In this document: one piece after another, positions 1-64,000 of the stretch
Layout: each line of letters starts with the position of its first letter
Position numbering within the stretch: position 1 is the stretch's first letter
Assembly: GCA_963205455.1 (NCBI GenBank)
Contig: CAUJJL010000128.1
Coordinates: forward strand, 14,685 to 78,684
Direction of reading: 5' to 3'
Length of the DNA stretch: 64,000 bases
DNA from: Verrucomicrobiota bacterium
Lineage (GTDB): Bacteria; Verrucomicrobiota; Verrucomicrobiia; Opitutales; Opitutaceae
Notes under the pieces: model-generated
What the model was told of the DNA's origin: nothing
Database searches by the model: none
Seen by the model: the letters and a program-made list of their open reading frames with translations, nothing else
Program-made: the position numbers and the translations under genes

Positions 1-2292
1 CGACACCTCAGGGTCGGTTGGATCGCGCTGAAAGATTGCCAGGTAGAGCGCGCGGACTCGCGACGCATCCGAGGCCAGATCGGAAAATGACGGTTGATGA
101 GTAAGCTTGCGCGCCGTTTCAATGACCAGCGGGCTGTTCATGAGAAACAACGCCTGTTGCGGCACGGTGGTGTTGAATCGCCTGCCGGACGGCGTGTCCG
201 GATTGGGATAATCAAACTGGGTGAGCAGTTCGGGTGGATTGCGACGATCAATGTAGAAATAGATCGCGCGTCGATGGCCAAAGCCATCGCTCGAGGGAAT
301 CACCGGTTTCCCTCCGAGTTGGGGATCCATCGTTCCGGCAATCGAGAGCAGGGAGTCATACATCTGCTCGAAGTCGAGCTTGCGCAGATTCGAACGCCAC
401 AGGAGATGGTTATCAGGATCCGCAGCCATGCCCGCGTTGTTGGCCAGGCTTTGCTGCTGGTAAGTGCTGCTCAGCACGATCGTGCGGTGGAGTTTCTTGA
501 TCGAGCCGCCGCCCTCGAGGAATGTGGCCGCCAGCCAATCAAGCAGCTCGGGATGAGTGGGTATGCCACCCATGTTTCCCATATCGTCCGGAGTCGCGAT
601 CAGCCCGACGCCGAAATGCTGCTGCCAGATCCGGTTGACGAGCACACGGGCAGCGATCGGATTCTTGGGATCGGCAATAGCCTTCGCGAGCTCCAATCGA
701 CCGGAGCCCGTGCGCCAGACTTCACGTTTTCTTGGATCGGGAGAAAGGATTTCTAGAAACCGGCGCGGCACGCTGGCGCCCGTGTTTTCCGGCTCGCCGC
801 GAACGAGGGTGTGATAGTCCTTGGGCTTGGCGACATCCAGGAGGACGTGGGCCCGGGCCGGTGCACCCGGGTGGGTGGATTCCAGCGTCGCAATTTCTCG
901 CTGGAGTGCGCCATCGGCGCGAACCAGCTCGCGCCGCCTCTGCGGATTGCGCTCGCGGTTGCGTCGCATTTCCACCACCTGCGCCTGCAGTTCGATGCCG
1001 CGCTTCTTCAATGCCTCGGCCTTTGCCATGTAGTCGGCCAGCTCGGGCGTTTTCCTGATCATCGTCTGCAGCGTGGGCTCCTGGAAGACGGAGTTGGGTT
1101 CCTGCGTGTTGGCGAAGACTCCGTAGAGGGAATAATAGTCGGCCGTGGGAATCGGATCAAACTTGTGATCGTGACAGCGCGCGCAGGAGACCGTCAGGCC
1201 CAGGAAGGCCTTTGAAGTGACATCGATGCGATCGTCGATGATGTCGTTCCTGCGTCCGTTGTGCTGGTTGCCAAGGGTGAGGAAACCGAGTGCGGCGAGC
1301 GCGCTCTGGTCCTGAGGTGGAGCCTGCTTTTTTGCCTTGGCCTGGGCGACCGTGTTCTTGAGCACGATGTCCGCCGCAAGCTGCTCGGTCACGAATTGGG
1401 CATAGGGTTTGTCTGCGTTGAAGGAAGCGATGAGATAGTCCCGGTACGTCCAGGCGTAGGGATACCGCGCGTCATCCCTGCGTGGCGGATCGCCCTTGGT
1501 GTCGGAATAGCGTGCCACATCCATCCAGTAGCGCGCCCAGCGCTCACCATAGTGCGGGGAAGCCAGCAGGCGATCGACCACCTTGGCGAAGGCGTCGGGT
1601 GAATTGTCCTTCAGAAAATCCTGGATCTCCGCCTCGGTCGGCGGCAGGCCGACCAGATCAAAGGAAACGCGACGGATCAGGGTGCGTTTGTCGGCAATCG
1701 AATTCGGCTTCAGGCCGACTTCTGTCAAGCGACGATAGACAAAGGCGTCGACGGGGGATTGTATCCATGAATTGGATTCAACCGCGGGCACGTCCGGCTT
1801 CTTCAGGGGTTGGAACGCCCAGTGATTCCTGCCGACTCCTCCGTAGCGTGATCCCCCCGCTGCCGGGATGCGCGGATCCGGCGCACCGCGTTTAACCCAT
1901 TCCTCAAGATCCGCGATCTGTGCATCGGTGAGTTTGCCTCCCTGCGATTTCGGAGGCATGCGCAGATCCTCGTCCTCTCCCGTGTAGCGAATGGCTTGGA
2001 TGAGCAGGCTGTCGTCAGGTTTTCCTGCCACAATTACGGGGCCCGAGTTGCCTCCCTCAAGCACAGCGGCGCGGCTATCGAGCAGAAGCCCGCCTCGGAT
2101 CTTGTCGGAGGAATGACTGTGACACTTGAAACACTTGTCAGTCAGAATGGGTCGGATCCTGGCTTCAAAGAACGCGGAATCCGCTGCGGAGATCGCGGGA
2201 GCAGGAGACGCGGCGCCGTGGACGTGGACCGGTAAAATCAAGAGGCTGCCGCCGACAATCCACGCGAATTTCGCCGAGAGACGAGAGGTCAT
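1..2292 (-). CDS. PSCyt1 (Planctomycete cytochrome C) / DUF1549 / DUF1553-type protein; 3' end runs off the window
   Basis: Not in the ORF track because there is no stop in the window. My translation from the ATG (complement of 2290-2292) gives MTSRLSAKFAWIVGGSLLILPVHVHGAAS (signal peptide), then FFEARIRPILTDKCFKCHS (CxxCH) and LRMPPKSQGGKLTDAQIADLEEWVKRGAP. The frame is still open at nt 1 (..RALYLAIFQRDPTDPEVS). No in-frame minus ORF is listed, which fits one uninterrupted frame. I did not translate the middle part. Confidence 0.8.
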   Translation of the reverse strand, partial: MTSRLSAKFAWIVGGSLLILPVHVHGAASPAPAISAADSAFFEARIRPILTDKCFKCHSHSSDKIRGGLLLDSRAAVLEGGNSGPVIVAGKPDDSLLIQAIRYTGEDEDLRMPPKSQGGKLTDAQIADLEEWVKRGAPDPRIPAAGGSRYGGVGRNHWAFQPLKKPDVPAVESNSWIQSPVDAFVYRRLTEVGLKPNSIADKRTLIRRVSFDLVGLPPTEAEIQDFLKDNSPDAFAKVVDRLLASPHYGERWARYWMDVARYSDTKGDPPRRDDARYPYAWTYRDYLIASFNADKPYAQFVTEQLAADIVLKNTVAQAKAKKQAPPQDQSALAALGFLTLGNQHNGRRNDIIDDRIDVTSKAFLGLTVSCARCHDHKFDPIPTADYYSLYGVFANTQEPNSVFQEPTLQTMIRKTPELADYMAKAEALKKRGIELQAQVVEMRRNRERNPQRRRELVRADGALQREIATLESTHPGAPARAHVLLDVAKPKDYHTLVRGEPENTGASVPRRFLEILSPDPRKREVWRTGSGRLELAKAIADPKNPIAARVLVNRIWQQHFGVGLIATPDDMGNMGGIPTHPELLDWLAATFLEGGGSIKKLHRTIVLSSTYQQQSLANNAGMAADPDNHLLWRSNLRKLDFEQMYDSLLSIAGTMDPQLGGKPVIPSSDGFGHRRAIYFYIDRRNPPELLTQFDYPNPDTPSGRRFNTTVPQQALFLMNSPLVIETARKLTHQPSFSDLASDASRVRALYLAIFQRDPTDPEVS

Positions 2293-2324
2293 TGAAGGCA
2301 TGTGGGATGGGGTACTGGACAGGT

Positions 2325-3779
2325 TCAGGCGAGGATCCCTTTGACGACGTTTCCGGCGACGTCCGTGAGACGGAAGTCGCGTCCATTGTAGCGGTAAGTC
2401 AGCCGGGTATGATCAAAGCCCAGGCAATGAAGAATGGTAGCATGAAGGTCATGCACATGGACCTTGTCGTTGATCGCGGCGGCACCGAAGTCATCGGTGA
2501 TTCCGTGGACGATGCCGCCCTTCACGCCGCCGCCGGCCATGACGATGCTGAACGCCTTTGCGTTGTGATCCCGGCCTGGGTTTTCGCCACCATTGCGGTC
2601 GCGCGTCGGCTTGCGTCCGAATTCGCCGCCCCAGATCACGAGGGTAGAATCCAGAAGTCCGCGACGTTTCAGATCGGCGATGAGCGCGGATAGGGGCTGA
2701 TCGATTTCCCCTGCCTTTTGCGTGATGCGCTCCTCGAGATCCTGATGGTGGTCCCAGCCGTCATGCCAGACCTGCACGAAGCGCACACCGCGCTCGACCA
2801 GGCGTCGCGCAATCAGGAGCTGTTTTCCCTGTTGTGTGTTTCCATACGCCGCGCGCACGTCGGCGGGCTCCTTCGCGATGTCAAACACATCAGTCGCCTC
2901 CGTCTGCATGCGAAAGGCAATCTCGTAGGTCTCCAATCTCGATTCCAGTGCCGCCTCGCTGGCGAGGGTCCTGGAATGAATATCGTTGAGCTGGTGAACG
3001 AAGTCCAGTTGCCGCCGCTGCTCGGATTTCGAAAGGTAGGCGTTGCGGATGTTTTGAATCATCTGCTGAACGGTCTGCGCAGTGGTATTGACACTGGTGC
3101 CCTGAAAAACGCCTGGCAGAAATGCGGAGCCGTAGGTTGTGGCGCCGCCCACGGGGATGCGACTCCCGCGCAGGGAAATAAAACCGGGGAGGTTCTGATT
3201 CTCGGTTCCAAGTCCATAAACGACCCAGGAGCCCAGGCTGGGTTTGGTGATGCGCACCGAGCCCGTGTTCATGAAAACCGTCGCCACATCGTGCGCAGGT
3301 ATGTCGGTGTACATCGAACGCACGACAGCCAGATCGTCGGCGTGCTGTGCCGTCTTCGCAAACAGATCACTGACCTCCGTGCCGCACTTGCCATACCGGT
3401 GGAATGCGAACGGAGAGGCCATGGCGACGCCTCCATCGGTACCGATTGAACGGCCATCCCGCTTGTTCAGCTCGACCTTAGGATCCCACGTGTCGACATG
3501 GGAGGGAGCCCCCTGAGCAAAAATGTGGATGACTGCCTTCGCCTTTCCCGGAAAATGCGGAGTCTTGGGAAGAAGCGGCCCACCCGTGGTGCCGATTGGC
3601 AGCGGGGCGGCAGACATCGCCAAAGGATCCAGAATAGTGGCCAGACTCAGGGCACCCATTCCCATCCCCATGCGACTCAGGAACTGGCGGCGAGTCAGGA
3701 GGTAGTCTTCAAGCCGGGTGGAGACCCCGGCGCATGAAACGTGAGAATGGTCGTATTCCGGGCGAGTATTTCGGGGCAT
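2325..3779 (-). CDS. DUF1501 domain-containing protein (sulfatase-fold, Tat-exported)
   Basis: 484-aa ORF. Twin-arginine signal TRRQFLSRMGMGMGALSLA. Family-typical blocks HIFAQGAPSHVDTWDPK and VIWGGEFGRKPTRD..GRDHN. Same strand as, and 33 nt from, the PSCyt/DUF1553 gene. Confidence 0.9.
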   Translation of the reverse strand: MPRNTRPEYDHSHVSCAGVSTRLEDYLLTRRQFLSRMGMGMGALSLATILDPLAMSAAPLPIGTTGGPLLPKTPHFPGKAKAVIHIFAQGAPSHVDTWDPKVELNKRDGRSIGTDGGVAMASPFAFHRYGKCGTEVSDLFAKTAQHADDLAVVRSMYTDIPAHDVATVFMNTGSVRITKPSLGSWVVYGLGTENQNLPGFISLRGSRIPVGGATTYGSAFLPGVFQGTSVNTTAQTVQQMIQNIRNAYLSKSEQRRQLDFVHQLNDIHSRTLASEAALESRLETYEIAFRMQTEATDVFDIAKEPADVRAAYGNTQQGKQLLIARRLVERGVRFVQVWHDGWDHHQDLEERITQKAGEIDQPLSALIADLKRRGLLDSTLVIWGGEFGRKPTRDRNGGENPGRDHNAKAFSIVMAGGGVKGGIVHGITDDFGAAAINDKVHVHDLHATILHCLGFDHTRLTYRYNGRDFRLTDVAGNVVKGILA

Positions 3780-4011
3780 GGTCAGCGAGAGGGTTCGACT
3801 GGCACTATGAGACGCATGAAATCACGCGGAGTTTCGCACCTTAAAGGGAGACGGGGATCGGGCGGTGCAGAAGATGGCTGTCCTTTGCCGCGAGGGCAAG
3901 ACTGACTGCCTCGCGCCTTTGCCTGGCCACTGTGCCTGATTGGGCGGGATTTGAGCGATGCAGGATCAGGACGTCGTTTTCAAACAGCGACTACCTGCAA
4001 CATGGAGGATG

Positions 4012-4030
4012 TAATGCATCAATAATGCAT
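4012..4030 (+). promoter_or_regulatory. Tandem TAATGCAT-caa-TAATGCAT (11-bp register) overlapping the start codon of the small RHH-like ORF; candidate operator
   Basis: Two exact 8-mers at 4012-4019 and 4023-4030. Each contains the self-complementary ATGCAT. The ATG at 4029 lies in the second copy. Confidence 0.3.
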
Positions 4031-4226
4031 GCCGAAGATCTTCAATGCTCGCCTCGGGGAATCGGATCTGAAGAAATTCGCCCGCAAGGCAAAACGCCAG
4101 GGCCTTTCTCAGACGGTTTTGCTGCGCGAGTGGATCCGTTCGCCGGAGATCCCCACCGCTGACGATGCTGCCAGGTGGGAGCGACGCAATGAAGGTAACA
4201 CGCGCCTGCGCATAGCCCGTGGCTGA
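4029..4226 (+). CDS. Small hypothetical protein, possibly ribbon-helix-helix (CopG-like)
   Basis: 65-aa ORF. The pattern is a short strand (KIFNARLGESD) followed by two helices (LKKFARKAKRQGLS / QTVLLREWI). No partner toxin is evident. Confidence 0.3.
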   Translation: MPKIFNARLGESDLKKFARKAKRQGLSQTVLLREWIRSPEIPTADDAARWERRNEGNTRLRIARG

Positions 4227-4287
4227 CGACGCGTGTCCGCTCGAAGCCCAGAGAAAACCTTGTGCGGGTGCGGAGATTGTTCGGAGA

Positions 4288-5265
4288 ATGGGGCGAATGC
4301 ATTGCCGCGTTTTCCTTGTGTTCGTACTGCTGTTCCTTCCGGGTTTCGCCCGGTGTTTCGCGGTCGAACCGACCGCGGCGGAAGCGAGGCTCGCTCCGGC
4401 TGCCTATTCTGGGCCGGTTTTCACCGGGGTGCTTTCGAATCCAGGGCTGGATGAGGCCAGTGGCCTCGCGGCGTCGAGGCGGGCTCGGAATCTGCTGTGG
4501 TCACACAATGACAGCGATGCCGGGCCTGTGCTCTATGCCTTGGGTTTCGACGGAAGGCATCGTGGCAGTGTGCGCGTGCGTGGCGCGAGGAATGTGGATT
4601 GGGAGGCGGTTCGGTCGTATACAATGGACGGTCGAGCCTGGCTGTTGATCGGCGATGTCGGATTCAACGATGGTAAACGAACGCGTTTTTCCATCATCGT
4701 CGTGCCCGAACCGGATCCGGCAAGCCTGTCGCCGGATCGTGAGACCACCGTGGACATCGCGTGGTCCTACACGTTTGAATATGCGGATCGCACGGCTCGC
4801 GATTGTGAAAGCGTGGCTGTGGATGTTGGGGAAGGTTTGATCTACCTGCTGGAAAAGCGCGATTATCCCTGCGGCCTCTACACGCTGCCGCTCCGCCCTC
4901 GGGACAGTGCCGTGCAGCTCGCCGCCCTCGTCTGCACCGTCGATACGCTGCCGCAGCCGGATTTGGAACTGGCCCGGACCAAATCGGTAAAGGCGAGCTG
5001 GCGGGCGAATCCCACCGACATGGATTTTGCCGCAGATGGATCCGCGGCCGTGGTGGCGACCTACGCCAATGCCTACCTGTTTCACCGCATGCCCGGGGAA
5101 TCCTGGTCGGAAGCGCTGACCCGCCCGCCGGAACGCCTCCCCACGTTTCATCTGGAGACCGCCGAGATCGAGGGGATCTGTTTCACCGGGGACAATCGCA
5201 CGATTTTCATGACAGGAGAGAAGCCGCCGGCGCCGCTCCTGCGTTATGATGCCATGTCCCGGTGA
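4288..5265 (+). CDS. Hypothetical secreted protein (possible beta-propeller)
   Basis: ORF 4219-5265. An internal ATG at 4288/4297 precedes a hydrophobic signal (MHCRVFLVFVLLFLPGFARCFA). Contains DEASGLA..LLWSHNDS. No family assigned with confidence. Confidence 0.55.
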   Translation: MGRMHCRVFLVFVLLFLPGFARCFAVEPTAAEARLAPAAYSGPVFTGVLSNPGLDEASGLAASRRARNLLWSHNDSDAGPVLYALGFDGRHRGSVRVRGARNVDWEAVRSYTMDGRAWLLIGDVGFNDGKRTRFSIIVVPEPDPASLSPDRETTVDIAWSYTFEYADRTARDCESVAVDVGEGLIYLLEKRDYPCGLYTLPLRPRDSAVQLAALVCTVDTLPQPDLELARTKSVKASWRANPTDMDFAADGSAAVVATYANAYLFHRMPGESWSEALTRPPERLPTFHLETAEIEGICFTGDNRTIFMTGEKPPAPLLRYDAMSR

Positions 5266-5551
5266 GCCACACGAATGGAACTGCCGTGTAGTTGCGAAAT
5301 TTGCCTCGCTGGGGGACGGCTCCAACAATTTTTCGGACGATCCGAATTTATATCTATAATTTTTCTTGGAACCTACGGAGCCGGTCCTACGGTGACGCCG
5401 CCTATTTGTCCCCTTTATCCCCAACCCCTCACTCCGGTGCTCGTTTCCAGTCGAAACAATACCTTTTGGCGCCCATGGAGCCCTGTCTGACTCCCTTGGG
5501 ATCCTGATCCCGAATAGCGCAGCGATTTCCCGTACCTCCTCCAAACAAACC

Positions 5552-8500
5552 ATGAACGACCTGAATAACCCAAAAACCGACGGACGTTGCACGAAACTCC
5601 GACAGACCAAGATCTCACTGCCTGCTGCAATCATCGCGTTGTTTCTGACGTGCATGCTTGCACTGCCCAACGCTATCTGGGCCCAGGCTGGCACGGGCTC
5701 GATCGAAGGCCGGGTGCGCAACATCGGCAATGACCGCTACCTCAACAATGCCCGGATTGTCATCGAGGGGACATCCCGCGAGACCTTCACGAATGAATTT
5801 GGCGAATATCGGTTCGACAATGTTCCTGCTGGAGAAGTCCGAGTTCGCGCGAACTACACGGGTCTCGATGCCGAAGCGACGGCCGTGACCGTTCCTGCTG
5901 GCGGCAGTGTGCGACATGATTTCAATCTTACCAGCCGTGCGCGTTATGGTGACGAAAAGGTGATCGCGCTGGACCAGTTCGTTGTCCAGAGCAACCGCGA
6001 GTACGAGGGAAATGCGCTTGCGATCAATGAGCAGCGCTATGCCCCGAACATCAAGGTCGTGGTTGCCGCGGATGCCTTTGGCGACATCAGCGAGGGCAAC
6101 CCGGGGGAATTTCTCAAATACCTGCCGGGCGTGACCGTCGACTACGTGGCTGCCGATGTGCGTACGGTGGCGGTTCGCGGCTTTCCCTCGAATTTCACCA
6201 CGGTCAGTTGGGACGGCATGCGCTTGACGAGTTCAGCATCGGGCTCGAACAACCGTATCTTCGAATTTGAACAGGTTTCGATCAACAACACGTCGCGCAC
6301 GGAGGTCGTCAAGGTTCCGACCCCCGACCTGCCTGCCGACTCACTCGGTGGCAGCATCAATTTCGTATCGAAGAACGCCTTTGAACGGCCGCGGGCGCAG
6401 TTCAATTTCCGCACGTACCTGAATCTGAACAGCGAGAATCTCGACCTCAAGAAAACGGCCGGACCTGGCAACAAGAAGACATTCAAGATCCTTCCGAATT
6501 TTGACTTTGATTACTCCGTTCCGATTTCAAAGACCTTCGGTCTGGTCATCACGGGCCTCTCATCGAATCAGCATGTCGAGCAGCACCGCTGGCAGCCCAC
6601 TTGGAATTATGCCCAGGGCGGCGGAGGAAGCTCCGGGGCTGGTACAGCCACCATTCCATCGGCTACGCCCGCGAATCCGTATCTCCAGCAGTGGCAGCTT
6701 CAGGACGGGCCGAAGACCACGAACCGCGCATCCATCGGCATCAAGGCGGACTGGAAAATCACGCCGAGGCAGACCCTGTCGGTCGCGGTGCAGGACAACT
6801 ATTACAAGGCCTTCTTCGGAAACCGTAACCTCAATTTCAACATGGGCACCCAGGGAAATTCGACACCCTCGGGGGGCACGTCCATTCAGTGGGGACCTGA
6901 TTTTGTGCAAAGTGCGCAGGGGCGCGGTACGGTCACCCAGGGAGGCTCTTTCCGTGACAAGCTTGGCAACACAGCGGCGTTCAATATCCGCTACAATTGG
7001 AATAGCGGGCCCTGGAATCTCGATGCGGGTGCAAACGCGGTGGTGTCCAAGACCTGGTACCGCGCGCTTGCCCGCGATCACTTCTCCAACGTCGGAACCT
7101 CGCTCAACAACGTCAACGTCGTGCGGGCCGAACAAATCAGCTTCCCTTCGCTGGTCTGGACTGCGCGCACGTCAACCGGCACGCCGATTGATCCCTATAC
7201 ACTCGATAATTTCCGACTCAGAACGGCGACCAATGACCCGGTCGACGGCAAAGCGAACATGAAGTCAGCCTATGCCGACTTGCAGAGGCACTTCGACGAA
7301 TGGTCAATTCCGGTCGGCGTGAAAGTCGGCGTTGCGGTGCGTGAAGAGGGGCGCGACAACCGACGCATCAACGAGTCCTACACGTTTGTTGGCGCGGATG
7401 GCATTGCCAACACCGCCGACGACGCAGCGGCTCCCTTCCTTGATGCGACGTATTCATCCTCCCAGGGGCCGGGCTTCGGGTATCCCAAAATCCAATGGGT
7501 CGATCCCTACAAGCTGGCGGAGATGTACCGTTCCAACCCGAGTTATTTCACGCTCAACACCGTCACCGCCGAAACCAATCGCATCAACAACTCGGAGAAG
7601 ATCGATGAGCGCATCACCTCCGCCTATGTGCAGTTCGATGCGAAGCTGATGGACAACCGCCTGCGGCTGGTTGGAGGCGTGCGCTTTGAAAAGACCGAGG
7701 ACAAGGGCGAAGGTGTGCTCTCCAATCCTGACGCTGTCTGGCAACGCGATGCCAGCGGAAACTACATTGACGGCAATCTGACAACCCCCGGCATTCAGCG
7801 CGTGCGCCGCGCGGACGCGGGCGCAGCGGGCTCGATGGAGGAACTTCGACTGACGATGCAGGAACGCGCCTATAAGGCCCGGCGCGAGTACGATGGATAT
7901 TATCCCAGTCTGCACATCACCTACGACATCACGCAACGCTTCCTCGTGCGTTTTGCCTACGCAAAGACGATTGGACGCCCGGACTATGCGAACATCATAC
8001 CGAGGACAGATGTCAACGAGGACGACACCGACCCAGAGGCCGCGGGCTTGATCACCATTCGCAACACGGCACTCCGTCCCTGGGAAGCCGACAACTGGGA
8101 CCTTTCGCTTGAGTACTACGGTGACAAGGGAACCGTGTACTCGGTTGGTGGGTTTCAAAAGGACATAACGGATTTCTGGACCGCCACAGCGGCGGGCGCG
8201 ATCGTCACGCCTGAACTGGCCGCTCAGCTCGGACTCGAGGATCGTTATGTCGGATGGGGAGTAAGCACTCTCACAAACAGCGGTGACGCCAAGATCTCAG
8301 GAGCAGAATTCAACCTGATCCAGCCGCTCACATTCCTGCCTGGCATCGGAAGGTACTTCACGATCAAGGCCAACGGCACGCTCCTCCACCTCACCGGCGA
8401 CAACACGCCGGATTTCCGCGCCTTCATCTCGAAGGCCGGCAATTTCAGTGTCAGCTTCAACAAGAGTCCGTGGGTCTTCAACGTGAACTTCAATTACCGG

Positions 8501-8788
8501 GGTCGCCAAAAGGGCACGTCGATCACTGCACCCGCCGCCCAACTTGGTGCGCAGTACGGAGGAGCTGCCGGAGGCTTCTTCGAATACTACCAGCCGCGCT
8601 ACAACATCGACCTCAGCGGCGAGTACAAATTCAGCAAGAATTTCAGCATCTTCGCGAGCGCCCGCACCATCCTCAACAAGGAGCAGGTCATCCAGCGCTA
8701 CAGCGAAGTCTCGGCCGCATATGCCAGCGGTTACCGCTTGGAAGAGTTCGGAGTGAATTACAGCATTGGTGTCAAAGGACGCTTCTGA
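5552..8788 (+). CDS. TonB-dependent receptor with N-terminal carboxypeptidase-regulatory-like domain
   Basis: 1078 aa. Signal peptide, then GSIEGRVRN..ARIVIEG..TNEFGEYRFDNVPAGEVRV (CarboxypepD_reg). A plug region and a long beta-barrel follow. C-terminal aromatic residue (..GVKGRF). Confidence 0.9.
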   Translation: MNDLNNPKTDGRCTKLRQTKISLPAAIIALFLTCMLALPNAIWAQAGTGSIEGRVRNIGNDRYLNNARIVIEGTSRETFTNEFGEYRFDNVPAGEVRVRANYTGLDAEATAVTVPAGGSVRHDFNLTSRARYGDEKVIALDQFVVQSNREYEGNALAINEQRYAPNIKVVVAADAFGDISEGNPGEFLKYLPGVTVDYVAADVRTVAVRGFPSNFTTVSWDGMRLTSSASGSNNRIFEFEQVSINNTSRTEVVKVPTPDLPADSLGGSINFVSKNAFERPRAQFNFRTYLNLNSENLDLKKTAGPGNKKTFKILPNFDFDYSVPISKTFGLVITGLSSNQHVEQHRWQPTWNYAQGGGGSSGAGTATIPSATPANPYLQQWQLQDGPKTTNRASIGIKADWKITPRQTLSVAVQDNYYKAFFGNRNLNFNMGTQGNSTPSGGTSIQWGPDFVQSAQGRGTVTQGGSFRDKLGNTAAFNIRYNWNSGPWNLDAGANAVVSKTWYRALARDHFSNVGTSLNNVNVVRAEQISFPSLVWTARTSTGTPIDPYTLDNFRLRTATNDPVDGKANMKSAYADLQRHFDEWSIPVGVKVGVAVREEGRDNRRINESYTFVGADGIANTADDAAAPFLDATYSSSQGPGFGYPKIQWVDPYKLAEMYRSNPSYFTLNTVTAETNRINNSEKIDERITSAYVQFDAKLMDNRLRLVGGVRFEKTEDKGEGVLSNPDAVWQRDASGNYIDGNLTTPGIQRVRRADAGAAGSMEELRLTMQERAYKARREYDGYYPSLHITYDITQRFLVRFAYAKTIGRPDYANIIPRTDVNEDDTDPEAAGLITIRNTALRPWEADNWDLSLEYYGDKGTVYSVGGFQKDITDFWTATAAGAIVTPELAAQLGLEDRYVGWGVSTLTNSGDAKISGAEFNLIQPLTFLPGIGRYFTIKANGTLLHLTGDNTPDFRAFISKAGNFSVSFNKSPWVFNVNFNYRGRQKGTSITAPAAQLGAQYGGAAGGFFEYYQPRYNIDLSGEYKFSKNFSIFASARTILNKEQVIQRYSEVSAAYASGYRLEEFGVNYSIGVKGRF

Positions 8789-8964
8789 TTCAGTGAATCC
8801 ACCGGAGGGGCACGCTTCGTCGTGCCCTTCATGATCGAAAAGTAGCCGAAACTTCCAGCTTCCGTCTATCGCCGACCTGGAAGGTCCGCGCTACTTTGTA
8901 GCCTTTCTGGAACTCGGTCGTTTTCGTTTTCAAACTCTGACGGGGCAGGATAGAGAACCTCTCA

Positions 8965-10368
8965 ATGACCAAGCCCATTGCCCTTTCCCTGCTGATCGTT
9001 GCGGCGGCGGCCTTTCTATCCCGCATGACTGCCCAGCCCGTCAGTGGTTGGGAGGAATACGGACGCATTGCCGAGGCCATCGTGGCCCCCACGTTTCCTA
9101 ACCGGGACTTTCCTATAACCGAGTTTGGCGCGAATCCCCATGCCGACGCCACGGCTGCCATTCAGAAGGCGATCGAGGCGTGTCACCTCGCGGGCGGAGG
9201 ACGCGTCGTGATCCCCGACGGCACGTGGAGAACCGGTGCGCTTCGTCTGAAAAGCAACGTGAACCTGCATGTCTCCAAGGGTGCCACGCTTCTCTTCTCC
9301 TTCGACCTTTCGCAATACCCCATCGTCTACACCCGTTGGGAAGGCGTGGAGTGCATGAACTTCTCGCCGTTCATCTACGCGTTCGAGCAGGAAAACATCG
9401 CCGTCACGGGCGAGGGCACGATCGATGGCGGCGCAACCCTGGAAACGTGGTGGGGCTGGAATCGCAAGTCCGGGCGGCAGCCTCCGCTGCAACGGGCGGC
9501 GCGCGACAAACTCATCGAGATGGGAGAGGCAAACGTGCCCGTGGAGCAGCGTGTCTTTGGCCCCGGTCATTTTCTCAGGCCGAATTTTATCCAGCCGTAT
9601 CGCTGCCGGAACGTCCTGATCGAGGGTGTGACGATCCTGCGTTCACCAATGTGGGAGATTCATCCGGTGCTGTGCGAGAATGTGACCGTTCGCGGACTGA
9701 CGATTCGGTCCCACGGATCGAACAATGACGGCTGCGACCCGGAATCCTGCAGGAATGTGCTTATCGAGAAGTGTGTGTTCGACACGGGTGACGACTGCAT
9801 CGCGATCAAATCGGGCCGCAATGGTGACGGACGGCGCGTCGCTGTGCCGACGGAGAATGTCATTGTGCGAAACTGCGTCATGAAAGACGGACACGGAGGC
9901 GTCGTCCTCGGCAGCGAGTGCAGTGGCGGGATCCGCAATGTGTTTGTCGAGAACTGCGAAATGGACAGCCCGAATCTCGATCGCGCGCTTCGATTCAAGA
10001 ACAATGCCGTGCGCGGCGGCGTTCTCGAGAATGTCTTCATGCGCAACGTGAAGATCGGCAGGGTTGCCGAGGCGGTGCTCACCATCGATCTCCTCTATGA
10101 GGAGGGTGCCAAGGGGCCCTTCAAGCCTGTCGTGCGGAATGTCCATCTTGAGAAGGTCACCAGCACGCACAGCCCGCGTGTGATGTATATCCGCGGATTT
10201 GAGGGTGCGGTCATCGACGGCATCCATATCCGCGATTCAACGTTCACTGGCATCACCGAATCGGAAGTTGTCGATCACGCCGGTACTGTCACGCTGCACA
10301 AGGTCACCATTCTGCCAGCAAAGCCGGTCAAGGGAATCAAGTCCGTGCCGGCACCCGCCACGCCATGA
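8965..10368 (+). CDS. Glycoside hydrolase family 28 (polygalacturonase-type)
   Basis: 467 aa with a signal peptide. GH28 motif series SNNDGCDP, DTGDDCIAIKSG, DGHGGVVLGSE, ALRFKNN. The stop overlaps the next start (ATGA at 10365-10368). Confidence 0.9.
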   Translation: MTKPIALSLLIVAAAAFLSRMTAQPVSGWEEYGRIAEAIVAPTFPNRDFPITEFGANPHADATAAIQKAIEACHLAGGGRVVIPDGTWRTGALRLKSNVNLHVSKGATLLFSFDLSQYPIVYTRWEGVECMNFSPFIYAFEQENIAVTGEGTIDGGATLETWWGWNRKSGRQPPLQRAARDKLIEMGEANVPVEQRVFGPGHFLRPNFIQPYRCRNVLIEGVTILRSPMWEIHPVLCENVTVRGLTIRSHGSNNDGCDPESCRNVLIEKCVFDTGDDCIAIKSGRNGDGRRVAVPTENVIVRNCVMKDGHGGVVLGSECSGGIRNVFVENCEMDSPNLDRALRFKNNAVRGGVLENVFMRNVKIGRVAEAVLTIDLLYEEGAKGPFKPVVRNVHLEKVTSTHSPRVMYIRGFEGAVIDGIHIRDSTFTGITESEVVDHAGTVTLHKVTILPAKPVKGIKSVPAPATP

Positions 10369-11723
10369 GCTCCCCCGTGCCCGCCCCCACGCCTCCGTTT
10401 CGCTCGGCGCATGCCCGCTGGGTCATCTGTGCACTGCTCCTTTTTGCAGCGACAATCAACTATGTGGACCGGCAGGTCATCGGAATCCTCAAGCCGACGC
10501 TGAGCGAGGAATTTGGTTGGGGCGATGAACGCATCTATGCCGGCATCGTGTTCAGTTTCCAGCTTGCTTACGCCATTGGAATGCTGCTTGCGGGTCCGAT
10601 CATCGACCGTATCGGGCTGCGGATGGGGTTTGCGATCGCGATTTTCATCTGGAGCGTGGCCGCAGTCGGTCACGCCTTTGCCCACAAGCTGCCGGACTTC
10701 ACGCTGCCGGCCCTGATCATTGATCCCAAGCTTGGGCTTGCGTTTCTTACGCTCTCCGGCGCGGCCGCGGGATTTGCGCTCATGCGTTTCCTGCTGGGTC
10801 TCGGTGAAGCGGGAAATTTTCCCGCCGCAATCAAGACGGTGGCTGAATGGTTTCCAAAACGGGAACGCGCCCTTGCCACGGGAATATTCAATTCCGGCAC
10901 CAATGTCGGTGCCCTGCTTTCACCGCTGCTGGTACCCTGGATCACGAGTCACTGGGGCTGGGAATGGGCATTCATCTTCACCGGTGCCGCGGGATTCCTC
11001 TGGCTTGTGTGGTGGTGGTGGTACTATCGCGCTCCTGACCAGCACCGCTCGGTTTCCACCGCGGAACTTGCCCACATCCACAGTGATGCTCCCGAAGCCG
11101 CTCAGACAAAAGTCGGGTGGTTGCGACTGCTCGGCTTTCGGCAGACTTGGGCCTTTGCCATCGGCAAGTTTCTGACGGACCCGATCTGGTGGCTCTACCT
11201 GTTCTGGATTCCGGATTTCCTCCACCGCAACTACGGACTCGACCTCAAGACGATCGGACTGCCCTTGGTGGTCATCTATCTTTTTGCTGATGTCGGCAGC
11301 GTGGGCGGAGGCTGGATTTCATCTCGCCTTCTGAAAAAGGGATGGACTCCCAATGGCGCTCGAAAGCTCGCGATGCTGATCTGCGCGCTCTGCGTGGTGC
11401 CGATCATTTTTGCGACACGTGCGGCGAATCTATGGGTGTCCGTGCTTCTGGTCGGGATTGCTGCCGCCGCTCACCAGGGCTGGTCGGCCAACATCTTCAC
11501 ACTGACTTCCGACATGTTTCCCAAGCGTGCGGTGGGCTCGGTTGTCGGTATCGGTGGCATGTCGGGTGCGGTGGGAGGCATGGTGCTTGCGCTGGTTGTA
11601 GGCGAGGTTCTCCAGCGAACCGGCAGCTACCGCATCCTCTGGTTCATGGCTGCGTCAGCCTATCTCGTGGCGCTGCTGGTCATCCATGTCCTCGCGCCAA
11701 AGCTTGCTCCTGCGAAGGTCTGA
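10365..11723 (+). CDS. MFS transporter, hexuronate (ExuT/ACS)-like
   Basis: 452 aa with multiple TM segments. N-terminal INYVDRQVIGILKPTLSEEFGW, typical of ACS-family hexuronate transporters. Translationally coupled to the GH28 gene. Confidence 0.85.
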   Translation: MSSPVPAPTPPFRSAHARWVICALLLFAATINYVDRQVIGILKPTLSEEFGWGDERIYAGIVFSFQLAYAIGMLLAGPIIDRIGLRMGFAIAIFIWSVAAVGHAFAHKLPDFTLPALIIDPKLGLAFLTLSGAAAGFALMRFLLGLGEAGNFPAAIKTVAEWFPKRERALATGIFNSGTNVGALLSPLLVPWITSHWGWEWAFIFTGAAGFLWLVWWWWYYRAPDQHRSVSTAELAHIHSDAPEAAQTKVGWLRLLGFRQTWAFAIGKFLTDPIWWLYLFWIPDFLHRNYGLDLKTIGLPLVVIYLFADVGSVGGGWISSRLLKKGWTPNGARKLAMLICALCVVPIIFATRAANLWVSVLLVGIAAAAHQGWSANIFTLTSDMFPKRAVGSVVGIGGMSGAVGGMVLALVVGEVLQRTGSYRILWFMAASAYLVALLVIHVLAPKLAPAKV

Positions 11724-11736
11724 TCTCCCTGCCATC

Positions 11737-12831
11737 ATGAAGAAGGCGCGGAATCGCGGCGTCGCGTTTTCTCTGGTCGGCCTGGGATCCTTGGTTGGGG
11801 TGTGCTCTGGATGTGCGGCGGTGACGTGGAAACAGGTGCTCCACCAGCCGAAACCGTGGTATGCGACCCAGGCTGCGGTCTCCGTTGGCGAGGCGGTGCT
11901 CACCTATCAGACTCCCTCAGGAGGCTGGCCAAAAAATTGGGACATGACCCAGCCGCTCTCTGACGCGTTTCGCTCGCTAAAGGAATCCGAACGGGCGCCG
12001 ACCATCGACAACGGTGGGACCACGACGCCCGTCCGTTTGCTCGCGCGGATTTGCTCCGCGCAACCGCAACTGACCTCATTTCGCGAGGCCGCCACCAGGG
12101 GTATCGACTACCTTCTGGAGTCACAGTATGATTCGGGAGGCTGGCCGCAATTTTTCCCCCTGCGCAAGGGTTACTATTCCCACATCACCTTCAACGACGA
12201 TGCCATGGTGCACGTGCTGGAGCTCCTGCGCGATGTCGCCAATGGGGGGAACGATTTTGCCTGGGTAGATGTGAAACGCCGCGAGCACGCGCGCGAGGCG
12301 GTTGGGAGGGGCGTTGCCTGCATCCTGCGATGTCAGGTCGTGATCAAGGGCGTGAAGACCGCCTGGTGCGCGCAGCATGACGAGAACACGTTTGCTCCCG
12401 CAGCAGCACGCGCGTTCGAGCCCGCCAGCCTTGCGAGCGCAGAAAGTGTAGGGATCCTGCGGTTTCTGATGCAGCAGCCAACGCCATCGTCGGCAGTCGT
12501 CGCCGCGATTGAGGCAGGTGTCGCCTGGCTTGAAAAGGTGAAGCTTACCGGAATCCGCTGGGATCGGATAAAAGCACCAAAGCTGCAGGGAGGGATCGAT
12601 GCCGTTGTAGTCCCGGATGCCGCTGCCCCGGCGCTCTGGGCGCGATTCTATGATCTGGGTTCAGATCGGCCCATCTTCATCGGTCGCGACGGAATCATCC
12701 ACTTCAGCGTGGCAGAAATCGAACACGAGCGCCGTGTGGGATATGCGTGGTATGTGAACACGCCCAGGAAATTGCTGGAGGCTGACTACCCGAATTGGAA
12801 AAAGAGGCAGGGCCAGGATGGCAGTCCTTGA
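11737..12831 (+). CDS. Pectate lyase, PelA/Pel-15E (PL10)-like
   Basis: ORF 11686-12831. The ATG at 11737 (MKKARNRG..) precedes a lipoprotein-like signal (GVCSGC). Motifs TPSGGWPKNWD, TIDNGGTTT, SQYDSGGWPQFFPLRKGYYSHITFNDDAM. Confidence 0.85.
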   Translation: MKKARNRGVAFSLVGLGSLVGVCSGCAAVTWKQVLHQPKPWYATQAAVSVGEAVLTYQTPSGGWPKNWDMTQPLSDAFRSLKESERAPTIDNGGTTTPVRLLARICSAQPQLTSFREAATRGIDYLLESQYDSGGWPQFFPLRKGYYSHITFNDDAMVHVLELLRDVANGGNDFAWVDVKRREHAREAVGRGVACILRCQVVIKGVKTAWCAQHDENTFAPAAARAFEPASLASAESVGILRFLMQQPTPSSAVVAAIEAGVAWLEKVKLTGIRWDRIKAPKLQGGIDAVVVPDAAAPALWARFYDLGSDRPIFIGRDGIIHFSVAEIEHERRVGYAWYVNTPRKLLEADYPNWKKRQGQDGSP

Positions 12832-12843
12832 GCGACTGCGGCA

Positions 12844-13566
12844 TCAGAACGCGAAATCAGATTGTCCGGCCTGCTCATCCTCCACGGGAACCACACATTC
12901 AGGACCCTCGTTCTGGGGTTTGTTCACTCGCGTGCCCACCTTCCAGGTGCTCATCTGCTCTGCTGGGAAAGGGCTGCAGAGGCGAAGGAAATCGGCTTCT
13001 GCGATGGGTCCCGGGCGAATCCATTCCTTGGCACGATCGGCTTCAAGGATCACGGGCATTCGCTCGTGGGGGAGTCCGAGGAGCAGCGCGTTGGGTGCTG
13101 TGGTGAAGAAGGTGAACGTGCCGGGACGCAGACCCTCCACAGGCTCTTCGAAGATACCGGCAAAAAAGAACGGCCGCCGGTCCGTGAGCGTGTAGTAGTT
13201 TGCATGGCGCGGCGCCTTGCCGGGTTTCTCCAGCTTTGGCCATTCGTAGAACCCGTCTGCAGGCACCAGGCAGCGCCGTTTCTGGATTGACTGGCGGAAG
13301 AACGGTTTCGAAAACGCCTCGCCGCTGCGTGCATTGATTGGCGCGACCCTGGGCCTGGCCGATTTCTCCCAGAACGGAACGAGCCCCCAGCGCATCCGCT
13401 GCACTGCGAAACCCGCCTCCTCATTGCGGCAAACCAGCGCCATCGTGTCCTCCGGATGCACGTTCCATCGTGCTGCTTCCTCCTGCCAGACGTCCGCCCC
13501 TTCACAAATCCACCGGATGAGTCCCCGAAGTGCTTCCGGATTCGTGATGGTGTAGCGCCCGCACAT
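12844..13566 (-). CDS. SOS response-associated peptidase (SRAP/YedK family)
   Basis: 240 aa starting MCGRYT (Cys2 nucleophile hallmark), with the rest typical of SRAP. Confidence 0.9.
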   Translation of the reverse strand: MCGRYTITNPEALRGLIRWICEGADVWQEEAARWNVHPEDTMALVCRNEEAGFAVQRMRWGLVPFWEKSARPRVAPINARSGEAFSKPFFRQSIQKRRCLVPADGFYEWPKLEKPGKAPRHANYYTLTDRRPFFFAGIFEEPVEGLRPGTFTFFTTAPNALLLGLPHERMPVILEADRAKEWIRPGPIAEADFLRLCSPFPAEQMSTWKVGTRVNKPQNEGPECVVPVEDEQAGQSDFAF

Positions 13567-13779
13567 GGGGCGAAGTTACCTGCGGTCGAAATAGGGTCAA
13601 CGTTGGCTCTTTGGGCTGACGGATGGCCGTAGGTGGCAATACGCAGAACCGCCCCACCGCTGGGCTTTGAGACGATGATCTCACCCCTCACAATATTGGT
13701 ATTGACCATTGTGCAGCATTTATTCTATCAGTCTATTTTGTCGATGCCCCGCTCAACTTTGGTTACCCGCCCTCCCGCC

Positions 13780-14376
13780 ATGGCGGAGATTTACGTCGCC
13801 CGCCGACTCGCCGCTCTTCGCACCGAGAACAATCTCACGTTGCGTGAACTTGGGAGCCGCACGGGTTTGTCGGATGCCTATCTCAATCGCGTCGAGCGCC
13901 AGAAGACACCGATCAATATCGCGAATCTCGAGAAGGTTGCTGGCGCCTTTGGTGTGCCGCTTTCAGTTTTCTTCGAGTCCGACTCAGCGCAGCAACCCGT
14001 AATCGTTACTCGCGCGGGCACGGGCCGCAAAGTACGATTTCGGGGTCGGAAGGGCTTTCGGGTCGAGTTGCTCGCCCACGGAAAAAAGGGAAAACTCATG
14101 GAGCCGCTGCTCGTTGATCTGTCTTCCGCTCAGGGCGAGGTGCCTCTGCAGTCGCACCCTGGTCAGGAGTTCAACTACGTGATAGAAGGTCGCTGTCTTT
14201 TCCATTTCGGCAAGGATCGGATTGAGCTCAATACCGCCGACGCCGTTTATTTTGATGCCAGCGTCCCCCATGTCTGCCGAGCTTTGGGTGACGGTCCATC
14301 GCGTATTCTGGCGATTGTCGCCTCCCCGGACTATCCGCTGCACGGCAATATTTCGGTGCTGCTTGATGATCGGTAA
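13780..14376 (+). CDS. XRE-family HTH transcriptional regulator with C-terminal cupin domain
   Basis: ORF 13633-14376. Likely start is the ATG at 13780 (or 13744). HTH block LRTENNLTLRELGSRTGLSDAYLNRVERQKTPINIANLEKVAGAFGV. Cupin-like tail (HPGQEFNYVIEGRC..FDASVPH). Confidence 0.8.
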   Translation: MAEIYVARRLAALRTENNLTLRELGSRTGLSDAYLNRVERQKTPINIANLEKVAGAFGVPLSVFFESDSAQQPVIVTRAGTGRKVRFRGRKGFRVELLAHGKKGKLMEPLLVDLSSAQGEVPLQSHPGQEFNYVIEGRCLFHFGKDRIELNTADAVYFDASVPHVCRALGDGPSRILAIVASPDYPLHGNISVLLDDR

Positions 14377-14412
14377 ACCGCCGTGCTCTATCCACTCCTT
14401 CCTCGCTGATTC

Positions 14413-15438
14413 ATGCGCCCGCTTCGCTTTGCCCTCTTCGGTTGCGGATTCTGGTCCACGTATCAACTCGCGGCCTGGCGCGAATTAAAGGGTGCCGTAT
14501 GCGTCGCGATTTGTGATCGGAACCTCGGCAGAGCTGAAACGCTGGGTCGTCGTTTCGGCATAGAGGGGATCTACGATGATCCCGAGAAGCTTCTTGCCCG
14601 GGAGAAGCTCGATTTCGTCGACATAGTCACCGACGTTGCTACGCACGCACCGCTCGCTCGCCTCGCGGCGCTTCACGGGCTCGCCGTGATATGCCAGAAA
14701 CCCATGGCCACGTCGCTCCGCGAAGCACAGGATCTCGTCAAGTATTGCCGGAAGCGTCGTGCGCCATTTTTCGTGCATGAGAATTTTCGCTGGCAGGCGC
14801 CGCTTCGGGCTCTGAAGGCCGAACTGGACCGCGGCAAGATCGGACGGGCGTTTCGAGCCCGGATCGACTTTATCTCCGGGTTTCCGGTCTTCACTAACCA
14901 GCCGGGGCTTGCCCGGCAGGAGCAGTTTATTGTTGCCGATGTTGGCAGTCACATTCTCGACCTTGCGCGTTTCCTCTTTGGGGAGGCGGATTCGATTTAT
15001 TGCCGTACACAGCGCGTGCATCCGAAGATCAAGGGGGAGGACGTCGCCACCATTTTGATCACGACTCGCGCTGGTGCGCATGTCTCCATCAACATGGCCT
15101 ACGCTGGAAATGCACTGGAGCGAGAAGCCTTTCCCGAGACACTGGTTTTTGTCGAGGGCACAACCGGAAGCGCCGAACTTTCACCCGGCTGTGTCCTTCG
15201 CACCACCACCACTCAGGGCACACAAGTGCGTAGGGCATCGCCGCCATTCTACGCATGGGCCGATCCGCGGTATGCGGTGGTGCATTCCAGCATTGTGCCC
15301 TGCAACGCCAACCTCTTGGCCGCGGTTCAGCGTCGCGGCCGCGCCGAAACCACCGGTGAGGACAACCTGCACACGGTTCGTCTCGTCTTTGGCGCGTACA
15401 CCTCCGCCGCGCTGCATCGCCCCGTAAAGATTTCCTGA
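14413..15438 (+). CDS. Gfo/Idh/MocA-family oxidoreductase
   Basis: 341 aa. N-terminal Rossmann motif LRFALFGCGFWS. The overall pattern is that of sugar dehydrogenases of this family. Confidence 0.85.
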   Translation: MRPLRFALFGCGFWSTYQLAAWRELKGAVCVAICDRNLGRAETLGRRFGIEGIYDDPEKLLAREKLDFVDIVTDVATHAPLARLAALHGLAVICQKPMATSLREAQDLVKYCRKRRAPFFVHENFRWQAPLRALKAELDRGKIGRAFRARIDFISGFPVFTNQPGLARQEQFIVADVGSHILDLARFLFGEADSIYCRTQRVHPKIKGEDVATILITTRAGAHVSINMAYAGNALEREAFPETLVFVEGTTGSAELSPGCVLRTTTTQGTQVRRASPPFYAWADPRYAVVHSSIVPCNANLLAAVQRRGRAETTGEDNLHTVRLVFGAYTSAALHRPVKIS

Positions 15439-15447
15439 ATTTTCCAC

Positions 15448-16287
15448 ATGCAAACAACCTCGATCGCCCTCGTTGGCGCAGGCGGTAAAATGGGCTGCCG
15501 TCTTACAGACAATTTTCTCAAGCGCGCGGACTATACCGTGCGCTATCTCGAGATTTCGCCCAAGGGACTTGAGAATCTCAAATCGCGTGGCATCACCGTC
15601 TCGACAGAAGCCGCAGCCATCCCGGAAGCCGATGTCGTGATCCTAGCCGTGCCCGATGTCGCAATCGGTGCCATCTCGCAGACGATCGTCCCACGGATGA
15701 AGGCAGGCGCATTGCTCATGACGCTCGATCCTGCTGCCCCGCTCGATGGTAAGATCGCTTCACGACCGGATGTTGGCTGCGTTATTGCCCACCCATGCCA
15801 TCCTTCCGTGTTTAATTGGGAACCGAACGAGAAAGACTTCCGCGATTTCTACGGAGGCATTTCCGCCAAACAAGGCGTTGTCTGCGCGCTGATGCATGGC
15901 TCTGAGGCGGATTACGAGCGCGGCGCAGCGGTGGCCTCCGCGATGTATGCTCCCATCAGCCGGGTGCATCGCATCACGCTTGAGCAAATGGCCATTCTGG
16001 AGCCGGCGATGGTCGAAACCCTCGCACAAACCTGCATGGAGGTCGTCAAGGAAGGCTACGAGACCATCGTCGCCCGTGGTGTGCCGGCCGAGGCGGCCCG
16101 CGACTTTGTGCTGGGTCATCTGCGCATCCAGATTGCGGTGCTCTTTGGGGAGGTCAACGGCACCTTCTCGGATGCCGCCTACAAGATCAGCAAGCGGGCA
16201 AAACCCGTGCTCTTTCGCGAAGGGTGGAAAAGAATCTTCGACCTCGACGACATTCGTGAGCAGGTCCGCGACATCACGACGCGTTAA
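15448..16287 (+). CDS. NAD(P)-binding oxidoreductase (6-phosphogluconate/prephenate dehydrogenase-like fold)
   Basis: 279 aa. IALVGAGGKMGCRL (GxGxxG) at the N-terminus. The specific function is not assignable. Confidence 0.65.
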   Translation: MQTTSIALVGAGGKMGCRLTDNFLKRADYTVRYLEISPKGLENLKSRGITVSTEAAAIPEADVVILAVPDVAIGAISQTIVPRMKAGALLMTLDPAAPLDGKIASRPDVGCVIAHPCHPSVFNWEPNEKDFRDFYGGISAKQGVVCALMHGSEADYERGAAVASAMYAPISRVHRITLEQMAILEPAMVETLAQTCMEVVKEGYETIVARGVPAEAARDFVLGHLRIQIAVLFGEVNGTFSDAAYKISKRAKPVLFREGWKRIFDLDDIREQVRDITTR

Positions 16288-16306
16288 GCGCTCCTGTCAT
16301 GGCATC

Positions 16307-17119
16307 ATGCAACTGGGCCTGAGTTCCTTCGCATTCGGCTGGGCAATCGCCGCGCATGGATCGGCGTCCTTCACTGCGGATACGCTGCTCGATTTCGCTG
16401 TCGCGCACAAAGTGCCTGTCATCCAGTTTGGTGATAACCTTCCCCTCCATTCGTTTACCTCGGCTGCGCTCGACACCTTGGCCAGACGGGCAAGGGAAAG
16501 GAATACCGCAGTTGAAACCGGTGCGCGCGGCCTCACAGAGGAACATCTCCATCGCTACATCGGAATATCGCAGCGCCTCGATGCCCGGCTAATGCGGTTT
16601 GTAGTGGATGCAACGGATTATGAACCGTCGGTCGATACCCTTGTCGGAATCATCCGCAATGCCCTTCCGGCTCTGCATGCCGTGCGTTTGACCCTTGGGA
16701 TAGAGAACCACGATCGCCTTCCGTGTGCCACCTTGCGGCGCCTCATGGATACGATTGACGATGCCAACGTTGGCATCTGCCTCGACACGGCCAACTCTCT
16801 TGGAGCTGGCGAAGGCATTCACGAAGTCCTGCATCATTTGGGGCCTGTATGTGTCAATCTGCACCTCAAGGACTTCGCAATCGAGCGGTTGCCCTACCTC
16901 ATGGGCTTCACCGTAAGCGGTCGCTCGCTGGGCACGGGTCAGCTGCCGCTTCACGAAACGCTTCGCGCGGTCACAAGTGGGGGGCGTTGCGAAACTGCCG
17001 TCATTGAGCTCTGGGTGCCGCCTGAGAGTGATCCAGAGGCCACCCTCACCAAAGAAGCAGCCTGGGTAGCGCAGAGCATTGAAACACTACGCTCCGCGCT
17101 TGCTGGCCTCGCGGTATGA
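16307..17119 (+). CDS. Sugar phosphate isomerase/epimerase (xylose-isomerase-like TIM barrel)
   Basis: The long ORF 15896-17119 overlaps the previous gene. The in-frame ATG at 16307 (MQLGLSSFAFGW..) starts the TIM-barrel-like part (..LGIENHD.., ..CLDTANS.., ..HLKDF..). Confidence 0.8.
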   Translation: MQLGLSSFAFGWAIAAHGSASFTADTLLDFAVAHKVPVIQFGDNLPLHSFTSAALDTLARRARERNTAVETGARGLTEEHLHRYIGISQRLDARLMRFVVDATDYEPSVDTLVGIIRNALPALHAVRLTLGIENHDRLPCATLRRLMDTIDDANVGICLDTANSLGAGEGIHEVLHHLGPVCVNLHLKDFAIERLPYLMGFTVSGRSLGTGQLPLHETLRAVTSGGRCETAVIELWVPPESDPEATLTKEAAWVAQSIETLRSALAGLAV

Positions 17120-17214
17120 TCCTGAACCCACTTTATTCATGAAAGTTCCCCCTGCCCCCATCGCATCCGCGAGACAAAACCACTAGGAAGACTCCGAAAA
17201 CCAAGCGCCTTACA

Positions 17215-18240
17215 TTGCTCATTATGAAACCCATTCTTTTTCTGCTAACGCTGGCTATGGGCCTTTTTAGTGCAAGTTGTCGAAAATCGGAATCCACAAC
17301 CACGGCAACCCAGGGTGACGATGCCTCTCAGGCCGGCAAACCGCTCGTTTTCGGCGTTGCCTTCGAAACGCTTCAGACAGAATACTGGGTTGCCGGGTTT
17401 GAGGCGATTCGGGCCGATTTGAAGCAGCGCGGATGGACTATGCTCGAAGCGGTGTCCGACGGAGATACCAACCGCCAACTCGAGCAGGTGAAGAACTTCA
17501 TCACGCGCAGGGTGGACGGCATCATACTCGTCCCAAAGGATTCCAAGACCTGCCTTCCCATCATCAAGGCGGCCAATGCCGCCAACATTCCCATCGTCCT
17601 TTTCAACCGCCCTGCGGATAAAAGTGATGCGAGATCCGTTGCAGTCGTAGCCGACAATTTCGCGCTTACGAAGGAAACAGTCACCTATCTCGTCAGCGAA
17701 GCGGAAAAGTCCGGCCGAAAGCACAAGGCTGCCCTCTTGATCGGGGACCTTGGCGATATCAACGCAATAGGCCGCCGCGACGGGTTCGACGCCGCAATCA
17801 AGGGCAAGGAATCAGTGATCGAAGTTGTCGCTCGGATTCCCACGGACTGGAATCAGGAGAAGGCCCAATCCGGCATCGTAAATGCGCTGCAGGCCCATCC
17901 TGACATAAGCTTTATCTTTACCAGCTCTGATTTTCTTTTCCCGAGCATCGTCAGCGCGCTCAAGAGTGCCGGCAAATATCATAGGATCGGCACACCCGGT
18001 CACGTGATCCTTGGGGGATTCGACGGCGATGCGACGGCCTACCAGATGCTCAAGGAGGGTTACCTCGACGCCACTGGCGTACAGGATGTCTATTTCGAGG
18101 CGAAGCAGTGCATCGACACGATTCTGGACCTGCGCGCCGGCAGGTCTCTTCCTGGACTCATTCGAGACCCGGGCTTTGTCATTCATCAGGGCAACCTTGA
18201 GGCGAAATCTGCTCAGATGTGGGGCGCACAGAAACGCTAG
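17215..18240 (+). CDS. Sugar ABC transporter substrate-binding lipoprotein (RbsB/CUT2-like)
   Basis: 341 aa. Lipobox-like LFSASC. Periplasmic-binding-protein type I pattern (VFGVAFETLQTEYW.., DGIILVP..). Confidence 0.85.
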   Translation: MLIMKPILFLLTLAMGLFSASCRKSESTTTATQGDDASQAGKPLVFGVAFETLQTEYWVAGFEAIRADLKQRGWTMLEAVSDGDTNRQLEQVKNFITRRVDGIILVPKDSKTCLPIIKAANAANIPIVLFNRPADKSDARSVAVVADNFALTKETVTYLVSEAEKSGRKHKAALLIGDLGDINAIGRRDGFDAAIKGKESVIEVVARIPTDWNQEKAQSGIVNALQAHPDISFIFTSSDFLFPSIVSALKSAGKYHRIGTPGHVILGGFDGDATAYQMLKEGYLDATGVQDVYFEAKQCIDTILDLRAGRSLPGLIRDPGFVIHQGNLEAKSAQMWGAQKR

Positions 18241-18272
18241 GACCTGCTCAGATATTTTCTGTGGATCAGCGC

Positions 18273-19283
18273 ATGCCAAGTTCCCGGCCGACAAAGGAAA
18301 CCGCTGGATTGATCCTGCCGGGGCCGCTTTTTCGCCGTGCACTTGGTTCGGACTATTTCGTGCTTGGGTTGTGCATGATCTACACGTTGGCGGTTGGCCC
18401 GTTCACACCCGGCTTCTTCACTCCAGAGAATGCCGCCAATCTTCTCTCCACCGCGCTGCCACTTCTCCTCGTCGCCCTGGGACAAATGATCGTTCTCATT
18501 ACCGGAGGCATCGATCTCTCAGTCACCTCGATCATAGGCTTGTGCAGCGTCACGGGAGCGATGGTGATGAACCCCGAGAGTGGCGGACTTGGCGGTGATA
18601 TGCTGACGGTCCCAGCAGGCTGTATTGCAATGCTGCTGGTGGGCATGCTTGTGGGTATAGCCAATGGCTTCGCTGTTTCGCGCTGCCGGATGCCCGCTTT
18701 CATTGTCACACTCGCGACGATGATGGGCGTCGGTGGTTTCGCTGTCTGGCTCACCCAATCCAAGGCGATCAATCAGCTTCCGTCTGCATTCAACGCCCTT
18801 GGCGGCCACACGATCATCGCTCTCGCGATCACCGTGCTCATTGCGCTATGCGTACACATGCTGCTTGGCCGGTCGGTCTTCGGCCGCTGGCTCTATGCAA
18901 CCGGACACAATCCCCGAACCGCGCATATCTCGGGCGTTCCAGTCGGCGGTGTACTCATTGCCGCGTATGCGTGTTCGGGAGTACTGGCAGCGGTCGCCAG
19001 TGTGTTCTACACAGGACAGGCCGAAACAGGCTCTCCGGTGTTGGGCCAGCGCATCCTTCTCGACGTCATTGGAGCGGTGGTGATCGGCGGCACAAGTCTC
19101 TCCGGGGGCCGCGGCAAGGTTCTTTGGACAATCTTCGGCGTCCTTTTCCTGAAGCTCATCGATAACACGCTCAACCTGCTCAGCCTGTCGATCTTCACTC
19201 TTACCATCGTAAAAGGCGCCGTGATCCTCCTCGCCGCGGTGCTTGATGCATTGCGCATCCGGGTCGCGGGCCACCCGGCATGA
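18273..19283 (+). CDS. Sugar ABC transporter permease (RbsC-like)
   Basis: ORF 18219-19283 with a likely ATG at 18273. Polytopic, with the GGIDLSV motif typical of CUT2 permeases. Confidence 0.85.
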   Translation: MPSSRPTKETAGLILPGPLFRRALGSDYFVLGLCMIYTLAVGPFTPGFFTPENAANLLSTALPLLLVALGQMIVLITGGIDLSVTSIIGLCSVTGAMVMNPESGGLGGDMLTVPAGCIAMLLVGMLVGIANGFAVSRCRMPAFIVTLATMMGVGGFAVWLTQSKAINQLPSAFNALGGHTIIALAITVLIALCVHMLLGRSVFGRWLYATGHNPRTAHISGVPVGGVLIAAYACSGVLAAVASVFYTGQAETGSPVLGQRILLDVIGAVVIGGTSLSGGRGKVLWTIFGVLFLKLIDNTLNLLSLSIFTLTIVKGAVILLAAVLDALRIRVAGHPA

Positions 19284-20800
19284 ACGCGATGCCTGCGATC
19301 GAGTTTTCCGGCATCAGCAAGAGCTTCGCCGGTGTCCGGGTGCTGCGTGGCATAAGCTTCAAGCTGGGTGCCGGTCGCACACTCGGCCTCGTCGGGGAAA
19401 ACGGCGCGGGCAAGTCTACGCTGATGAACATCCTCGGGGGAAACCTCCTGCCCGATACCGGGCTGATGGTGCTGGGAGGAACGCCCTACACTCCCCAGGG
19501 CCCAACCGATGCGGCGCGGGCAGGTGTGGCCTTCATTCATCAGGAGCTGAATCTCTTCGCCAATCTTTCCATAGCCGAGAATCTCTTCCTCTCGGCGCTT
19601 CCGCGCTTGGGCTCATTGCCTTGGATCGATCGCAAAGCGCTTCATGATCGCACGGCCACTCTGTTGGGCCAGGTCGGCCTTGCGATCGCACCCGACACAT
19701 TGGTGGAACAACTTTCCGCCGGCGAACGGCAGCTTGTCGAGATCGTCCGCGCGCTCGCTCTCGAAGCCCGCCTCATCATCCTCGATGAACCTACGACGTC
19801 GCTCAGCGTCCGGGAGACCGAAACTCTTTTCTCCCTTCTGCGCCGACTCCAAGCTCGAGGCATCGCGTTGATCTATATCTCGCACCTACTCGAACATGTG
19901 CGTGAACTTTGCCACGATCTTGTCATATTGCGCGACGGCGAGGTGGTGGCACAGGGGTCGATAGAAACCTATGATACCCCGGCGATTATTTCCGCCATGG
20001 TAGGACGCAGCCTCACGCGACTCTACCCAGAACGTCGAGGCACGTCCACGACGGCTCCCCTTCTTGAGGTGCGTTCACTCACACAGGTTCATATAGTTCG
20101 TGATATCAGCTTTACCGTGCACCGTGGTGAGGTGCTTGGCATTTTTGGACTCATGGGGGCCGGACGCTCTGAGCTCGCGCGCATTCTTTTCGGACTGGAT
20201 ACCGCGCAACACGGCGAGGTGCGGATGGGGGATAGGGTCATCAATCGCGGGGAAGGCCCGCGCGAACGCATGGTACGGGGACTTGCGTTTCTTACCGAGG
20301 ACCGGCGCCACGAGGGGCTCTGCCTCGAGGCCTCGATCGCCGACAACCTTGCGCTTGTCTCGCTGCGCCAGCACGCCCGTACGCCATTGCGGCTCCTCGA
20401 CCGCAATACCTGGCAGCGGGCGATTTCCACGGTTCGCGCCGCGGTGCGCCTTACCGAAAAAGTCAGCGACGCACAATCCGTGCAGACCCTGAGCGGCGGC
20501 AACCAGCAGAAGGTCATTCTCGGCAAATGGCTTCTTGCGAAGCCCGAGGTGCTCATCCTGGACGAGCCGACGCGCGGCGTGGATGTGGGAGCCAGGTTCG
20601 AACTGTACCAGCTTATCCTCGACCTTGCAGACCGCGGTGCAGGCGTGCTGATGATCTCATCGGAGATCGAGGAGCTCACGGGTCTCTGTGATCGCATTCT
20701 GGTCATGAGCCAGGGCGAAATCCGCGGGAACTTTCCAAGAGCTGAATTCTCGCGGGAGCACCTCCTTGCTGCTGCGCTGCCGCGCGAAGCCCACGCATGA
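19280..20800 (+). CDS. Sugar ABC transporter ATP-binding protein (duplicated ATPase, RbsA-like)
   Basis: 506 aa. Walker A GENGAGKST and GLMGAGRSE. Signature motifs LSAGERQLVEI and LSGGNQQKV. Start and stop overlap the flanking permease genes. Confidence 0.9.
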   Translation: MNAMPAIEFSGISKSFAGVRVLRGISFKLGAGRTLGLVGENGAGKSTLMNILGGNLLPDTGLMVLGGTPYTPQGPTDAARAGVAFIHQELNLFANLSIAENLFLSALPRLGSLPWIDRKALHDRTATLLGQVGLAIAPDTLVEQLSAGERQLVEIVRALALEARLIILDEPTTSLSVRETETLFSLLRRLQARGIALIYISHLLEHVRELCHDLVILRDGEVVAQGSIETYDTPAIISAMVGRSLTRLYPERRGTSTTAPLLEVRSLTQVHIVRDISFTVHRGEVLGIFGLMGAGRSELARILFGLDTAQHGEVRMGDRVINRGEGPRERMVRGLAFLTEDRRHEGLCLEASIADNLALVSLRQHARTPLRLLDRNTWQRAISTVRAAVRLTEKVSDAQSVQTLSGGNQQKVILGKWLLAKPEVLILDEPTRGVDVGARFELYQLILDLADRGAGVLMISSEIEELTGLCDRILVMSQGEIRGNFPRAEFSREHLLAAALPREAHA

Positions 20801-21765
20801 ACGCCTTGCTCCGATACGCGTCGCCCATCCTTTTCGTCGTGGTCATCGCGACCTTCGGTGTGCTCTCGCCGAAGTTCATGACAGCGGACAATGCTCTCAA
20901 CATTCTCGTGCAGTCTGCTCCGGTTGGAATCGTTACGATCGGCATGACATTTGTCCTGCTCACGGCGAGTGTCGATCTGTCAGTCGGGGCGATCATGTTC
21001 CTTGCCGCTGGCATCGCGGGCAAGATGCTGCAGGCGGACATGTCTCTCTCAGTGGCACTCGGTACGATGCTTGTCATCGGAGTCGCATCAGGCGGAATAA
21101 ATGCCGCCTTCATCGCGCGCCTGCGCATCGCGCCGTTTGTGGTCACGCTTGCGTTTCTCTTCATTGGACGCGGCGTCGCACTCACGATCACACAGACGCG
21201 CGCGATGAATCTGCCCGAGGGTTTTCTCCGTCTGGGCTCTGCGCGTATTGGTGGCGTGCCACTTCCGCTTCTCATCTTTGGGATGATGTTGCTGATCGCT
21301 CATGCGACCCTCACCCGCACTCCCTTTGGTCGACAACTTTACGCCTTGGGACACAACCCGGTGACTGCGCGCAAGGCCGGGCTAAACACCTCGCTGCTGC
21401 TAGCCAGCGTTTTCCTTATCAGTGGTTTCTGTGCCGCGCTCGGTGCGATCCTTTCGCTTGCCCAGCTTGGTGCGGTCTCGCCCAAGTTTGGCGAAGCCTA
21501 CGAGTTCAAGGCCATTGCCGCGGCTGTGCTCGGCGGCGCGAGCCTTTTCGGCGGCCGAGGTACGGTGCTGCCCGGCACGCTGCTGGGTGTCGTGCTTATC
21601 CAATCCGTCGAGGCCGGCCTGGTCATCCTCAATGCGGATCCCTACCTTTACCCGATCATCACGGCCGCCATCATATTCATCGCTGTGCTGATCGACAGCG
21701 GCCGCAACACCCTGCTCGAACGCCTCAATCGACGACGCATCCGGAACGACAGCGCCCAGGCATAG
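20797..21765 (+). CDS. Sugar ABC transporter permease (second, RbsC-like)
   Basis: 322 aa, polytopic. ASVDLSVGA motif. Confidence 0.85.
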   Translation: MNALLRYASPILFVVVIATFGVLSPKFMTADNALNILVQSAPVGIVTIGMTFVLLTASVDLSVGAIMFLAAGIAGKMLQADMSLSVALGTMLVIGVASGGINAAFIARLRIAPFVVTLAFLFIGRGVALTITQTRAMNLPEGFLRLGSARIGGVPLPLLIFGMMLLIAHATLTRTPFGRQLYALGHNPVTARKAGLNTSLLLASVFLISGFCAALGAILSLAQLGAVSPKFGEAYEFKAIAAAVLGGASLFGGRGTVLPGTLLGVVLIQSVEAGLVILNADPYLYPIITAAIIFIAVLIDSGRNTLLERLNRRRIRNDSAQA

Positions 21766-21785
21766 GCCCGTGGTGTGTCACGCCG

Positions 21786-23753
21786 TCAGCCTGGGGATCC
21801 GACCCACTCCAGGCGAACAAATTGAAACCCTGTAAGTTCGACCTCATGGCCGCAACCCGCCTCGACTGCGATCTCGCGAGGTTTCCGATCGAGGAACGCA
21901 TCGGGTTCAGTCATCCAGGTCTCTGATGATCCCCAGTCGAGATCCAGGCGTCGCACGGCGCCAGCCAAGCCACGCACGAGGACTTTCCGGCGTGTCGTTG
22001 TGAGGTTTGCCAGCCACAGGCAGCGCCGCCGACCATGTGCCAATGCGATCGCTTCCACCTGCATAGGATCGCTCGAGACTGTCTCCAACACATCTCCTCC
22101 AGCATGAGATCCGATGGCAGCCAAGGCATAGTACAAAGGAAATACCTGCCCCGGTCTGGACGGAAACTGTGAAGATGCCGCCCCCTGCTTGCGCTCCATC
22201 ACTCCTCGCCATCCGATTGTTTCGAAGAAGGTCACGCTTTGCGCACCGCCTTCGGCCAGGCGCTTGAGCATCGAAAGTGTCCAGGCTGCGGCAAAAGGCG
22301 ACACCTGCCGCGAATCAACGTCTGCCGGAAGCTCATCCTTGCTCGCAGCCCCGTTCGCCGAGGTTGCCACGGGATTGAAGCGTGGCTTCAAGGTAATCGC
22401 GGAAACTGTCAGCGGCTTCCCGGGAAAATAGGTCCGCGCGCTTTCAAGCTGTGCAGTCACAGCAGTCGGCGTTTCGGCGATCGACGCATCGTCGAAGGCA
22501 TGAACCTGTGGGTTCATCGACCAGTGCACGAAATTGGCGATATCGTGGGGTGGACGAGCCTGGTTCAATTGATAAAAATCCGCATCGGTCCCGGCGCCGA
22601 TAGGCACACCGAGTGTCTTGAGATGAGCTCGACCAAACTCCACACGAGCGCGGGATATGGTTTTCTCGCCCCGACAATAAAGCAGAATGCGCGCAAGGGG
22701 GATTGATCGCATCGTGATTTCCTCCACCAAGGCGTCGAGATCACCGGCCTCGCCGTTGGCCGGCAAATGCACCGCAAGTTCGAGCGGAATATCCAAGGCA
22801 GCAGCTTCGTCACGCGCCGCGTCCAACGCTTCCCGCCAATCCGCGTTGTATAGTCGCACATCGACCCGCAGGTGATGAAGGTTGAGCGTCCGGAGTCGTG
22901 CGACGTCCATGCCTCCCAGTTGCTCGCGTGCGCGGTTGCAACCGAGTCCGATCGCCGGGAGCTTCCTGCGCCGTGATAGAACATCGACAACCGCCGATTT
23001 CAACAGCAGCGTTTCCGGCGCCCGGAGGACGCCTCCTTCTGCGCTCATCCCAAGCGTGATTTCCTGTTGAATGTGGGTTCCTGAGGGAATCTCCACGGGA
23101 AAGGGCAGATGAAGCGGCGTGCAATACGTCTTGAAGCTGGCATCAATCCAATTGCGCTGGTCTTCCATTTCAAAGCGGTTGCCCTGAAACCGCAGCGTCG
23201 CCCAGACACCGGGCGACACCTCATGCGCAAGCGCGGCGAGATCAGAGAATCCTGGTACCGGCTGTGCTGGCTCGACCCATTGCGGGAAATTCAACTCAGC
23301 CATCCCTCCCGCGATGCGCTCCACCCGACAACGCGCGCCTGCACACTCCGCCGGGTGCAGCACGCAGATGCCAATGCGATTCCGAAGGAACGTTGTCCGT
23401 GCCTCACCATCAAACGTCAAATGCACGATACCGTCGGCGCTTCCCGTCATCGCCACTCGCGCCACGAAGTGAATTCCCTCCTGCCGGAAGATTGCCGTGT
23501 AGGTGATACGAAACGCATCCGCATCGATGCGGATCTCGCGTTCGCCGATTTCCATGGGAACCGTACCCCAATCCCGGTCACGCACTGCGACGTAAATGCG
23601 TCGGATCACTTCCCGGTCCCCCAACCGGATGCTGCGAAGGTCGCCTTTGCTGAACTCAAGTGTGAGTGGACCGCTTCGCAATGGGATGAGTCCCGAGGCT
23701 GGAGGAAGCGGAGTTGATGTCGGCGAGGAAGCTGGATGCATGTTGGAGCCCAA
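21786..23753 (-). CDS. Hypothetical protein (655 aa), no family recognised
   Basis: Long ORF with non-repetitive, protein-like composition. Co-directional with the beta-helix and MFS genes downstream. Confidence 0.55.
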   Translation of the reverse strand: MGSNMHPASSPTSTPLPPASGLIPLRSGPLTLEFSKGDLRSIRLGDREVIRRIYVAVRDRDWGTVPMEIGEREIRIDADAFRITYTAIFRQEGIHFVARVAMTGSADGIVHLTFDGEARTTFLRNRIGICVLHPAECAGARCRVERIAGGMAELNFPQWVEPAQPVPGFSDLAALAHEVSPGVWATLRFQGNRFEMEDQRNWIDASFKTYCTPLHLPFPVEIPSGTHIQQEITLGMSAEGGVLRAPETLLLKSAVVDVLSRRRKLPAIGLGCNRAREQLGGMDVARLRTLNLHHLRVDVRLYNADWREALDAARDEAAALDIPLELAVHLPANGEAGDLDALVEEITMRSIPLARILLYCRGEKTISRARVEFGRAHLKTLGVPIGAGTDADFYQLNQARPPHDIANFVHWSMNPQVHAFDDASIAETPTAVTAQLESARTYFPGKPLTVSAITLKPRFNPVATSANGAASKDELPADVDSRQVSPFAAAWTLSMLKRLAEGGAQSVTFFETIGWRGVMERKQGAASSQFPSRPGQVFPLYYALAAIGSHAGGDVLETVSSDPMQVEAIALAHGRRRCLWLANLTTTRRKVLVRGLAGAVRRLDLDWGSSETWMTEPDAFLDRKPREIAVEAGCGHEVELTGFQFVRLEWVGSPG

Positions 23754-23898
23754 ATGTCCGATGTGCAGTCCTCACTTGCGTGCATTTGTCGGATGCACAT
23801 GGGAGCTCATGATCGCGCCGAGTCTGGACATGACGCGACGCTACTTGCAGCAGAAAATCGGTCAACGTTGGCGGATGGAGACTCTATTCCGACACGAT

Positions 23899-25788
23899 TT
23901 ACCGGCCCTGCTGCCCTGCATTGACTCGACTGAAGGGCAGATTGGGAAAGCGGAGGTGATGGTATGGTGTTTCCAGTCCGGCAGTGTCGATGATGGCCTT
24001 GGCGGGGGCGGGCCAGTTCCGGTCAGGGAAGACCTGCGCGGGTTCAACGCGATTGTCCGAGCCATCGTCACGGAGAGCGGCGGTGTCGGCGAAATTTTGT
24101 TCGATGGTGTTGCCACGGATATTGGGATTCCAGAGGAAGAGCCATCGGATGGAGTGCGCGACAACGTTGTCGTGGATTGTCAGGCCTTCAGAAAACTGAT
24201 CGGGGTAGATCGCTCCGCCGGCCTTGGTGTTCGCATCAGGTGGCAGCATGTGCGCAATGTAGTTAAACGCGATCTCCGTGCTGGGTTGGCGGTCGGTCGT
24301 ATAGATGCCGCCGCCGTCATCGAGGCGTAGCATGAAGTGGCTGACGCGATTGTGCAGGATGCGATTGTGACCTGTACCCGGCGGGGCTGATGGATTGCCC
24401 CAACCCCAGCCGACGCTGATGCCGGTATAGGGTACTTCGGATATCTCATTGTGGACTATGACCGTCTCGCCTGTGTAGTAGGCAAGGATTGCAACGGAAC
24501 CGAAGTAGTCCTCACCGATACGCGTAAGGAGATTGTTGGCGATTGTGTTGCGTCGAGGAATCAGGCGCGGACTGGCGGGTCGGGCCGCATCACTCCCGAA
24601 CTCAATGCCGCCACCCGCGAGGTCGACGAATGAATTGCCCTTCAGGATGTTGTCATCGCCCGAGATGAATTGCACACCCGTGCCCCCCAGATGGGTGAAG
24701 GAGCAGCCGCGTAGCGTGATATGGTCCGCAAAGGCAGCCTGGAACGCAGCAGGTATGCGGTCCTTGCGCTGGTTGTGACGATAGTGTGCGTCAACCGCGC
24801 CGACAGGGTCGGAGGGGACGAGTGAGTTGGCCTGCACGTCAACGAATCCGGCACGATTGGGTCGTGTCCATCCGGTGTGGGAGAAAGTGAGGCCCTCGAA
24901 CCGCAGATGATGAACCGGTGCTTCGAGAGTGCCGGCGAGTACGATGAGGCTTTCCAACTCGGGCCGGATGATCACGGCCTTTGCAGGATCTTCGTCGATT
25001 CGTGGGCGGTAGCGCAGGATGCCGGCGGTGCGCTCAAGATAGAATTCCCCTGGGGCGTCGAGGAATTCCGGGGCATTCTCCAGCCAATAGTGGCGATTGA
25101 GGTAGTCCCGATTGCCCTGGGGCTGATGGGTAACTGCATCCCATTCAATCGGGTTGATTACGGCGCGCACGGTGCCGCCGAGATCGACCGTGCGTGCGAT
25201 GCGCAGGCGCTTGTGCATCCAGGCGATGGCGATGGACAACTCGACCTCATTCGGGTGGAGCGTCACACCGTCGAGCTGACTGCGAGGCAGGTCAATTCCG
25301 TCTGACTGTCTTTCACTATTCAGCACAAAGGTCTGTCCGAAGTTGGGAGTTCGTGCCCGCACAGCGCGGCGACCGTCGACCCAGAGCTGGCGAAAATCGA
25401 TGTCTCGTCCGACATCGGCCATGCAAAGACCTTCGGATTCACGCGTCCAAGGACCGACAGTCCTCCCGCCACTCAGCACGACCTCGGTTCCCGGAGCGCT
25501 GCGATAAATCACTTCTCTGCCTTCGCGGCCGGAGTCGGCTGCCTCGAATCGGACCGGAGCTGCAAGGTAGTAGGTCCCGCCGTGTAGCTCGATGACGATG
25601 TCGCCCTCGCTTGCGGGGTGCTTTTGTAGATAGTGGCGCACCGCCAGTCGTGCACGGTCGAGGCTGGCAAAAGGTTGTGCGCCACTGCCGTCGTGGGCGT
25701 CATTTCCTGAAGGATTGACGTGGAAAAGAGGAGTGGATTGTGCAGGTAGCAGGCCAGCAAAAATGAACAGGGGAATCAGGCGCTTCAT
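23899..25788 (-). CDS. Secreted right-handed parallel beta-helix (pectin-lyase-fold) protein
   Basis: 629 aa. Signal MKRLIPLFIFAGLLPAQS. Recurrent turn motifs (HNEISEVPYTGISVGWGWG, HNRVSHFMLRLDDGGGIYT, LKGNSFVDLAGGGIEFG). Confidence 0.75.
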   Translation of the reverse strand: MKRLIPLFIFAGLLPAQSTPLFHVNPSGNDAHDGSGAQPFASLDRARLAVRHYLQKHPASEGDIVIELHGGTYYLAAPVRFEAADSGREGREVIYRSAPGTEVVLSGGRTVGPWTRESEGLCMADVGRDIDFRQLWVDGRRAVRARTPNFGQTFVLNSERQSDGIDLPRSQLDGVTLHPNEVELSIAIAWMHKRLRIARTVDLGGTVRAVINPIEWDAVTHQPQGNRDYLNRHYWLENAPEFLDAPGEFYLERTAGILRYRPRIDEDPAKAVIIRPELESLIVLAGTLEAPVHHLRFEGLTFSHTGWTRPNRAGFVDVQANSLVPSDPVGAVDAHYRHNQRKDRIPAAFQAAFADHITLRGCSFTHLGGTGVQFISGDDNILKGNSFVDLAGGGIEFGSDAARPASPRLIPRRNTIANNLLTRIGEDYFGSVAILAYYTGETVIVHNEISEVPYTGISVGWGWGNPSAPPGTGHNRILHNRVSHFMLRLDDGGGIYTTDRQPSTEIAFNYIAHMLPPDANTKAGGAIYPDQFSEGLTIHDNVVAHSIRWLFLWNPNIRGNTIEQNFADTAALRDDGSDNRVEPAQVFPDRNWPAPAKAIIDTAGLETPYHHLRFPNLPFSRVNAGQQGR

Positions 25789-27005
25789 TGGGCCGCTGGG
25801 GTGGAGAGCAGTGGCTTGGCTCGCCAGAGCAGGATTGCGGCGAGGGGGTGGAGGCAGGCAAGACCGACAAAAACGAGAATATATCCCGCACGATCAATGA
25901 GGGGGCCGGCGAGGGCATTGATGATCAGGCCTCCCGTGGCACCGGTGGCGCCAAGGAGCCCGGCGATGGTTGCGGCGGAGTTCTTCGGAAAAATATCGGC
26001 GACGAGCATGCTCTGGCCGAAAAACCAGATCTGGCAGACCATCGCCACAAGGGAGATCATCACGAGGGCGGCGGTGATGTTGGTCGCAAACGTCGTGAAT
26101 GCCCCAACGGGCGCCATTACAGCCATGACGGCAAACATGACTATGCGCACCCTCACTGGTGAAATTCCCCGACGAACATACCGGTCGGCAGTCCAGCCCG
26201 CCACGACCACCGCCAAGGATCCGAGAATCGACGGAATCGGGCCCAGCCAGCCGAGTTGCGACAGCGTGAGGCCGAGTCGTTCCTGGAGATAACCTGGCAG
26301 CCAGGAGAGGTGGAAATACCAGACCGGATCGGTCATCGCGCGTACGGCCAGCAGCAGCCAGACTCGATTATCCTGCAGGATTGTCTTGAGGGGTGGCGTG
26401 ACGGTGGGGGACTCCGTCTCGACTGGAAAATTCGGCGGGTTCCGATCACTCACATACCAGGCGGTCGCGAGGCCGATACCGACGATACCCGGGACGATGA
26501 AGGCCATGTGCCAGCTCCATTGGAGGGAAATCTGGGCGACAAGAGGCGGGGCGAGGATGGCTCCGACCGTCAAGGACGGGCTCAACAGGCTCCAGGCAAA
26601 GGCGCGCCGTTCCTTGGGAAACCACGTCATCATGACGCGTGTGATCGCCGGGAATGCCCCGGGCTCCGCGGCTCCAAGCAGAGCGCGGCAGGCGGTGAGT
26701 TGGCCGAAGGTCTGCGCCAAGCCACTGAGAACATTGGCGATGGACCACAGGCCGGTAAAAAGGCTCAAGCTGACGCGAGTCCCCAGTCGATCCACAAGTC
26801 GACCACCAAGGATGTAGAAGACGACGTATGGCCCCATGAATGCAGTCAGGAGCCAGGAGTAATGGGTGTCTGTGAGTTCCAGCTCGAGCTTGAGCGTGGC
26901 CTTTAGGATGGAGAGGGTCTGGCGGTCGAGGTAGTTGAGGAGGCCGATGCCGAACAGCAATGCCAGCAGCAGCCAGCTCCGGCGACCAAGGGTGGGAGCG
27001 GTCAT
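25785..27005 (-). CDS. MFS transporter (ACS/hexuronate-like)
   Basis: ORF 25785-27134. Likely start is the ATG at 27005 (MTAPTLGRRSW..). LNYLDRQTLSILKATL motif and multiple TM segments. The stop overlaps the beta-helix gene start. Confidence 0.85.
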   Translation of the reverse strand: MTAPTLGRRSWLLLALLFGIGLLNYLDRQTLSILKATLKLELELTDTHYSWLLTAFMGPYVVFYILGGRLVDRLGTRVSLSLFTGLWSIANVLSGLAQTFGQLTACRALLGAAEPGAFPAITRVMMTWFPKERRAFAWSLLSPSLTVGAILAPPLVAQISLQWSWHMAFIVPGIVGIGLATAWYVSDRNPPNFPVETESPTVTPPLKTILQDNRVWLLLAVRAMTDPVWYFHLSWLPGYLQERLGLTLSQLGWLGPIPSILGSLAVVVAGWTADRYVRRGISPVRVRIVMFAVMAVMAPVGAFTTFATNITAALVMISLVAMVCQIWFFGQSMLVADIFPKNSAATIAGLLGATGATGGLIINALAGPLIDRAGYILVFVGLACLHPLAAILLWRAKPLLSTPAAQ

Positions 27006-27090
27006 GGGAGATCTCGCCACAGGGTGCGGCACAGGAAGGGAGCCAAGGACGTATTGGAGGCTGCGCAAAGCATGCCGACACTGAAACTGT

Positions 27091-28128
27091 TCAGGACTCC
27101 GCGGCTGCCTCGGAAGACTCGCGCCAGTCGCCACGAATCTGAACCCATTGTGGGTGGTCCGGCAGCCCGAAGCTTCGGCTCTGTTCGAGGCCGGTCACGA
27201 GGTCCACCGCGGCCCGGGCAGCCAGATCATAGCGCTGTTGGATGCCGGGTAGTCCGAGGGGATCGCCAGCCTGCCAGTTGGCGCACCAGACGCGCCCCGC
27301 GCCACGGAGTCTTTCCAACGACGGTGTCTGGATCGATGACCACATTTCACGCTGAAGCAGAAGGATGCCGTCGGGTTCGTGTGTGCGGAGCCAACCGGGA
27401 AACTCGCGCGGGTTGCGCTGATCTAGCGCGAAGATGAGACTGCGGGCCTTTGCCTCGGAGGGATGATGCGTCATGAAGGCGGCCTTGACCGCGCTGTCGG
27501 TGCGCAGATTGATCTCCTCGGTCAGCACGATCGCAGGGCGTGTTACCCCGAGCGCGGTCATGCGCTGCAGACACTCGCAGACCGCGTGATAATGGTCGTG
27601 GGCAATTCGGTGAAGCTCTACAGGCCAGCGTGCATGCCCGAGCACGACGCAGGCGAATTGGTCCCAGTCCAGTCGATAGTCGGCGGTCACACCCTCAATG
27701 CTGGGGGAGAATATGACGCTGCTTATGCCTCGGGCGCGGAGGATGCCCGAGAGGCGCGCGCCACTCAATCGATCTTCAGTCGGCCAGAAATCCTCAAGCA
27801 GATAGCCGCGGAGCCGGGCACGCACAGTGGCGCCCTCGCGCATCTGAACGAAGAACGTTTCACTGCGGGTCTGAGTTCGTCGGCCCTGCATCCATACGAT
27901 GGCAATGCGACCCGACGAATGCACCGGGCGTCCGCGTCCGATGTGGGCCATCAGCGCAGAAATCTGTGGATCGGGCCGGTAACCGAGCCGTGTCGCCAGG
28001 CTTTGGATGCGGTGGCAGGTCTCGGGTGGAATGCTGGGATGGTTGCGCAGGGCGTAGGAAACCGTGGAGACCGCCACACCAGCCTTGGCGGCAATATGCT
28101 TTAGGGTGCAGCGGGGCGGCAGCGACAT
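27091..28128 (-). CDS. LacI-family transcriptional regulator
   Basis: ORF 27091-28188. Likely start is the ATG at 28128 (MSLPPRCTLKHIAAKAGVAVSTVSYALRN, HTH), followed by a periplasmic-binding-fold body. Confidence 0.85.
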   Translation of the reverse strand: MSLPPRCTLKHIAAKAGVAVSTVSYALRNHPSIPPETCHRIQSLATRLGYRPDPQISALMAHIGRGRPVHSSGRIAIVWMQGRRTQTRSETFFVQMREGATVRARLRGYLLEDFWPTEDRLSGARLSGILRARGISSVIFSPSIEGVTADYRLDWDQFACVVLGHARWPVELHRIAHDHYHAVCECLQRMTALGVTRPAIVLTEEINLRTDSAVKAAFMTHHPSEAKARSLIFALDQRNPREFPGWLRTHEPDGILLLQREMWSSIQTPSLERLRGAGRVWCANWQAGDPLGLPGIQQRYDLAARAAVDLVTGLEQSRSFGLPDHPQWVQIRGDWRESSEAAAES

Positions 28129-28188
28129 TGGCTGAACGATTTCAGTGGCGTGCCCGGCTCGGCGCAATGTCCGAATGTGTCTCGACAT

Positions 28189-29436
28189 TCATTGCTCGGG
28201 AGAAGCGACGACGAGCACACCACCGAGAGTCAGGCGGTTCTGAGCATAAGGAGCCTGCTCGGTGACCGGCCTGCCCGCCTTCGCCTTTATTGCGAGCTTG
28301 TCTGGCGCGGCCTCGATGAACTCAACCCGCACGTGGTGCCGACCCGGAGGAAGCCTACCGGGATAAAACCATTCTCGGGCGCGACAAAACGTTGGGCTGA
28401 CAAAGCCATCGAAGAAGGTGGCCTCGAGGAGTGGCAGATCGTCGACTTTGACTCGGAAGCTGCCGCTGTCCGGAGCAGCGATTCCGAGAAGACCGAAGAT
28501 TCCGCCGGTGAACTCAAACTCAATCGAATCGCCAGGCGTGGAGGTGCGCCACAGTGGGGGTAAGAGGTGTTTTGTGGCGCCTCGAAGGTTGGCGTCGTCC
28601 AGGGGTACGGGCAGCCATTTGCCGTGGCGATTGACTTCGTCGAGCTGGCGCATGCCGGCGCCTTCCCAGTTGTCGACATGCAACGGAGGCGGCAGCGCAT
28701 GCGGGGCTGTCTTCGAAGTTTGGAGGAGAACGGGCAGCGCACGCTCGATCGCGGCGAGATACACCCGATGCCCTGCTGCCGTGGGGTGCACTCCGTCGAT
28801 CGAGAAGGTGCGCTTGTCGGTTGGTGCCTCCGGAGCCTTGAAGACGAGTTCTCGCGCGGCAATGAGTCGTGCAACCTCAATGCCGAAATGGAGTGACGGG
28901 ATGTCGTAGTGCGCGGCGATGCGTTCCATTGCCTGTGCCGCAGCAGGGAAGTTGCCGGCCTGAAGGTCGGCAAGACCCGGGGTCGAGACGGTATAGACGA
29001 ACCAGATGTCGGTGTACGGGTTGGCGTGCCAGGTCTGCCTCACTATTCCTTCCATGGTCTGCTCAATTTGTTCGGGTAGAGCGTTGCTGTCGTTTACAGC
29101 GAACTCGACAAAAAGCAGATCCGGCCGGTGACGAAGCACGTCCCGGCTTAGCCGGCAGGCGCCGAGATTGGAGCCGGTTCCGGGCAGACCGGCGGCGATT
29201 TCCTGAATGGTCAGTCCAGGGAACCTCCGGTCAAGCAGCACGGTCGTTAGGCTGCGCCATCCGTCGCCTGCCGCAGTAATGCTGCCGCCGAGGTAGGCAA
29301 CGCGGAATTCCCCTCTTGTGCGGCTTGCGAGGTTTGGAAGTCCACCGCGCTCATGCAACTCCGGTTCGCGACCGCAGACCACCGAAGTCGCCAGCGCGGC
29401 GGCAAGGATACAGCGCAGGAGTCGGTGGGCAGGCAT
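28189..29436 (-). CDS. SGNH/GDSL-family hydrolase (carbohydrate esterase-like)
   Basis: 415 aa with a signal peptide. SGNH blocks YLGGSITAAGDGW, GLPGTGS, EFAVNDS, DGVHPT. Confidence 0.8.
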   Translation of the reverse strand: MPAHRLLRCILAAALATSVVCGREPELHERGGLPNLASRTRGEFRVAYLGGSITAAGDGWRSLTTVLLDRRFPGLTIQEIAAGLPGTGSNLGACRLSRDVLRHRPDLLFVEFAVNDSNALPEQIEQTMEGIVRQTWHANPYTDIWFVYTVSTPGLADLQAGNFPAAAQAMERIAAHYDIPSLHFGIEVARLIAARELVFKAPEAPTDKRTFSIDGVHPTAAGHRVYLAAIERALPVLLQTSKTAPHALPPPLHVDNWEGAGMRQLDEVNRHGKWLPVPLDDANLRGATKHLLPPLWRTSTPGDSIEFEFTGGIFGLLGIAAPDSGSFRVKVDDLPLLEATFFDGFVSPTFCRAREWFYPGRLPPGRHHVRVEFIEAAPDKLAIKAKAGRPVTEQAPYAQNRLTLGGVLVVASPEQ

Positions 29437-29445
29437 TGGAGGAAT

Positions 29446-31245
29446 CTATTTCGCGTAGGCGCGAATCTCAAATACGCGGGCCTGAGGCACGCCATGGGTC
29501 GACTTCACAAACACACGCAGCGTCTGCGCGGTCATCGGAGAGGCGAGGCGGTGAATGCGTTTGCGAAGGATGTTGTCGGTGGCGCTGATGACGGCGCATC
29601 CGTCGAGGAGGATCTCATAGTCGCGCACGAGTTCCGGTTGGGGCCCTCGGATGATCCTGCGTGTCGTGTGGTCGCTGGCGCTCAAGGTAAGCTCCCGTTG
29701 AAAGCCGGAGTCGAAGGTCAGGTGGATCTCTGCGATCGAGACGGGTGCCGACCAGGCGAGTTCCACCCACGCCGGCAGGGTAACAGATTCCCAGCGATGT
29801 GTTGCGCCATCGGCCCAAGGACCGAGAGCCGTGCGGTGTTCGCGAGTGGCGCCGTCGATGGCCTGGGACGCTGGGCCGGCGACTGTTTCGCTGGAGGCCG
29901 ATACACGGGCGGAACGTGCCAGGTCATCCGGGTCTGTATTCCGGTAGCTTGGCAGGAAGGCATCGTCGCGCAACAGGCGCTGTTGCAGACGGACGGTTTC
30001 ATCGGCTGTGAAATGTGCGGTGATTGTGGTCGCTCCGGAGGACGCCATGAGGGCTGCCGCGGTGCCGACGGCCTGCCCCATAACGCCGCAGGTGGCCATG
30101 ACCCGTGTGCTCGCAAACGCGACATGGGTAGCGCTGATGTTGCGTCCGGCGAAGAAGAGGTTGGCGACATTGCGCGAATACAACGAGTCCAGCGGAATCG
30201 AGTAGAGATGCTGCAGGTGGATGTGTCGGCATGGCGCCTCGTCGATGGCATCGATTCCGTTCGGCGGGTGAAGGTCCAGCGGCCAGCCTCCGTAGGCAAC
30301 AGTGCTGGGAAAGATCCGGCCCTCCTGGAGATCCTGCTGTGTGAGGACATGCGGGCCGAGGAAGCGACGGGACTCGCGCTTTCCCGGTAGCCCGCCCACC
30401 CACTCGAGTGCCCAATGGGATGAATCAGGGTGATTGCCGGAATTCTTCACATGGTCCCAGAGACCCAACGCGATGCGCAGTAGTTCGTGGCGGATGGAGG
30501 CATTATCCTTGATCGTATCCAATTGCCCGCCCCACTCAGCCCACCAGTAGCCGTATTCGTAACTCTCGATAGGACGGAAGATGAACTCATGCTTTTGAAA
30601 CTTGCGTGCCCAGGATGGCGCCTGGAATGGCTGTGGGGTATCGTAACGCCGCGCCGTAAACAGGATTGAGCTGCCGAGCGTCTGCCGATCGGCGGTATCG
30701 AGTGCGAGAGATTCGCCGTACTCAGCCTTGGCTTCGCGGCCTACCGTGAAATCCGCCCCCGCTTCAACTCCGAGCCGGCCGTCGCCGGAACAGTCAGCGA
30801 ACAATCCGGCATGAATCGTGAAGATGTCCTCGGTTGAATGACGCACCCCCTCGATGCTCTTGATGATGCGCTGTCCACCGAAATGGCCGACGGAAGCGCA
30901 GCCGGTGCAGGTGGTATCGAGCAGGAGTGTGATGTTCGGCTCAGTTACAATCTTTTCGTAGAGGAGCAGATCCCACTGGGAGTAGGATCGGTGCGGATTG
31001 CGCGCCGCATCCTCGAGCCGCAATTCCTCGATGATGCCGGATTCGCGTGCACCCGGACGTCGCCCGTGAAAATCCGCGCCGACCGCATGCATGCGGATTT
31101 CGCTGGATGCATTGCCGCCCAGCACGGAACGGTCCTGCAGCAGGACGACCCGGGCGCCGTTACGGGCGGCGGAAAGCGCGGCACAGACACCCGCAAGTCC
31201 TCCACCCACGACAACGAGATCGGCATGAAGTTCGTGATGGGTCAT
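29446..31245 (-). CDS. FAD-dependent oxidoreductase with C-terminal discoidin (F5/8 type C)-like domain
   Basis: 599 aa. DLVVVGGGLAGVCAALSAARNGARVVLLQDRSVLGGNASSE dinucleotide-binding motif. The C-terminal ~150 aa resemble a carbohydrate-binding discoidin fold (..WVELAWSAPVSIAEIHLTF..VFEIRAY). Confidence 0.8.
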   Translation of the reverse strand: MTHHELHADLVVVGGGLAGVCAALSAARNGARVVLLQDRSVLGGNASSEIRMHAVGADFHGRRPGARESGIIEELRLEDAARNPHRSYSQWDLLLYEKIVTEPNITLLLDTTCTGCASVGHFGGQRIIKSIEGVRHSTEDIFTIHAGLFADCSGDGRLGVEAGADFTVGREAKAEYGESLALDTADRQTLGSSILFTARRYDTPQPFQAPSWARKFQKHEFIFRPIESYEYGYWWAEWGGQLDTIKDNASIRHELLRIALGLWDHVKNSGNHPDSSHWALEWVGGLPGKRESRRFLGPHVLTQQDLQEGRIFPSTVAYGGWPLDLHPPNGIDAIDEAPCRHIHLQHLYSIPLDSLYSRNVANLFFAGRNISATHVAFASTRVMATCGVMGQAVGTAAALMASSGATTITAHFTADETVRLQQRLLRDDAFLPSYRNTDPDDLARSARVSASSETVAGPASQAIDGATREHRTALGPWADGATHRWESVTLPAWVELAWSAPVSIAEIHLTFDSGFQRELTLSASDHTTRRIIRGPQPELVRDYEILLDGCAVISATDNILRKRIHRLASPMTAQTLRVFVKSTHGVPQARVFEIRAYAK

Positions 31246-31490
31246 CGGGTGTTAGGAGTGAAGGCGAGATGACGCTCAGCGGCCTACCGGGCGCGGAATC
31301 ATGGGCAGGCGACAGCGCCGGGATCAAGAGGTGGCAGGTCAATGATGCGGGAAAACGCTTCGTAGCGTGGGTAAGGAGGCTGGTGGCACGGGCCGATACA
31401 GCAGCGGGGGGCGGTGCAGCATGATGGGACAATCGCGAAACGGCGGGAACTGTTGCGATGTGCAGTATGCTGAAATCGTTCAGTGAACGA

Positions 31491-32234
31491 TTAGCCGGGT
31501 GTTGTTGAGCGACGCGAAGAGCGCGCTTGGCCCGGGGGTGAAAGGATTTTTGTGAGCGCCTCGAACCAACGTTGCGCCATTTTCTCTGCCCCGCGAGCAT
31601 TCGGATGCACCTTGTCCGCCACGGTGTCCGCGGCCCAGTCGAATCCAGTTGCTTGATCGACGAGCACAACCCGCTGGTCGCTCCGATCGAGGCGGGCTGC
31701 GAGGCGCGCGAGGGCGTTGTTCAATTCAGGAATATAGGAATATTTCGGCAGTTTTCCCGATGGTATGACCTGAGCCAAGAGGACTGTTACGCGGGGGTTC
31801 GCCGCCCGGAAGTCCGAGATGAGGTGCTCGGTGGCGGCAATGATACCGGGTACGGGATGCTCCTCTTGGCTATGGTTGTGACCACTGTGGAGAAGCACGA
31901 TGTCAGCGGGGTGGGCGCGAAAATGATCCGGTACAGTTTTGGCGAGGGATTCCGTGTTTTTCCCACCGTATCCCTCGTGGGCGAGCGGCCCGGCGCTGCT
32001 TTTGCTGTGCTGGGTGCCCGTGAATTCAACATTGTAGCCTGCGGCGGAAAGCTTTTCCCACAGCGGGTGGCGGTAATTTGAGAAATAATCCGCGCCTGCG
32101 GTTATTGAATCGCCAACCGCCATGAGGCGAACGACGCGAACAGCTTCTGTTGCGTGCAACCGAGGAGCGAAGGTTACGGCTACAAGCAGCAGACTCGCCA
32201 ACGAGTGAATAGAATGGGGGTGGAGGCGAGGCAT
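31491..32234 (-). CDS. SGNH/GDSL-family hydrolase (carbohydrate esterase-like)
   Basis: 247 aa with a signal peptide. Blocks LMAVGDSITAG, HEGYGG, LLHSGHNH, DKVHPN. Confidence 0.8.
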   Translation of the reverse strand: MPRLHPHSIHSLASLLLVAVTFAPRLHATEAVRVVRLMAVGDSITAGADYFSNYRHPLWEKLSAAGYNVEFTGTQHSKSSAGPLAHEGYGGKNTESLAKTVPDHFRAHPADIVLLHSGHNHSQEEHPVPGIIAATEHLISDFRAANPRVTVLLAQVIPSGKLPKYSYIPELNNALARLAARLDRSDQRVVLVDQATGFDWAADTVADKVHPNARGAEKMAQRWFEALTKILSPPGQARSSRRSTTPG

Positions 32235-32511
32235 GGTACGAACGTTGTGGCATCAAAATGAAGGTCGATTCCAAACCTGTCGAAATTGTTCAGTCAGGGG
32301 ATTCAGCGAGCATTTGCTGAGCGATTTCAGTAAATACGGTGTTCCCGGCTGACCATCGGCAGGACATAGCGGGAATGCCCCGATCGATTTGCCATCGGAA
32401 GTGCACCCCAGGATTGTCTGGCCTCCCGGCTGATTGTCATGGGCGCTTTTTCCGGAACGGGTAAGCGCTTGCGGGCAGAAACCCTCATCCACCATCAACC
32501 AGGCTGATCTC

Positions 32512-35166
32512 ATGAAAAGTTTCAATCCCGGCCATTGGGCGCTCGTTCTCTCGCTTTTCCTGTCCATTGGACTCCTGCCCGCCTTTGCCCAAGCCGTGTC
32601 GACGATCCCGGCCGACGAGACGGTGCAGCAGCTCTCGACCTTCGAGGTGCGCAGCAGGAAGGACTCCGCCTACGTGGCCGACAAGTCGGTTGCAACCACT
32701 GGCTTTGCCGCCGAGCTCTCAAAGATTCCCCTCGCGATCGGCGTCGTTACCTCCCAGTTCCTCGAAGACACAGGAGGGGTTGGCTTCAATGGCGTTGCGA
32801 ATTACCAGGCAGCCTTCACCACGGATCAGGGCGGCATGGACAACGGCACCCGCAATTCGGCAGGCATCGACCCGACGGTTGGTGCGGTTACGGGCGGCGA
32901 GCCGCTGCGCATACGCATTCGCGGCCAGCCAATCAACCTCAGTCAGCGCAATGGTCTGCCAATGAAGTTTGGCTTTGGTACCGAGAACGTCGATCGCGTC
33001 GAGGTAGCCCGAGGTCCGATGTCTGTGTTCATTGGCGGCTCCACACTCGGCGGGGTGGTGAACCTTGTCACCGCCAAACCCATGTTTGAACCCGCCTACA
33101 AGTTTGGCGTCCGCCTGGACTCAAACGAGAGCTATCAATTCCGAGCCGATCTCACCGGCCCGATCATCAGGCAAAAGCTCGCTTACCGCCTGATCGCGCA
33201 ATTCAGTGATGACAACACCTGGCGCGACTTCAGCAACTCGACCACGGCTTTCATCAATCCGCAGGTGACATGGCGCCCTTTCCGCAATCTGACGACCCGC
33301 CTGGAGTATGCTCACCGGGACTTGCGCGGCAACATGGTGAGCAACTCGATGCAGTCCACACAGAATTACCAGGCAGACTACGACAATCCTTCTCAGGCGC
33401 TGCTCGACCTCGGCAAGAACCGTACCGGCGCACTTGCCGGCATCCCCTACACCGTAGCCGAATACCGCGCCCGCATCGGACGTACATTTGCCAGCTGGCG
33501 ACTGGACAGGTTCACCGTTGATGGTCGATGGCGTTCGCTTGGCGAGGGTGAGAGCTTCACGGCCGGTGATTGGTCGAGCGGATACGACGCCAATCATTTC
33601 GGCGAACACGACTCATTTTCCACGAAATACGACCTCGTCGAGAGCGAGACCAACTTGATCGTGGCGGATTGGCTCGAAATCCGGCTGTTTGGCCGCTGGG
33701 CAAACCAGCACAGCTACACGACATTCTTCAGCAACGCACTCCGTCGCTATCCCGATGGCAGTACTCCGCTGCTTTCAGCCACCACGACGGCCACGAAGCG
33801 TCAGGAGACTCCGCTCAACGGCAAGATCGAGGCCGTGCTTATGAAGGAACTTTTCAAGATCAACCACAAGCTCCTTGCCGGCTATGAAGCGGCCTACAAC
33901 CAGGCATGGTCGGTCAACCCGACGTTCAACTTTGCCGCCCTTGCACCTGTGACAGCCTCGCCGAATGTCACGGGCTCACCGGCGACCCTCACCGCATCCG
34001 GCATACTTAGTTACTTTGACCCGCGCGTGCATGCGGTGCCGAATTATGAGTCGATCCTCACCTGGGCTGATGAAACCTTGGCTCCAGGTCTGACGGCCCA
34101 GAGCTATTCGCGCATCTTTCCCGAGGCCGGCTACGCTGCCTACAGTGGAAGCTTCTGGCGGGACCGGATCACGGCCTTTGCCGGCTACCGCAATAGTGAG
34201 ATCCAGCAGTCGTCCTGGAATCTCGACCGCAATCGCGCGCGCCTGAATCGATTTCTCAATACAGCCAAGACTTCCACGCAATCCCACACACTTGGGCTCG
34301 TATTCGAGCCCGTCCCTGGCTTCAATTTCTATGTAAGCCGTAACATTGGCACAGATGCCGTGCCCGCCGGATCGCTGATCAACGCCGCCGCTGGATTCAC
34401 CTCACTCGTCACTGCTGAGGAGCGCGCGGCAAACCCGGTTCCGGACCTCGAAGGCACCGGCAATGAGGCGGGGATCAAGGTTGAGCTTTTTGATCGCAGG
34501 CTCATCGGGCGCATCGGTGTCTTCGAACTCTCCCGTCGCAACACGGTCGTCATTGACAATGAGCGCACGGCGAATGACTCGCGCAATGTGGGCACGGCGG
34601 TCGATCCAAATCCCGCTACTCAGAACCTCGCCCAGACGGCCAGGGTCCAGTGGAACCGCACGATTGACGGCAACAAGTCGGCCGGGGTCGAAATCGGTTT
34701 CACCTGGATGCCTAACCGCAACTACACCGCCACGTTTGAAGCGAGCCATCTCTGGACCAACAAGCTCACGCTTTCCAAGCCGCTCGCCGGAACTGCTCCA
34801 ACGGCGGGATCGATGATCGACTATGCCATCCTCAATGGCCGTCCTCTCGACAACACGCCGGACGATACGCTTCGCCTCTGGCAAAAATATAGTTTCACCG
34901 GAGGTCAATTGAATGGCGCCTGGGCTGGCCTGGGCATTCGCTATCAAAGCGACCTCATGCCTCTGGCCAGCAGTTCATCGTGGGGCACCGTGCTTCCAGG
35001 CTGGACAGTGTTCGACGCCGCGTTCGGTTATCGCCTGCAGGTGGCGGGCCGCCCTGTTGATCTCCAGCTCAATGTCGAAAATCTGACCGACAAGCTCTAC
35101 TCCGCCGGCGGCCGTACCTGGTCAAACCCGCGCACCTTCACTTTCTCGGCCACCACGCGCTTCTGA
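32512..35166 (+). CDS. TonB-dependent receptor
   Basis: ORF 32434-35166. Likely ATG at 32512 (MKSFNPGHWALVLSLFLSIGLLPAFAQA signal). Plug region (LSTFEVRS..), barrel, terminal ..SATTRF. Confidence 0.9.
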   Translation: MKSFNPGHWALVLSLFLSIGLLPAFAQAVSTIPADETVQQLSTFEVRSRKDSAYVADKSVATTGFAAELSKIPLAIGVVTSQFLEDTGGVGFNGVANYQAAFTTDQGGMDNGTRNSAGIDPTVGAVTGGEPLRIRIRGQPINLSQRNGLPMKFGFGTENVDRVEVARGPMSVFIGGSTLGGVVNLVTAKPMFEPAYKFGVRLDSNESYQFRADLTGPIIRQKLAYRLIAQFSDDNTWRDFSNSTTAFINPQVTWRPFRNLTTRLEYAHRDLRGNMVSNSMQSTQNYQADYDNPSQALLDLGKNRTGALAGIPYTVAEYRARIGRTFASWRLDRFTVDGRWRSLGEGESFTAGDWSSGYDANHFGEHDSFSTKYDLVESETNLIVADWLEIRLFGRWANQHSYTTFFSNALRRYPDGSTPLLSATTTATKRQETPLNGKIEAVLMKELFKINHKLLAGYEAAYNQAWSVNPTFNFAALAPVTASPNVTGSPATLTASGILSYFDPRVHAVPNYESILTWADETLAPGLTAQSYSRIFPEAGYAAYSGSFWRDRITAFAGYRNSEIQQSSWNLDRNRARLNRFLNTAKTSTQSHTLGLVFEPVPGFNFYVSRNIGTDAVPAGSLINAAAGFTSLVTAEERAANPVPDLEGTGNEAGIKVELFDRRLIGRIGVFELSRRNTVVIDNERTANDSRNVGTAVDPNPATQNLAQTARVQWNRTIDGNKSAGVEIGFTWMPNRNYTATFEASHLWTNKLTLSKPLAGTAPTAGSMIDYAILNGRPLDNTPDDTLRLWQKYSFTGGQLNGAWAGLGIRYQSDLMPLASSSSWGTVLPGWTVFDAAFGYRLQVAGRPVDLQLNVENLTDKLYSAGGRTWSNPRTFTFSATTRF

Positions 35167-35224
35167 TCCCTCCTGCAGGATTCCGCTCTCCACAGCGAGA
35201 GTTTCGCGACCCACGCTGTTTGCC

Positions 35225-37381
35225 ATGCCGATCCTCACGCAGGCTGAATACGTCCTGGGCGATATCCTGGTCCGATATCAGGCACCCACCGACAGGCCCG
35301 ATGCTTGGGGGCTCGTGGTGCTGCCGGCGTACCTGAGGGACAGGACGCGGATGCCGCGGGAGTGGCTGGACACGCCCGCCGTGCGTGGCCTGCCATCGGC
35401 CTGGAAAAGGATTGCCGCCTGGGAGGTTGACCCCCTCGTGCATGCACATGTGACGGGCGACGCCCTGCCCGGCGGCTACGCCCAGGGACGCACACTGCGG
35501 TACTCTTCCACGACACAAGGGCTGGCCGTGCAGGAACATGGATGTGTGGGCGGGGATGGCAGGACCGTGGTGCGAACAATTTTGGTCTCCTCCCAGGGAT
35601 TGCGCTGTGTGCACGAGGTGAGCCACGCCTCGGGAAGCGGCGCGATCGAGATTCGTACCACCGCGGAAAACCGGTCCGAGAAGGCGCTTTCGATCGAATT
35701 CCTTAGCTCATTCTCGCTTGGAGGCATCACGCCTTTCGCTGCCGACGACGCAGCTGGTCGACTCAAGATTCACCGATTTCGCAGCGCCTGGTGCGCAGAA
35801 GGTCGGCTGGAGACGTGCAGTGTTGAGGCTCTGCAGCTCGAGCGTTCATGGACCGGACACGGTGTGCGCTCGGAACGATTCGGCCAGGCGGGCTCGTTGC
35901 CGGCAAACGGTTGGTTTCCCTTTGTAGGCATTGAAGATACGACGGCAGGTGTCACGTGGGCTGCGCAGATCGCCTCGCCTGCGACCTGGCACTTGGAGAT
36001 CAGTCGACGAGCCGATCAGGTAGCTCTATCCGGCGGTGGTGCTGACCGCCTGCTCGGCGAATGGCGCAAGGTGCTCGCACCCGGTGAGAGCTTCTCTGCT
36101 CCACCGGCATGGGTCACGGTGATCGAAGGTGGGCTTGAGGCAGCCGGCAGTCGCATGGTGACTGAACATCGGAGACGCGCCGCGGCCCGGCCTCCGGGAG
36201 AGGACGACATGCCTGTTGTCTTCAACGAGTGGTGTACCTCCTGGGGACAGCCGACACACGAGAAGCTCGCGCTACTGGCGGCCAAGCTTTCCGGATCGGG
36301 CGTGAAATACCTCGTCATCGACGACGGCTGGGCCGAGCGGGTGGGCGACAAGTTTCAGCAGAATGGAGACTGGCGCGTGAACCGAAAAGCGTTCCCGGGC
36401 GGTTTACGAGTGACGGCTGATGCCATTCGCGCCCACGGATTGGTGCCGGGCCTTTGGTTCGAGTTCGAGGCGGTGAACCCCGGATCCGATGCCTGGTCAG
36501 AAACGTCTCACCAGTTGCACCGGGATGGTGTCCCGTTGCAGGTAGGGCCTCGACGCTTCTGGGATTTTCGTGATCCGTGGGTGCATGATTATCTCGCCGA
36601 CCGCGTCTTGGCCCGTCTGCGTGACGACGGCTTTGGATACCTCAAGGTCGATTGCAATGATTCCACCGGGCCCGGTGTGGACGGTCCGGAGTCACCGGGA
36701 GAAAACCTTCGTCAGCATATTGCCGGAGTGCAGCGGTTCTTGGAACGCCTTCGTTCGGAGCTGCCCGGATTGGTAATCGAAAACTGCTCTTCTGGCGGCC
36801 ACCGGCTTGAGCCTTCCATGCTGGCCCTGACGGCGATGAGTTCGATCTCCGATGCCCACGAAACGCCCGACCTCCCGATCATCGCTGCCAATTTGAATTC
36901 GCTTGTCTGGTCCGCGCAAAAGCAGATCTGGGTCGTGGTGCGGCGCGGAGATACCGTACAGCGCCTGGCTTATTCGCTTGCTGCGAGCTTCCTCGGGAGG
37001 ATGTGCCTGTCCGGCGGCATCCAGGTGCTCGACGAAACGGCCTTACGCTTCTTATGCGAGGCCATGGATTTCTATCGCGAGGTGGCGCCGGTCATCCGTG
37101 ACGGAGAGTTCCGGTGCAGGAGAAACATCGGTGAATCTTACCAGCATCCGACCGGTTGGCAGGTGGTGACCGTGGAGGCTGGACACCAGCTTCTAGTCGT
37201 GTGGCATCGGTTTGGCGGTGCTGCTTCTGACATGGAAATCCATCTGCCCGGTACACACCGTTGGCGTGTGAAGCGGATATTGAACCCGGAGACCGACATG
37301 CCGATAATCTCCGAAAGCAACCTGATTTGGCGAAATGACACCGAATGGTCCGGAAACGTACTGTTGCTCGTGCAGTCCTGA
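35225..37381 (+). CDS. GH36-like alpha-galactosidase family protein
   Basis: 718 aa. VVFNEWCTSWG, KYLVIDDGWA, GLWFEFE, YLKVDCND and ENCSSGGHR match the GH36 catalytic (beta/alpha)8 pattern. Confidence 0.8.
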   Translation: MPILTQAEYVLGDILVRYQAPTDRPDAWGLVVLPAYLRDRTRMPREWLDTPAVRGLPSAWKRIAAWEVDPLVHAHVTGDALPGGYAQGRTLRYSSTTQGLAVQEHGCVGGDGRTVVRTILVSSQGLRCVHEVSHASGSGAIEIRTTAENRSEKALSIEFLSSFSLGGITPFAADDAAGRLKIHRFRSAWCAEGRLETCSVEALQLERSWTGHGVRSERFGQAGSLPANGWFPFVGIEDTTAGVTWAAQIASPATWHLEISRRADQVALSGGGADRLLGEWRKVLAPGESFSAPPAWVTVIEGGLEAAGSRMVTEHRRRAAARPPGEDDMPVVFNEWCTSWGQPTHEKLALLAAKLSGSGVKYLVIDDGWAERVGDKFQQNGDWRVNRKAFPGGLRVTADAIRAHGLVPGLWFEFEAVNPGSDAWSETSHQLHRDGVPLQVGPRRFWDFRDPWVHDYLADRVLARLRDDGFGYLKVDCNDSTGPGVDGPESPGENLRQHIAGVQRFLERLRSELPGLVIENCSSGGHRLEPSMLALTAMSSISDAHETPDLPIIAANLNSLVWSAQKQIWVVVRRGDTVQRLAYSLAASFLGRMCLSGGIQVLDETALRFLCEAMDFYREVAPVIRDGEFRCRRNIGESYQHPTGWQVVTVEAGHQLLVVWHRFGGAASDMEIHLPGTHRWRVKRILNPETDMPIISESNLIWRNDTEWSGNVLLLVQS

Positions 37382-37408
37382 TGCCCCTGTACGCGTCACG
37401 CCTACCCT

Positions 37409-38185
37409 TCAAGTCGGCGAATCCAAGTAGTCGTGCACGACTTCGCCGGGGACGAGGGTGAATTCACCTTTCCAGAAGTAACCGGGGCCTGTTTCCACGA
37501 CGGGCAGGAGGTGGAGGGGCGCCTGCATGTTCGGACGGATCTCGACGGAGCAGGGATCCGACCAGCATTCGCCGAGCTTCACTTCCGAGAGGCGGCGGCT
37601 GGTGATCTGACGGATGGCGGGGCGTCCGTCGATGTGGTGGATGACCTTGTAGTTGAGGTTGAGCGCAAAATCAAAGGCGAGGCGCTTCAGGTCGGCGAGG
37701 TCGCCGCGGTGCTGTTTGTACACCATCGTGCCGGTGAGTACATCGATTCCGTTTCGCTCGAGCACGCCCACCACGAGATCACCACGTGCCTCAACCCGCG
37801 GGTTGGCCCACTTCTTCGGCTGGCCATGGACCTCGCGCCCTTGCGCGAGTCCGCCGTCCGAATTGAGAAAAAGGAACGGTGAGAAGCCTCCCCGGGCGCG
37901 ACCGGGAAGCTCCGCGCCGAGCATGACGTTGCATTCCCCGTAGCGACCGAGCCACTCGACGTCGCCCATGTTGTAAAGATGAACGAGCACCCAGTCACTG
38001 ATAGGCACGAGCGGCTCGGGCATGAGCCGACGGATGGCCGCGGGTGTCGAACGATAGGCGAGCGTGAGAACGGTGACGTCACGAAACGTGAACGGAAACG
38101 ATGCCGACAGCGGCGCTGCGAGCGGTGTGCTCCACGCGTTCAGCGGATCAGCGAGGTAACCAGGAGGAAATGAGGAGTCTGACAT
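37409..38185 (-). CDS. Acetoacetate decarboxylase (ADC)-family protein
   Basis: 258 aa. ADC-family pattern FPFTFRDVTVLTLAYRSTPAAIRRLMPEPL .. GREVHGQPKKWA. Confidence 0.8.
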   Translation of the reverse strand: MSDSSFPPGYLADPLNAWSTPLAAPLSASFPFTFRDVTVLTLAYRSTPAAIRRLMPEPLVPISDWVLVHLYNMGDVEWLGRYGECNVMLGAELPGRARGGFSPFLFLNSDGGLAQGREVHGQPKKWANPRVEARGDLVVGVLERNGIDVLTGTMVYKQHRGDLADLKRLAFDFALNLNYKVIHHIDGRPAIRQITSRRLSEVKLGECWSDPCSVEIRPNMQAPLHLLPVVETGPGYFWKGEFTLVPGEVVHDYLDSPT

Positions 38186-38190
38186 GGAGG

Positions 38191-39315
38191 TTAGATGCGA
38201 TAACGTTCGACAACCGACTCGCGCACGGTGACTCCGAGTCCGGGAGTGTCCCTTACGGCGATCGCGCCGTTGACGACCTGCCAGGGGTCATCGACGAGTT
38301 CGTGCTGCATGGGATTGGGGCGTGGCTTGTGATCAAAGGTGAGCCCGTTGGAGGTGGCCGCCTGCACCGCGATGCCGGCTGCGGTGCAGAGTGCGCTGCT
38401 CCAGGTGTGCAGGGTGTAGGGTTTGTTCTGCGATTCGAGCATCCGGGCGATGGCAACGGTTCCAGTGATGCCCTGGCACCTGGCCGGATCCATTTGCACG
38501 ATGTCGGCAGCACCGTAGCGAAGCAGGCGGCGGTAACCTTCGATATTCCATTCCTGTTCGCCAGTTCCGATGTGCTGGTCGACCTGGGCGCGAAGAGCGA
38601 CATGGCCTTCGAGGTCGGTCGGCGACAGGGGCTCCTCGATCCAGCGCAGGCGGAAGGGCGCAAAATCGCGGCAGCGTTGAACGGCGGTCTTCACATCCCA
38701 GCGCGTGCGTGCCGCGAGGGCATCGACGACGAGATAGACCTTGTCGCCGATGGCGGCGCGGCAGGCGGACACCAGGGCGATGTCGCGTTCACGATCCTGT
38801 CCGAAGACGTTGTCCGGCCGCGAGCCCCAGCCACCCTTGACGTAGCGGTAGCCTTCCGCGGCAAAGGCGCGAAACTCGTCGAGATTCCACTCGAAGCGAT
38901 CGAGATCGAAATGAATGCAGGCGCAGGGCACCACCTGGTCACGCACCTTGCCCCCGAGGAGCGACCAGACGGGTTGCCCCAGGATTCGGCCTTTCAGATC
39001 CCACAGGGCGATATCAACCGCACTCAGCGCGAGCGCGGCAATGCCCTGGGGGCCATACCACCAGACGTGACGACGGAGCCGGTCATGAATTCCGAGGACG
39101 TTCAGCGGATCCTGCCCGATGACGAGCGGGGCGAAGTCCTCCGTCACGACAGCCTCCGTGGCTCGGCACGCGCCGATGAACATCGTGATGGCCTCGCCCC
39201 ACCCGACGTGGCCGCTGTCGGTTTCAATCCGCACAAGCGTCAGCAGGCGCGGCCGATTGTGGTCGTGAGGTTCGGGATAGCGAACGGTGACAGGACGGAC
39301 GGAGATGATTTTCAC
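38191..39315 (-). CDS. Enolase-superfamily (mandelate racemase/muconate lactonizing) sugar-acid dehydratase-like enzyme
   Basis: 374 aa. Metal-ligand series ..VVDAL.., ..WIEEP.., ..TGEQEW.. in the expected order. Confidence 0.85.
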   Translation of the reverse strand: MKIISVRPVTVRYPEPHDHNRPRLLTLVRIETDSGHVGWGEAITMFIGACRATEAVVTEDFAPLVIGQDPLNVLGIHDRLRRHVWWYGPQGIAALALSAVDIALWDLKGRILGQPVWSLLGGKVRDQVVPCACIHFDLDRFEWNLDEFRAFAAEGYRYVKGGWGSRPDNVFGQDRERDIALVSACRAAIGDKVYLVVDALAARTRWDVKTAVQRCRDFAPFRLRWIEEPLSPTDLEGHVALRAQVDQHIGTGEQEWNIEGYRRLLRYGAADIVQMDPARCQGITGTVAIARMLESQNKPYTLHTWSSALCTAAGIAVQAATSNGLTFDHKPRPNPMQHELVDDPWQVVNGAIAVRDTPGLGVTVRESVVERYRI

Positions 39316-39324
39316 GGGAAAGTG

Positions 39325-40149
39325 TCAGCAAGTATGCTGGAAGCCGCCGCAGACATTGATGGTTTGTCCGGTGATGAAGCCGCCGCGATCGCTCGCGAGG
39401 AAAGTGATGAGATCGGCGACGTCATCCGGCGTGCCGAGGCGTCGCAGCGGCGTGGCCTGGGTCCAGCCTGCGACAAGATCGGTGGAGGTCTTGCCCGTCA
39501 GTGTCGCGAGTTCCCGGAAACTTTCCTCCCACAGAGGCGTGAGCACGACCGCAGGGCAGACGGTGTTGCAGGTGACGTTTCGAGGACCGTAGGCGAGGGC
39601 GAGCGATTCCGACACGCTGGCGACTGCGGCTTTGGCGGCCGCGTAGTGCGCTGAGAGGGCGCGTCCCTTGCGGCCGGCATTGGAGCCAAGATTGACGATT
39701 CGCGCACCGCGCTTGGAATCCACACGCTCCGCGAAAGCCGTCCCGAGGAAAAACAAGGCACGAAGGTCGATCTCGAGCACTTCGTCCCACTCCTCCGCGG
39801 TGATGGCCGCCGGCTTGTTGAAGTGGCAGACGCCCGCGGAATTGACGAGCACGTCGAGGGGCGTGCCGAACGAGGCGGCCTCGGCGATGACGCGTTCCGC
39901 GGCGTCCGCGGGGCGCAGGTCGGCCACGATCGTGCGATGGGCGGGTGCGCCCGCGGGAGGCGCCGGGAGTGCGGCCATCGCTTCGGCAAGCCTGACGGCG
40001 TTGCGATCAATGCCGATGACGCGCGCGCCGCCGGCTGCAAATTGCCTTGCGGAGGCGAGACCGAAGCCGCTGCCAGCGCCGGTGATGACGACGGTGCGAC
40101 CGGTGAAATCGTAGGGACAGAGGGATGCCATGGAGTGAAACTCAACCAA
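39325..40149 (-). CDS. SDR-family oxidoreductase
   Basis: 274 aa. VVITGAGSGFG cofactor motif and YAAAKAA catalytic YxxxK. The alternative ATG at 40131 would remove the 8-nt overlap with the upstream gene. Confidence 0.85.
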   Translation of the reverse strand: MVEFHSMASLCPYDFTGRTVVITGAGSGFGLASARQFAAGGARVIGIDRNAVRLAEAMAALPAPPAGAPAHRTIVADLRPADAAERVIAEAASFGTPLDVLVNSAGVCHFNKPAAITAEEWDEVLEIDLRALFFLGTAFAERVDSKRGARIVNLGSNAGRKGRALSAHYAAAKAAVASVSESLALAYGPRNVTCNTVCPAVVLTPLWEESFRELATLTGKTSTDLVAGWTQATPLRRLGTPDDVADLITFLASDRGGFITGQTINVCGGFQHTC

Positions 40150-40951
40150 TCACGAGCGACGGATGCCGCTGGGCTACCGCGGGATCGTAGAGTGGCAAGA
40201 TCAGATCGCTTTCGCGCGAAACGCGAGCGTAGAGGCGATGGTGCTCCTCGATCGATTCCGAGAGGCCGAGCGGGATGCGCTCCTCGTGGTTGCGGTAGTG
40301 GAAGATCGCATCGGTGAGTGCGACGCGTCCCGCGGCGGTCGGCACGATGAAGCACATGCTCGAGCGGTGATGTGCACCGCAGAACCATGCACGAATCCCG
40401 GGAAGGGGTTCGCTGGTTTCATCCGGTAGAAACGAAAGGCGGGGCGCGGCGTCGAAGATGAGATGACGGAGGACGTCGGGCGGAAAGATGATGTCGCGTG
40501 GCAGTTGAGGCACCTCGGGATCCGGGGCGTGGAAATCAAGCCAGCCTCGACGGGAGAGGTGAATCCGGGCGTTGGGAAATTGATCGAGGCCGCCCGTGGC
40601 GTAGGAGGTGAGTGGAGTCACAAGCACATCGGTGATGCTCTCCGGCTCCATGCCGCGTGCGCGCAGGGAGGGGACGATGCGTTGCTGCGCGCTCACGACC
40701 GGAATGTGTCCGACCTCGCCTGTGGCCGCCTTTGCCCAGGTTGTCCAGTGGTCATGCAGGCGCTGGAAGGCGGGACCCGAGGGAAAGCCCGTGTTGAGCA
40801 GCGCGCGCCGCCCATTGCCTTCGATGAGAAATGCCCAGAAGGTGAGCGGCAGCCAGCCCGCGAGTTGGGTCATCCAGAAAACCTCGGCTGCGGGAACGCG
40901 GGTTTCGCCCATGGCGAGCGCGGTGATGCGATAGGTTGGGGAAGGGCTCAT
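40142..40951 (-). CDS. MBL-fold-like protein lacking the canonical HxHxDH motif (lactonase-like position in the operon)
   Basis: ORF 40142-41011. Likely ATG at 40951 (MSPSPTYRITAL..). The layout resembles AHL-lactonase-type MBL proteins. Where HxHxDHxGG is expected the sequence reads VLVTPLTSYATGGL. Confidence 0.45.
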   Translation of the reverse strand: MSPSPTYRITALAMGETRVPAAEVFWMTQLAGWLPLTFWAFLIEGNGRRALLNTGFPSGPAFQRLHDHWTTWAKAATGEVGHIPVVSAQQRIVPSLRARGMEPESITDVLVTPLTSYATGGLDQFPNARIHLSRRGWLDFHAPDPEVPQLPRDIIFPPDVLRHLIFDAAPRLSFLPDETSEPLPGIRAWFCGAHHRSSMCFIVPTAAGRVALTDAIFHYRNHEERIPLGLSESIEEHHRLYARVSRESDLILPLYDPAVAQRHPSLVIG

Positions 40952-40964
40952 GGCGGAAGTGGAC

Positions 40965-41729
40965 TCAGAGCTGGGCATTCCAACCGCCGTCGACGGAGAT
41001 CGTGGCTCCATTCACATAGGCGGATTCGACGGCGGTGAGGAAACGGACTGCGGACTTGATGTCGCCCGGGGTGCCAAGTCGCCCGACCGGACAGTGCGCT
41101 TTCAGCCACGGCTCGACGGCCCGGCGGTCACGTGAGGCTGCGTCGTTGATGTCGGTATGCATCCAGCCGGGTGCGATGCAATTGACCGTGATGCCGTATT
41201 GGGCGAGTTCGAGGGCCATGCCGAGTGCGAGCAGTTGAAGACCGCCCTTGGTCGCGCAGTAATGGGTCTGCGTGGAGTTGGAGCGGAATGCGCCCACACT
41301 GGTGGTGAAAACGATCCGTCCGCCGGTGCCCTGGTCCTTCATGACATGAGCGGCTTCCTGGCCGACGTAGAAACCGCCATCGAAATTGATGGCGCGATGC
41401 CGTTGCCATTCCTCGTCGGTGATGTCGAGAAAGGGAGCGAAGCGGCAGATGCCCGCGTTGCTCACCACGATGTCCAGTCCGCCGAGCAGTGCAGCCGCCG
41501 CCTGCACGGCGCCGCGCGCTGAAACCGGCTCGGCCACATCGGCATCGATGGCATGAATGCGGCCGGGATATCGCTCGCCGAGGCGCTTGACCTCGGCATC
41601 GGCCTTGGCGACGTCGCGATGGTGGTTGATGACCACGGCGCAGCCTGCCTCAAGCAGTGCCTCAGCCGCAGCGAGGCCGAGTCCGCGTGAACCGCCGGTG
41701 ATGAAGGCGCGTTTTCCGAAGGGAGTCAT
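40965..41729 (-). CDS. SDR-family oxidoreductase
   Basis: 254 aa. AFITGGSRGLGLA cofactor motif, NAG, YCATKGG (YxxxK). Confidence 0.85.
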   Translation of the reverse strand: MTPFGKRAFITGGSRGLGLAAAEALLEAGCAVVINHHRDVAKADAEVKRLGERYPGRIHAIDADVAEPVSARGAVQAAAALLGGLDIVVSNAGICRFAPFLDITDEEWQRHRAINFDGGFYVGQEAAHVMKDQGTGGRIVFTTSVGAFRSNSTQTHYCATKGGLQLLALGMALELAQYGITVNCIAPGWMHTDINDAASRDRRAVEPWLKAHCPVGRLGTPGDIKSAVRFLTAVESAYVNGATISVDGGWNAQL

Positions 41730-41886
41730 GTCAGGGGTGGGTTGATTTGTTCTGAATCATGTCAGGCCGGATAAAGACGGCGAGCCTGTGGAAGGGACAG
41801 AATCCGCCAATTGTGGCCCGGCATACGCCACCGGTACAAATTGAGGCGTGCCTCCCTGATGGGAAGAGGCATTCTGCGGCTGTTCG

Positions 41887-42786
41887 ATGTCTCGCACCCG
41901 ACGCAATGAATTCTTTTATCTGCCGCTCGGCGGAGCGGACATTCGCCGTGAGCTCTATGTCACGGGCTGGGGTGTGGCCGACTATTCCCCCGGCGAAGCC
42001 TATCCAAGGTCAGGTCACCCGGAGGACTATGACTTTCGCTGGGAACGAGGCCGGGTGTTGGGCGATTTTGCTGTGGTGTTGATTGCTGATGGCGAGGGGG
42101 AATACGAGGACCGCCGATTGGGGCGGCTGCCGTGGCGCGCGGGAGAGGTGCTCCTGTTGCCTCCCGGTCAGTGGCACCGGTATCGCCCCCGGGCTGACTG
42201 TGGCTGGAGGGAGGAGTGGTGCACGGTCAACGGCGAGTACCTTCACCGCCTGCAGGCAAAGGGGGTCTTTCCGCGCTCGGCGCGCTTGCGGCGCCTCGAC
42301 GATCCGGCAGCGTGCCGACGGGCCTTGGCACGGCTTCGATCGGCAGCGGGAAAAAACAGCCTGCTGGTTGAAAGTCGTGTGTTCGAGGTGCTCGCGCACG
42401 CGCTTGAGGATCGCGCGGCCGATGGAAGCGACGCCATACCCGCGGTGACCGGACATCCGACCGTGGACCGGGCGCTTGAGTTCATCTGGCTGAATTGCCA
42501 TCGCCCGATCACTGCCGCGTCCGTCGCGCGCGAAACGGGCACGCCGCTGCGCACGCTTGAGCGCCATTTTGAAACTGCGCACGAGCGGAGCCCTTCGAAG
42601 GAGATCCGCTGGTGCCGGGTGCAGCGGGCCACGGTCATGCTGCGGGAGAGTCGCATGAGTGTGAAGGAAGTGGGTTATGCGTGCGGCTATGGCGGCGCGA
42701 AAGGGCTCACGCGTGCGCTTCGGGCGATCCATGCACGTGTGCCATCGGATTTTCGCGTCGAGGGAGGTCGAAGGAAGCGTTCATGA
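41887..42786 (+). CDS. AraC-family transcriptional regulator
   Basis: 299 aa. Cupin-like N-terminus. C-terminal double HTH (ITAASVARETGTPLRTLERHFE.., MSVKEVGYACGYGGAKGLTRALR). Divergent from the five-gene operon. Confidence 0.85.
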   Translation: MSRTRRNEFFYLPLGGADIRRELYVTGWGVADYSPGEAYPRSGHPEDYDFRWERGRVLGDFAVVLIADGEGEYEDRRLGRLPWRAGEVLLLPPGQWHRYRPRADCGWREEWCTVNGEYLHRLQAKGVFPRSARLRRLDDPAACRRALARLRSAAGKNSLLVESRVFEVLAHALEDRAADGSDAIPAVTGHPTVDRALEFIWLNCHRPITAASVARETGTPLRTLERHFETAHERSPSKEIRWCRVQRATVMLRESRMSVKEVGYACGYGGAKGLTRALRAIHARVPSDFRVEGGRRKRS

Positions 42787-42992
42787 GCTTCATTGGCAGC
42801 TGGACGAAAGCATCATGGGTGCGACCTCTTTGCTCGAAATCGGACCGGCATATCCAATTCGGATGACGTCTCTTGATTCAGCCGAGGTCAGGGCGTGTTT
42901 TTACCCATGGCGACCCGCCAAACTGCCCGCCCGCCACAGTGTAACTTGGCTCGCGGGGCGGCGTCATATGCCTTAGTTGTTCTTACAAAGCC

Positions 42993-44471
42993 ATGCAACC
43001 GCCGCTTACTCCTACCCAGGCCTGGGAACCCCTGCCAAAAGCTCAGTGGAATGAAGAGACTGCGCGCCACCTCCTGCGGCGCGCCGGATGGACTGCCCAT
43101 CCGGAGGCGGTCACCCGCGCGGTGAACGAGGGCTTGGCGGCAACACTGGACAGGCTCTTTCCCGAGACGGCCCCATCGTTTGCCAGGCCGAAGCTTGTCC
43201 GGGAGGAACACGAGCGCATGCCCGAACTCCGCGAGCGTATCCAGTCAGCTTCTACGGAGATGCAGCGTCGCGAGATCCAGCGAGAGCAGCGGGAAGTCTC
43301 CCGTCTGGCCAACATCGAACTCTCGCTGCAGTGGCTGCAGCAGGCCGCCACGCCCGCCCACTCCGCCTTCGAAAAATGGCTGCTGTTCCTTGGCGATGTC
43401 TATGTTGTTGGTGTCGAAAAGGTCCGAGGCTCCAATCTCATTTTCGACCACTATGAAACCCTGCGCCAGGGTGCGCTTGGACCCGCGCCTGTGCTAACGA
43501 AGGCCGTCTCCCGATCGGTTGCGATGATCCTCTATCTGGATCTCCAGCGTAGCGTGAAACAGGCCCCCAACGAGAATTTTGCCCGCGAGCTCATGGAGCT
43601 GTTTACGCTGGGGCAGGGCAACTACACCGAGAACGACATCAAGCAGGCCGCCAAGGCCTTCACCGGGTACCGGGTTGGCCGTGACGGGTTCCGCTTCGAC
43701 CGCAGGCAGCACGACGACGGACCCAAGACCGTGTTTGGAAAGACGGGACGTTTTGCCGGGGACGACGTCATCGACCTGATCTACCAGCAACCTGCGGCCG
43801 GTACGTTCCTGCCGAGGGAGATGACGAGATTCTATCTGACGGACGAGGTTCCCGATGCGGCCTTCTTCGCACCACTTGGGATCTGGTGGAAGGATCGCGG
43901 GTACAACCTGCGAGAATTGTGTCACCGTTACTTCTCCTCATCGCTTTTCTACCATCCCGTCTATCGTGCCAATTACATCAAGAGTCCCATCCACTACCAT
44001 CTTGGCCTGGTCCAGGACCTGGAGATGGATGTCGCACCGGTGGCGCGCACGACCTTGGTGCCGCTTCGGCAGATGGGCCAACAGCCATTCAACCCCCCCA
44101 ATGTCCGCGGATGGGTTGGCGGCAAGCTCTGGATCAACTCATCGACCCTCGCCGCCCGTCGACTGCTTGTGCAGTCGCTCTTCACGCCAATGCCCGAGGA
44201 CCGGATGAATGCCGACGAAAAGGCCGCGCTCAAGGCTGCGCGGGAGGCGGGTCATACGCGGTTCGAGGTGGCAGACGAATTCCTGCGAACCATCACCGGC
44301 TCCAATGTCGATGCGACAGTGGACCGCATGATTGCGCGCTTTCTACCATCCGAGCCCGACAAGGAATACCGCGCGGCCCTGCGCAGTTTCCTCAAGGGCG
44401 AGCCGCTTCTTCCGCGCCTTCGCGGGGCGACGATTGCCCTGCTCGAAACACCGGAGTACCAGCTCTGCTGA
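42993..44471 (+). CDS. DUF1800 domain-containing protein
   Basis: 492 aa. LMELFTLGQGNYTENDIKQAAKAFTGY block characteristic of DUF1800. Followed by a DUF1501 gene, which is the usual pairing. Confidence 0.85.
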   Translation: MQPPLTPTQAWEPLPKAQWNEETARHLLRRAGWTAHPEAVTRAVNEGLAATLDRLFPETAPSFARPKLVREEHERMPELRERIQSASTEMQRREIQREQREVSRLANIELSLQWLQQAATPAHSAFEKWLLFLGDVYVVGVEKVRGSNLIFDHYETLRQGALGPAPVLTKAVSRSVAMILYLDLQRSVKQAPNENFARELMELFTLGQGNYTENDIKQAAKAFTGYRVGRDGFRFDRRQHDDGPKTVFGKTGRFAGDDVIDLIYQQPAAGTFLPREMTRFYLTDEVPDAAFFAPLGIWWKDRGYNLRELCHRYFSSSLFYHPVYRANYIKSPIHYHLGLVQDLEMDVAPVARTTLVPLRQMGQQPFNPPNVRGWVGGKLWINSSTLAARRLLVQSLFTPMPEDRMNADEKAALKAAREAGHTRFEVADEFLRTITGSNVDATVDRMIARFLPSEPDKEYRAALRSFLKGEPLLPRLRGATIALLETPEYQLC

Positions 44472-44511
44472 CCAGTAATCATCCTTCGATCCCAGCAACT
44501 GATTCATCGCC

Positions 44512-45771
44512 ATGAACAACTCGCTTTCCTCGACACTGCCCGCCACCCGCCGTGAATTCCTCCGCATGGGAGGCAGCGGCATGGGCTTGCTGGCGTTCAG
44601 CCGTTTTGCCCCGGCATTTCTCGTCCAGTCTTCGCTCAAGGCGGCGCCCGCGCCCGAGAAGGATCGTACGATTCTCGTTCTCATCCAGCTCGCCGGTGGC
44701 AATGACGGCTTGAATACGGTCGTGCCCTACGAGGACGCCAATTACTACCGGCTGCGTCCCACCCTCGGCCTCAAGAAGAAGGATGTGCTACCGATCAACG
44801 ATCTCCTCGGCTTTCACCCGAGCTGCGCGGCACTCGGCAAACTGGTGACCGAAGGCAAGCTCGGCATTGTGCAGAACGTCGGCTACCCGAATCCGAACCG
44901 CAGCCATTTTCGATCCACCGAAATCTGGGAATCGGCGAGCGATTCCGATGTCAACGATGCCACCGGTTGGATCGGCCGCTACCTCGACAACACCTGCTCT
45001 GGTCGCCCGGATTCCAAGGGAGGCGACCCGGTTGCTGTGAATTCCGGCGACGAGGTTCCGCAGTCGTTTCTCGGCGAGAGTCCCCATCCGACCTTTACCC
45101 TTTCCGGCAATCTTCGCCGTGGAGGTGGACGAGGGAACAACACCCTTACCCTCCTGAAACGCCTTGCCGAGGCCGATCACGAAGGCAGCGATACGAACGA
45201 AGGATTCCTGCGTGCGACCATGATGGATGCACTTGTCACCGAGCAGCGCATCCAGTCCCTTCTCGGACGGTACAAGTCCGACGCCCAGTATCCGGGTAAC
45301 CCGTTCGCGCAGTCGTTGAAGAACGTCGCTGCGCTCATTGCAGCGGGGTTGTCCACGCGCGTGTATTACGTGTCGCTCGGCAGTTTCGACACCCACGCCA
45401 ACCAGCAGGGCACCCATGAGCGCCTGCTCACGACACTGTCGGAAGGCATGGCGGCGTTTCAGCGCGATCTCGATGGCAAGGGTCTCGGTCCGCAGGTGCT
45501 CACGATGACCTTTTCGGAGTTTGGACGCCGTCCGAGCGAGAACAAGAGCTCGGGCACGGATCACGGCACCGCCGCGCCCCTTTTCGTGATGGGATCGAAA
45601 ATCAAGGGCAGCGTGCACGGCACGTCCCCCAAGCTTGATCTGCCCGTCAACCAGGATCTCACCTTCAGCACCGATTTCCGCCAGGTCTATGCGACGGTTC
45701 TCAACCGCTGGCTCGATTGTCCGAATGAAACAATCCTTGGGAAGAAGTTCGAGATGCTGAATTTCATCTGA
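44512..45771 (+). CDS. DUF1501 domain-containing protein (Tat signal)
   Basis: 419 aa. RREFLRMGGSGMGLLAF, ILVLIQLAGGNDGLNTVVPY, TFSEFGRRPSENKSSGTDHG. Confidence 0.9.
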   Translation: MNNSLSSTLPATRREFLRMGGSGMGLLAFSRFAPAFLVQSSLKAAPAPEKDRTILVLIQLAGGNDGLNTVVPYEDANYYRLRPTLGLKKKDVLPINDLLGFHPSCAALGKLVTEGKLGIVQNVGYPNPNRSHFRSTEIWESASDSDVNDATGWIGRYLDNTCSGRPDSKGGDPVAVNSGDEVPQSFLGESPHPTFTLSGNLRRGGGRGNNTLTLLKRLAEADHEGSDTNEGFLRATMMDALVTEQRIQSLLGRYKSDAQYPGNPFAQSLKNVAALIAAGLSTRVYYVSLGSFDTHANQQGTHERLLTTLSEGMAAFQRDLDGKGLGPQVLTMTFSEFGRRPSENKSSGTDHGTAAPLFVMGSKIKGSVHGTSPKLDLPVNQDLTFSTDFRQVYATVLNRWLDCPNETILGKKFEMLNFI

Positions 45772-45953
45772 GGCAACGGTAGCGGATTGGGCGAGTGGGC
45801 AGGGGTGGGCTGCCGGAACGCGGAGGCCCGAAAGGCCTTCACCGCGTTGACTTACCTCCCCAGGAACGCGGATTTGGGAGGAAATTTTGCGGACGAAGTC
45901 GGTCTAGGCATCTCTGCGTTTGACTTCGCGGCGCGATCCGAGAACAAGCGTTC

Positions 45954-46232
45954 ATGACCACGTTCCAGAAATACGCCGAAACCGCCGAACGCATCATCGG
46001 AAAGCGTACCCCCGCGAAAGTTGCGTATGACAACGAAGTGCTGCGGTGGAGACACATCACGGGTGGTGATACGCGTGCGGCCATACTCAAGGCAAACCAG
46101 AGGTATCCGGAGGAAGCGCTTGAGCCTGACGATTCAGACTTCGAGGAGATTGAGGCGCACTATTCGTACCTGGCCACCCATGCCGAGATTGTTCGCAATC
46201 TGAAGATCAAGCTCGCGCACCAGAAACGATAA
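45954..46232 (+). CDS. Hypothetical small protein
   Basis: 92-aa ORF with balanced composition in an otherwise intergenic gap. No motif recognised. Confidence 0.35.
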   Translation: MTTFQKYAETAERIIGKRTPAKVAYDNEVLRWRHITGGDTRAAILKANQRYPEEALEPDDSDFEEIEAHYSYLATHAEIVRNLKIKLAHQKR

Positions 46233-46313
46233 GCCTGGTATCCCGCGGGCGGAGTGCCCATACGGAAAACCGGCCTGGCGGTCACCCCATTGGCCTGACA
46301 GATCGCCGACCCC

Positions 46314-47615
46314 ATGAGGTACCTCAAGCATCTCTATATTCAGGTTTTGCTGGCCATCGGCCTGGGTGTCCTGGTCGGCTGGTTGGAGCCGGAGCTTGGA
46401 GTGAAGCTCAAACCACTGGGCGATGGCTTCATCAAGCTGGTTAAGATGCTGATCGCCCCGATCATTTTCTGCACGATCGTGTCCGGGATTGCGGGGATGG
46501 GGGACCTGAAAAAGATCGGACGTCTCGGTGGCAAGGCACTGCTCTATTTTGAGGGAGTCACCACGTTCGCCCTCGCGATCGGGCTCCTCGTGGCGAATCT
46601 CCTTAAACCGGGTGCAGGAATCAACGCGGATGTCACGACACTCGACGCAGGTGCCGTCGCGAGCTACACGAAGGCTGCAGCCTCACAGAGCACAACGGAC
46701 TTTTTGCTGCACATCATTCCGGATGCGTTTGCGGGTGCATTTGCGCACGGCGAAATCCTCCAGGTCCTTCTGATTTCGATCCTCTTCGGCTTTGGACTTG
46801 CCCGCATGGGCCCGGCTGGTGAGGCAGTCACCTCGCTCGTCCATCATGTGGCGCAGGCGTTTTTTGCGATGGTCAGCATCGTGACCAAGCTGGCGCCCGT
46901 TGGGGCCTTTGGAGCGATCGGTTTCACGATAGGCAAGTACGGCATCGCGACGCTGCTTTCCCTCGGCAAGCTGCTCGCCTGCGTTTACCTGACGAGCGTG
47001 CTCTTCGTTTTTGTCGTCCTGGGGCTCATTGCGCGCTCCCGCGGATTCAGCCTCTGGCGCATCCTGGTGTACATCCGGGAGGAGCTGTTGATTGTCCTCG
47101 GGACATCGTCCTCGGAATCGGCCCTGCCCGGGCTCATGACCAAGCTCGAGCAAGCCGGATGCTCACGCTCGTCGGTGGGGATTGTCGTGCCGGCTGGCTA
47201 TTCGTTCAATCTGGATGGCACGTCGATCTACCTGACGATGGCGGCGATCTTCATCGCGCAGGCGACCAATACCGATCTTTCACTGGCCCAGGAGATTGGA
47301 CTGTTGGGCATCCTCTTGCTGACGTCGAAAGGTGCGGCAGGTGTGACCGGCAGCGGATTTGTCACGCTTGCGGCGACCCTCGCGGCAACAAAGAGCATAC
47401 CGGTGGAGGGACTTGCCCTGATCCTCGGGGTGGATCGGTTCATGTCGGAATGCCGTGCAATCACCAACTTCATCGGCAACGCGGTTGGCATGTTTGTCAT
47501 CGCCGATTGGGAGAAGGATATCGATTTCAAGAAGGCCGCTCCACTGCTGACACGGGCGCGGCGGAAGCGCCTGGCAAATCTCTGCGAAGGCTCGGACCGG
47601 ATTGGATCAAACTAG
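46314..47615 (+). CDS. dctA: C4-dicarboxylate/cation symporter (DAACS family)
   Basis: 433 aa. N-terminus [42 protein letters not shown] and the overall DctA-like pattern. Confidence 0.9.
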
Positions 47616-47780
47616 CACCCGGCCGTTGTTTACATGTGAGCGATCAATGAGATTGCGGCAACCTAAGGGGCACAGATCGCTGCGCTGACGGGTCCCGGTT
47701 GATTGCTGTTTGGCCACCGCGTGCTTTTCTATCTCTTCCAGAAGAACCACAGCCGTCCCATAGGAATTGAGTAGAGAGCG

Positions 47781-47857
47781 GTTGGAGTTGGCGGTTTTTC
47801 CCGGTTGCGATAGCGACCGAGTGTGAAAAGAAGAAAAACCAATAGACCAACTCCAAC
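47781..47857. repeat. Long imperfect stem-loop in the dctA/island junction
   Basis: gttggagttgg (47781-47791) pairs with ccaactccaac (47847-47857). ggtttttc (47793-47800) pairs with gaaaaacc (47833-47840). That gives 19 paired bp around a 32-nt loop. Confidence 0.5.
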
Positions 47858-48318
47858 CAGAGGAACGCTCACAATTTTTGCGCAACTGTGCAACCATAAC
47901 CTAGAGCATGTGGGACAAATTGTAGGGTCAGGTATTACATCGTGACTTGATGATGAAGAGAGCAAGCCCAGTTTCATGTGAGCAACCGGGGAATTTGAGG
48001 CTCGCGCCAACCTATTGGTGTCAAGAATCAAGACTCGACATCGTTTGCTTGGCGCCCTCGTGCACTTAAGGGTGGAGCAGGCTTTCCTGTCTGCCATTCC
48101 CCAGCAGGACACAGACACGAATGTCTGTGCGACCCTTCCAATCCGCGGCTTACACTTCCGTTGGTACTTGCTCAACCCCGCCATCTCCGCGAGTTCGGTC
48201 AGGCTGGGCTCCTCAAGAACACCCTACTTGCACCCGGCAAAGCGCGATGACGTGCTATTGGTCCTCTCAATTGCTTCTTTTCGTCGGTCGACATCCCGGT
48301 TCTATTTTCATCCAACAA

Positions 48319-51300
48319 ATGACCCAAGCGACGAACTCTTGCTCACCCGGTCTCTCCACCATCGAAAACCCACAACAAAAATCAGGGGAAACGGCTGCTT
48401 CCTCCGGCCTCCGCGACAATCACAGCCGCGGCAAAGCCGGTGACTTCCTCCGCGTCGCTATTGCCCCCGGCTCCGAGCTTTCCTTCGTCTCGGCCTACTT
48501 CACCGTTCACGCCTATCAGGCCTTGCGCGACGAACTGGAAAGCGCCCGCAAGCTCCGTTTCCTGTTCGGCGAGCCCAAGTTCATCCGCAACATCGAGAAG
48601 GACGGCAAGCAATCCCGACAGTTCAAACTCGCCGAGAGCGGACTCTCGCTCGCCAACCAGCTCTCGCAAAAAAGTCTCGCGAAAGACTGCGCGGACTGGA
48701 TCACCCGGATGGTCGAAATCAAATCCATTGTCCGCGCCGGATTTCTTCACGGGAAGATGTATCACATCCAGGATGGCAAGGTGGCCCAAGCGCTCCTCGG
48801 CAGCTCGAATTTCACCGTCCCGGGCCTCGGACTGCAAGGCTCCGGTAACAACATCGAGTTGAATCTCATTGTTTCCGATGATCGCGACCGCCGCGATCTG
48901 CTCGATTGGTTCAATGCCCTGTGGAACGACACCTCGCTCACCAGCGATGTCAAGGATCAGGTGCTCCAGGAACTTGCTCGCCTCTATTCGAACCAGACGC
49001 CCGAGTTCATCTACTATCTTACGCTCTTTCATCTCTTCCGCCATTATCTCGACAAAGCGGACGATTCCGACAAAGCCCTCACCAAGACCGCGCTCCCTGA
49101 TACGGGCATCTGGAACGCGCTATTCTCCTTTCAGAAGGACGGAGCGAAGGCCGCCATCAACAAGATCCGCGCCACCAACGGCTGCATCCTCGCCGACAGC
49201 GTCGGCCTCGGCAAAACCTACACCGCGCTGGCCGTCATCAAATTCTTTGAGCTGCGCAATGAGCGTGTGCTCGTGCTCTGCCCGAAGAAGCTCCGCCGCA
49301 ATTGGACGGTCTATAAATCCAACAGCACGCTCAATCCTTTCGACAAGGATCGTTTCGGCTATCACGTCCTTTCCCACACCGACCTCGGTCGCGAGTCCGG
49401 CGAGGTGGATGGCCACGATCTGGCCAATTTCAACTGGGGTGCCTACGACCTCGTCGTCATCGACGAATCGCACAACTTCCGCAACAACAAGCAGGCCGTC
49501 CAGCGGCCGGGCGAACCAGAGAAACACAGCCGTTACCAGCGGCTCATGGAGGAGATCATCAAAAAAGGCCAGCGCACCAAAGTCCTCCTCCTCTCCGCCA
49601 CGCCGGTGAATAACCAGCTCGCCGACCTGCGCAACCAGATCTCCTTCATCGCCGGCGGCGATGTCACCCGTGACGCGGAGGCGGACGCCGCGTTTTCCCG
49701 CAACCTGGAGATCCCATCCGTCAAGGAGACCACTCGCATCGCCCAGGGCCACTTCACCACCTGGTCGAAGAAAAAACCGGAAGAACGCACCACCCGCGAC
49801 CTCCTCCAGAGTATCGGCGGCGATTTTTTCAAGCTGCTCGACGGCCTTAGCATCGCGCGCTCCCGCAGGCAGATCGCCACGTACTATAAGGACGAGATGA
49901 AACGCCTCGGCGGCTTTCCCAAACGCCCCGCGCCGGTGGCGATCCACCCGCCCATCGACCTCGCGGACAAGTTCCTGTCATTCGAAAAACTCGACGAGGA
50001 AATCGGCAAGCTCCGCCTCGCGCTCTACCACCCGACGAGTTTCCTGCGCGACGATCTGCCTGCGCAAGTCCGCGCCACTTATGAAGACAAGATCCTCGGA
50101 GGTTTCACCCAGGAGGGACGCGAACGCATCCTCATCGCCATGATGAAGGTGAACTTCCTCAAGCGCCTGGAAAGTTCCGTGGATTCGTTCCGCCTCACGC
50201 TCCACCGCACGATCGAGAAGATCAACACCCTCGAACAGCGCATCGCCGACTTCCAACTCCACGCGGAAAACCATCCGGAGATTGATTGGGACAACCTTAC
50301 TCCCGACGAAACCGACGACCCCGACGAGGAAACCCGGGACTTCACCATCGGCGGACGCCGCCGCATCCACCTCGCCCACCTCAAGCTCGAAGAATGGCTC
50401 CAGGCCGTGCGCCACGACCGCACCCAGCTCCAGTATCTCCACGAGAAAACCGAGAAGGTGAAACCCGAGCGCGACGCCAAGCTCGCCGAGCTGTGCGCCC
50501 GCATCGAATCAAAGGTCGCCAACCCCAGCATCAACGCCGACGCCAAGCCCATCCGCAAAGTCCTCATCTTCACCGCGTTCGCCGACACTGCGAAATACCT
50601 CCACGACCAGCTTGCCCCCTGGGCCAAGGACCACCTCGGCATTCACAGCGCGCTCATCGTCGGCGACGGGGGCAACCAGACCAGTCTCGGCAGTTCCGAT
50701 TTCGACGACATCCTCACCAACTTCTCACCCGTTTCCAAACGCCGCGCCGAGCAGCCGCGCTTCCCGCATGACGAGGAGATCGACCTCCTCATCGCCACCG
50801 ACTGCATTTCGGAGGGCCAGAACCTCCAGGACTGCGACCTGCTCATCAACTACGACATCCACTGGAACCCGGTCCGCATCATCCAGCGCTTCGGTCGCAT
50901 CGACCGCATCGGCTCCCGCAATGCCACCGTCCAGCTCGTCAACTTCTGGCCCGTCGCCGATCTCGACCGCTACCTCAACGTCAAGCACCGCGTCGAGGCC
51001 CGCATGGCCCTGGCCGACCTCGCCGCCACCCAGACCGACAACCTGCTCGATCCCCAGCAGCTCGACGACCTCATCAGACAGGACCTCCGCTTCCGCAACC
51101 ACCAGCTCAAGCGCCTGAAGGACGAAGTGCTCGACCTTGAGGACTTTTCCGACTCGCCCAGCCTCACCGACTTCTCGCTCGACGAGTTCCGCATCGATCT
51201 CCTCCAGTTCCTCGAAAGCCGCCGCGAGGAACTGGAATCCGCGCCGCTCGGTCTCTACGCGGTCGTTCCGCCAAAGGAGGATCATTGCGTCCGATCCCGC

Positions 51301-51768
51301 CCCGGCGCCCTTTTCTGCTTCCGCAGAGTGGACCAGACGCTCTCGTCAGGTTCCAGGGAAGAGCAGGCAGGATCGCCTGCACCACGCGACTCACAAAACC
51401 TCAACCCGCTCGCCCCGCATTTCCTGATCTACGTCCTGGACGACGGCACCGTCCGTTTCTCCTTCGTCCAGCCTAAGGAAACCCTGCTGCTCCTGCGTGG
51501 CCTTGCCGCCGGGCACCCCACCGCCTTCGAGAAGCTCTGCGATCTCTTCGACGCCCGCACCAAGGACGGCACCGACATGTCCCGCTACGACACCCTCGCG
51601 CGTAGCGCCCTGCGCTCCATCGAGGCCACCTTCCAGAAACGCGCCGCCGCCAGCCTGCTCTCCAGCCGCGGCGGCCTGCTGCCCACCACCGCCGAAACCC
51701 CCACCGCGAATGCGGATGACTGGGAACTCGTCACTTGGCTCGTCGTCTTATCCAGCAATACGGATTGA
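48319..51768 (+). CDS. PLD(HKD)-nuclease domain fused to SNF2/SF2 helicase (restriction-subunit-like)
   Basis: ORF 48121-51768 with a likely ATG at 48319. HKD motif FLHGKMYHIQDG..LLGSSNFT (HGK at 48748-48756). Helicase motifs ILADSVGLGKTYTA (I), DLVVIDESHNFRN (II), LLLSATPVNN (III), LLIATDCISEGQNLQDCDLLINYDIHWNPVRIIQRFGRIDRIGS (V/VI). Confidence 0.9.
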   Translation: MTQATNSCSPGLSTIENPQQKSGETAASSGLRDNHSRGKAGDFLRVAIAPGSELSFVSAYFTVHAYQALRDELESARKLRFLFGEPKFIRNIEKDGKQSRQFKLAESGLSLANQLSQKSLAKDCADWITRMVEIKSIVRAGFLHGKMYHIQDGKVAQALLGSSNFTVPGLGLQGSGNNIELNLIVSDDRDRRDLLDWFNALWNDTSLTSDVKDQVLQELARLYSNQTPEFIYYLTLFHLFRHYLDKADDSDKALTKTALPDTGIWNALFSFQKDGAKAAINKIRATNGCILADSVGLGKTYTALAVIKFFELRNERVLVLCPKKLRRNWTVYKSNSTLNPFDKDRFGYHVLSHTDLGRESGEVDGHDLANFNWGAYDLVVIDESHNFRNNKQAVQRPGEPEKHSRYQRLMEEIIKKGQRTKVLLLSATPVNNQLADLRNQISFIAGGDVTRDAEADAAFSRNLEIPSVKETTRIAQGHFTTWSKKKPEERTTRDLLQSIGGDFFKLLDGLSIARSRRQIATYYKDEMKRLGGFPKRPAPVAIHPPIDLADKFLSFEKLDEEIGKLRLALYHPTSFLRDDLPAQVRATYEDKILGGFTQEGRERILIAMMKVNFLKRLESSVDSFRLTLHRTIEKINTLEQRIADFQLHAENHPEIDWDNLTPDETDDPDEETRDFTIGGRRRIHLAHLKLEEWLQAVRHDRTQLQYLHEKTEKVKPERDAKLAELCARIESKVANPSINADAKPIRKVLIFTAFADTAKYLHDQLAPWAKDHLGIHSALIVGDGGNQTSLGSSDFDDILTNFSPVSKRRAEQPRFPHDEEIDLLIATDCISEGQNLQDCDLLINYDIHWNPVRIIQRFGRIDRIGSRNATVQLVNFWPVADLDRYLNVKHRVEARMALADLAATQTDNLLDPQQLDDLIRQDLRFRNHQLKRLKDEVLDLEDFSDSPSLTDFSLDEFRIDLLQFLESRREELESAPLGLYAVVPPKEDHCVRSRPGALFCFRRVDQTLSSGSREEQAGSPAPRDSQNLNPLAPHFLIYVLDDGTVRFSFVQPKETLLLLRGLAAGHPTAFEKLCDLFDARTKDGTDMSRYDTLARSALRSIEATFQKRAAASLLSSRGGLLPTTAETPTANADDWELVTWLVVLSSNTD

Positions 51769-51798
51769 CGGCAATATGGATTTACGTATGGTTTCCCC

Positions 51799-52077
51799 AT
51801 GAAAACAACCATCGATATTCCCGAGCCGCTTTATAAAAGGGCAAAGATCCGTGCCGTGGAGCGGGGCCAGACGCTCAAACAGCTTGTCCTGATTTCCCTA
51901 GAGCGCGAGCTGGAGGCACCTGAAACTGTCACAGAGGCTCCGACCTCCTACTGGGCCAATCGCAAGCTGCGTCCCGGATACAAAGCCGCGCTCCAGGCCG
52001 GAGCCTTTTCCGGGGGAACGGATTCCACAACCATCATTTCAGAGGATCGCGCTTCGCGGGATGAAGCTCTACTTTGA
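51799..52077 (+). CDS. vapB: Type II antitoxin, VapB-like
   Basis: 92 aa beginning MKTTIDIPEPLYKRAKIRAVERGQTLKQLVLISLEREL. Overlaps the PIN gene by 17 nt. Confidence 0.7.
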   Translation: MKTTIDIPEPLYKRAKIRAVERGQTLKQLVLISLERELEAPETVTEAPTSYWANRKLRPGYKAALQAGAFSGGTDSTTIISEDRASRDEALL

Positions 52078-52513
52078 TTCCAGCTACTTATTTCGCGTTT
52101 ATTCGTGCGAGCCGGGGCATGAAGCCGTGAAAGAGCTGCTTGTTCGGTGCACGGGACTCTTTTCAGCCTGGCACGCCCGCGCAGAATTCTCAGCCATTGT
52201 TTTGCGAAAGCGGCGGGAAGGTAGGGACTCCCCGGAAGATCTCTTTGAGTTGCATGAGCAGTTCCTGGACGAATGTCGCAGCGGGCAGGTGCAGCTGCTG
52301 CCTTTGACGGAGAACGTGTTTCAAGCCATCGAATCCGCGCTGCGCAGCGCTCCCGGCACGACATTTCTCCGGGCTGCGGATGCGATGCACCTCGCCTGTG
52401 CCGCCCAGCACGGCTTCACCGAAGTCTATTCCAATGACCGCCATTTCCTCGCCGCCGCCCCGCTCTTCGGGCTGAAGGGAATCAACATCCTTGGAAAAGA
52501 CGATCCTCAATGA
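52061..52513 (+). CDS. vapC: PIN-domain toxin, VapC-like
   Basis: 150 aa. N-terminal acidic residue in MKLYFDSSYL and C-terminal ..AADAMHLACA..VYSNDRHF, typical of PIN ribonucleases. Confidence 0.8.
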   Translation: MKLYFDSSYLFRVYSCEPGHEAVKELLVRCTGLFSAWHARAEFSAIVLRKRREGRDSPEDLFELHEQFLDECRSGQVQLLPLTENVFQAIESALRSAPGTTFLRAADAMHLACAAQHGFTEVYSNDRHFLAAAPLFGLKGINILGKDDPQ

Positions 52514-52587
52514 GGCCTCGAAATGCCCTTGCCGACACCAATGCCTTGTTTGGCTCCATCCGGGAGGAGGAAGAAGGACGAAATATG

Positions 52588-52605
52588 AAGGATGAAGGAT
52601 GAAGG
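52588..52605. repeat. Left arm of an 18-bp perfect inverted repeat bracketing the four-helix-bundle gene
   Basis: aaggatgaaggatgaagg. Its reverse complement is identical to 52953-52970. It is embedded in a purine-rich GAAGG tract (52565-52610). Confidence 0.9.
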
Positions 52606-52618
52606 AAATGCCGGCCTG

Positions 52619-52951
52619 ATGGAGCGGACGACGGAGTTTGCGCTTCGGATCGTGCGGATGTTTGTCGCGCTGCCGAAGACGGACGAGGCCCGCGTGCTTG
52701 GCAAACAGGTCCTGCGCTCCGGCACCTCCGTCGGCGCCAACTACCGGGAAGCCCGGCGCGCCCGCTCCAAGGGCGAGTTCGTCTCCAAGATCGGCGATTG
52801 CCTCACGGAACTCGACGAATCGAGCTACTGGCTCGAACTCCTCGTGCGCAGCGAAATCGTCCCGGAATCCAAACTCGCCTCCCTCCGGGACGAAAACCAC
52901 CAACTCCTCGCCATCCCCCCAACCATTTCAAAAAAGGCGAAAGGCCAATAA
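52619..52951 (+). CDS. Four-helix-bundle protein (23S rRNA intervening-sequence protein family)
   Basis: ORF 52592-52951 with a likely ATG at 52619. FALRIVRMFVALPKTDEARVLGKQVLRSGTSVGANYREARRARSKGEFVSKIGDCLTELDESSYWLELL matches the family consensus. Confidence 0.85.
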   Translation: MERTTEFALRIVRMFVALPKTDEARVLGKQVLRSGTSVGANYREARRARSKGEFVSKIGDCLTELDESSYWLELLVRSEIVPESKLASLRDENHQLLAIPPTISKKAKGQ

Positions 52952-52952
52952 C

Positions 52953-52970
52953 CCTTCATCCTTCATCCTT
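52953..52970. repeat. Right arm of the 18-bp perfect inverted repeat
   Basis: ccttcatccttcatcctt starts 2 nt after the stop of the four-helix-bundle gene. It continues as a CCTTC-rich tract to about 52990. Confidence 0.9.
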
Positions 52971-52994
52971 TTGCCTTCAACCTTTTCCCCACCC

Positions 52995-55900
52995 ATGTCC
53001 GACCTCCGCAAAGCCATCCAATCCCGCCTCCAGGCCTTCACCACCCAGCCCCTGCGGCAGGCCTCGCTGGCCCTGCTCGACACCCTCGGCTACCGCTCGG
53101 AGCGCTCCCTGCCCATCGATACGTTGACGGCGCTTCAAGAGCAGCTCGATCCCGGCCATCTCCTCCGCGAGGAAAACGCCCACCTTTCCCTCTGGAAATC
53201 CGTTCACCTCCTTTTCCAGCTCACCAAATCCGAACTTGCCCCTTCCGCCGGCAACGATCTGGGTTTGAGCCTTGAATCCCCTTTCGAGCTTCGCCGCGAT
53301 GGCAAGGTCATCGAGTCCTACCTCTTCTTCGCGGTCGATCTCCATCCGCGCTCCGACGGCCAGCCCCACAACCGCGATATCTACGGCACCATCACCCGCG
53401 CCCTCAACCGCCTTGTCCCCCAGCCGGTGCTTGTGCTCTTTCGCGAGGATTCGCGCCTCTCCCTCGCCGTCATCAACCGCCGTCGCAACCTACGCGACGG
53501 CACCCGCGACGTGCTCACCCGCGTCTCCCTCATCCGCGACATCGACTCCCGCTCGCCCCACCGCGCCCACCTCGACCTGCTCCAGCGCTTTTCCCTGCCG
53601 TCCCTCTCCGCCGAGTCCGCCATCCGCACCTTTGCCGATCTCGATACCGCCTGGCAGAAAATCTTCTCCGTTCAGGAACTCAAGGACAGCTTCTACAAGT
53701 CCCTCGCCGCCTGGTTCCGCTGGGCCATCACGGAGATCCAGCTCGCACAGCTCCCCGACCAAACGCCGGACACCGCTAAAAACCGCGACCGCGCCACCCA
53801 GGAGTTCACCGTCCGCCTCATCTGCCGCACGCTCTTCACCTGGTTCCTCAAGGAAATGCGGCTCATCCCCGCCGAACTCCTCGAACTCTACGACACCGCC
53901 GAAACCCGCCGCGTCCTCACCAAAAACGGCGACTCCCGCGACTTCCTCGACGGCAACCACTACTACCGCGGCATCCTGCAAAACATCTTCTTCCAGTCCC
54001 TCAACCGCCCGATGGACCAGCGTCGGAAATCCGGCGCGGAAGCCGCCAACGACCGCGAGGTCATCGCGCCCGATCTCAAAAAGCTTGCCTACGTCGCCAA
54101 GCAGAACCTGCCCGAAACCTTCGACTACTCGCTCTTCGATCGCATTCCCTACCTCAATGGCGGCCTTTTCGACGCCCTGCCCGAGGACAACCTGAAATTC
54201 ACCCACGAGGAGGGCAACGCCTTCCGCGTGCCCAACAAGCTCTTCTACGCCCGCCGCGAGGACGGCTACACGCTCGCAGGCGAGGGGCGCCGCGCCGCCG
54301 CCCAGCCGATGGAAGGCCTCAACCGCATCTTCGACCGCTACCGCTTCACCGTCACCGAGAACACCCCGTTGGAAGAGGATGTCGCCCTCGATCCCGAACT
54401 CCTCGGCCTCGCCTTCGAAAACCTGCTCGCCGAGATTGATCCCGACGACGAGGCCGCCGCCCAGTCCGCCCGCAAGGCCTCCGGCTCCTACTACACCCCG
54501 CGCCGCATCGTGGACTACATGGTCAACGAGGCGCTCCACCTCCACCTCCGCACCGAGTTCGAGAAAGGCGGAGCCTCCTCCGCCGATCTCCAGCTCCTCA
54601 GCCAGCTCTGCTACGAACTCGATCCCCACGCCGATTTCTCGCCCATCGCCGCCCGTGTCGTGGATGTGCTGGATGCCGTGCGCGTGCTCGATCCCGCCTG
54701 CGGCTCCGGCGCCTTCCCCATGGGCATGCTCCACCGCATGGTCGGGCTGCTCCACCGCGTCGATCCCGACAACGAATACTGGAAACAGCGCCTGCTCGAC
54801 CGCCTGCCCGCCGCCATGCGCGACGACGCCCGCCGGGGCATGGAAGGCAAAAGCTACAACTACCTCCGCAAGCTCGGCCTCATCCAGAAAAACCTCTACG
54901 GCCTCGACATCCAGCCGCTCGCCGCCCTCATCGCCAAGCTGCGCTTCTTCCTCACCCTCGTCGTCGAGCAGGATGTCCACCTCAACGATCCCGCCCACAA
55001 CTACGGCCTGGCCTCGCTGCCCAATCTCGAAACCAACCTCCTCTGCGCCAATACCCTGGCCGATGCCGGCCACGGCCTGCTCAGCGGCCCCGTGCTCGCC
55101 GACCTCCGCCGCGCCCGCGAGGAATACTACCAGCCCGGCGCCACCCGCGACCGCCGCGACGCACTCGCCACCGCCATCGGGGAAAAACTCGCCACCCTCT
55201 TCCCCGGCTTCGCCGAAAAGACCAAGGGTGTGAAGCCCTCCGGGGCCACCCAGCTGGACCGCGAGAACATGCGCCGCCAGCAGGATGCCATCTGGCTCGC
55301 TGAGTGGTTCAAGCACGCCACCCTCGCCGCCCCCTTCTTCAATGTGGAAACCTTCTTCCCGGAGCTGGTTGATTCTTCATCCTTCCACCTTCATCCTTCA
55401 CCCTTCCACATCGTCATCGGCAATCCGCCCTACGGCGGCACCAAGATCGACGACGAGGTGAAGACCTCCCTCGGCCTCGGCTCCAAAGACCCCTACGGCG
55501 CCTTCATCGCCCGCTTCCTCGGCGATCCCTCGCGCCCCGCCCCGCTCGCCGAGGGCGGCGTGCTCGCCTACATCGTCAGCGACACCTTCATGACCATCAA
55601 GACGCACCGCCCGCTGCGCGGGCAGATGCTGCGGCACCGCGTCCACAAGATGATCCGCGTCGCCGGCGACACCTTCAAGGCCACCGTCAACTGCGCCGTC
55701 ATCCTCTGCCAGCGCGGCGCGGCCCCGGAGGCCCACACTTGCCAGATGGCCGACCTCACCAATGTCTCCATCTGGGACCAGCACGAGCGCTTCCTCCACC
55801 TGCTCTACCAAACCGAGGGCTTCGCCCGCCGCGCCAACGTCTCCAACCAGACTTACGCGATCTACCACTACAAACAAAACCTGATCCAAACCAACTCGAA

Positions 55901-57683
55901 CCTGCCCTTCTTCGTCGCCTCGCCGAAGCTGTTCGCACTGATGAATGATACCACCGCTCCGGTGCGGCATGAGACCATCGGGGGAAAACGCGTGCCCGTC
56001 CGCACGGTCACGCTCAATGGCAATGCGGTGCGCTTGGTGAAACTCGGGGACATCGCCGAGGTGAAAGTCGGCCTGCAAACCGGCGACAATGACGCCTACC
56101 TCTTTCAGAATCCCGATGCCCGAGGCTCCTATCGCTCCATCGAGGATTATCGTGAGTTTCTTCTCGCCGATGCTGACCTTGAACGAATCCGCTCGGATGA
56201 GAACCTCCGCATGGAGGTGATCCAGCACGGCATCTCAAAAGACGACCGGCAATCCCCACGTTACTTCGGCGGCAGATATATCGCGCATTATGATAAGGGT
56301 GGGGAGTCGGAAAGTGAAGACGGATGGATGCCGAATTACTTCGTTCCAACCAACTACTATATTGATTGGAGCGAATGGGCGGTGAACCGAATGAAGTCGC
56401 TCACAACGAGAACGAGAAACCGTGAACAAGGTAGAACAGGTGGTGATGATTCACTAGCCTCACGCTTTCAAAATGCCGATTCGTATTTTGTCGGAGGAAT
56501 AACGTTCTCGTCCCGTGGTGTATATGCGCCGACCTTTCGTCAAAATGCGGGTGCTTGCTATGACAAGGAAAGCAGCGGGGTTTTCGTAGGGGGAAATGTT
56601 GATAATGTGCTCGCGGTGGTCGCGTCCCGGTTTGCGAAACACCTCTTGAAAGGCTTTCTACAACAAACGGTCTCGATGGATGTGGATGCGCTAAAGGAAC
56701 TAGTCTTGCCTGACAGTATGCCTATGGCTGCCAGTCTTGTTGCTTCAATCATCGGAGTGCAGCGGACCAATCCCCGTTACGACTACGCCAGCAACGAGCA
56801 GCTGGAGATCGACCGACTCGTCTATGCCGCCTACGGCTTGAACGACGGCGACATCAAGGAGGTGGAGAACTGGTATGCCCGCCGCTATCCCAAACTGGCC
56901 GAGGCCCAGCGCCGCAACCTCGCCGCCAGGCTGGGCCGGACCGAGGAGCAGTTGCTCGACCGCCCGGTGCTCCACTTCTACTGCGACGAATCCTGCCACC
57001 TGCCCGCCGACGGCGAGCCGAACATGCTGCTCGGCCTGCTGGCCTGTCCGGCGGAGCGGGTCGCCGCCAGCCATGCCGCGCTGCGCGCCCTCGCCGCCGC
57101 CAGCGGCCTGGAACCCCACTTCGAGGCCAAGTGGACCAAGCTCTCGCCCGCCCGCCTGCCACACTACCTCGCCCTGCTCGACTGGTTCTTCGCCCCGGAG
57201 CAGGAGGCGCTGGCCTTCCGCGCCCTCGTCCTGCCGGACAAGGCCCGCCTCTACGCCGCGCTGCCCGCCACCGCCCGCGACCACCTCTACTACCGCCTCT
57301 ACTACCAGCTCCTGCGCGGCGCGGTGGAGCCCGAGAACCGCCACCGCATTTTCCTCGACACCAAGGACACCCGCGGCCGCGAAAAGGTCGCCAAACTGCG
57401 CGACCTCCTCCAGCGCGACGCCGGCGACAGCCTGCAAACCGCCCGGGCCATCCAGGACCTGCAGCTCGTCCGCTCCCACGAGATCGCCCTGCTCCAGCTC
57501 ACCGACCTCTTCCTCGGCGCCATCGCCTACGCCCGCCGCGGCTCCACATCCAGCCCCGCCAAACTCGCCTTCGTCCGCGCCCTCGAAGCAAGAATCGGCG
57601 CCTCCCTCACCGCCGACACCCCGCCCGGCAGCGCCAAATTCCTCATCGCCACCGAATACGACCAGGACGCCCTCTTGCTCTGA
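52995..57683 (+). CDS. PglX/MmeI/Eco57I-like N6-adenine DNA methyltransferase with TaqI_C-like specificity region, fused to a C-terminal DUF3800 domain
   Basis: ORF 52638-57683. The in-frame ATG at 52995 (MSDLRKAIQ..) follows the four-helix-bundle gene. Motifs IPYLNGGLFD, SGSYYTPRRIVDYMV, VLDPACGSGAFP (about 54684-54716), NLYGLDIQPLAALIAKLRFFL, VIGNPPYGG (NPPY at 55422-55433), GLQTGDNDAYLF, IDRLVYAAYGLNDGDIKEVE. From about 56964: VLHFYCDESCH ... ALLQLTDLFLGAIAY (DUF3800 hallmarks). Confidence 0.85.
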   Translation: MSDLRKAIQSRLQAFTTQPLRQASLALLDTLGYRSERSLPIDTLTALQEQLDPGHLLREENAHLSLWKSVHLLFQLTKSELAPSAGNDLGLSLESPFELRRDGKVIESYLFFAVDLHPRSDGQPHNRDIYGTITRALNRLVPQPVLVLFREDSRLSLAVINRRRNLRDGTRDVLTRVSLIRDIDSRSPHRAHLDLLQRFSLPSLSAESAIRTFADLDTAWQKIFSVQELKDSFYKSLAAWFRWAITEIQLAQLPDQTPDTAKNRDRATQEFTVRLICRTLFTWFLKEMRLIPAELLELYDTAETRRVLTKNGDSRDFLDGNHYYRGILQNIFFQSLNRPMDQRRKSGAEAANDREVIAPDLKKLAYVAKQNLPETFDYSLFDRIPYLNGGLFDALPEDNLKFTHEEGNAFRVPNKLFYARREDGYTLAGEGRRAAAQPMEGLNRIFDRYRFTVTENTPLEEDVALDPELLGLAFENLLAEIDPDDEAAAQSARKASGSYYTPRRIVDYMVNEALHLHLRTEFEKGGASSADLQLLSQLCYELDPHADFSPIAARVVDVLDAVRVLDPACGSGAFPMGMLHRMVGLLHRVDPDNEYWKQRLLDRLPAAMRDDARRGMEGKSYNYLRKLGLIQKNLYGLDIQPLAALIAKLRFFLTLVVEQDVHLNDPAHNYGLASLPNLETNLLCANTLADAGHGLLSGPVLADLRRAREEYYQPGATRDRRDALATAIGEKLATLFPGFAEKTKGVKPSGATQLDRENMRRQQDAIWLAEWFKHATLAAPFFNVETFFPELVDSSSFHLHPSPFHIVIGNPPYGGTKIDDEVKTSLGLGSKDPYGAFIARFLGDPSRPAPLAEGGVLAYIVSDTFMTIKTHRPLRGQMLRHRVHKMIRVAGDTFKATVNCAVILCQRGAAPEAHTCQMADLTNVSIWDQHERFLHLLYQTEGFARRANVSNQTYAIYHYKQNLIQTNSNLPFFVASPKLFALMNDTTAPVRHETIGGKRVPVRTVTLNGNAVRLVKLGDIAEVKVGLQTGDNDAYLFQNPDARGSYRSIEDYREFLLADADLERIRSDENLRMEVIQHGISKDDRQSPRYFGGRYIAHYDKGGESESEDGWMPNYFVPTNYYIDWSEWAVNRMKSLTTRTRNREQGRTGGDDSLASRFQNADSYFVGGITFSSRGVYAPTFRQNAGACYDKESSGVFVGGNVDNVLAVVASRFAKHLLKGFLQQTVSMDVDALKELVLPDSMPMAASLVASIIGVQRTNPRYDYASNEQLEIDRLVYAAYGLNDGDIKEVENWYARRYPKLAEAQRRNLAARLGRTEEQLLDRPVLHFYCDESCHLPADGEPNMLLGLLACPAERVAASHAALRALAAASGLEPHFEAKWTKLSPARLPHYLALLDWFFAPEQEALAFRALVLPDKARLYAALPATARDHLYYRLYYQLLRGAVEPENRHRIFLDTKDTRGREKVAKLRDLLQRDAGDSLQTARAIQDLQLVRSHEIALLQLTDLFLGAIAYARRGSTSSPAKLAFVRALEARIGASLTADTPPGSAKFLIATEYDQDALLL
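55374..55409 (+). repeat. In-frame CCTTC-rich tract (2 x CTTCATCCTTC) inside the methyltransferase, directly upstream of NPPY
   Basis: tcttcatccttccaccttcatccttcacccttccac encodes SSSFHLHPSPFH. It shares the 11-mer core with the right arm at 52954-52964 and is complementary to GAAGGATGAAG in the left arm. Confidence 0.8.
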
Positions 57684-57703
57684 GTTGACACCCGCCCCAG
57701 AGC

Positions 57704-58231
57704 ATGAGCGCGAACTTCCCCGACTGGCTGCCGAAAATCATCCCCTTCGATGGCGACTGGGACGACTACCTTGGACGACTCTACGCCATCTTCGAAGGTG
57801 ACTTCAAAAACACTTCCCTCGAATATGCCGGTCGCCGCGTCTGGTATGATTCCCGCCTCGGCGATGACAGTCGCCATGGCTTTGAGGAAGGGTTCTGGCA
57901 CCTCACCACGAAGGACGAAATCATCTACGACCAAGTCCGGAGAACGAAACGAAAGGAACGAGGCCCCGATTTCCGAAGGGCGGAGAGGCTCGCTTGGTGC
58001 CGCGCCGTCATCCAGCATGCCTCGGATCCGGCGGTGCTTTGCTGGGCCTACGAGGAGGAGTTTGGCCAGATGCGCGAATACCTCTGGCTCAAGGAGCATG
58101 ACTACGTGGTTATCCTCCGCCCGTGGCAGACCCGAAAATTTGGCACCGTGTGGATGATCACGACCGCCTACCACCTCGACTACCCCAACGCCAAAACCAA
58201 CCTGCTCTCGAAATATGAGGCCCGAAAATGA
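57704..58231 (+). CDS. Hypothetical protein (175 aa), no family recognised
   Basis: ORF starts 21 nt after the methyltransferase stop. Non-repetitive sequence (..DWDDYLGRLYAIFEGDF.., ..FWHLTTKDE.., ..WMITTAYHLDYPN..). Confidence 0.6.
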   Translation: MSANFPDWLPKIIPFDGDWDDYLGRLYAIFEGDFKNTSLEYAGRRVWYDSRLGDDSRHGFEEGFWHLTTKDEIIYDQVRRTKRKERGPDFRRAERLAWCRAVIQHASDPAVLCWAYEEEFGQMREYLWLKEHDYVVILRPWQTRKFGTVWMITTAYHLDYPNAKTNLLSKYEARK

Positions 58232-58233
58232 CA

Positions 58234-58253
58234 AACCCCGCCGTGGCGGGGTT
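58234..58253 (+). terminator. GC-rich hairpin after the 175-aa gene (terminator-like, no clear U-tract)
   Basis: aaccccgcc-gt-ggcggggtt, a 9-bp perfect complement located 3 nt after the stop codon. Confidence 0.4.
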
Positions 58254-58334
58254 CGATCTCCTGCTACACATGGCAGCTGAGCTGATGGAACCCTACGCCC
58301 GCCGTCCTCGTTTGCAAGGATTTATTTTTCCCCC

Positions 58335-58748
58335 ATGACCACCCGCCACTGGCTCATCAAGTTTGCGCCCTTCCGCACCTCGTGGGAGCAGATTGTCGCC
58401 CGCGGCACTTTCACCCCGCGCGGCATCCGCAGCCCGGAGGCGCGCAAGCACCTGCGCGCCATGCGTCTCGGCGATCCCGTCCTCTTCTACCGCAGCCAGC
58501 AGGATCAGGCCGTCGTCGGCCTCCTGGAAGTCACCCGCGAAGCCTACCCGGACCCCACCAGCGCCGACCCGCAATGGCTGACATGTGACTTCGCCCCCGC
58601 GGCTTCTTTTCCTTCCCCCGTCTCCCTGGAAACGATCAAGGCGACGCAGGCGCTCTCGGACCTTCCGCTCGTTCGCCGTCCCCGCCTTTCCGTGATGCCG
58701 TTGAGTGCCACCGCATTCACAATACTTCAAACACTCGCCCAAGCATGA
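58335..58748 (+). CDS. EVE (PUA-like, DUF55) domain protein
   Basis: 137 aa. RHWLIKFAP.., ..ARKHLRAMRLGDPVLFYRSQQDQAVVGLLEVTREAYPDPT.., ..PVSLETIK.., ..RRPRLSVMPL match the EVE layout. The stop overlaps the next start (ATGA). Confidence 0.85.
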   Translation: MTTRHWLIKFAPFRTSWEQIVARGTFTPRGIRSPEARKHLRAMRLGDPVLFYRSQQDQAVVGLLEVTREAYPDPTSADPQWLTCDFAPAASFPSPVSLETIKATQALSDLPLVRRPRLSVMPLSATAFTILQTLAQA

Positions 58749-59995
58749 CTCCACCTCTCTTCACCGCATTGTCCGCGCGCCGCATGAGCGGTCTGATTCG
58801 GGCTGCCCGGCAGCGCGTTTGTTATGCCGCGCCCGGCCTGCACGAGGAAACCGCTGCACTGGCAGCCCTGAAGTCGACGAGCTCGTCCATTCCCATCACG
58901 GTGAGTTTGGATTTCGACGAGCGTACGCTGCGCTTAGGCTACGGAAGTCTCCCGGCGGTGGAAACGCTGCGCGGCGCGGGCATCGAGCCGTCGCACTCGC
59001 CCGGATTCCGCAGCGCGGTGTTGATCGTGGACGATGCGGGTTGGGTCTTCACGCGGAAGGCTCTCTACCTCGAACCCGAACCGCAAAGCGATGAGACACC
59101 GAATGCCATCCGTCTGACTTCCGGCCAGGTGCGGGAAATCCTGCTGCGCCTTTCCCCCGCCGCGCGGGCAGAGGCCGTCGCCGCCGCAAGCACCCCCGAA
59201 GAAGCCGCGCGGCTGGAGTCCATCCCGCTGGAAACCTGCGAACTGCCGCTGGGCAAGGAGCAGTTCGCGCAGGTGAAGCAGGCCATCGAAGCCGCACCGC
59301 CGGTGAAGTTTGACGTGGCACGGCAGGTGCGAGTTTTCGAGCCCTACCTCCAATATGTGGAACTTTCGCTCACCGGTGCCGCCGTGCAGCGCCACCGAGT
59401 GCGCATTCCGAAATCACTGCAAAACCTCGGTGCCTCCAAAGACCTCGAAGGCAAGCTCAAGACGACGTTCGACCTCATTGAGAAAGGCAGCTCCCTTTCC
59501 TCCAAGGTGCTGGAAGACGAACTGAACGAGATCCGCAAAAACTTCATGCCGTCGCTCGGCAAGGACCACGGGAGGGTCGTCTTGAAAGCCGCCAAGCCAA
59601 CGCTGCTGGCGCGACTCGAGGAACTGCGCAAGAAGCTGGAGACGCATCAGAATAAGGTCGAAAGCGAGCTCCAGAAAAAGCTCGATGAATCGAAGAAGCA
59701 GGTTGTGGACTACTACTTGCCGCTCGCCCGCGCTAACCCGCCGGATGCTCTCGTCGGCTCGATGCTCAAGGTGACGGATAATGACATCAGGCAATGGATC
59801 GAGTCCGAGCTGTCCGACGTGTTTCCCGACGCGAAAGAACTGATTCACAAGATGACGCTGGAGGACCGCTATAAGGACGTGACCTTCGAGACACTAAACC
59901 GCGCCGATTTCCTCAAGTCAGTGAAGGCCGCCTTCCCGCGTATTGATTGGGACAAACCTTTCCACGATTTCAAGGCGGCAGGGGAACTGAAGTAA
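58745..59995 (+). CDS. Hypothetical protein (416 aa): N-terminal PLD-like scaffold without HxK, C-terminal K/E-rich coiled-coil-like region
   Basis: Translationally coupled to the EVE gene. The N-terminus ..LIRAARQRVCYAAPGL..IPITVSLDFDE..LRGAGIEPSHSPGFRSAVLIVDDAGWVFT resembles a PLD/NgoFVII-type fold with FRS where HxK is expected (pattern-level inference only). The C-terminus is LEELRKKLETHQNKVESELQKKLDESKKQ. Confidence 0.6.
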   Translation: MTPPLFTALSARRMSGLIRAARQRVCYAAPGLHEETAALAALKSTSSSIPITVSLDFDERTLRLGYGSLPAVETLRGAGIEPSHSPGFRSAVLIVDDAGWVFTRKALYLEPEPQSDETPNAIRLTSGQVREILLRLSPAARAEAVAAASTPEEAARLESIPLETCELPLGKEQFAQVKQAIEAAPPVKFDVARQVRVFEPYLQYVELSLTGAAVQRHRVRIPKSLQNLGASKDLEGKLKTTFDLIEKGSSLSSKVLEDELNEIRKNFMPSLGKDHGRVVLKAAKPTLLARLEELRKKLETHQNKVESELQKKLDESKKQVVDYYLPLARANPPDALVGSMLKVTDNDIRQWIESELSDVFPDAKELIHKMTLEDRYKDVTFETLNRADFLKSVKAAFPRIDWDKPFHDFKAAGELK

Positions 59996-60000
59996 GATGA

Positions 60001-60303
60001 CCGGAAACGCGTGTCCTTGTCGTGAAAGTGGAACGGAGGTCGAACGCGCTGGTGTATGAGCTGTATTTCCCGGAGGAGGTGAAGGGAAGTTTGAAGGAGG
60101 AAGGAGGAAGTTGGAAGGGGAGTCTGTTCGACCTGGTCGAGGCCGCCGGCCTGCCGGACGTGACCGCCCTGCCGGAGCCGGACTGCCTCCCGCGCCTGCG
60201 CCGGAAGTTCGAGGAACTCCACGACGGCGCCCACCCGCTGCGCCGCGCCCTCGGCCAGCTCCAAACCCTCGAAACCATCCGCATCATCGAAGGCAGGGCG
60301 TGA
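60001..60303 (+). pseudogene. 3' remnant resembling the C-terminus of an Eco57I/type IIG-like methyltransferase
   Basis: The frame opens right after the TGA at 59998. ..RSNALVYELYFPEEV.. parallels IDRLVYAAYGLNDGDIKEVE of the large methyltransferase. There is no N-terminal catalytic part. The tail (LRRKFEELHDGAHPLRRALGQLQTLETIRIIEGRA) lies in the 124-bp duplication. Confidence 0.4.
60073..60120 (+). repeat. In-frame GAAGG-rich tract inside the methyltransferase remnant
   Basis: gaggaggtgaagggaagtttgaaggaggaaggaggaagttggaagggg encodes EEVKGSLKEEGGSWKG. It has the same purine-strand flavour as the left arm of the four-helix-bundle cassette but is less exact. Confidence 0.6.
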
Positions 60304-60308
60304 ACACG
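60185..60308 (+). repeat. 124-bp direct repeat, copy A
   Basis: By my alignment it is identical to 61461-61584 except G at 60300 versus A at 61576. Confidence 0.85.
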
Positions 60309-61460
60309 CCCTTCCCATCGCCGTCGATGCCTCGATACGCCGGAAAACACGGCGCGCCGAGGATGACCGCCTTGCCAGCGCCGCAGGCGTTCCATACTTC
60401 AGTGCCAACACGCGTTCCAACCTCGGCCCATTCTTCAACGCCAACACACGATCCAGCCCCAGCCCTTTCATCAGCGCCAACGGCGCGCTCCAACCCCAGC
60501 CCAGGGCAACGCCCTGGGTATTCGGCACCCAAGACCATCCAAGCCCTGAAAGGGCGACCCAAGGCCTGTTCCAATCCCATGCACAACACCCGATCCCCCC
60601 TTGTTTCGGTGCGGGTCTTTCTGGACCGCCACGGCCTGGCCTGCACGAACGGTCTGTGGGGGGCTGAATCGCCCCTTCAGGGCTTGAAATGGTGGGTGAC
60701 CTATGTTCCCAGGGCGTTGCCCTGGGCTGGCATGATTCGCCCCGTCGGGGCTGAGTCCACGCCCATTCCTCAGCGCCAACGGCGCGCTTTAACCCTGGCC
60801 CAGGGCAACGCCCTAGGTCCACAACGGCGCGATCCAACCCCAGCCCGGGGCAAGGCCCTGGGTCCACAACGCCAAAATCGATCCTAGCCCTGAAGGGGCG
60901 ATTCAAACCATGCCCCAATCGCTCGCCCGCCTTTACGTCCATCTCATTTTCAGCACCAAGCACCGCGAACGCGTCATCACCGACGCCGTTCGTCCCTCCC
61001 TGCACGCCTACATGGCCAGGGTGCTGCAAAATTTTCGCTGCCCGCCCGTGCTCATCAACTCCGTCGAAGACCACATCCACATCCTCTTTGAACTGGGGCG
61101 CACCGTCTTCATCAGCCAGGCCGTCGAGGAGGCCAAAACCACCGCCTCGAAATGGATCAAGACCCAGGGGCCGGCCTTCGCCGGGTTCGCGTGGCAATCG
61201 GGCTACGGGGCCTTCTCCGTCAGCGAATCGAATGTATCGGCCGTGCGGGAATACATTGCCGGGCAGGCCGAACACCACCGGCACAAATCATTTCAGGAGG
61301 AATACCGGGCATTTCTCGAACGTCACGGCGTGGCTTTTGATGAACGGTATGTATGGGATTAGCCCGCCCCTTCAGGGCTTGAAATGGTGGGTGACCTATG
61401 TTCCCAGGGCGTTGCCCTGGGCTATCATGGGCCGCCCCTTTGGGGCTGGATCCATGCACC
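60309..61460. mobile_element. RAYT-like transposase plus REP/REPIN-type palindrome array inserted between the two 124-bp repeat copies
   Basis: At least 5 copies of the 19-nt hairpin CCCAGGGC-nnn-GCCCTGGG (60500-60518, 60708-60726, 60799-60817, 60844-60862 degenerate, 61403-61421). A 59-nt identical direct repeat lies at 60670-60728 and 61365-61423. A 19-nt perfect inverted repeat pairs 60666-60684 with 60886-60904. Confidence 0.8.
60910..61362 (+). CDS. IS200/IS605-family Y1 (HUH) transposase, REP-associated (RAYT)-like
   Basis: 150 aa. LYVHLIFSTKHRE, EDHIHILF (HUH), FAWQSGYGAFSVSESNVSAVREYIAGQAEHH. The ORF is bracketed by a 15-nt perfect inverted repeat, agccctgaaggggcg (60886-60900) and cgccccttcagggct (61365-61379). 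Confidence 0.85.
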   Translation: MPQSLARLYVHLIFSTKHRERVITDAVRPSLHAYMARVLQNFRCPPVLINSVEDHIHILFELGRTVFISQAVEEAKTTASKWIKTQGPAFAGFAWQSGYGAFSVSESNVSAVREYIAGQAEHHRHKSFQEEYRAFLERHGVAFDERYVWD

Positions 61461-61584
61461 GCCTCCCGCGCCTGCGCCGGAAGTTCGAGGAACTCCACGA
61501 CGGCGCCCACCCGCTGCGCCGCGCCCTCGGCCAGCTCCAAACCCTCGAAACCATCCGCATCATCGAAGGCAGGGCATGAACACG
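61461..61584 (+). repeat. 124-bp direct repeat, copy B (contains the start codon of the ArdC-like gene)
   Basis: See copy A. An ATG lies at 61576-61578, where copy A has GTG. Confidence 0.85.
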
Positions 61585-62442
61585 ATGGAAACCCAACCCG
61601 ATCTCTTCGCCGCACAGGATGAGGAAGTCGCTCGCTCCCTGCTGGACAAGTTGCTGGAAGACTCGAGGCTTTACCGAGCCAGCAAGGATTACCTTGAGCT
61701 GCTGGAGTTCACCAAGCGCCTGCGGAACTTCGCGCCCTTCAACGCCATGCTGCTCCATGTGCAGAAGCCCGGCCTGACCTACGCGGCTTCGGCCTACGAC
61801 TGGGAGTCGCGCTTCGGCCGCCGTCCGAAGGAGAACGCCCGCCCGCTGCTCATCCTTTGGCCATTCGGCCCGGTGGCGCTCGTGTATGACGTGCAGGAAA
61901 CCGAGGGGAAGGCACTGCCCCGGGACGTGGACAGCTTCTTTGCCCGTGGAGCCATCACCTCGGAACGGATTCCCGAGTTGATCAAAAAGATGGCACGTCG
62001 GAACATCGCCTGCGCCTGCTTCGACGGCGGGGATGCAAACGCAGGCTCCATCCGCGTTGTGAATCGTGCGACGAAGGAGGAAGACGCCTCGTATTCCATG
62101 CAGGTGAACCGGAATCACTCCGCGCCTGTTCAATTCGTCACCATCGCGCACGAACTGGCACACCTGTTTCTTGGCCACCTCGGCCCGGACAAGAATCTCA
62201 ACATCCCCGAGCGCCCGCGCCCCGACCATGTGCAGGAAGAACTGGAAGCCGAATCCGTCGCCTACCTCGTCTGCGCCCGCAACGGCGTGGAGTCGAAGTC
62301 ACAAACCTATCTGACAAAATTTGTGGAGAAAAACACGACCGTTGAGAAACTCGACATCTACCAGGTCATGCGCGCCGCCGGACAGATCGAAACCCTGCTT
62401 GGCCTCTCATCGCACACCCGTTACGAGAAGCCTCCCCGGTGA
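61576..62442 (+). CDS. HExxH zincin metallopeptidase-domain protein, ArdC-like (N-terminal ssDNA-binding-like region + C-terminal protease-like region)
   Basis: ORF 61384-62442, but the first 64 codons read through REP/duplicated DNA. Likely ATG at 61576 (MNTMETQPDLF..). ..FAPFNAMLLHVQKPGLTYAASAYDWESRFGRRPKENARPLLILWP.. resembles the ArdC N-domain. IAHELAHLFLGH plus QEELEAESVAYLVCARNGV resemble the ArdC-type protease motifs. Confidence 0.55.
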   Translation: MNTMETQPDLFAAQDEEVARSLLDKLLEDSRLYRASKDYLELLEFTKRLRNFAPFNAMLLHVQKPGLTYAASAYDWESRFGRRPKENARPLLILWPFGPVALVYDVQETEGKALPRDVDSFFARGAITSERIPELIKKMARRNIACACFDGGDANAGSIRVVNRATKEEDASYSMQVNRNHSAPVQFVTIAHELAHLFLGHLGPDKNLNIPERPRPDHVQEELEAESVAYLVCARNGVESKSQTYLTKFVEKNTTVEKLDIYQVMRAAGQIETLLGLSSHTRYEKPPR

Positions 62443-62629
62443 GGTGCCTTCCCGCACGCTTCATGCAATCCGCCGGACTCCACCCTCCCTCGACGCGGAC
62501 TCTCACTCCAGCGTGGACCGGCGCTTGGCGACCAGCGCCTTGAAGGCCGGGGGAATGATCCGGACATGGCGCAGCACCGCGCCCTTTGGCCAACACCCGG
62601 GCAGCAGAAATGCTCCGGGGTATTTTCTT

Positions 62630-63240
62630 TCACGGCGACGGCCAAATACCCTCTCGATCCAATCGCGTTAGAATGGCCTGCTGATGAACTCCGAACTTCG
62701 GTGCCATCTGCTCGGCGAATTTTGCGCGAATGTCTTCGGACTTCAGCCATGTCGGAAGGATCCTTCCGATTTGTGCGGCGAAGTCGTCGAAGTGTTCTCT
62801 GAGGCGTTCCACTGGAACCAGCAGCCGCCCCGCAAACTCGTTGGCATCCTGCTCCAATCCAAAACGCGCCTGATCCTCTGCTTTGAAGTGGCGCGCGAAT
62901 TGGTCGAACGACGCAAATTTCACGTTCGCCGCATAGTCACGGTGCAGGACGTAGTGACCGAGTTCGTGGGCGACCGTGAACCGTAGGCGGTTCTGTTTCC
63001 AGACCGGCCCCTTCTCCCAGAGAACATAGCTCTCGGCGTCTACATAGATGCCTTTGAAATCTGGCGTGAGAGCGGCATCGACGCGATACTTTGGAACAGG
63101 TCGTCGAAGGGGATGACGTCCATTTGGAGCGTCAGCTCCACCAGCGAAAAGACGTCCACCGGAAGCTCCGACCGCTTCGCGGCCAAGTATTTCGTGCGGA
63201 ATGCCTCCACCTCATCCCACACGTTGGATCGTCCGTTCAT
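62630..63240 (-). pseudogene. ImmA/IrrE-family (Peptidase_M78) metallopeptidase gene interrupted by a frameshift
   Basis: The ATG frame (63240 down to the TAG at 63040) gives MNGRSNVWDEVEAFRTKYL..DVIPFDDLFQS. The shifted frame continues ..KYRVDAALTPDFKGIYVDAESYVLWEKGPVWKQNRLRFTVAHELGHYVLHRD..ILTRLDREGIWPSP to 62630. Total length is 611 nt, not a multiple of 3. The shift is near 63085-63095. Confidence 0.7.
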
Positions 63241-63620
63241 TTGGTGGCTTTGCCGTCCGGGCTATGGAGCGAACGCACGTCCTCGATAAACTGCTTCAGT
63301 TGCGCGTCGTCGAGGTCCGCACCACGAGCGGCACGGAAAAAGGTCGGCAGCGCGGCCAAGACCTTCTCGTCATTGGCGATGTCAGAGGGGAGCTCCCGGC
63401 GAGACAGCGCGGCAGCATCGAGAAATCCGAGCTTCTCGCCGTCTTCCAATCCGAAGAACTCCGCCCACGCCTCTAGAACTGCGATGTCCTTCGGTACCGG
63501 ATTCACGTCGCGCTCCCACTTACTCCAGTTGCTGGGATCGACTCCCAATTCATCACTGCATTTCCGAAGGGTTAAGCCCTTGCGGATGCGATAGTTTTTA
63601 AGTTGTGCTCCAAAGGTCAT
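63237..63620 (-). CDS. XRE-family HTH transcriptional regulator
   Basis: 127 aa. LKNYRIRKGLTLRKCSDELGVDPSNWSKWERDVNPVP. The stop overlaps the ImmA start (ATGA). Confidence 0.85.
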   Translation of the reverse strand: MTFGAQLKNYRIRKGLTLRKCSDELGVDPSNWSKWERDVNPVPKDIAVLEAWAEFFGLEDGEKLGFLDAAALSRRELPSDIANDEKVLAALPTFFRAARGADLDDAQLKQFIEDVRSLHSPDGKATK

Positions 63621-63632
63621 AGTTCGCCCAGG

Positions 63633-63657
63633 GGTGTGGTTTTTATTTTACCACACC
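63633..63657. promoter_or_regulatory. Palindrome GGTGTGGT-ttttatttt-ACCACACC, 13 nt upstream of the XRE start; candidate operator
   Basis: 8-bp perfect inverted repeat with an AT-only 9-nt spacer, directly 5' of the XRE gene on its strand. Confidence 0.4.
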
Positions 63658-63819
63658 GGTCAATGCCCATGTCCGGATCATTCCATTTCATCCACACAGG
63701 GATGCATAGTGGCAGCTAAGCCGACTTTGCGGATTCGATCCTTCGGCGAAAGAAATTTCGATTCTTGCCCAGTTGAGCCTCAATTGGCAGCGGGATCGCG
63801 CTGACCAGTCAGTCCATAC

Positions 63820-64000
63820 TCAATGCGGACTCCCGTTTGCTCTCAGATCGCTGGTTTTCGTAAGCCCTAAGAACAGCGTCAGACTCAAGCCAATCAGAAT
63901 GGCCAGCCTTATCAGGCTCAACATTTCCCACGTCGCGGCTCGTTCGGTCAGGTTGGCGTCGATGGTGTTGGTATAGGTTGTTCGCAAGATCGCCATCAGC
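63820..64000 (-). CDS. C-terminal fragment of a gene entering from beyond the window (one hydrophobic segment)
   Basis: My translation of the minus strand from nt 63999 gives LMAILRTTYTNTIDANLTERAATWEMLSLIRLAILIGLSLTLFLGLTKTSDLRANGSPH, with the stop at 63820-63822. Confidence 0.3.
   Translation of the reverse strand, partial: LMAILRTTYTNTIDANLTERAATWEMLSLIRLAILIGLSLTLFLGLTKTSDLRANGSPH

Follow-up and report, generated by a model that had tools for sequence, protein, structure and literature searches.

Gene content of the array

We analyzed a gene array at 48319-59995 of the window, the whole 64,000-nucleotide stretch of DNA under study. Domains were called with Pfam, NCBIfam and PADLOC profiles, the layers of the array were separated by comparison with about 170 related loci, and the presence of P6 and of the EVE protein across loci was scored by tblastn and HMM searches. 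The array and its downstream flank comprise the following features:

48319..51768, + strand: P1, predicted R subunit, an N-terminal PLD domain fused to a SWI2/SNF2 ATPase (Pfam, PADLOC, motifs)
51799..52077, + strand: P2, 92-aa VapB-like putative antitoxin, a guest (position, sequence pattern)
52061..52513, + strand: P3, PIN-domain VapC-like toxin, a guest (Pfam PIN, E 3.6e-13)
52592..52951, + strand: P4, four-helix-bundle protein of the 23S rRNA IVS protein family, a guest (PF05635, E 5e-17; TIGR02436, E 1.6e-23)
52995..56970, + strand: P5 residues 1-1326, predicted M/S subunit (Pfam, PADLOC, PDB profile match)
56973..57683, + strand: P5 residues 1327-1562, DUF3800 (RNase H-like) domain fused to the methyltransferase, PDC-M04A (PF12686, PADLOC)
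57704..58231, + strand: P6, 175-aa DUF3800 partner, PDC-M04B (PADLOC HMM)
58335..58748, + strand: P7, stand-alone EVE protein, a putative PUA-like modified-base reader (PF01878, E 7e-31)
58745..59995, + strand: P8, 416-aa pseudo-PLD/coiled-coil protein (AF2 and Foldseek, genomic contexts)
60013..60303, + strand: relic of another (L083-type) methyltransferase gene, its final ~90 codons (tblastn)
60182..61584, no strand: 127-nt direct repeat, copies at 60182-60308 and 61458-61584, 98% identical (sequence repeat)

The eight open reading frames are observed directly and lie on the plus strand exactly where they had been predicted. The intergenic distances from P1 to P8 are 30, -17, 78, 43, 20, 103 and -4 nt, so that the spacing of 0-100 nt given originally was essentially correct, apart from two overlaps. 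The longest open reading frame of P1 begins at 48121; since alignments with homologues begin at about 48391, 48319 is the plausible start. A scan of the array for promoters and terminators returned background levels and was uninformative on operon structure. Profile searches agreed with the predicted PLDc_2, SNF2, Helicase_C, PIN, four-helix-bundle, Eco57I/N6_Mtase, DUF3800 and EVE assignments, the predicted motif coordinates (HGK at 48748, NPPY at 55422) proved exact, and NGGLF, GSYYTP and DPACGSG were also found. The array is a composite, in which added modules, one of them fused onto the methyltransferase, accompany a two-gene core resembling a restriction-modification (R-M) system.

A conserved helicase-methyltransferase core

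In 67 of 79 related loci, homologues of P1 and P5 lie side by side in one direction, with the helicase directly upstream. These loci span Verrucomicrobiota, Bacteroidota, Cyanobacteria, Chloroflexota, Desulfobacterota, Planctomycetota, Bacillota, Spirochaetota and Fusobacteriota. This adjacency is far beyond chance and bears out the proposal that helicase and methyltransferase form a conserved R-M-like unit. From locus to locus, the identity of P1 to its homologues does not track that of P5 (for example, 54% for P1 and ~80% for P5 at L001; 83% for P1 at L003), which shows module shuffling.

P1 carries Pfam matches to PLDc_2 (aa 54-202), SNF2-rel_dom, Helicase_C and ResIII. A single HxK...GSxN motif (H144, nt 48748) is followed by GLGKT at 49204, DESH at 49462 and then Helicase_C. 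Among the helicase homologues, GxGKT and DExH are kept in 58 of 58 and HxK...GSxN in ~57 of 58. PADLOC covers the core pair with an HMM for the helicase only, C3a139 "HKD+Snf2", which P1 matches with an E value of 4.6e-113. Scores against the NCBIfam models DrmD (150.9 bits, cut-off 610) and phospholipD_antiphage, an MtsD-type model (126 bits, cut-off 1100), fall far short, and a PDB sequence search with P1 returned generic SNF2/RapA matches and no MtsD-like entry.

P5 consists of a family-specific N-domain (~aa 1-290) with weak similarity to DUF4391, a helical linker, a gamma-class N6-adenine methyltransferase domain (DPACGSG at 54690, NPPY at 55422) and a PglX-like C-terminal recognition region. 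Pfam matches are to Eco57I/MmeI_Mtase/N6_Mtase and to a C-terminal DUF3800, and NPPY is kept in 66 of 66 homologues. Whereas a PDB search with the P5 sequence alone found no match, a profile search gave BrxX (9ewz) as the best match, and P5 is colinear with BREX BrxX/PglX. The recognition region had been described as TaqI_C-like; TaqI_C was not detected at E<=0.01, and it is to BrxX/PglX that this region aligns. P5 reached 71 bits against NCBIfam PglX (cut-off 500) and an E value of only 1.7e-7 against DrmMI, and tblastn of the methyltransferase against plasmids found three distant matches, all with generic RefSeq names.

The N-domain family counts 760 representatives at E<=1e-10 and shows no conserved (D/E)xK motif. 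When an AF2 model of P5 aa 1-460 (N-domain pLDDT 82) was compared with the PDB by Foldseek, no match was significant (best E 0.18). We therefore rejected the possibility that P5 is a self-contained Type IIG enzyme, since the PADLOC IIG profiles align from the methyltransferase region onward only and the N-domain has no nuclease-like fold match. The latter also implies that the PLD domain of P1 is the sole nuclease of the core pair.

As had been predicted, no named complete system fits the locus, markers of BREX, DISARM and MANTIS/BR being absent or below cut-off. Profile searches confirmed the reported lack of PglZ/BrxC and DrmA/DrmB genes: no PglZ, BrxC or BrxL was found among the eight proteins or in the flanks, and no DUF1998/MZB protein (DrmA/DrmB) of class 1 DISARM among the eight proteins. 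The DUF499 AAA+ protein (MtsA) and the DUF3780 protein (MtsB) of MANTIS/BR were not found in the 43-64 kb region of the window. No NCBIfam family reaches its cut-off for the core pair, and searches of the literature on PDC-M04, on DUF4391 and on PglX with SNF2 and PLD turned up no account of the two-gene system. Judged by sequence, the core is apparently a widespread and unnamed two-gene R-M-like system.

Guest genes and added modules

The slot between the R and M genes is variable. It is occupied by an insert in 36 of the 67 loci with an adjacent pair, and its contents elsewhere include Schlafen/AlbA_2-like, PDC-S02/DUF1016, RhuM, ORF6N-like and toxin-antitoxin genes. The P3 PIN gene is not conserved across related loci; partial matches to P2 lie in this slot at L007 and L034, toxin-antitoxin pairs fill the slot of L171, and a P4 homologue occupies the equivalent slot at L013 and L089 only. 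The tentative assignment of P2 as VapB draws on its position, with a 17-nt overlap with the PIN gene, and on its sequence pattern; no HMM, antitoxin or other, matched at E<=0.01. By this distribution, the VapB/PIN pair and the four-helix-bundle gene are classed as guests of the variable slot.

The EVE gene, in contrast to these guests, is a conserved neighbour, which agrees with the original proposal. It follows the methyltransferase or P6 in 34 of 36 close-clade loci (94%), some of which lack DUF3800, and its start often overlaps or abuts the stop codon of the preceding gene. About 40 more distant loci have the core pair without EVE. On this pattern of occurrence, EVE is a clade-specific third component of the core system. 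EVE proteins have been found beside SNF2-nuclease/methyltransferase operons (PMC7641849).

The C-terminal domain of P5 matches PF12686 (E 9e-8) and PADLOC PDC-M04A (E 1.9e-61). The 175-aa P6 had been regarded as an orphan; it matches PDC-M04B (E 7.5e-40), so that both components of PDC-M04 are present, encoded 20 nt apart. PDCs are candidate defence systems in PADLOC with putative activity (bioRxiv 10.1101/2024.01.29.577857), and DUF3800 is RNase H-like (PMC7736814, PMC13594972). The in-frame fusion of methyltransferase and DUF3800 is found in >100 protein clusters, 14 fusions share seven invariant residues (D1331, E1332, E1377, D1455, D1458, Q1501 and D1504), and a P6 homologue directly follows the fusion gene in 19 of 19 loci, against none of 59 loci without the fusion. 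The pair also occurs between hsdS and hsdR of a Type I R-M operon in Iodobacter and by itself on an ICE in Acidithiobacillus. That it can be found without any R-M system (L173) means that fusion to the methyltransferase need not imply regulatory coupling. The prediction that DUF3800 and the 175-aa protein are functional partners in the array thus stands insofar as they are conserved neighbours, but they belong to a catalogued candidate, PDC-M04, that is also found without this R-M system. An Rfam scan of 51.7-60.4 kb for DUF3800-associated RNA motifs (Weinberg et al.) found none at gathering score or at E<=1.

P8, whose start overlaps the EVE stop by 4 nt, had likewise been taken for an orphan, yet its family has >1500 homologues. 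It has no Pfam, PADLOC or PHROG match. AF2 and Foldseek indicate a PLD-like fold with marginal E values (8e-4 to 3e-2), and the segment in the place of the HxK(x)4D motif reads F88-R89-S90...D96, with no conserved His or Lys. Relatives of P8 stand directly after PLD-SNF2+methyltransferase, Type I, BREX (after BrxL) and DISARM-like operons, and the Type I contexts include an HsdS::P8 fusion; 12-13 sampled loci have no recognised defence neighbour, and P8 also occurs in a metabolic context. A scan of viral contigs gave 4 matches only, which means that P8 is not mainly phage-borne. From these contexts, we regard P8 as a member of a large, conserved and unannotated family that is recurrent beside methylation-based defence operons. 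As a proposed partner of this particular array, P8 gains from the recurrence of its family with such systems and loses from its mixed partners and its absence from 78 of the 79 closest loci, the exception having it 8 kb away.

Immediately downstream of P8, the methyltransferase relic is 56% identical to the C-terminal 88 aa of the L083 methyltransferase (tblastn). The 127-nt repeat copies flank REP-like palindromes and a Y1 (IS200/RayT-like) transposase gene at 60910-61362, and Rfam Acido-Lenti-1 matches at 61403-61447. An IS insertion is found at the L171 locus.

Proposed function and alternative explanations

We favour, with a probability of about 0.68, a composite made of a two-subunit, ATP-dependent Type III/ISP-like R-M core, an EVE reader and add-on modules. 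Of the two alternatives originally offered, a split Type ISP/III-like pair with extra genes is the better description. The distinct eight-gene system is not, because the VapB/PIN pair and the four-helix gene are guests and because PDC-M04 and P8 occur with other systems.

We infer the enzymatic activities and site architecture of such a core. P5 would recognise the target and mark host DNA by N6-adenine methylation, probably of a single strand at an asymmetric site. Restriction would fall to P1, in which a SWI2/SNF2 motor is joined to a PLD nuclease with one HKD motif. Nucleases of this kind have to pair up to build an active site, so that two copies of P1 would probably have to come together before unmethylated DNA is cut, for example after starting from inversely oriented sites. 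Dimers with a single PLD site in MtsD and SauUSI, and dependence on inverted sites in MANTIS, have been reported (bioRxiv 10.64898/2026.09.23.753747). EVE is most likely a modified-base reader that extends restriction to hypermodified phage DNA or helps to read the self mark. The add-on modules (the VapB/PIN pair with the four-helix-bundle gene, the PDC-M04 pair and P8) would resemble those known from within R-M, BREX and DISARM operons, where embedded or backup effectors have been described (bioRxiv 10.1101/2024.01.29.577857; PMC12839542). By analogy with PrrC-EcoprrI, the PDC-M04 pair is most likely a second-line or abortive effector tied to the state of the R-M complex.

A more far-reaching proposal, which we consider rather doubtful, is that the fusion acts as a hard-wired guard and that pseudo-PLD proteins of the P8 family serve methylation-based immunity as a general accessory, shared by Type I, BREX, DISARM and the present system. 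The intact R-M complex would keep the RNase H-like nuclease and its 175-aa partner inactive, and a phage anti-restriction factor that disables the complex (a DNA mimic, an inhibitor of the methyltransferase or the helicase, or proteolysis) would release them. If so, the fusion would be a natural Rosetta stone for how R-M-embedded effectors physically monitor host systems.

The strong retention of EVE in the close clade could also mean that the locus is mainly Type IV-like, with EVE sensing modified phage bases and recruiting the PLD-SNF2 protein as in SauUSI-like enzymes, and with the methyltransferase acting as a regulator or an antitoxin instead of setting the restriction target. In Type IV enzymes, EVE domains confer specificity, and such a dual logic was put forward by Bell et al. 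for a related SNF2-nuclease/methyltransferase/EVE operon (PMC7641849); the structural resemblance to SauUSI was reported for the related PLD-SF2 protein MtsD, not for P1 (bioRxiv 10.64898/2026.09.23.753747). This reading is nonetheless unlikely given the ~40 distant core pairs that lack EVE, and given that the universally conserved partner of the helicase is a methyltransferase with a recognition region.

Quite unlikely, too, is the view that only the core pair is functional and that EVE, PDC-M04, P8 and the rest are independent selfish or defence cassettes with no functional link. PDC-M04 alone on an ICE and P8 in a metabolic context agree with it, as does a recombinogenic locus with a methyltransferase relic, a REP/Y1-transposase cluster and, in L171, an IS insertion. 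Against it stand the in-frame fusion in >100 clusters with intact catalytic residues, the starts of EVE and P8 that overlap preceding stop codons, and the clade-wide retention of EVE. Conservation of the core pair alone had been named as an outcome that would undermine the original prediction; it holds with respect to the VapB/PIN pair and the four-helix gene, which are not conserved, but EVE, DUF3800 and the 175-aa protein are.

At the opposite extreme, all eight genes could form one integrated defence system in which every extra gene is an obligate partner. All eight run in one direction at short distances, two pairs overlap, no internal terminator stands out convincingly from background, and toxin-antitoxin pairs recur in the equivalent slot of the close relative L171. 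We consider this already disfavoured and very improbable, because VapB, PIN and the four-helix gene are absent from nearly all 79 loci, where unrelated genes take the slot, P8 is absent from 78, and both PDC-M04 and P8 can be found elsewhere, by themselves or with other systems. Least probable of all is BREX-like non-degradative exclusion or epigenetic regulation in which the PLD domain does not cleave DNA, for although the methyltransferase is PglX-like and in vitro cleavage was not reconstituted for MtsD (bioRxiv 10.64898/2026.09.23.753747), HxK...GSxN is kept in nearly all helicases and PglZ and BrxC are absent.

Comparison with known systems

The favoured composite shares with Type ISP (LlaGI/LlaBIII) and Type III enzymes the combination of one methyltransferase-recognition module with one helicase-like motor-nuclease, and hemimethylation of asymmetric sites and a two-site requirement would be expected for it as well. 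Type ISP enzymes, however, are single polypeptides with an Mrr-family nuclease, whereas here P1 and P5 divide the functions and the nuclease domain is of the PLD type; Type III systems have a beta-class Mod methyltransferase and a PD-(D/E)xK nuclease in Res, in contrast to the gamma-class PglX-like methyltransferase and SNF2-family motor described here. Class 1 DISARM likewise combines an SNF2 helicase (DrmD-like), a PLD nuclease (DrmC-like) and an Eco57I-type adenine methyltransferase (DrmMI-like), but the present locus lacks DrmA/DrmB and has PLD and SNF2 in one protein.

The add-on modules have parallels of their own. Both PDC-M04 HMMs match strongly, and the two genes are adjacent and, in relatives, translationally coupled. 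The definition of PDC-M04 goes back to genes found inside R-M, BREX or DISARM operons; component A is here the C-terminal domain of a methyltransferase rather than a free ~233-aa protein. PrrC-EcoprrI resembles the arrangement in having a latent nuclease encoded in, or attached to, an ATP-dependent R-M operon, although the two are unrelated in sequence and the link here is a gene fusion; activation by anti-restriction proteins is carried over as an analogy only. The fusion offers a concrete, testable case for the idea of embedded effectors that are functionally wired to R-M, and the P8 family a widespread, unannotated candidate accessory of methylation-based defence.

MANTIS, also described as Gao_RL or Type-2 BREX-related (MtsABCD), is similar in its restriction effector, an N-terminal HKD/PLD domain fused to an SF2/SNF2 ATPase, in the pairing of this effector with an N6-adenine methyltransferase that carries recognition, and in the reader modules and embedded effectors common nearby. 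MtsD itself is reported to resemble SauUSI in structure, and its DNA cleavage could not be reconstituted in vitro (bioRxiv 10.64898/2026.09.23.753747). The present locus differs in having neither DUF499 (MtsA) nor DUF3780 (MtsB) and in its ~1300-aa PglX/Eco57I-type methyltransferase with an N-terminal domain of its own. Since methylation in MANTIS requires the DUF499 AAA+ loader and DUF3780, the two-gene core may depend on host factors or follow another mechanism. If active, it would be a minimal relative of MANTIS, BR and DISARM without an AAA+ loader, and might reveal how self and non-self are told apart by a PglX-type methyltransferase and a PLD-SNF2 motor-nuclease that have neither BrxC nor DUF499, a role for which the family-specific N-domain of P5 is the obvious candidate.

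Gene content of the array and its flanks

ORF listing and translation bore out the eight co-directional plus-strand genes of the original prediction at 48319-59995, here numbered P1 to P8 from 5′ to 3′ and spaced, in that order, by 30, -17, 78, 43, 20, 103, and -4 nt. The motif positions that it had given (HGK at 48748 and NPPY at 55422) proved exact, but the 175-aa P6 is not the orphan it had been taken for, since it matches a component of the PADLOC candidate pair PDC-M04.

Genes of the array, with results of domain searches
48319-51768, plus strand: P1, PLDc_2 + SNF2 + Helicase_C
51799-52077, plus strand: P2, no family match
52061-52513, plus strand: P3, PIN
52592-52951, plus strand: P4, 23S-rRNA-IVS / four-helix-bundle family
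52995-57683, plus strand: P5, 1562 aa, Eco57I/MmeI_Mtase/N6_Mtase followed by C-terminal DUF3800
57704-58231, plus strand: P6, PADLOC PDC-M04B (E 7.5e-40), no Pfam match
58335-58748, plus strand: P7, EVE
58745-59995, plus strand: P8, 416 aa, no match in Pfam, NCBIfam, PADLOC or PHROGs

Both flanks consist of ordinary genes. Those upstream encode DUF1800, DUF1501, and a dicarboxylate symporter, and those on the 3′ side encode a Y1 transposase and an M78-type peptidase; no tRNA was found within the window. The plus-strand coding sequence at 48000-58000 has a strongly negative GC skew (-0.18 to -0.30), and cumulative skew turns at ~43 kb, for which compositional oddity and foreign origin are candidate causes.

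A conserved helicase-methyltransferase pair

Full-length homologues of P5 fall into more than 100 clusters (53-100% identity), nearly all with the DUF3800 fusion, chiefly from Verrucomicrobiota and also from Lentisphaerota, Sumerlaeia, Nitrospirota, Pirellulaceae, and Nitrosospira. A genome-collection scan using an alignment of P5 homologues yielded 79 related loci spread over many phyla. At 67 of these, tblastn and clustering placed a P1 homologue immediately 5′ of the methyltransferase in the same direction, and the 12 loci without an adjacent P1 homologue are mostly truncated contigs. GxGKT and DExH are kept in all 58 full-length helicases of the related loci, HxK...GSxN in about 57 of the 58, and NPPY in 66/66 methyltransferases. 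RefSeq annotation of relatives goes no further than "SNF2-related protein" and "N-6 DNA methylase".

A family-specific domain makes up the first ~300 residues of P5; its resemblance to DUF4391 is weak and sub-threshold. Phmmer against 1.84 billion representatives gave 1248 proteins with this domain at E<=1e-3, of which 760 pass E<=1e-10. In the best 150 matches listed it is invariably N-terminal; most of the proteins are ~1200-1370 aa long and only a few ~1550-1610 aa, and matches shorter than these are probably truncated. Residues 1-460 were modelled with confidence by AlphaFold (pLDDT 82, pTM 0.74), and a PDB search with the model gave no significant hit (best E 0.18); we therefore found no evidence in this region for a nuclease of P5's own. 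The closest solved relative of P5 in a profile search is BREX BrxX/PglX (E 2.4e-10), which is colinear with it across motif I, NPPY, and the C-terminal region.

DUF3800 and P6, a module joined to the methyltransferase

In PADLOC, the last 236 residues of P5 hit PDC-M04A (E 1.9e-61), the DUF3800 partner of the P6-like PDC-M04B. PDC systems are untested candidates nominated by "guilt by embedding", the host operons being those of Type I R-M, BREX, and DISARM (bioRxiv 10.1101/2024.01.29.577857). We fetched 20 fusion loci, and each of the 19 with downstream sequence carries a P6 homologue directly 3′ of the fused methyltransferase (HMM E<=1e-51), in most cases with a 4-nt overlap; none was found in the other 59 loci. 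Across 14 aligned fusions, D1331, E1332, E1377, D1455, D1458, Q1501, and D1504 are invariant, in agreement with the DE...QxxD signature of DUF3800 (PMC7736814).

Free-standing DUF3800 and P6-like pairs occur between hsdS and hsdR in Iodobacter fluviatilis and on a conjugative element, with no R-M genes adjoining, in Acidithiobacillus caldus. In a close relative of the window system from a Verrucomicrobia MAG (L171:4038-10899), an IS630-type DDE_3 transposase lies between the methyltransferase (1253 aa) and a separate DUF3800 protein (285 aa), and the helicase-methyltransferase slot holds two TA pairs and another IS. From the free-standing pairs and this IS-split locus, PDC-M04 is an autonomous module, here covalently joined to the methyltransferase.

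P6 is far more variable than its partner among loci L001-L017 compared with the window (in L002, DUF3800 is 87% identical and P6 39%), and its homologues form two subtypes whose common motifs are only WLP, (F/Y)WH, R...W, and a C-terminal T-x-(Y/F).

EVE and the guest genes

An EVE gene lies 3′ of the methyltransferase or of P6 in 34 of the 36 closer-clade loci with enough downstream sequence, among them DUF3800-free loci of Bacteroidota, cyanobacteria, and spirochaetes; the EVE start frequently overlaps or abuts the methyltransferase stop. Among the other 40 loci, most of them more distant, just 2 have an EVE gene, which makes EVE a third component of the R-M-like unit that is specific to the closer clade. 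Stand-alone EVE proteins have been found by Bell et al. to adjoin a different SNF2-nuclease/methyltransferase/DUF499 operon (PMC7641849).

The gap between P1 and P5, occupied here by P2-P4, holds an insert at 36 of 67 loci and is empty (<=100 nt) at 31. Its occupants are mutually unrelated and include Schlafen/AlbA_2-type proteins, PDC-S02/DUF1016 nucleases, RhuM and ORF6N-like proteins, and TA pairs. BREX, BR, and R-M operons have been reported to carry genes of these classes as embedded or backup effectors (PMC12839542). The VapB/PIN and four-helix-bundle genes are guests rather than conserved partners. More distant clades of the two-gene system carry, 3′ of the methyltransferase or of P8, a ~530-590-aa OLD/ABC-type ATPase (AAA_15) with weak similarity to AriA/GajA/PtuA/mad3 (loci L055, L056, L061, L066, L069, L074, L079; L083, L084, L099, L117, L138).

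The P8 family

P8 is missing from 78 of the 79 closest loci, the exception (L011) having it 8 kb away. The original prediction had offered a decorated split R-M pair or a distinct multi-gene system. The first alternative stood, with SNF2-PLD (67/79), P6 (19/19 fusion loci), and EVE (34/36) as conserved neighbours; the eight-gene system did not, given the variable slot between P1 and P5 and P8 at 1/79.

The P8 family comprises more than 1500 full-length matches (54-99% identity), all labelled "hypothetical" and lacking any Pfam domain. Its neighbourhoods, surveyed by look-ups and a metagenome scan, show some relatives directly 3′ of PLD-SNF2 and Eco57I-type methyltransferase pairs of another clade (L083-L089, L099, L117, L138), where the P8 start overlaps the methyltransferase stop. 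Other relatives close Type I operons (hsdM-hsdS-hsdR-P8) or lie 3′ of BrxL in a BREX locus (L101) or of DISARM-like genes (L142, L112). Of the loci examined, 48 have 3 kb or more of upstream sequence; 30 of these have a Type I or PLD-SNF2/methyltransferase neighbour, not counting the BREX and DISARM cases, and 12-13 have no recognised defence gene. In 2.9 million viral contigs there were just 4 matches. In L150 (5025-7517) and L154 (351-2843), HsdS and P8 are fused in an 830-aa ORF, a Type I HsdS half (Methylase_S) joined to a full P8-family protein. This is a second fusion of an accessory gene to an R-M specificity or modification subunit, beside that of the methyltransferase to DUF3800.

Against both the PDB and BFVD, the highest-ranking Foldseek matches of P8 consistently belong to the PLD superfamily (PLD, NucT, Zucchini, PLD3, FAM83 DUF1669, TrmBL2, poxvirus F13), at marginal E values of 8e-4 to 3e-2. 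At the HxK position P8 has F-R-S, which makes the domain a pseudo-PLD. The protein is best regarded as a candidate accessory that recurs beside methylation-based systems.

Assembly of the locus

Immediately 3′ of P8 (60013-60303) is the remnant of a second methyltransferase gene, distinct from that of P5 and reduced to ~90 C-terminal codons. It shares 56% identity with the corresponding end of the Nitrospirota enzyme of L083, where a methyltransferase of this type is encoded upstream of P8. The last 127 nt of the remnant recur 1276 nt downstream (61458-61584) as a 98% direct repeat, and between the two copies lie REP-like palindromes and the gene for a Y1 (IS200/RayT-like) transposase. The methyltransferase relic, the repeat/Y1 cluster, and identities of P1 and P5 to homologues that vary independently among loci indicate that the array was assembled by cassette exchange.

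Comparable tail fragments lie 3′ of P8 in L095, L096, L115, and L116. The REP-like units (60455-61425; e.g., CCCAGGGCGTTGCCCTGGG, at least 5 copies in both orientations) surround the transposase gene at 60910-61362. Rfam gives a single gathering-score match for the window, Acido-Lenti-1 sRNA; it falls on one such unit (61403-61447) and hence looks here like a REP-type repeat. A 352-aa ORF at 61384-62442 is probably chimeric, the real gene likely starting at 61576, in an ATGA overlap with the duplicated tail; 61576-62442 encodes an M78/IrrE-type zincin adjoining the R-M-like locus, with weak similarity to MPTase-PolyVal and the PHROG "anti-restriction protein".

Proposed mechanism

PglX/Eco57I-type gamma-class NPPY enzymes methylate adenine in asymmetric sites, single-HKD PLD nucleases form dimers with one active site (BfiI, SauUSI, MtsD), and SF2-motor R-M enzymes (Type I, III, ISP, MANTIS) depend on inter-site communication. 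Based on these behaviours, and on gene content, motif integrity, and conservation patterns that were observed directly, we infer that the core would act as a two-subunit ATP-dependent R-M system in which P5 would recognise and mark DNA and P1 would translocate and cut unmarked DNA. EVE may read modified bases, with PDC-M04 and VapC as possible effectors of a second line. That DUF3800 is fused in frame is suggestive, though no proof, of a role for this nuclease in monitoring the R-M complex.

Comparison with known systems

P1 matches the PADLOC "HKD+Snf2" HMM C3a139 strongly (E 4.6e-113), as does the helicase of a Nitrospirota relative (E 5.9e-136). Scores fell far below the NCBIfam cut-offs for PglX (71 vs 500), DrmD (151 vs 610), and MtsD-type "phospholipD_antiphage" (126 vs 1100). 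Domain searches of the array and flanks found no PglZ, BrxC/DUF499, DUF3780, or DUF1998 genes, confirming the predicted absence of PglZ/BrxC and DrmA/DrmB-type genes. Literature searches found no paper describing a two-gene PLD-SNF2 and methyltransferase version, and the loader-less core is apparently an unnamed, uncharacterised family; together with the methyltransferase-DUF3800 fusion and the P8 family, it is what makes the locus of interest. Among described systems, the BR systems centred on DUF499 come nearest, in particular MANTIS (Gao_RL; components MtsABCD), in which an HKD-SF2 nuclease and a methyltransferase require an AAA+ loader and DUF3780 (PMC12839542; bioRxiv 10.64898/2026.09.23.753747). 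Whereas both of the latter are missing from the P1-P5 locus, the HKD-SF2 nuclease and the methyltransferase are common to the two.

Follow-up and report, generated by a model that had tools for sequence, protein, structure and literature searches.

The four-helix-bundle (4HB) gene lying between a vapBC toxin-antitoxin module and a methyltransferase gene in the window, by which we mean the whole 64,000-nucleotide stretch of Verrucomicrobiota DNA that was analyzed, is a real member of a class of cassettes that resemble rRNA intervening sequences (IVSs), found here in an mRNA context. The best explanation of its architecture, to which we give slightly better than an even chance, is that of a cassette armed with heptamer repeats that sits within an operon and whose RNA duplex is cut by RNase III. 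The features of the locus are listed in Table 1.

Table 1. Features of the cassette and its host operon, in window coordinates
Feature	Position	Strand	Description
Host gene 1, PLD(HKD)-Snf2 helicase	48121-51768	+	PADLOC C3a139 'HKD+Snf2', 377 bits
vapBC toxin-antitoxin module	51761-52513	+	vapB 51799-52077; vapC/PIN 52061-52513
5' arm	52562-52606	+	purine-rich array of GAAGGAT-type heptamers; perfect core 52588-52605
Cassette extent	52574-52992	+	76% nucleotide homology to the sister cassette of locus L307 (2343-2757)
4HB gene	52592-52951	+	119 aa; PF05635/TIGR02436; alternative start 52619, giving 110 aa
3' arm	52953-52989	+	pyrimidine-rich array of ATCCTTC units complementary to the 5' arm; perfect core 52953-52970
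Host gene 2, Eco57I/type IIG-like N6-adenine methyltransferase	52995-57683	+	C-terminal DUF3800 domain
In-frame array of 3'-arm units in the methyltransferase gene	55371-55410	+	TTCATCC TTCCACC TTCATCC TTCACCC TTCCAC

Gene, arms and predicted stem

The letters at 52588-52605 read AAGGATGAAGGATGAAGG, and their exact complement stands at 52953-52970 with the 4HB gene between them, which confirms both arms of the 18-bp perfect inverted repeat that a sequence-only reading of this DNA had placed around the open reading frame (ORF). The two perfect cores at these positions (aaggatgaaggatgaagg and ccttcatccttcatcctt, respectively) are made up of tandem heptamers, GAAGGAT in the 5' arm and ATCCTTC in the 3' arm, and the GAAGGAT arrays contain no G-tracts. 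The stop codon TAA of the 4HB gene (52949-52951) is separated from the 3' arm by one base (52952), and the 3' arm ends 5 nt before the ATG of the methyltransferase gene. A repeat search lengthened the pair to 37-nt arms (52569-52605 and 52953-52989) that are 76% complementary.

Duplex folding of 52562-52606 against 52953-52990 predicted 34 pairs at -53.8 kcal/mol, interrupted by one 6-nt bulge and two small internal loops. RNA folding had also been proposed by the sequence-only reading as a check of the stem, and the minimum free energy fold of 52555-53000 bore it out, with the arm stem closing the ORF (-189.3 kcal/mol, z = -6.9, matched by 0 of 100 shuffles). The arms are predicted to pair in vivo. 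An Rfam search of 51500-53500 found no rRNA and no other RNA family.

The 4HB family was first found in rRNA intervening sequences. The ORF matched PF05635 with 62.6 bits (cut-off 33.8) and TIGR02436 with 82.8 bits (cut-off 24), and its nearest solved structure was PDB 2RLD (E = 1.8e-22 over residues 9-114). The PF05635 motif is given as GxxRxxxSxxxNxxE (PMC3936711), and the conserved R-x3-S-x3-N-x2-E motif is present in the protein as LRSGTSVGANYRE. No PADLOC family matched the 4HB protein.

Approximately 7,900 database proteins matched the 4HB protein at E <= 1e-10, and the best 120 of these were 70-97% identical to it. Translation most likely begins at the ATG of position 52592, which lies within the 5' arm, instead of the one at 52619, because nearly all of these best 120 homologues begin with MKDE or MMKDE; this N-terminus MKDE is encoded by the arm throughout the subfamily. 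With this start, the 5' arm includes both the likely start codon and GAAGG Shine-Dalgarno-like motifs, which would thus lie in the stem and not in the loop. The earlier statement that the whole ORF sits in the loop therefore needs amending: the stem does close the ORF, whereas its probable start and the GAAGG motif fall within the paired region.

An identical 4HB protein was found on 19 metagenome contigs, with the same context in the 10 listed, and a 97% variant (L241) shared the arms without change and had 8 changes in its ORF. Comparison of subfamily cassettes gave dN/dS values of 0.02-0.2 at dS of about 1-2.5, and the subfamily protein is under purifying selection. In the window copy, T replaces a conserved K that is kept in 115 of 118 homologues and PP replaces a conserved FT that is kept in 96 of 97, both replacements being unique to the window, and the comparison with the 97% variant gave a dN/dS of 0.55. 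These substitutions suggest that the window protein may be decaying or losing function while its arms stay perfect.

The cassette as a module in operons of this genome and its relatives

The cassette is an insert of approximately 420-430 nt in a restriction-type defense operon with the order PLD/HKD-Snf2 helicase, vapB, vapC, 4HB gene and methyltransferase, in which all genes are co-oriented and separated by short gaps. The sole promoter-like site found in the locus lies ahead of vapB (51765-51792), no terminator-like sites were found between the operon genes, and the cassette itself contains neither promoter nor terminator. Because it lacks both and has the same orientation as its neighbors, the cassette is probably co-transcribed with the operon.

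The helicase-methyltransferase pair is conserved in relatives and the content of the gap between the two genes is variable, with HATPase_c_4-type, DUF1016-like, Fic or KilA-N-like genes as fillers, or none. The closest host operon, L305, matches the window at 86% nucleotide identity as far as 51746 and at 90% from 52992 onward, with other genes between, and in L048 and L304 the helicase and methyltransferase genes abut with nothing between them. The cassette was absent from the closest homologues of the operon (L304, L305, L306 and L044-L050). The vapBC segment 51761-52480 was 85% identical in nucleotide sequence to a pair in an unrelated context lacking a 4HB gene; on this comparison, vapBC is a separate, independently acquired module. 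The segment from arm to arm is a discrete module that is absent from homologous sites, because the homology to the L307 cassette stops at the arms, the L305 flanks occur without the cassette and vapBC is independent. The cassette limits thus coincide with the arms, as the sequence-only reading had supposed. Its suggestion to look for an empty site was answered in part: the abutting genes of L048 and L304 and the cassette-free L305 operon are in agreement with it, but among same-genus relatives no base-exact empty site for the window copy was found, the gap holding other accessory genes or none.

A genome-wide family search found one true PF05635 member in this genome; the recurrence of the arrangement was assessed in relatives. 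A Pfam search of 40 related genomes yielded approximately 90 PF05635 members, 85 of which were taken with their flanks. The inverted-repeat (IR) score of each 4HB gene was the highest gapless complementarity found when its 200-nt upstream flank was compared with its 200-nt downstream flank, and in the control each upstream flank was paired with the downstream flank of another locus. The 85 genes had a median score of 17; the control scores averaged 8.15, with their 99th percentile at 13.9. Of the 85 genes, 69 scored above the 95th percentile of the null and 55 reached the 99th. The window cassette scored 18 against this null of mismatched flanks from other 4HB genes. Flanking inverted repeats are thus carried by other copies of the family in relatives, which speaks for the sequence-only reading. 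That reading had also inferred an IVS-like cassette transplanted into an mRNA context, a wording that the relatives do not support, since most 4HB genes in the 40 genomes are armed and the nine contexts that were read lie between protein-coding genes; on this evidence the rRNA copies of the cassette look like the special case.

The arms of the relatives were nearly always tandem repeats with a period of 7, sometimes 6 or 8, and their units varied among cassettes (AGGAGTC, GGAATCC, GTAATGA, CGTTCAG, AATTTTG and others). Arm similarity tracked protein similarity (Mantel p <= 0.0005), the share of common arm 6-mers being 0.71 where two proteins were at least 70% identical, 0.29 at 50-70% identity and 0.01 at less than 40%. 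GAAGGAT or GAGGGAT arms were kept by 4HB genes of other phyla that are 45-62% identical to that of the window, and the remoter 4HB genes of those same genomes had other arm units. Unit variants were mirrored between the arms, a 5' GAGGGAT co-occurring with a 3' ATCCCTC (Fisher p = 0.008). By these comparisons the gene and its arms are inherited as one unit, because the arms follow the protein and the variants are mirrored. Landing in a pre-existing host hairpin was ruled out by the arm units that follow the protein and by the arm-encoded N-terminus found subfamily-wide. The window cassette has the PF05635 gene, the inverted arrays of period about 7 on both sides, the unit matching its protein lineage and the co-oriented neighbors.

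All sampled members of the window's own subfamily carried GAAGGAT-type arms, and gene and arms were found together in at least seven different gene contexts. The nine copies whose contexts were read were all co-oriented with both neighbors and all adjoined protein-coding genes on both sides. Eight of the nine were located in restriction-modification (R-M) or defense operons, where the gene immediately after the 4HB gene encodes a methyltransferase or HsdS; these were of type I (in one operon, two times), type IIG-like or N6_N4 type. The contexts with 4HB genes 80-85% identical were hsdM-4HB-kinase-4HB-hsdS; Snf2 helicase, AAA_14, 4HB and Eco57I/MmeI methyltransferase; DUF6079 followed further on by 4HB, N6_N4 methyltransferase and TIR; PLD-Snf2, DUF3800, 4HB and a homologue of the N-domain of the window methyltransferase; and a HATPase_c_4 gene, 4HB and a homologue of the window methyltransferase.

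In four sister cassettes the upstream gene terminates within the 5' array. In locus L307, which carries the same methyltransferase family as the window, the cassette splits the 3' end of the upstream gene, which now stops in the array (..KGRRMIYEG*), and the 46 nt before the 5' arm are duplicated (42/46) directly after the 3' arm, the duplicate running on into the original ending ..KGRAWLSLNQP*. The uninterrupted tail (..KGRAWL..) is found in the cassette-free L044-L046. This duplication may be the primary product of insertion, or the cassette may have arrived along with part of a homologous gene from a donor. Target duplication was absent from eight of the nine subfamily cassettes, the window's included (best direct-repeat score 12, at noise level), and it is therefore not a regular one. 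Synonymous sites between copies are saturated, yet the arms keep the GAAGGAT-type unit, so the insertions are old and no recent movement is seen. Mobility is supported by these comparisons on evolutionary time scales only. The proposal that the arms are the terminal repeats of a mobile cassette thus stands as regards the variety of contexts and the interrupted gene tail of L307; the lack of a nearby transposase, the lack of target duplication at the window cassette and the saturated synonymous sites tell against it.

The arms also occur without the gene. At least 120 stretches, spread over many phyla, contained the exact 18-mer; of the 120 sampled, one or two lay beside a 4HB gene. Gene-less hairpins with loops shorter than 150 nt accounted for 39 sampled loci, with one more of 150-700 nt, and solo arrays for 79. 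The purine array came first in 40 hairpins and second in 1, and the loops of the gene-less hairpins, 15-180 nt long, were mutually unrelated. About 15 of 38 hairpin-bearing genomes also held a GAAGGAT-armed 4HB gene elsewhere, and the relatives G025 and G029 had many arrays and no such 4HB gene. Arrays were also seen at contig ends of G025.

Additionally, an array of 3'-arm units lies in frame within the window methyltransferase gene, where it encodes the loop DSSSFHLHPSPFH directly before motif IV (IVIGNPPY), and the linker of an hsdS gene also contains an in-frame array (G000:C97:3270-3345). A tie between such a methyltransferase loop and an upstream cassette was considered and is not exclusive: L307 combines a cassette with a normal loop, and L305 and L306 have array-type loops with partial arms only. 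The solo pyrimidine-rich array of L305 bore a weak likeness to cassette 3' ends (p of about 0.03 by shuffling), and its interpretation as the footprint of a lost cassette was set aside because of this weakness.

RNA-level and DNA-level roles of the arms

According to the explanation that we favor, approximately 52562-52990 would belong to a widespread type of insertion cassette, composed of a PF05635 gene and complementary arrays of its own heptamer, and the cassette and vapBC would occupy the junction of a two-gene HKD-Snf2 helicase/type IIG-like methyltransferase operon. In the operon RNA the arms would pair into a duplex of about 34 bp, 18 bp of it perfect, which would close a loop of about 350 nt containing the ORF and sequester the ORF's start codon. 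RNase III would be expected to cut this duplex, as in the family's rRNA intervening sequences, thereby releasing the cassette RNA and splitting the helicase-vapBC message from the methyltransferase part. Such a cut would make the insert tolerable in the operon and would also govern how the small protein is expressed. A long near-perfect duplex in a transcript is a substrate of RNase III, a gene for this enzyme is present in the genome, and cutting of the stem, the likeliest outcome for such a structure, is plausible by analogy with the rRNA elements. Counting against an RNA-level role, ribosomes from 52592 or from vapC could keep the stem open. Long-term selection on a sense-strand RNA helix also predicts an excess of G.U pairs. 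Among the non-Watson-Crick positions of 55 armed cassettes, G.U numbered 40 and A.C 45 (p = 0.66), and this lack of a G.U excess indicates upkeep at the DNA level just as much, cleavage still being compatible with it.

A role of the 5' array as a frame-independent stop/restart adaptor was also considered, the GAAGGAT array having TGA and ATG in every frame. Among 50 armed cassettes, stops in all three frames were only slightly more frequent in the 5' arm (10 vs 3, p = 0.09), 18 arms had none, and the adaptor was rejected as a general property.

A serious rival to RNA cleavage is that the arms act as DNA, forming hairpins or cruciforms that are substrates for the element's insertion, copying or repair, with the RNA stem as a by-product. 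Such structures would arise in single-stranded or supercoiled DNA, like those of attC sites, REP elements and hairpin-ended elements, and complementarity would be renewed by one arm templating the other. We consider this a tenable possibility, though short of probable, and keep it because the arms occur without the gene and show no wobble signature. The unit that has not changed despite saturated synonymous sites also favors it, as do the gene-less (GAAGGAT)n/(ATCCTTC)n pairs in at least 39 of the 120 sampled loci, the arrays in frame within the methyltransferase and hsdS genes, those at the G025 contig ends and the inverted heptamer pairs of Xanthomonas, published with no gene named (PMC4692102). 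However, no recombinase, transposase or reverse transcriptase lies near the cassette and no RVT_1 match was found genome-wide, the one duplication among nine cassettes is 46 nt long and imperfect, experimental precedent is at the level of RNA cleavage only (PMC4990558), and RNase III acts on any long perfect duplex in a transcript, irrespective of what maintains it. The RNA and DNA readings are not mutually exclusive. A bolder proposal, which we offer as doubtful speculation, treats the 4HB protein and its heptamer arrays as cognate partners that together propagate themselves without a classical transposase, colonize transcribed junctions and shed gene-less hairpins and arrays. The 7-base repeat of a lineage would be recognized, in folded DNA or RNA, by the protein of that lineage, the target junctions would be rRNA helices and, here, R-M operons, and the shed arrays would include the methyltransferase loop (55371-55410) and the hsdS linker (C97:3270-3345).

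The frequent position of the gene before methyltransferase and HsdS genes (eight of nine contexts being R-M or defense) raises the further question of whether it is a working accessory or regulator of R-M-type systems, its hairpin tuning translation of the methyltransferase. The strong purifying selection on the subfamily would fit such a role, as would the extended 3' arm, which spans the expected region of the methyltransferase ribosome-binding site, and the PF05635 genes also reported inside cas operons (PMC3936711). We nevertheless judge it unlikely, given that the closest homologues of the operon lack the gene (L304, L305, L306 and L044-L050), that the window copy has radical substitutions and that the protein has no PADLOC family match. 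The arms are simple repeats and G+A-rich tracts are common near start codons, and the inverted repeat might accordingly be thought a chance product of a low-complexity purine-rich tract beside an ordinary small gene. This hardly deserves credence and was refuted by three results: the 12-mer GAAGGATGAAGG (at most 1 mismatch) occurs 8 times in the window, compared to 0.41 expected, a count reached in 0 of 100 shuffles; the IR score of the window cassette is above the 99th percentile of the null; and the arrangement recurs in 65-80% of the relatives' 4HB genes and in all sampled subfamily members.

Known systems and wider meaning

The comparison of the cassette with rRNA IVSs was well founded, as its design is that of the ORF-bearing 23S rRNA IVS exemplified by the Coxiella S23p element (PMC4990558). 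The IVS of Coxiella burnetii contains the S23p gene, a 28-bp terminal stem and tandem GACAGAT heptamers; it is cut by RNase III mid-stem, within the heptamer repeats, and it has been preserved as an RNA element despite signs that its ORF is decaying (PMC4990558). The Leptospira IVS is also ORF-bearing, according to a 1993 paper by Ralph and McClelland as it is cited in PMC4990558. The window cassette shares with these elements a PF05635 protein, a length of approximately 430 nt, an ORF within complementary termini that form a stem of 28-34 bp and tandem heptamers just before the start codon (GACAGAT in Coxiella, GAAGGAT in the window), and its possible decay parallels that of the Coxiella ORF beside a preserved element. 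In contrast to them, it lies outside rRNA, flanked by PIN-domain and methyltransferase genes in an mRNA operon; its excision by RNase III, demonstrated for Coxiella, is inferred here, and would cut a polycistronic message instead of fragmenting an rRNA.

Heptamer arrays have been described with the units GGGAATC in Xanthomonas and GGGGAYT in Nostoc, where they are intergenic, often in convergent pairs, preferentially between co-oriented genes and transcribed, and where they are explained as G-quadruplex formers with no gene family named (PMC4692102). The window arrays resemble them in their period of 7, in inverted pairs able to form stem-loops and in the common occurrence of cargo-less (GAAGGAT)n hairpins. 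They differ in bracketing a conserved gene whose phylogeny they follow and in lacking the G-tracts of G-quadruplex formers.

The protein also shares a homologous four-helix-bundle fold and family with Avd, an accessory protein of diversity-generating retroelements (DGRs) that acts on nucleic acid with the reverse transcriptase (PMC10053308). However, the locus has no template/variable repeat pair, its repeats being inverted heptamer arrays, and an RVT_1 search of the whole 97.9%-complete genome gave no match; an Avd/DGR identity was ruled out, there being no reverse transcriptase in the genome. Integron cassettes and MITEs resemble the cassette in their small promoterless gene or none, imperfect inverted repeats, many contexts and gene-less derivatives. 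Unlike integron cassettes, which have a single 3' attC site, the window cassette has arrays on both sides and stands in an operon of unrelated genes. Integrons and MITEs are further set apart by the lack of an integrase or transposase among the cassette's neighbors (helicase, vapBC and methyltransferase), by the lack of a short, regular target duplication in this class and by arms whose tandem heptamers are particular to each protein lineage. Judged by the criteria usually applied, the cassette is neither a transposon nor a MITE, there being no transposase among its neighbors and no regular target duplication. Our literature search found no paper that joins PF05635 genes with heptamer pairs or that describes the cassette in mRNA operons, and the gene-plus-arms design is found in print for ribosomal RNA only.

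Intervening sequences with this gene have been known in rRNA since the 1990s and, to our knowledge, neither an origin nor a function has been established for them; we likewise know of no established cause for the over-representation of heptamer repeats in bacteria. The present locus links the two within an ordinary operon, and it allows a reading at base resolution of the cassette limits, of its absence at homologous sites and of an interrupted target in a sister locus. For annotation, it accounts for spurious 'MKDEG...' and '...HPSSFILHPSS' peptides and for unusual loops in restriction-modification genes. Should RNase III cut the stem, these cassettes would be natural, portable modules that split operons, and if the protein recognizes its own repeats, they would represent a new kind of minimal mobile element. 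The cognate-pair proposal, if true, would explain the rRNA intervening sequences together with much of the excess of heptamer repeats in bacteria.

Heptamer arrays beyond the cassette

The heptamer units that form the arms of the four-helix-bundle (4HB) cassette were also found inside the adjacent methyltransferase gene, where an in-frame array of 3'-arm units codes for a loop immediately N-terminal to methyltransferase motif IV (NPPY). Relative to the cassette arms, 2.4 kb away, this array repeats the 3' arm directly and the 5' arm in inverted orientation. Amongst approximately 100 close methyltransferase homologues, a loop of this type was present in only three, namely that of the window and those of two host-operon relatives, L305 (P0134) and L306 (P0174), the latter consisting of 4.5 perfect TTCATCC units; the remaining homologues carry G[DE]G..RHPA at this position.

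A gene-less hairpin of the GAAGG type was identified elsewhere in the window's own genome, in frame within the specificity gene of a type I system (hsdS, PF01420), where it follows the first conserved helix and precedes the second target-recognition domain, and its translation includes ..RRMKDENGHSSFLLQPSTL...

Coordinates of arrays, cassettes and related features
Feature	Location	Detail
In-frame array of 3'-arm units, methyltransferase gene	window 55371-55410	codes for loop DSSSFHLHPSPFH
GAAGG-type hairpin without gene	G000 (own genome):C97:3270-3345, outside window	-30.7 kcal/mol
Long perfect (GAAGGAT)n arrays at contig ends	G025 (related genome): C2 379377-379429; C10 7-52; C30 6-51; C38 22708-22760	
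ORF after vapC-like PIN gene	L306:2860-3300	start GGAAGGAGGAATGATGAAGGATGAAAAAG = MMKDEK..
46-nt direct duplication (42/46) of upstream gene tail	L307:2301-2346 and 2756-2801	both sides of sister cassette
Two 4HB cassettes of the window's subfamily	L242:3001-4583	either side of Kinase-PolyVal-like gene
Weaker PF05635 match	L002 (G000:C196:25548-25754)	
vapBC	window 51761-52513	
K->T; FT->PP in 4HB copy	window 52806; 52916-52919	

Four of the compared loci (L047, L049, L050 and L305) are without a 4HB gene, yet have solo pyrimidine-rich heptamer arrays directly 5' of the methyltransferase ATG, occupying the final 30-80 nt upstream of the start. Their units include the CTACTCG type in L049, TTCATCC/CTCATCC in L305 and, in L050, GATCACT x3 together with units of the AATTTCAG type. 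The related genome G025 holds 32 matches to the 18-mer, and its long arrays, being placed at contig ends, apparently break the assembly; none of the 4HB genes detected there is GAAGGAT-armed.

Sister cassettes and related proteins

At the sister cassette L307, the original C-terminus of the upstream gene is displaced to the 3' side of the 3' arm, and L307 alone amongst nine cassettes has a flanking duplication of this kind. The two cassettes of L242, separated by a dS of 0.4, and the gene they enclose all belong to a single type I operon, in which they follow hsdM and precede hsdS; a zeta-toxin-like gene is located downstream.

The start of the L306 ORF resembles the 5' arm plus the N-terminus of the 4HB subfamily. 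The ORF continues as a protein of 139 aa that matches no Pfam family, and no 3' array was found downstream; it could represent another cargo, or a chimera built on half an arm.

Weaker PF05635 matches (L002, L029 and L030) are proteins of ~300 aa in which the bundle is followed by translated short repeats, such as DRSDPTDLIDLSDQ and DRSDRTDQTDQSDPTD, and a C-terminal zinc-ribbon (CPKCG..WGC..C); flanking inverted arrays are absent at these three loci.

The vapBC module and constraint on the 4HB gene

The vapBC pair is itself a mobile module, located in the gap between the helicase and methyltransferase genes, and in other metagenome contigs the pair (85% nt, 88% VapC) adjoins a YkuD gene.

The window's 4HB copy carries K->T and FT->PP substitutions at sites conserved in 115/118 and 96/97 homologues, respectively; in L241, its 97% variant, the change is instead W->L, at a site conserved in 100 of 102. 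These replacements suggest that constraint on the 4HB gene is relaxed in the window's lineage.

Follow-up and report, generated by a model that had tools for sequence, protein, structure and literature searches.

In a 64,000 nt stretch of Verrucomicrobiota bacterium DNA (contig CAUJJL010000128.1; hereafter the window), one open reading frame runs from a methyltransferase into a DUF3800 domain, which raises the question of whether the two are genuinely a single protein and, if they are, what a nuclease-like domain might do when attached to a methyltransferase. The features of this gene, by position in the window, are the following.

52995-57683, plus strand: fused gene, an uninterrupted ORF of 1562 aa from the ATG at 52995 to the end at 57683, comprising a methyltransferase/specificity module, a linker and a DUF3800 nuclease-like domain
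53376-53663, plus strand: N-terminal region (aa 128-223) with a weak DUF4391-like match (Pfam, E 0.0047, below the cut-off)
54687-54716, plus strand: methyltransferase motif I, LDPACGSGAF (AdoMet binding), invariant in 108-111 of 111 fused proteins
55419-55439, plus strand: methyltransferase motif IV, GNPPYGG (catalytic, N6-adenine type), with N-P-P-Y invariant in 111 of 111 fused proteins
56355-56714, plus strand: hypervariable C-terminal segment of the methyltransferase body (aa 1121-1240), mean identity 0.27-0.47 against at least 0.8 in the catalytic core across 110 homologues
56868-56966, plus strand: conserved basic linker NWYARRYPKLAEAQRRNLAARLGRTEEQLLDRP (aa 1292-1324), with helices predicted
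56967-57680, plus strand: DUF3800 / PDC-M04A / RlfA-family domain (aa 1325-1562) by Pfam and PADLOC, with a predicted RNase HII-like fold

The fusion is real and not a sequencing error, since a separate, independent assembly encodes the identical 1562 aa protein (P0268), PF07669 and PF12686 occur together in more than 100 protein clusters (90% identity), and the one split relative can be restored. The clustered proteins are 1510-1585 aa long, are 53-100% identical to the window protein and span Verrucomicrobiota, Sumerlaeia, Nitrospirae, Nitrosospira and Lentisphaerales. Both the Eco57I and the DUF3800 domain were found in 6 of 6 long cluster representatives, and the fusion is retained at methyltransferase divergence down to ~41% identity. 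The split relative, in locus L001, is interrupted by an IS630-like insertion with terminal inverted repeats and a TA duplication; in-silico excision of the element yielded a single 1567 aa ORF. A relative with a degraded tail also exists (P0342). That a frameshift or stop separates two genes in the real genome, a doubt raised in the original prediction, is refuted: split and degraded-tail relatives exist, yet we found no evidence in favor of two genes joined by a sequencing or assembly error, and both the independent assembly with the diverged full-length fusions and the insertion-element origin of the L001 split argue against it.

On sequence grounds, the gene was assigned to a two-component restriction-like system in which residues 1 to ~1290 provide both methyltransferase and specificity functions and the upstream PLD-SNF2 protein described below is the partner. 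The body is an Eco57I-type N6-adenine methyltransferase with motifs I and IV intact, and the Pfam Eco57I profile (PF07669) matched aa 632-888 with 51.6 bits; the motif counts given here refer to a set of 111 fused proteins made up of the window protein and 110 homologues. The weak DUF4391 match sits within a conserved N-terminal domain, aa 1-440 (conservation 0.42-0.85 among the 110 homologues), and is stronger in relatives (P0189 and the methyltransferase of L058). Profile searches of aa 1-440 matched no nuclease family, only the sub-threshold DUF4391. The hypervariable segment is probably part of the target-recognition region; contig L005, 98.8% identical to the window, diverges upstream of 56775, and the protein P0001 also differs in this segment. 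The end-of-methyltransferase motif IDRLVYAAYGLNDGDIKEVE lies at aa 1272-1291 (nt 56808-56867), beyond which the same frame runs on for 271 aa, as the original prediction had noted, albeit with an estimated length of about 240 aa. The mean identity of the linker among the 110 homologues (0.75) exceeds that of the DUF3800 domain and of either flank. The linker is found in distant fused relatives (e.g. P0189) and is missing from the unfused L058 methyltransferase.

The identification of the tail as a DUF3800 domain with DES and Q-x-x-D blocks was borne out. VLHFYCDESCH begins at aa 1325 (nt 56967) and SHEIALLQLTDLFLGAIAY at aa 1494 (nt 57474), and they carry the signature residues D1331-E1332 and Q1501-x-x-D1504; the D and E of the signature are invariant, and Q1501 is kept in 108 of the 111 fused proteins. 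The proposed Pfam search gave a DUF3800 (PF12686) match at aa 1327-1512, covering profile positions 1-148 of 149, with 33.3 bits (E 9e-8) for the full protein and 37.2 bits (E 6e-9) when only the tail was searched; the gathering cut-off is 21 bits. Together with the PADLOC PDC-M04A match at aa 1327-1551 (E 1.9e-61), these scores place the assignment far above chance. Structure prediction and a Foldseek search had likewise been proposed at the outset. With an AF2 model of the tail (pLDDT 91.2, pTM 0.88) as query, the first match in the PDB was RNase HII (1eke; E 2e-5, probability 1.0), followed by human RNase H2A and RNase HIII, at TM-scores of just 0.38-0.46. The model can be assigned confidently to an RNase H-like fold of the RNase HII type. 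No meaningful match came from PDB sequence searches in which the full protein or the profiles of the tail and of the downstream M04B protein served as queries. The candidate catalytic residues D1331, E1332, E1377, D1455 and D1504, mapped onto RNase HII by secondary-structure position alone, are kept unchanged in 110-111 of the 111 fused proteins and 120-121 of the 121 representatives of the family; in the model, D1331/E1332 lie at the end of strand 1, D1455 at a strand end and D1504 on a helix. The fusion to a target-recognizing methyltransferase is thus real and conserved as predicted, and the fold model and invariant carboxylates make a catalytic role directed at nucleic acid plausible. The description of DUF3800 as a family with no assigned function that normally stands alone was roughly right, except that the literature already describes it as an RNase H-fold nuclease and reports fusions to retron reverse transcriptases and to TPR domains in Cas12a2/a3 loci, and that in the loci examined here it has a regular companion.

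This companion and the other genes of the locus are listed below.

48121-51768, plus strand: PLD (HKD) nuclease fused to an SNF2 helicase, 1215 aa (Pfam PLDc_2, SNF2-rel_dom, ResIII, Helicase_C)
51799-52513, plus strand: embedded toxin-antitoxin-like pair, a 92 aa ORF (51799-52077) and a PIN-domain protein (52061-52513; Pfam PIN, E 3.6e-13)
57704-58231, plus strand: M04B / RlfB-family partner protein, 175 aa, beginning 20 nt past the stop of the fused gene (PADLOC PDC-M04B, E 7.5e-40)
58232-58255, no strand assigned: 10 bp GC-rich hairpin directly past M04B, with a T-run on the minus strand only
58335-58748, plus strand: stand-alone EVE-domain protein, 137 aa (Pfam EVE, E 7e-31)
58745-59995, plus strand: 416 aa protein with no match in Pfam, PADLOC or NCBIfam

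An M04B profile match directly follows DUF3800 in 86 of 88 loci, and both exceptions are cut contigs. The window tail and M04B match the PDC-M04 cassette, in which A precedes B on the same strand, and we assign aa 1325-1562 as the A subunit of this cassette, also represented by RlfA/RlfB of phage P1, with the next gene as its obligate partner B. The definition of PDC systems was based on their location within BREX, DISARM and type I restriction-modification (R-M) systems (Payne et al., 2024, bioRxiv 10.1101/2024.01.29.577857). As in PDC-M04, itself a candidate system with a DUF3800 protein as A and a ~165 aa protein as B (Payne et al., 2024), the order here is A then B inside a modification-based defense locus; what differs is that A is not a separate gene, being the C-terminal domain of the host system's methyltransferase. 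Our literature search found no text describing PDC-M04 and nothing informative for DUF4391 or PF12686. M04B was modeled with high confidence (AF2 pLDDT 94.5). B diverges much faster than A between close relatives (identity to the window for A and B, respectively: L009, 86 and 73%; L010, 87 and 39%; L006, 82 and 42%; L008, 60 and 42%).

The A/B cassette is autonomous outside this setting and requires no methyltransferase, since the pair lacks a fused methyltransferase of this kind in ~90% of cluster representatives and most unfused pairs have no recognizable R-M gene next door. Of 112 immediate neighbors of unfused pairs, 11 are HsdS and 10 are HsdR, and the gene order hsdS-A-B-hsdR was verified in L067, L074 and L078. 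L058, which has a helicase and methyltransferase of the same family, carries the A/B pair unfused with an ABC ATPase in between, and in L006 the A-B-EVE set is intact though the methyltransferase has been lost.

The pair also occurs in phage P1 and ~100 E. coli P1-like plasmids. P1 RlfA is 38% identical to the window tail over 226 aa (BLASTP E 3e-59), and hhalign matched M04B to P1 RlfB with 99.3% probability (E 2e-20). The P1 pair (RapA/RapB in P7) thus has homologous A and B proteins in the same gene order, and the two P1 genes abut; in contrast to the window arrangement, they are free-standing, directly after the lytic replicon repL/oriL and behind a C1-controlled operator, with no link to a methyltransferase. 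Neither rlfA nor rlfB scores as essential for the lytic growth of P1, and in P1-like plasmids other cargo takes their place.

Upstream of the fused gene, the PLD-SNF2 protein is likely the translocase-nuclease partner of the methyltransferase. It matched the PADLOC "HKD+Snf2" model C3a139 with E 5.7e-113, against E 1e-27 for the HmaA model, and contains HGKMYH...GSSNFT at aa 210, GLGKT at 362 and DESH at 448. In L001, L009, L011, L014 and L015 a homologue precedes the fused gene, and the PLD catalytic motif (HxK, GSSNFT) is kept in every fused locus with enough upstream sequence. This conservation rules out DUF3800 as the replacement of a decayed PLD nuclease and indicates that it is an addition. 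The slot corresponding to the embedded PIN pair holds PhdYeFM and PIN pairs in L001. EVE domains are a family of modified-base readers, and an EVE gene comes after M04B in L001, L005, L006, L008, L009, L010, L013, L014 and L015; none was seen in the DISARM-like locus L089. Membership of the 416 aa protein in the system is doubtful, its homologues being found only in L005 (99%) and L015, where the gene is 9 kb away. No NCBIfam equivalog was found for any component of the system, and a promoter/terminator scan was at chance level, as was the overall number of terminator-like sites.

The combination of genes resembles several known systems. Like the type IIG/IIL enzymes Eco57I and MmeI, the fused protein combines a gamma-class N6-adenine methyltransferase, with motifs I and IV, and a recognition region on a single polypeptide. 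The PD-(D/E)xK nuclease that type IIG enzymes have at the N-terminus was not detected in the fused protein with Pfam or PADLOC, alignments to the PADLOC type IIG profiles start only at profile position ~313, and a separate helicase-nuclease is present. An SNF2-type helicase and a large Eco57I-type methyltransferase are features shared with class 1 DISARM (DrmD and DrmMI), BREX (PglX) and the Hma or DUF499-centered systems related to BREX. Membership in each was rejected: the NCBIfam BREX_1_MTaseX (PglX) match reached 71 bits against a cut-off of 500, and BrxA/B/C/L and PglZ genes were not found between 42 and 64 kb; the helicase scored 150 bits against a DrmD cut-off of 610, and DrmA/B/C and a DUF1998/MZB gene were not found in the window locus; and no DUF499 ATPase (HmaC) was present among the ORFs examined from 48.1 to 62.4 kb. 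The nuclease of HmaA is moreover a C-terminal PD-(D/E)xK domain, whereas the window helicase has an N-terminal PLD domain. The DUF3800 proteins of type VII retrons (RT-DUF3800), of Cas12a2/a3 loci (TPR-DUF3800) and of Cas13 loci (Csx32) share the Pfam family, the RNase H2-like fold and an accessory or effector role in defense, but belong to other subfamilies with other partners (reverse transcriptase and msDNA, TPR, kinase) and have neither a methyltransferase nor M04B. A type VII retron was likewise rejected, as the ORFs scanned at 48-62 kb contain no RT domain and Rfam scans gave no retron RNA. Rfam scans at gathering and permissive thresholds also detected none of the DUF3800-associated RNA motifs near the fused gene.

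DUF3800 has been joined to a methyltransferase more than once. P0255, encoded in L089, is a DrmMI-like methyltransferase (PADLOC E 1e-65) also fused to DUF3800. Its match to the window methyltransferase is 25% identity over just ~200 aa, and we take this fusion to have arisen independently of the window type because the methyltransferase bodies are non-homologous. L089 also holds a DruE/DrmA-like helicase with MZB, an SNF2 helicase and M04B. In P0255, the sole representative of the DrmMI fusion, Gly replaces the first catalytic Asp. A neighbor-joining tree of the domains was too shallow for counting fusion events and was not relied upon. With the hsdS-hsdR slot, the DrmMI-like fusion and the window fusion, the A/B cassette recurs in modification-dependent restriction systems.

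What the attached domain does can be read in several ways. The original prediction pictured DUF3800 as the missing effector, the primary restriction nuclease guided to unmethylated sites by the recognition domain, so that the enzyme would be type IIG-like and its C-terminal effector a new one. A covalent fusion with catalytic residues intact in both halves, a conserved linker and a second, independent fusion to another Eco57I-type methyltransferase would all suit such an enzyme, which we nevertheless consider unlikely. The effector is not missing, because the gene for the PLD-SNF2 nuclease is conserved upstream and, in fused loci with upstream sequence, keeps its HxK motif; DUF3800 is paired with M04B and occurs without any methyltransferase in P1 and in most loci; the RNase HII family acts on RNA-DNA junctions and does not cut both strands of dsDNA; and the PD-(D/E)xK domain that type IIG nucleases have at the N-terminus is the part that was not detected. 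The accompanying suggestion that DUF3800 acts at sites recognized by the methyltransferase does not hold for the pair in general, which must be independent of the recognition domain of the window methyltransferase, since it exists without such a methyltransferase in ~90% of representatives and as P1 rlfA/rlfB.

The fusion might instead have no mechanistic meaning, an independent defense or selfish A/B module having landed in a defense locus, become fused by loss of a stop codon and been kept for co-expression and co-transfer. Unrelated defense genes commonly embed in such loci, a selfish benefit of linkage has been proposed, and the window locus itself contains the embedded PIN pair; the unfused pair of L058 and the persistence of A/B after methyltransferase loss in L006 are also what this account would expect. 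Retention of the fusion at deep methyltransferase divergence, a linker more conserved than the nuclease domain and the independent origin of a second fusion are, taken together, more than neutral read-through predicts, and we regard this explanation as doubtful, if still a serious contender. Far less probable is a housekeeping role in nucleic-acid metabolism of the system or element, such as removal of R-loops or RNA primers. The RNase HII-like fold, the position of the P1 genes next to repL/oriL behind the C1-controlled operator and their name, "replication-linked function", would agree with it; the dispensability of rlfA/rlfB for lytic growth, their substitution by other cargo and the enrichment of the family within restriction systems, retrons and CRISPR loci speak against it.

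Our preferred reading, held tentatively and with its prospects somewhat short of even, is that A/B is a candidate two-gene defense cassette which sits inside a restriction-like system, is joined to the methyltransferase of that system and probably acts in the second line, as a nuclease coupled to the restriction complex. The cassette would be a metal-dependent nuclease module whose embedding in the restriction system preceded its fusion with the methyltransferase, and through this fusion the location or activity of the nuclease would depend on what state the methyltransferase-helicase complex is in. Silent on the intact complex, the nuclease could be set free or switched on once phage stalls or inhibits that complex. 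Such guard-type coupling could work along the lines of PrrC in the type I R-M system EcoprrI, where a latent nuclease is likewise encoded within an R-M operon; the unfused A/B pairs share that hsdS-hsdR slot. The parallel is one of analogy and not homology, since PrrC is an ABC-ATPase-type anticodon nuclease with no sequence or fold relationship to the window proteins, where an RNase HII-like domain with a small partner is covalently linked. The fast-diverging B may be the regulatory or sensing subunit, a role that is a guess because Foldseek found no fold relative of M04B in the PDB (best E 0.18). Our best guess for the substrate, given the predicted RNase HII-like fold and the partners of the family (retron msDNA, Cas12a2/a3, Cas13 and eleven structured RNA motifs), is RNA or a duplex that contains RNA, more likely than plain dsDNA. 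Counted against the second-line nuclease are the ~90% of pairs that are unfused, the A-B-EVE set of L006 without a methyltransferase, the Gly in P0255 and the non-essential rlfA/rlfB of P1. A more elaborate version, which we think improbable, would make the tethered RNase HII-like domain, M04B and the EVE reader the second recognition arm of a new type of restriction: the methyltransferase would bring the nuclease to its DNA sites, where RNA:DNA hybrids (R-loops, transcription or replication intermediates) or modified phage DNA escaping the PLD-SNF2 arm would be cut, so that one complex would restrict both unmodified and modification-protected invaders, and A/B would do the same job for type I systems, DISARM-like systems and prophage P1.

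These findings suggest cooperation between an uncharacterized A/B cassette and DNA-modification systems. A functional coupling would be a further case of layered immunity within one operon and might yield a programmable RNase-H-type nuclease; failing that, the fusion still illustrates cleanly how gene fusion can capture a defense cassette. The candidate catalytic residues and the conserved linker are now defined and can be mutated, and P1 and the E. coli P1-like plasmids offer tractable models for the pair. DUF3800 is widespread and recurs beside retrons, Cas12a2/a3, Cas13 and structured RNAs, and new here is the recurrent, sometimes covalent, link of an RlfA/RlfB-type pair to restriction-like methyltransferases. 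The subfamily to which the window tail belongs has at least 563 tblastn-confirmed matches in a scan of one genome per species and forms 919 clusters at 50% identity.

The fused gene is a single open frame on the + strand that ends at 57683 and, from the ATG at 52995, encodes a product of 1562 aa. The three peptides quoted in the original prediction were all found at the places assigned to them in the fused protein:

aa 1272-1291, IDRLVYAAYGLNDGDIKEVE
from aa 1325, VLHFYCDESCH
from aa 1494, SHEIALLQLTDLFLGAIAY

A Pfam search of the protein gave an Eco57I match (aa 632-888, 51.6 bits), and the methyltransferase motifs I (LDPACGSGAF) and IV (GNPPYGG) are present. The proposal that the C-terminal tail (aa 1325-1562) is a DUF3800 domain was borne out by a Pfam match at aa 1327-1512, which covers the entire profile and scores 33.3 bits against a cut-off of 21. 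In PADLOC, the tail corresponds to PDC-M04A (E 1.9e-61).

The fusion is genuine rather than an artefact, on four grounds. An identical 1562-aa protein was recovered from a second assembly in the whole-protein search. The same search also gave over 100 clusters of 1510-1585 aa with 53-88% identity, nearly all carrying PF07669 and PF12686, from Verrucomicrobiota (Akkermansiaceae, Terrimicrobiaceae, Puniceicoccales), Sumerlaeia and Nitrospirae, and a genome scan added Nitrosospira and Lentisphaerales to the carriers. PF12686 is missing from the listing of one close relative, P0342, but this protein too is fused, and its DUF3800 part decays after about 100 aa. In addition, the methyltransferase-DUF3800 junction is crossed in a single frame by fragments from many metagenomes. 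In a Verrucomicrobia MAG (L001), the fused gene is split by an IS630-like element of 1115 bp that has inverted repeats and a TA duplication, and in-silico excision of this element again gives an ORF, of 1567 aa.

The DUF3800 gene (A) has an obligate partner (B). The gene that follows the fusion encodes a 175-aa protein assigned to PDC-M04B (57704-58231, +; PADLOC E 7.5e-40), and an ORF matching the M04B profile lies immediately 3´ of DUF3800 in 86 of the 88 loci collected, both misses being contigs that end there. The M04B model is confident (pLDDT 94.5), and a structure search found no relative of it in the PDB. Among close relatives, B diverges much faster than A: identities to the window's A and B are 87 and 39% at one related locus (L010) and 82 and 42% at another (L006). 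When the tail was searched exhaustively against 1.84 billion cluster representatives, 919 matches were obtained; about 11 of the best 150 are long fusions or their fragments, and the others are about 235 aa long. L001 was also noted to carry, at 13582-14427, a second and weaker member of the DUF3800 family (281 aa), a few genes 3´ of the first in the same island.

Homologues of the tail and M04B (window 56967-58231) include the phage P1 rlfA/rlfB pair (NC_005856.1, 51740-52908) and P7 rapA. RlfA shares 38% identity with the tail (E 3e-59), and for RlfB the match to the M04B profile has a probability of 99.3%; rlfA and rlfB are therefore members of the PADLOC PDC-M04 candidate defence family. 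The P1 genes, named for "replication-linked function" because of their place after repL, are non-essential in a CRISPRi screen and occupy a variable cargo slot, being replaced by other cargo in P1-like plasmids. The pair was present in 107 plasmid records, mainly from E. coli, and phage P1 offers a clear experimental route to it.

The A/B cassette is repeatedly nested in restriction systems. Methyltransferase bodies are colinear with that of the window in fused proteins down to 41% identity, which suggests a single, old fusion event in that family. A protein from a DISARM-like locus (P0255, locus L089) is an independent fusion, as judged from its different methyltransferase body: the methyltransferase part is DrmMI-like (E 1e-65), and its similarity to the window protein (25% over about 200 aa) is confined to the catalytic core. 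The locus also encodes an SNF2 helicase and a DruE/DrmA-like helicase carrying MZB (DUF1998), and M04B follows the fused gene. In P0255 (L089 10001-14674), Gly replaces the first catalytic Asp (FCGESWH), through inactivation of this copy or an error in sequencing; the nearest stand-alone relative, P0252, keeps the Asp. Among 112 immediate neighbours of unfused A/B pairs, 11 were HsdS and 10 HsdR, and three loci (L067, L074, L078) have the order hsdS-A-B-hsdR on one strand, with A/B in the slot that PrrC occupies in EcoprrI. This placement matches how the PADLOC PDC candidates were discovered, namely as genes embedded within BREX, DISARM and type I R-M systems.

In the window, the fused gene is preceded by:

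48121-51768, +, PLD nuclease domain (HGKMYH...GSSNFT) plus SNF2 helicase (GLGKT, DESH)
51799-52513, +, small ORF and PIN-domain (VapC-like) gene, a toxin pair, between the helicase and methyltransferase genes

The best PADLOC model for the first is "HKD+Snf2" (E 6e-113), and PLD-SNF2 homologues with the PLD motif retained lie 5´ of the fused gene in each of the five loci whose upstream sequence is long enough. M04B is followed by a gene for an EVE-domain protein (E 7e-31), which keeps this position throughout the clade. Because the window locus lacks a BREX, DISARM or DUF499 partner and NCBIfam scores are far under the cut-offs, we regard the PLD-SNF2 helicase and Eco57I-type methyltransferase as the base system, whose logic is like that of DISARM class 1, Hma and type ISP systems but which is a member of none. 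In a gamma-proteobacterial locus (L058), the same helicase and methyltransferase families occur, with an ABC ATPase gene and then A/B as an unfused pair downstream. Genes 5´ of 48.1 kb are housekeeping, and every gene of the defence island is on the + strand. GC skew of this strand, about 0 to +0.1 before about 48 kb, falls sharply to -0.18 to -0.25 where the island (48000-58000) starts. L001 carries two small-ORF/PIN pairs and two IS630-like elements within the same system.

Across 110 fused homologues, mean identity is 0.75 in the linker (aa 1281-1320), 0.5-0.66 in the DUF3800 domain and 0.27 at aa 1201-1240, immediately N-terminal to the linker. The WYARRYPKL helix is retained in distant fused relatives and missing from the unfused L058 methyltransferase. 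From 56775 on, a related contig (L005) shares 98.8% nucleotide identity with the window, and it is divergent upstream; window 56355-56775 and L005 1-291, covering the final variable portion of the methyltransferase, are wholly different, with the breakpoint just 5´ of the conserved YDYASNEQLEIDRLVY helix. This is a recombination breakpoint at the edge of a variable, presumably specificity-determining region, and it is consistent with a swap of the target-recognition region. L006, an Akkermansiaceae-like contig, has A-B-EVE without the methyltransferase, and an 84-nt piece of the window's 127-nt repeat (L006 3288-3371; window 60220-60303 and 61496-61579, near an IS200-like gene) abuts the start codon of its stand-alone DUF3800 gene. 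This suggests that the methyltransferase was lost secondarily and that the repeat element was involved in separating it from the cassette.

The tail has an RNase H2-like fold, in agreement with published statements on DUF3800. An AlphaFold2 model built with 70 homologues was confident (pLDDT 91.2, pTM 0.88), and its top PDB matches were archaeal RNase HII (1eke, E 2e-5), human RNase H2A and RNase HIII, with much weaker matches to Argonaute PIWI and RuvC; matches among viral models were one DUF3800 protein and RNase H proteins. D1331 and E1332 end the first strand, D1455 ends a later strand and D1504 lies on a helix. These residues and E1377 are invariant in 110-111 of 111 fused proteins and in 120-121 of 121 family representatives (33-81% identity). 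By their position in the model, the carboxylates would correspond to the DEDD site of RNase HII.

The original prediction cast DUF3800 as the missing effector of a type IIG-like enzyme. This model is weakened by the presence and conservation of the PLD-SNF2 effector, by the cassette working elsewhere without a window-type methyltransferase, and by a predicted tail fold unlike that of a dsDNA-cutting restriction nuclease. We favor a model in which A/B is a second-line nuclease module captured through fusion and linked, by its tether, to the state that the methyltransferase-helicase complex is in. In this model, M04B would serve as a regulatory or sensing subunit, and the substrate is likely an RNA-containing nucleic acid. 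Neutral fusion of the cassette to the methyltransferase is a serious rival to such a functional capture. Publications or catalogues already cover the fold of DUF3800, its links to defence and the PDC-M04 candidate; no description of methyltransferase-DUF3800 fusions, of the obligate B partner or of A/B as P1 rlfA/rlfB was found in the searchable literature.

Downstream of the cassette, window 60180-61600 is a repeat-dense block. A 127-nt direct repeat (60182-60308 and 61458-61584) and REP-like palindromes CCCAGGGCGTTGCCCTGGG (60708-60752 and 61403-61447), scored as the Rfam "Acido-Lenti-1" sRNA, were detected, the palindromes lying on both sides of an IS200-like Y1 transposase ORF (60910-61362). 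The block looks like a REP/RAYT (REPtron) arrangement, in which case the Acido-Lenti-1 motif would be a REP element and not an sRNA. The annotated 5´ end of a nearby ORF with an M78 (IrrE-like) peptidase domain (61384-62442) overlaps the Acido-Lenti-1/REP match, so its real start probably lies further downstream.
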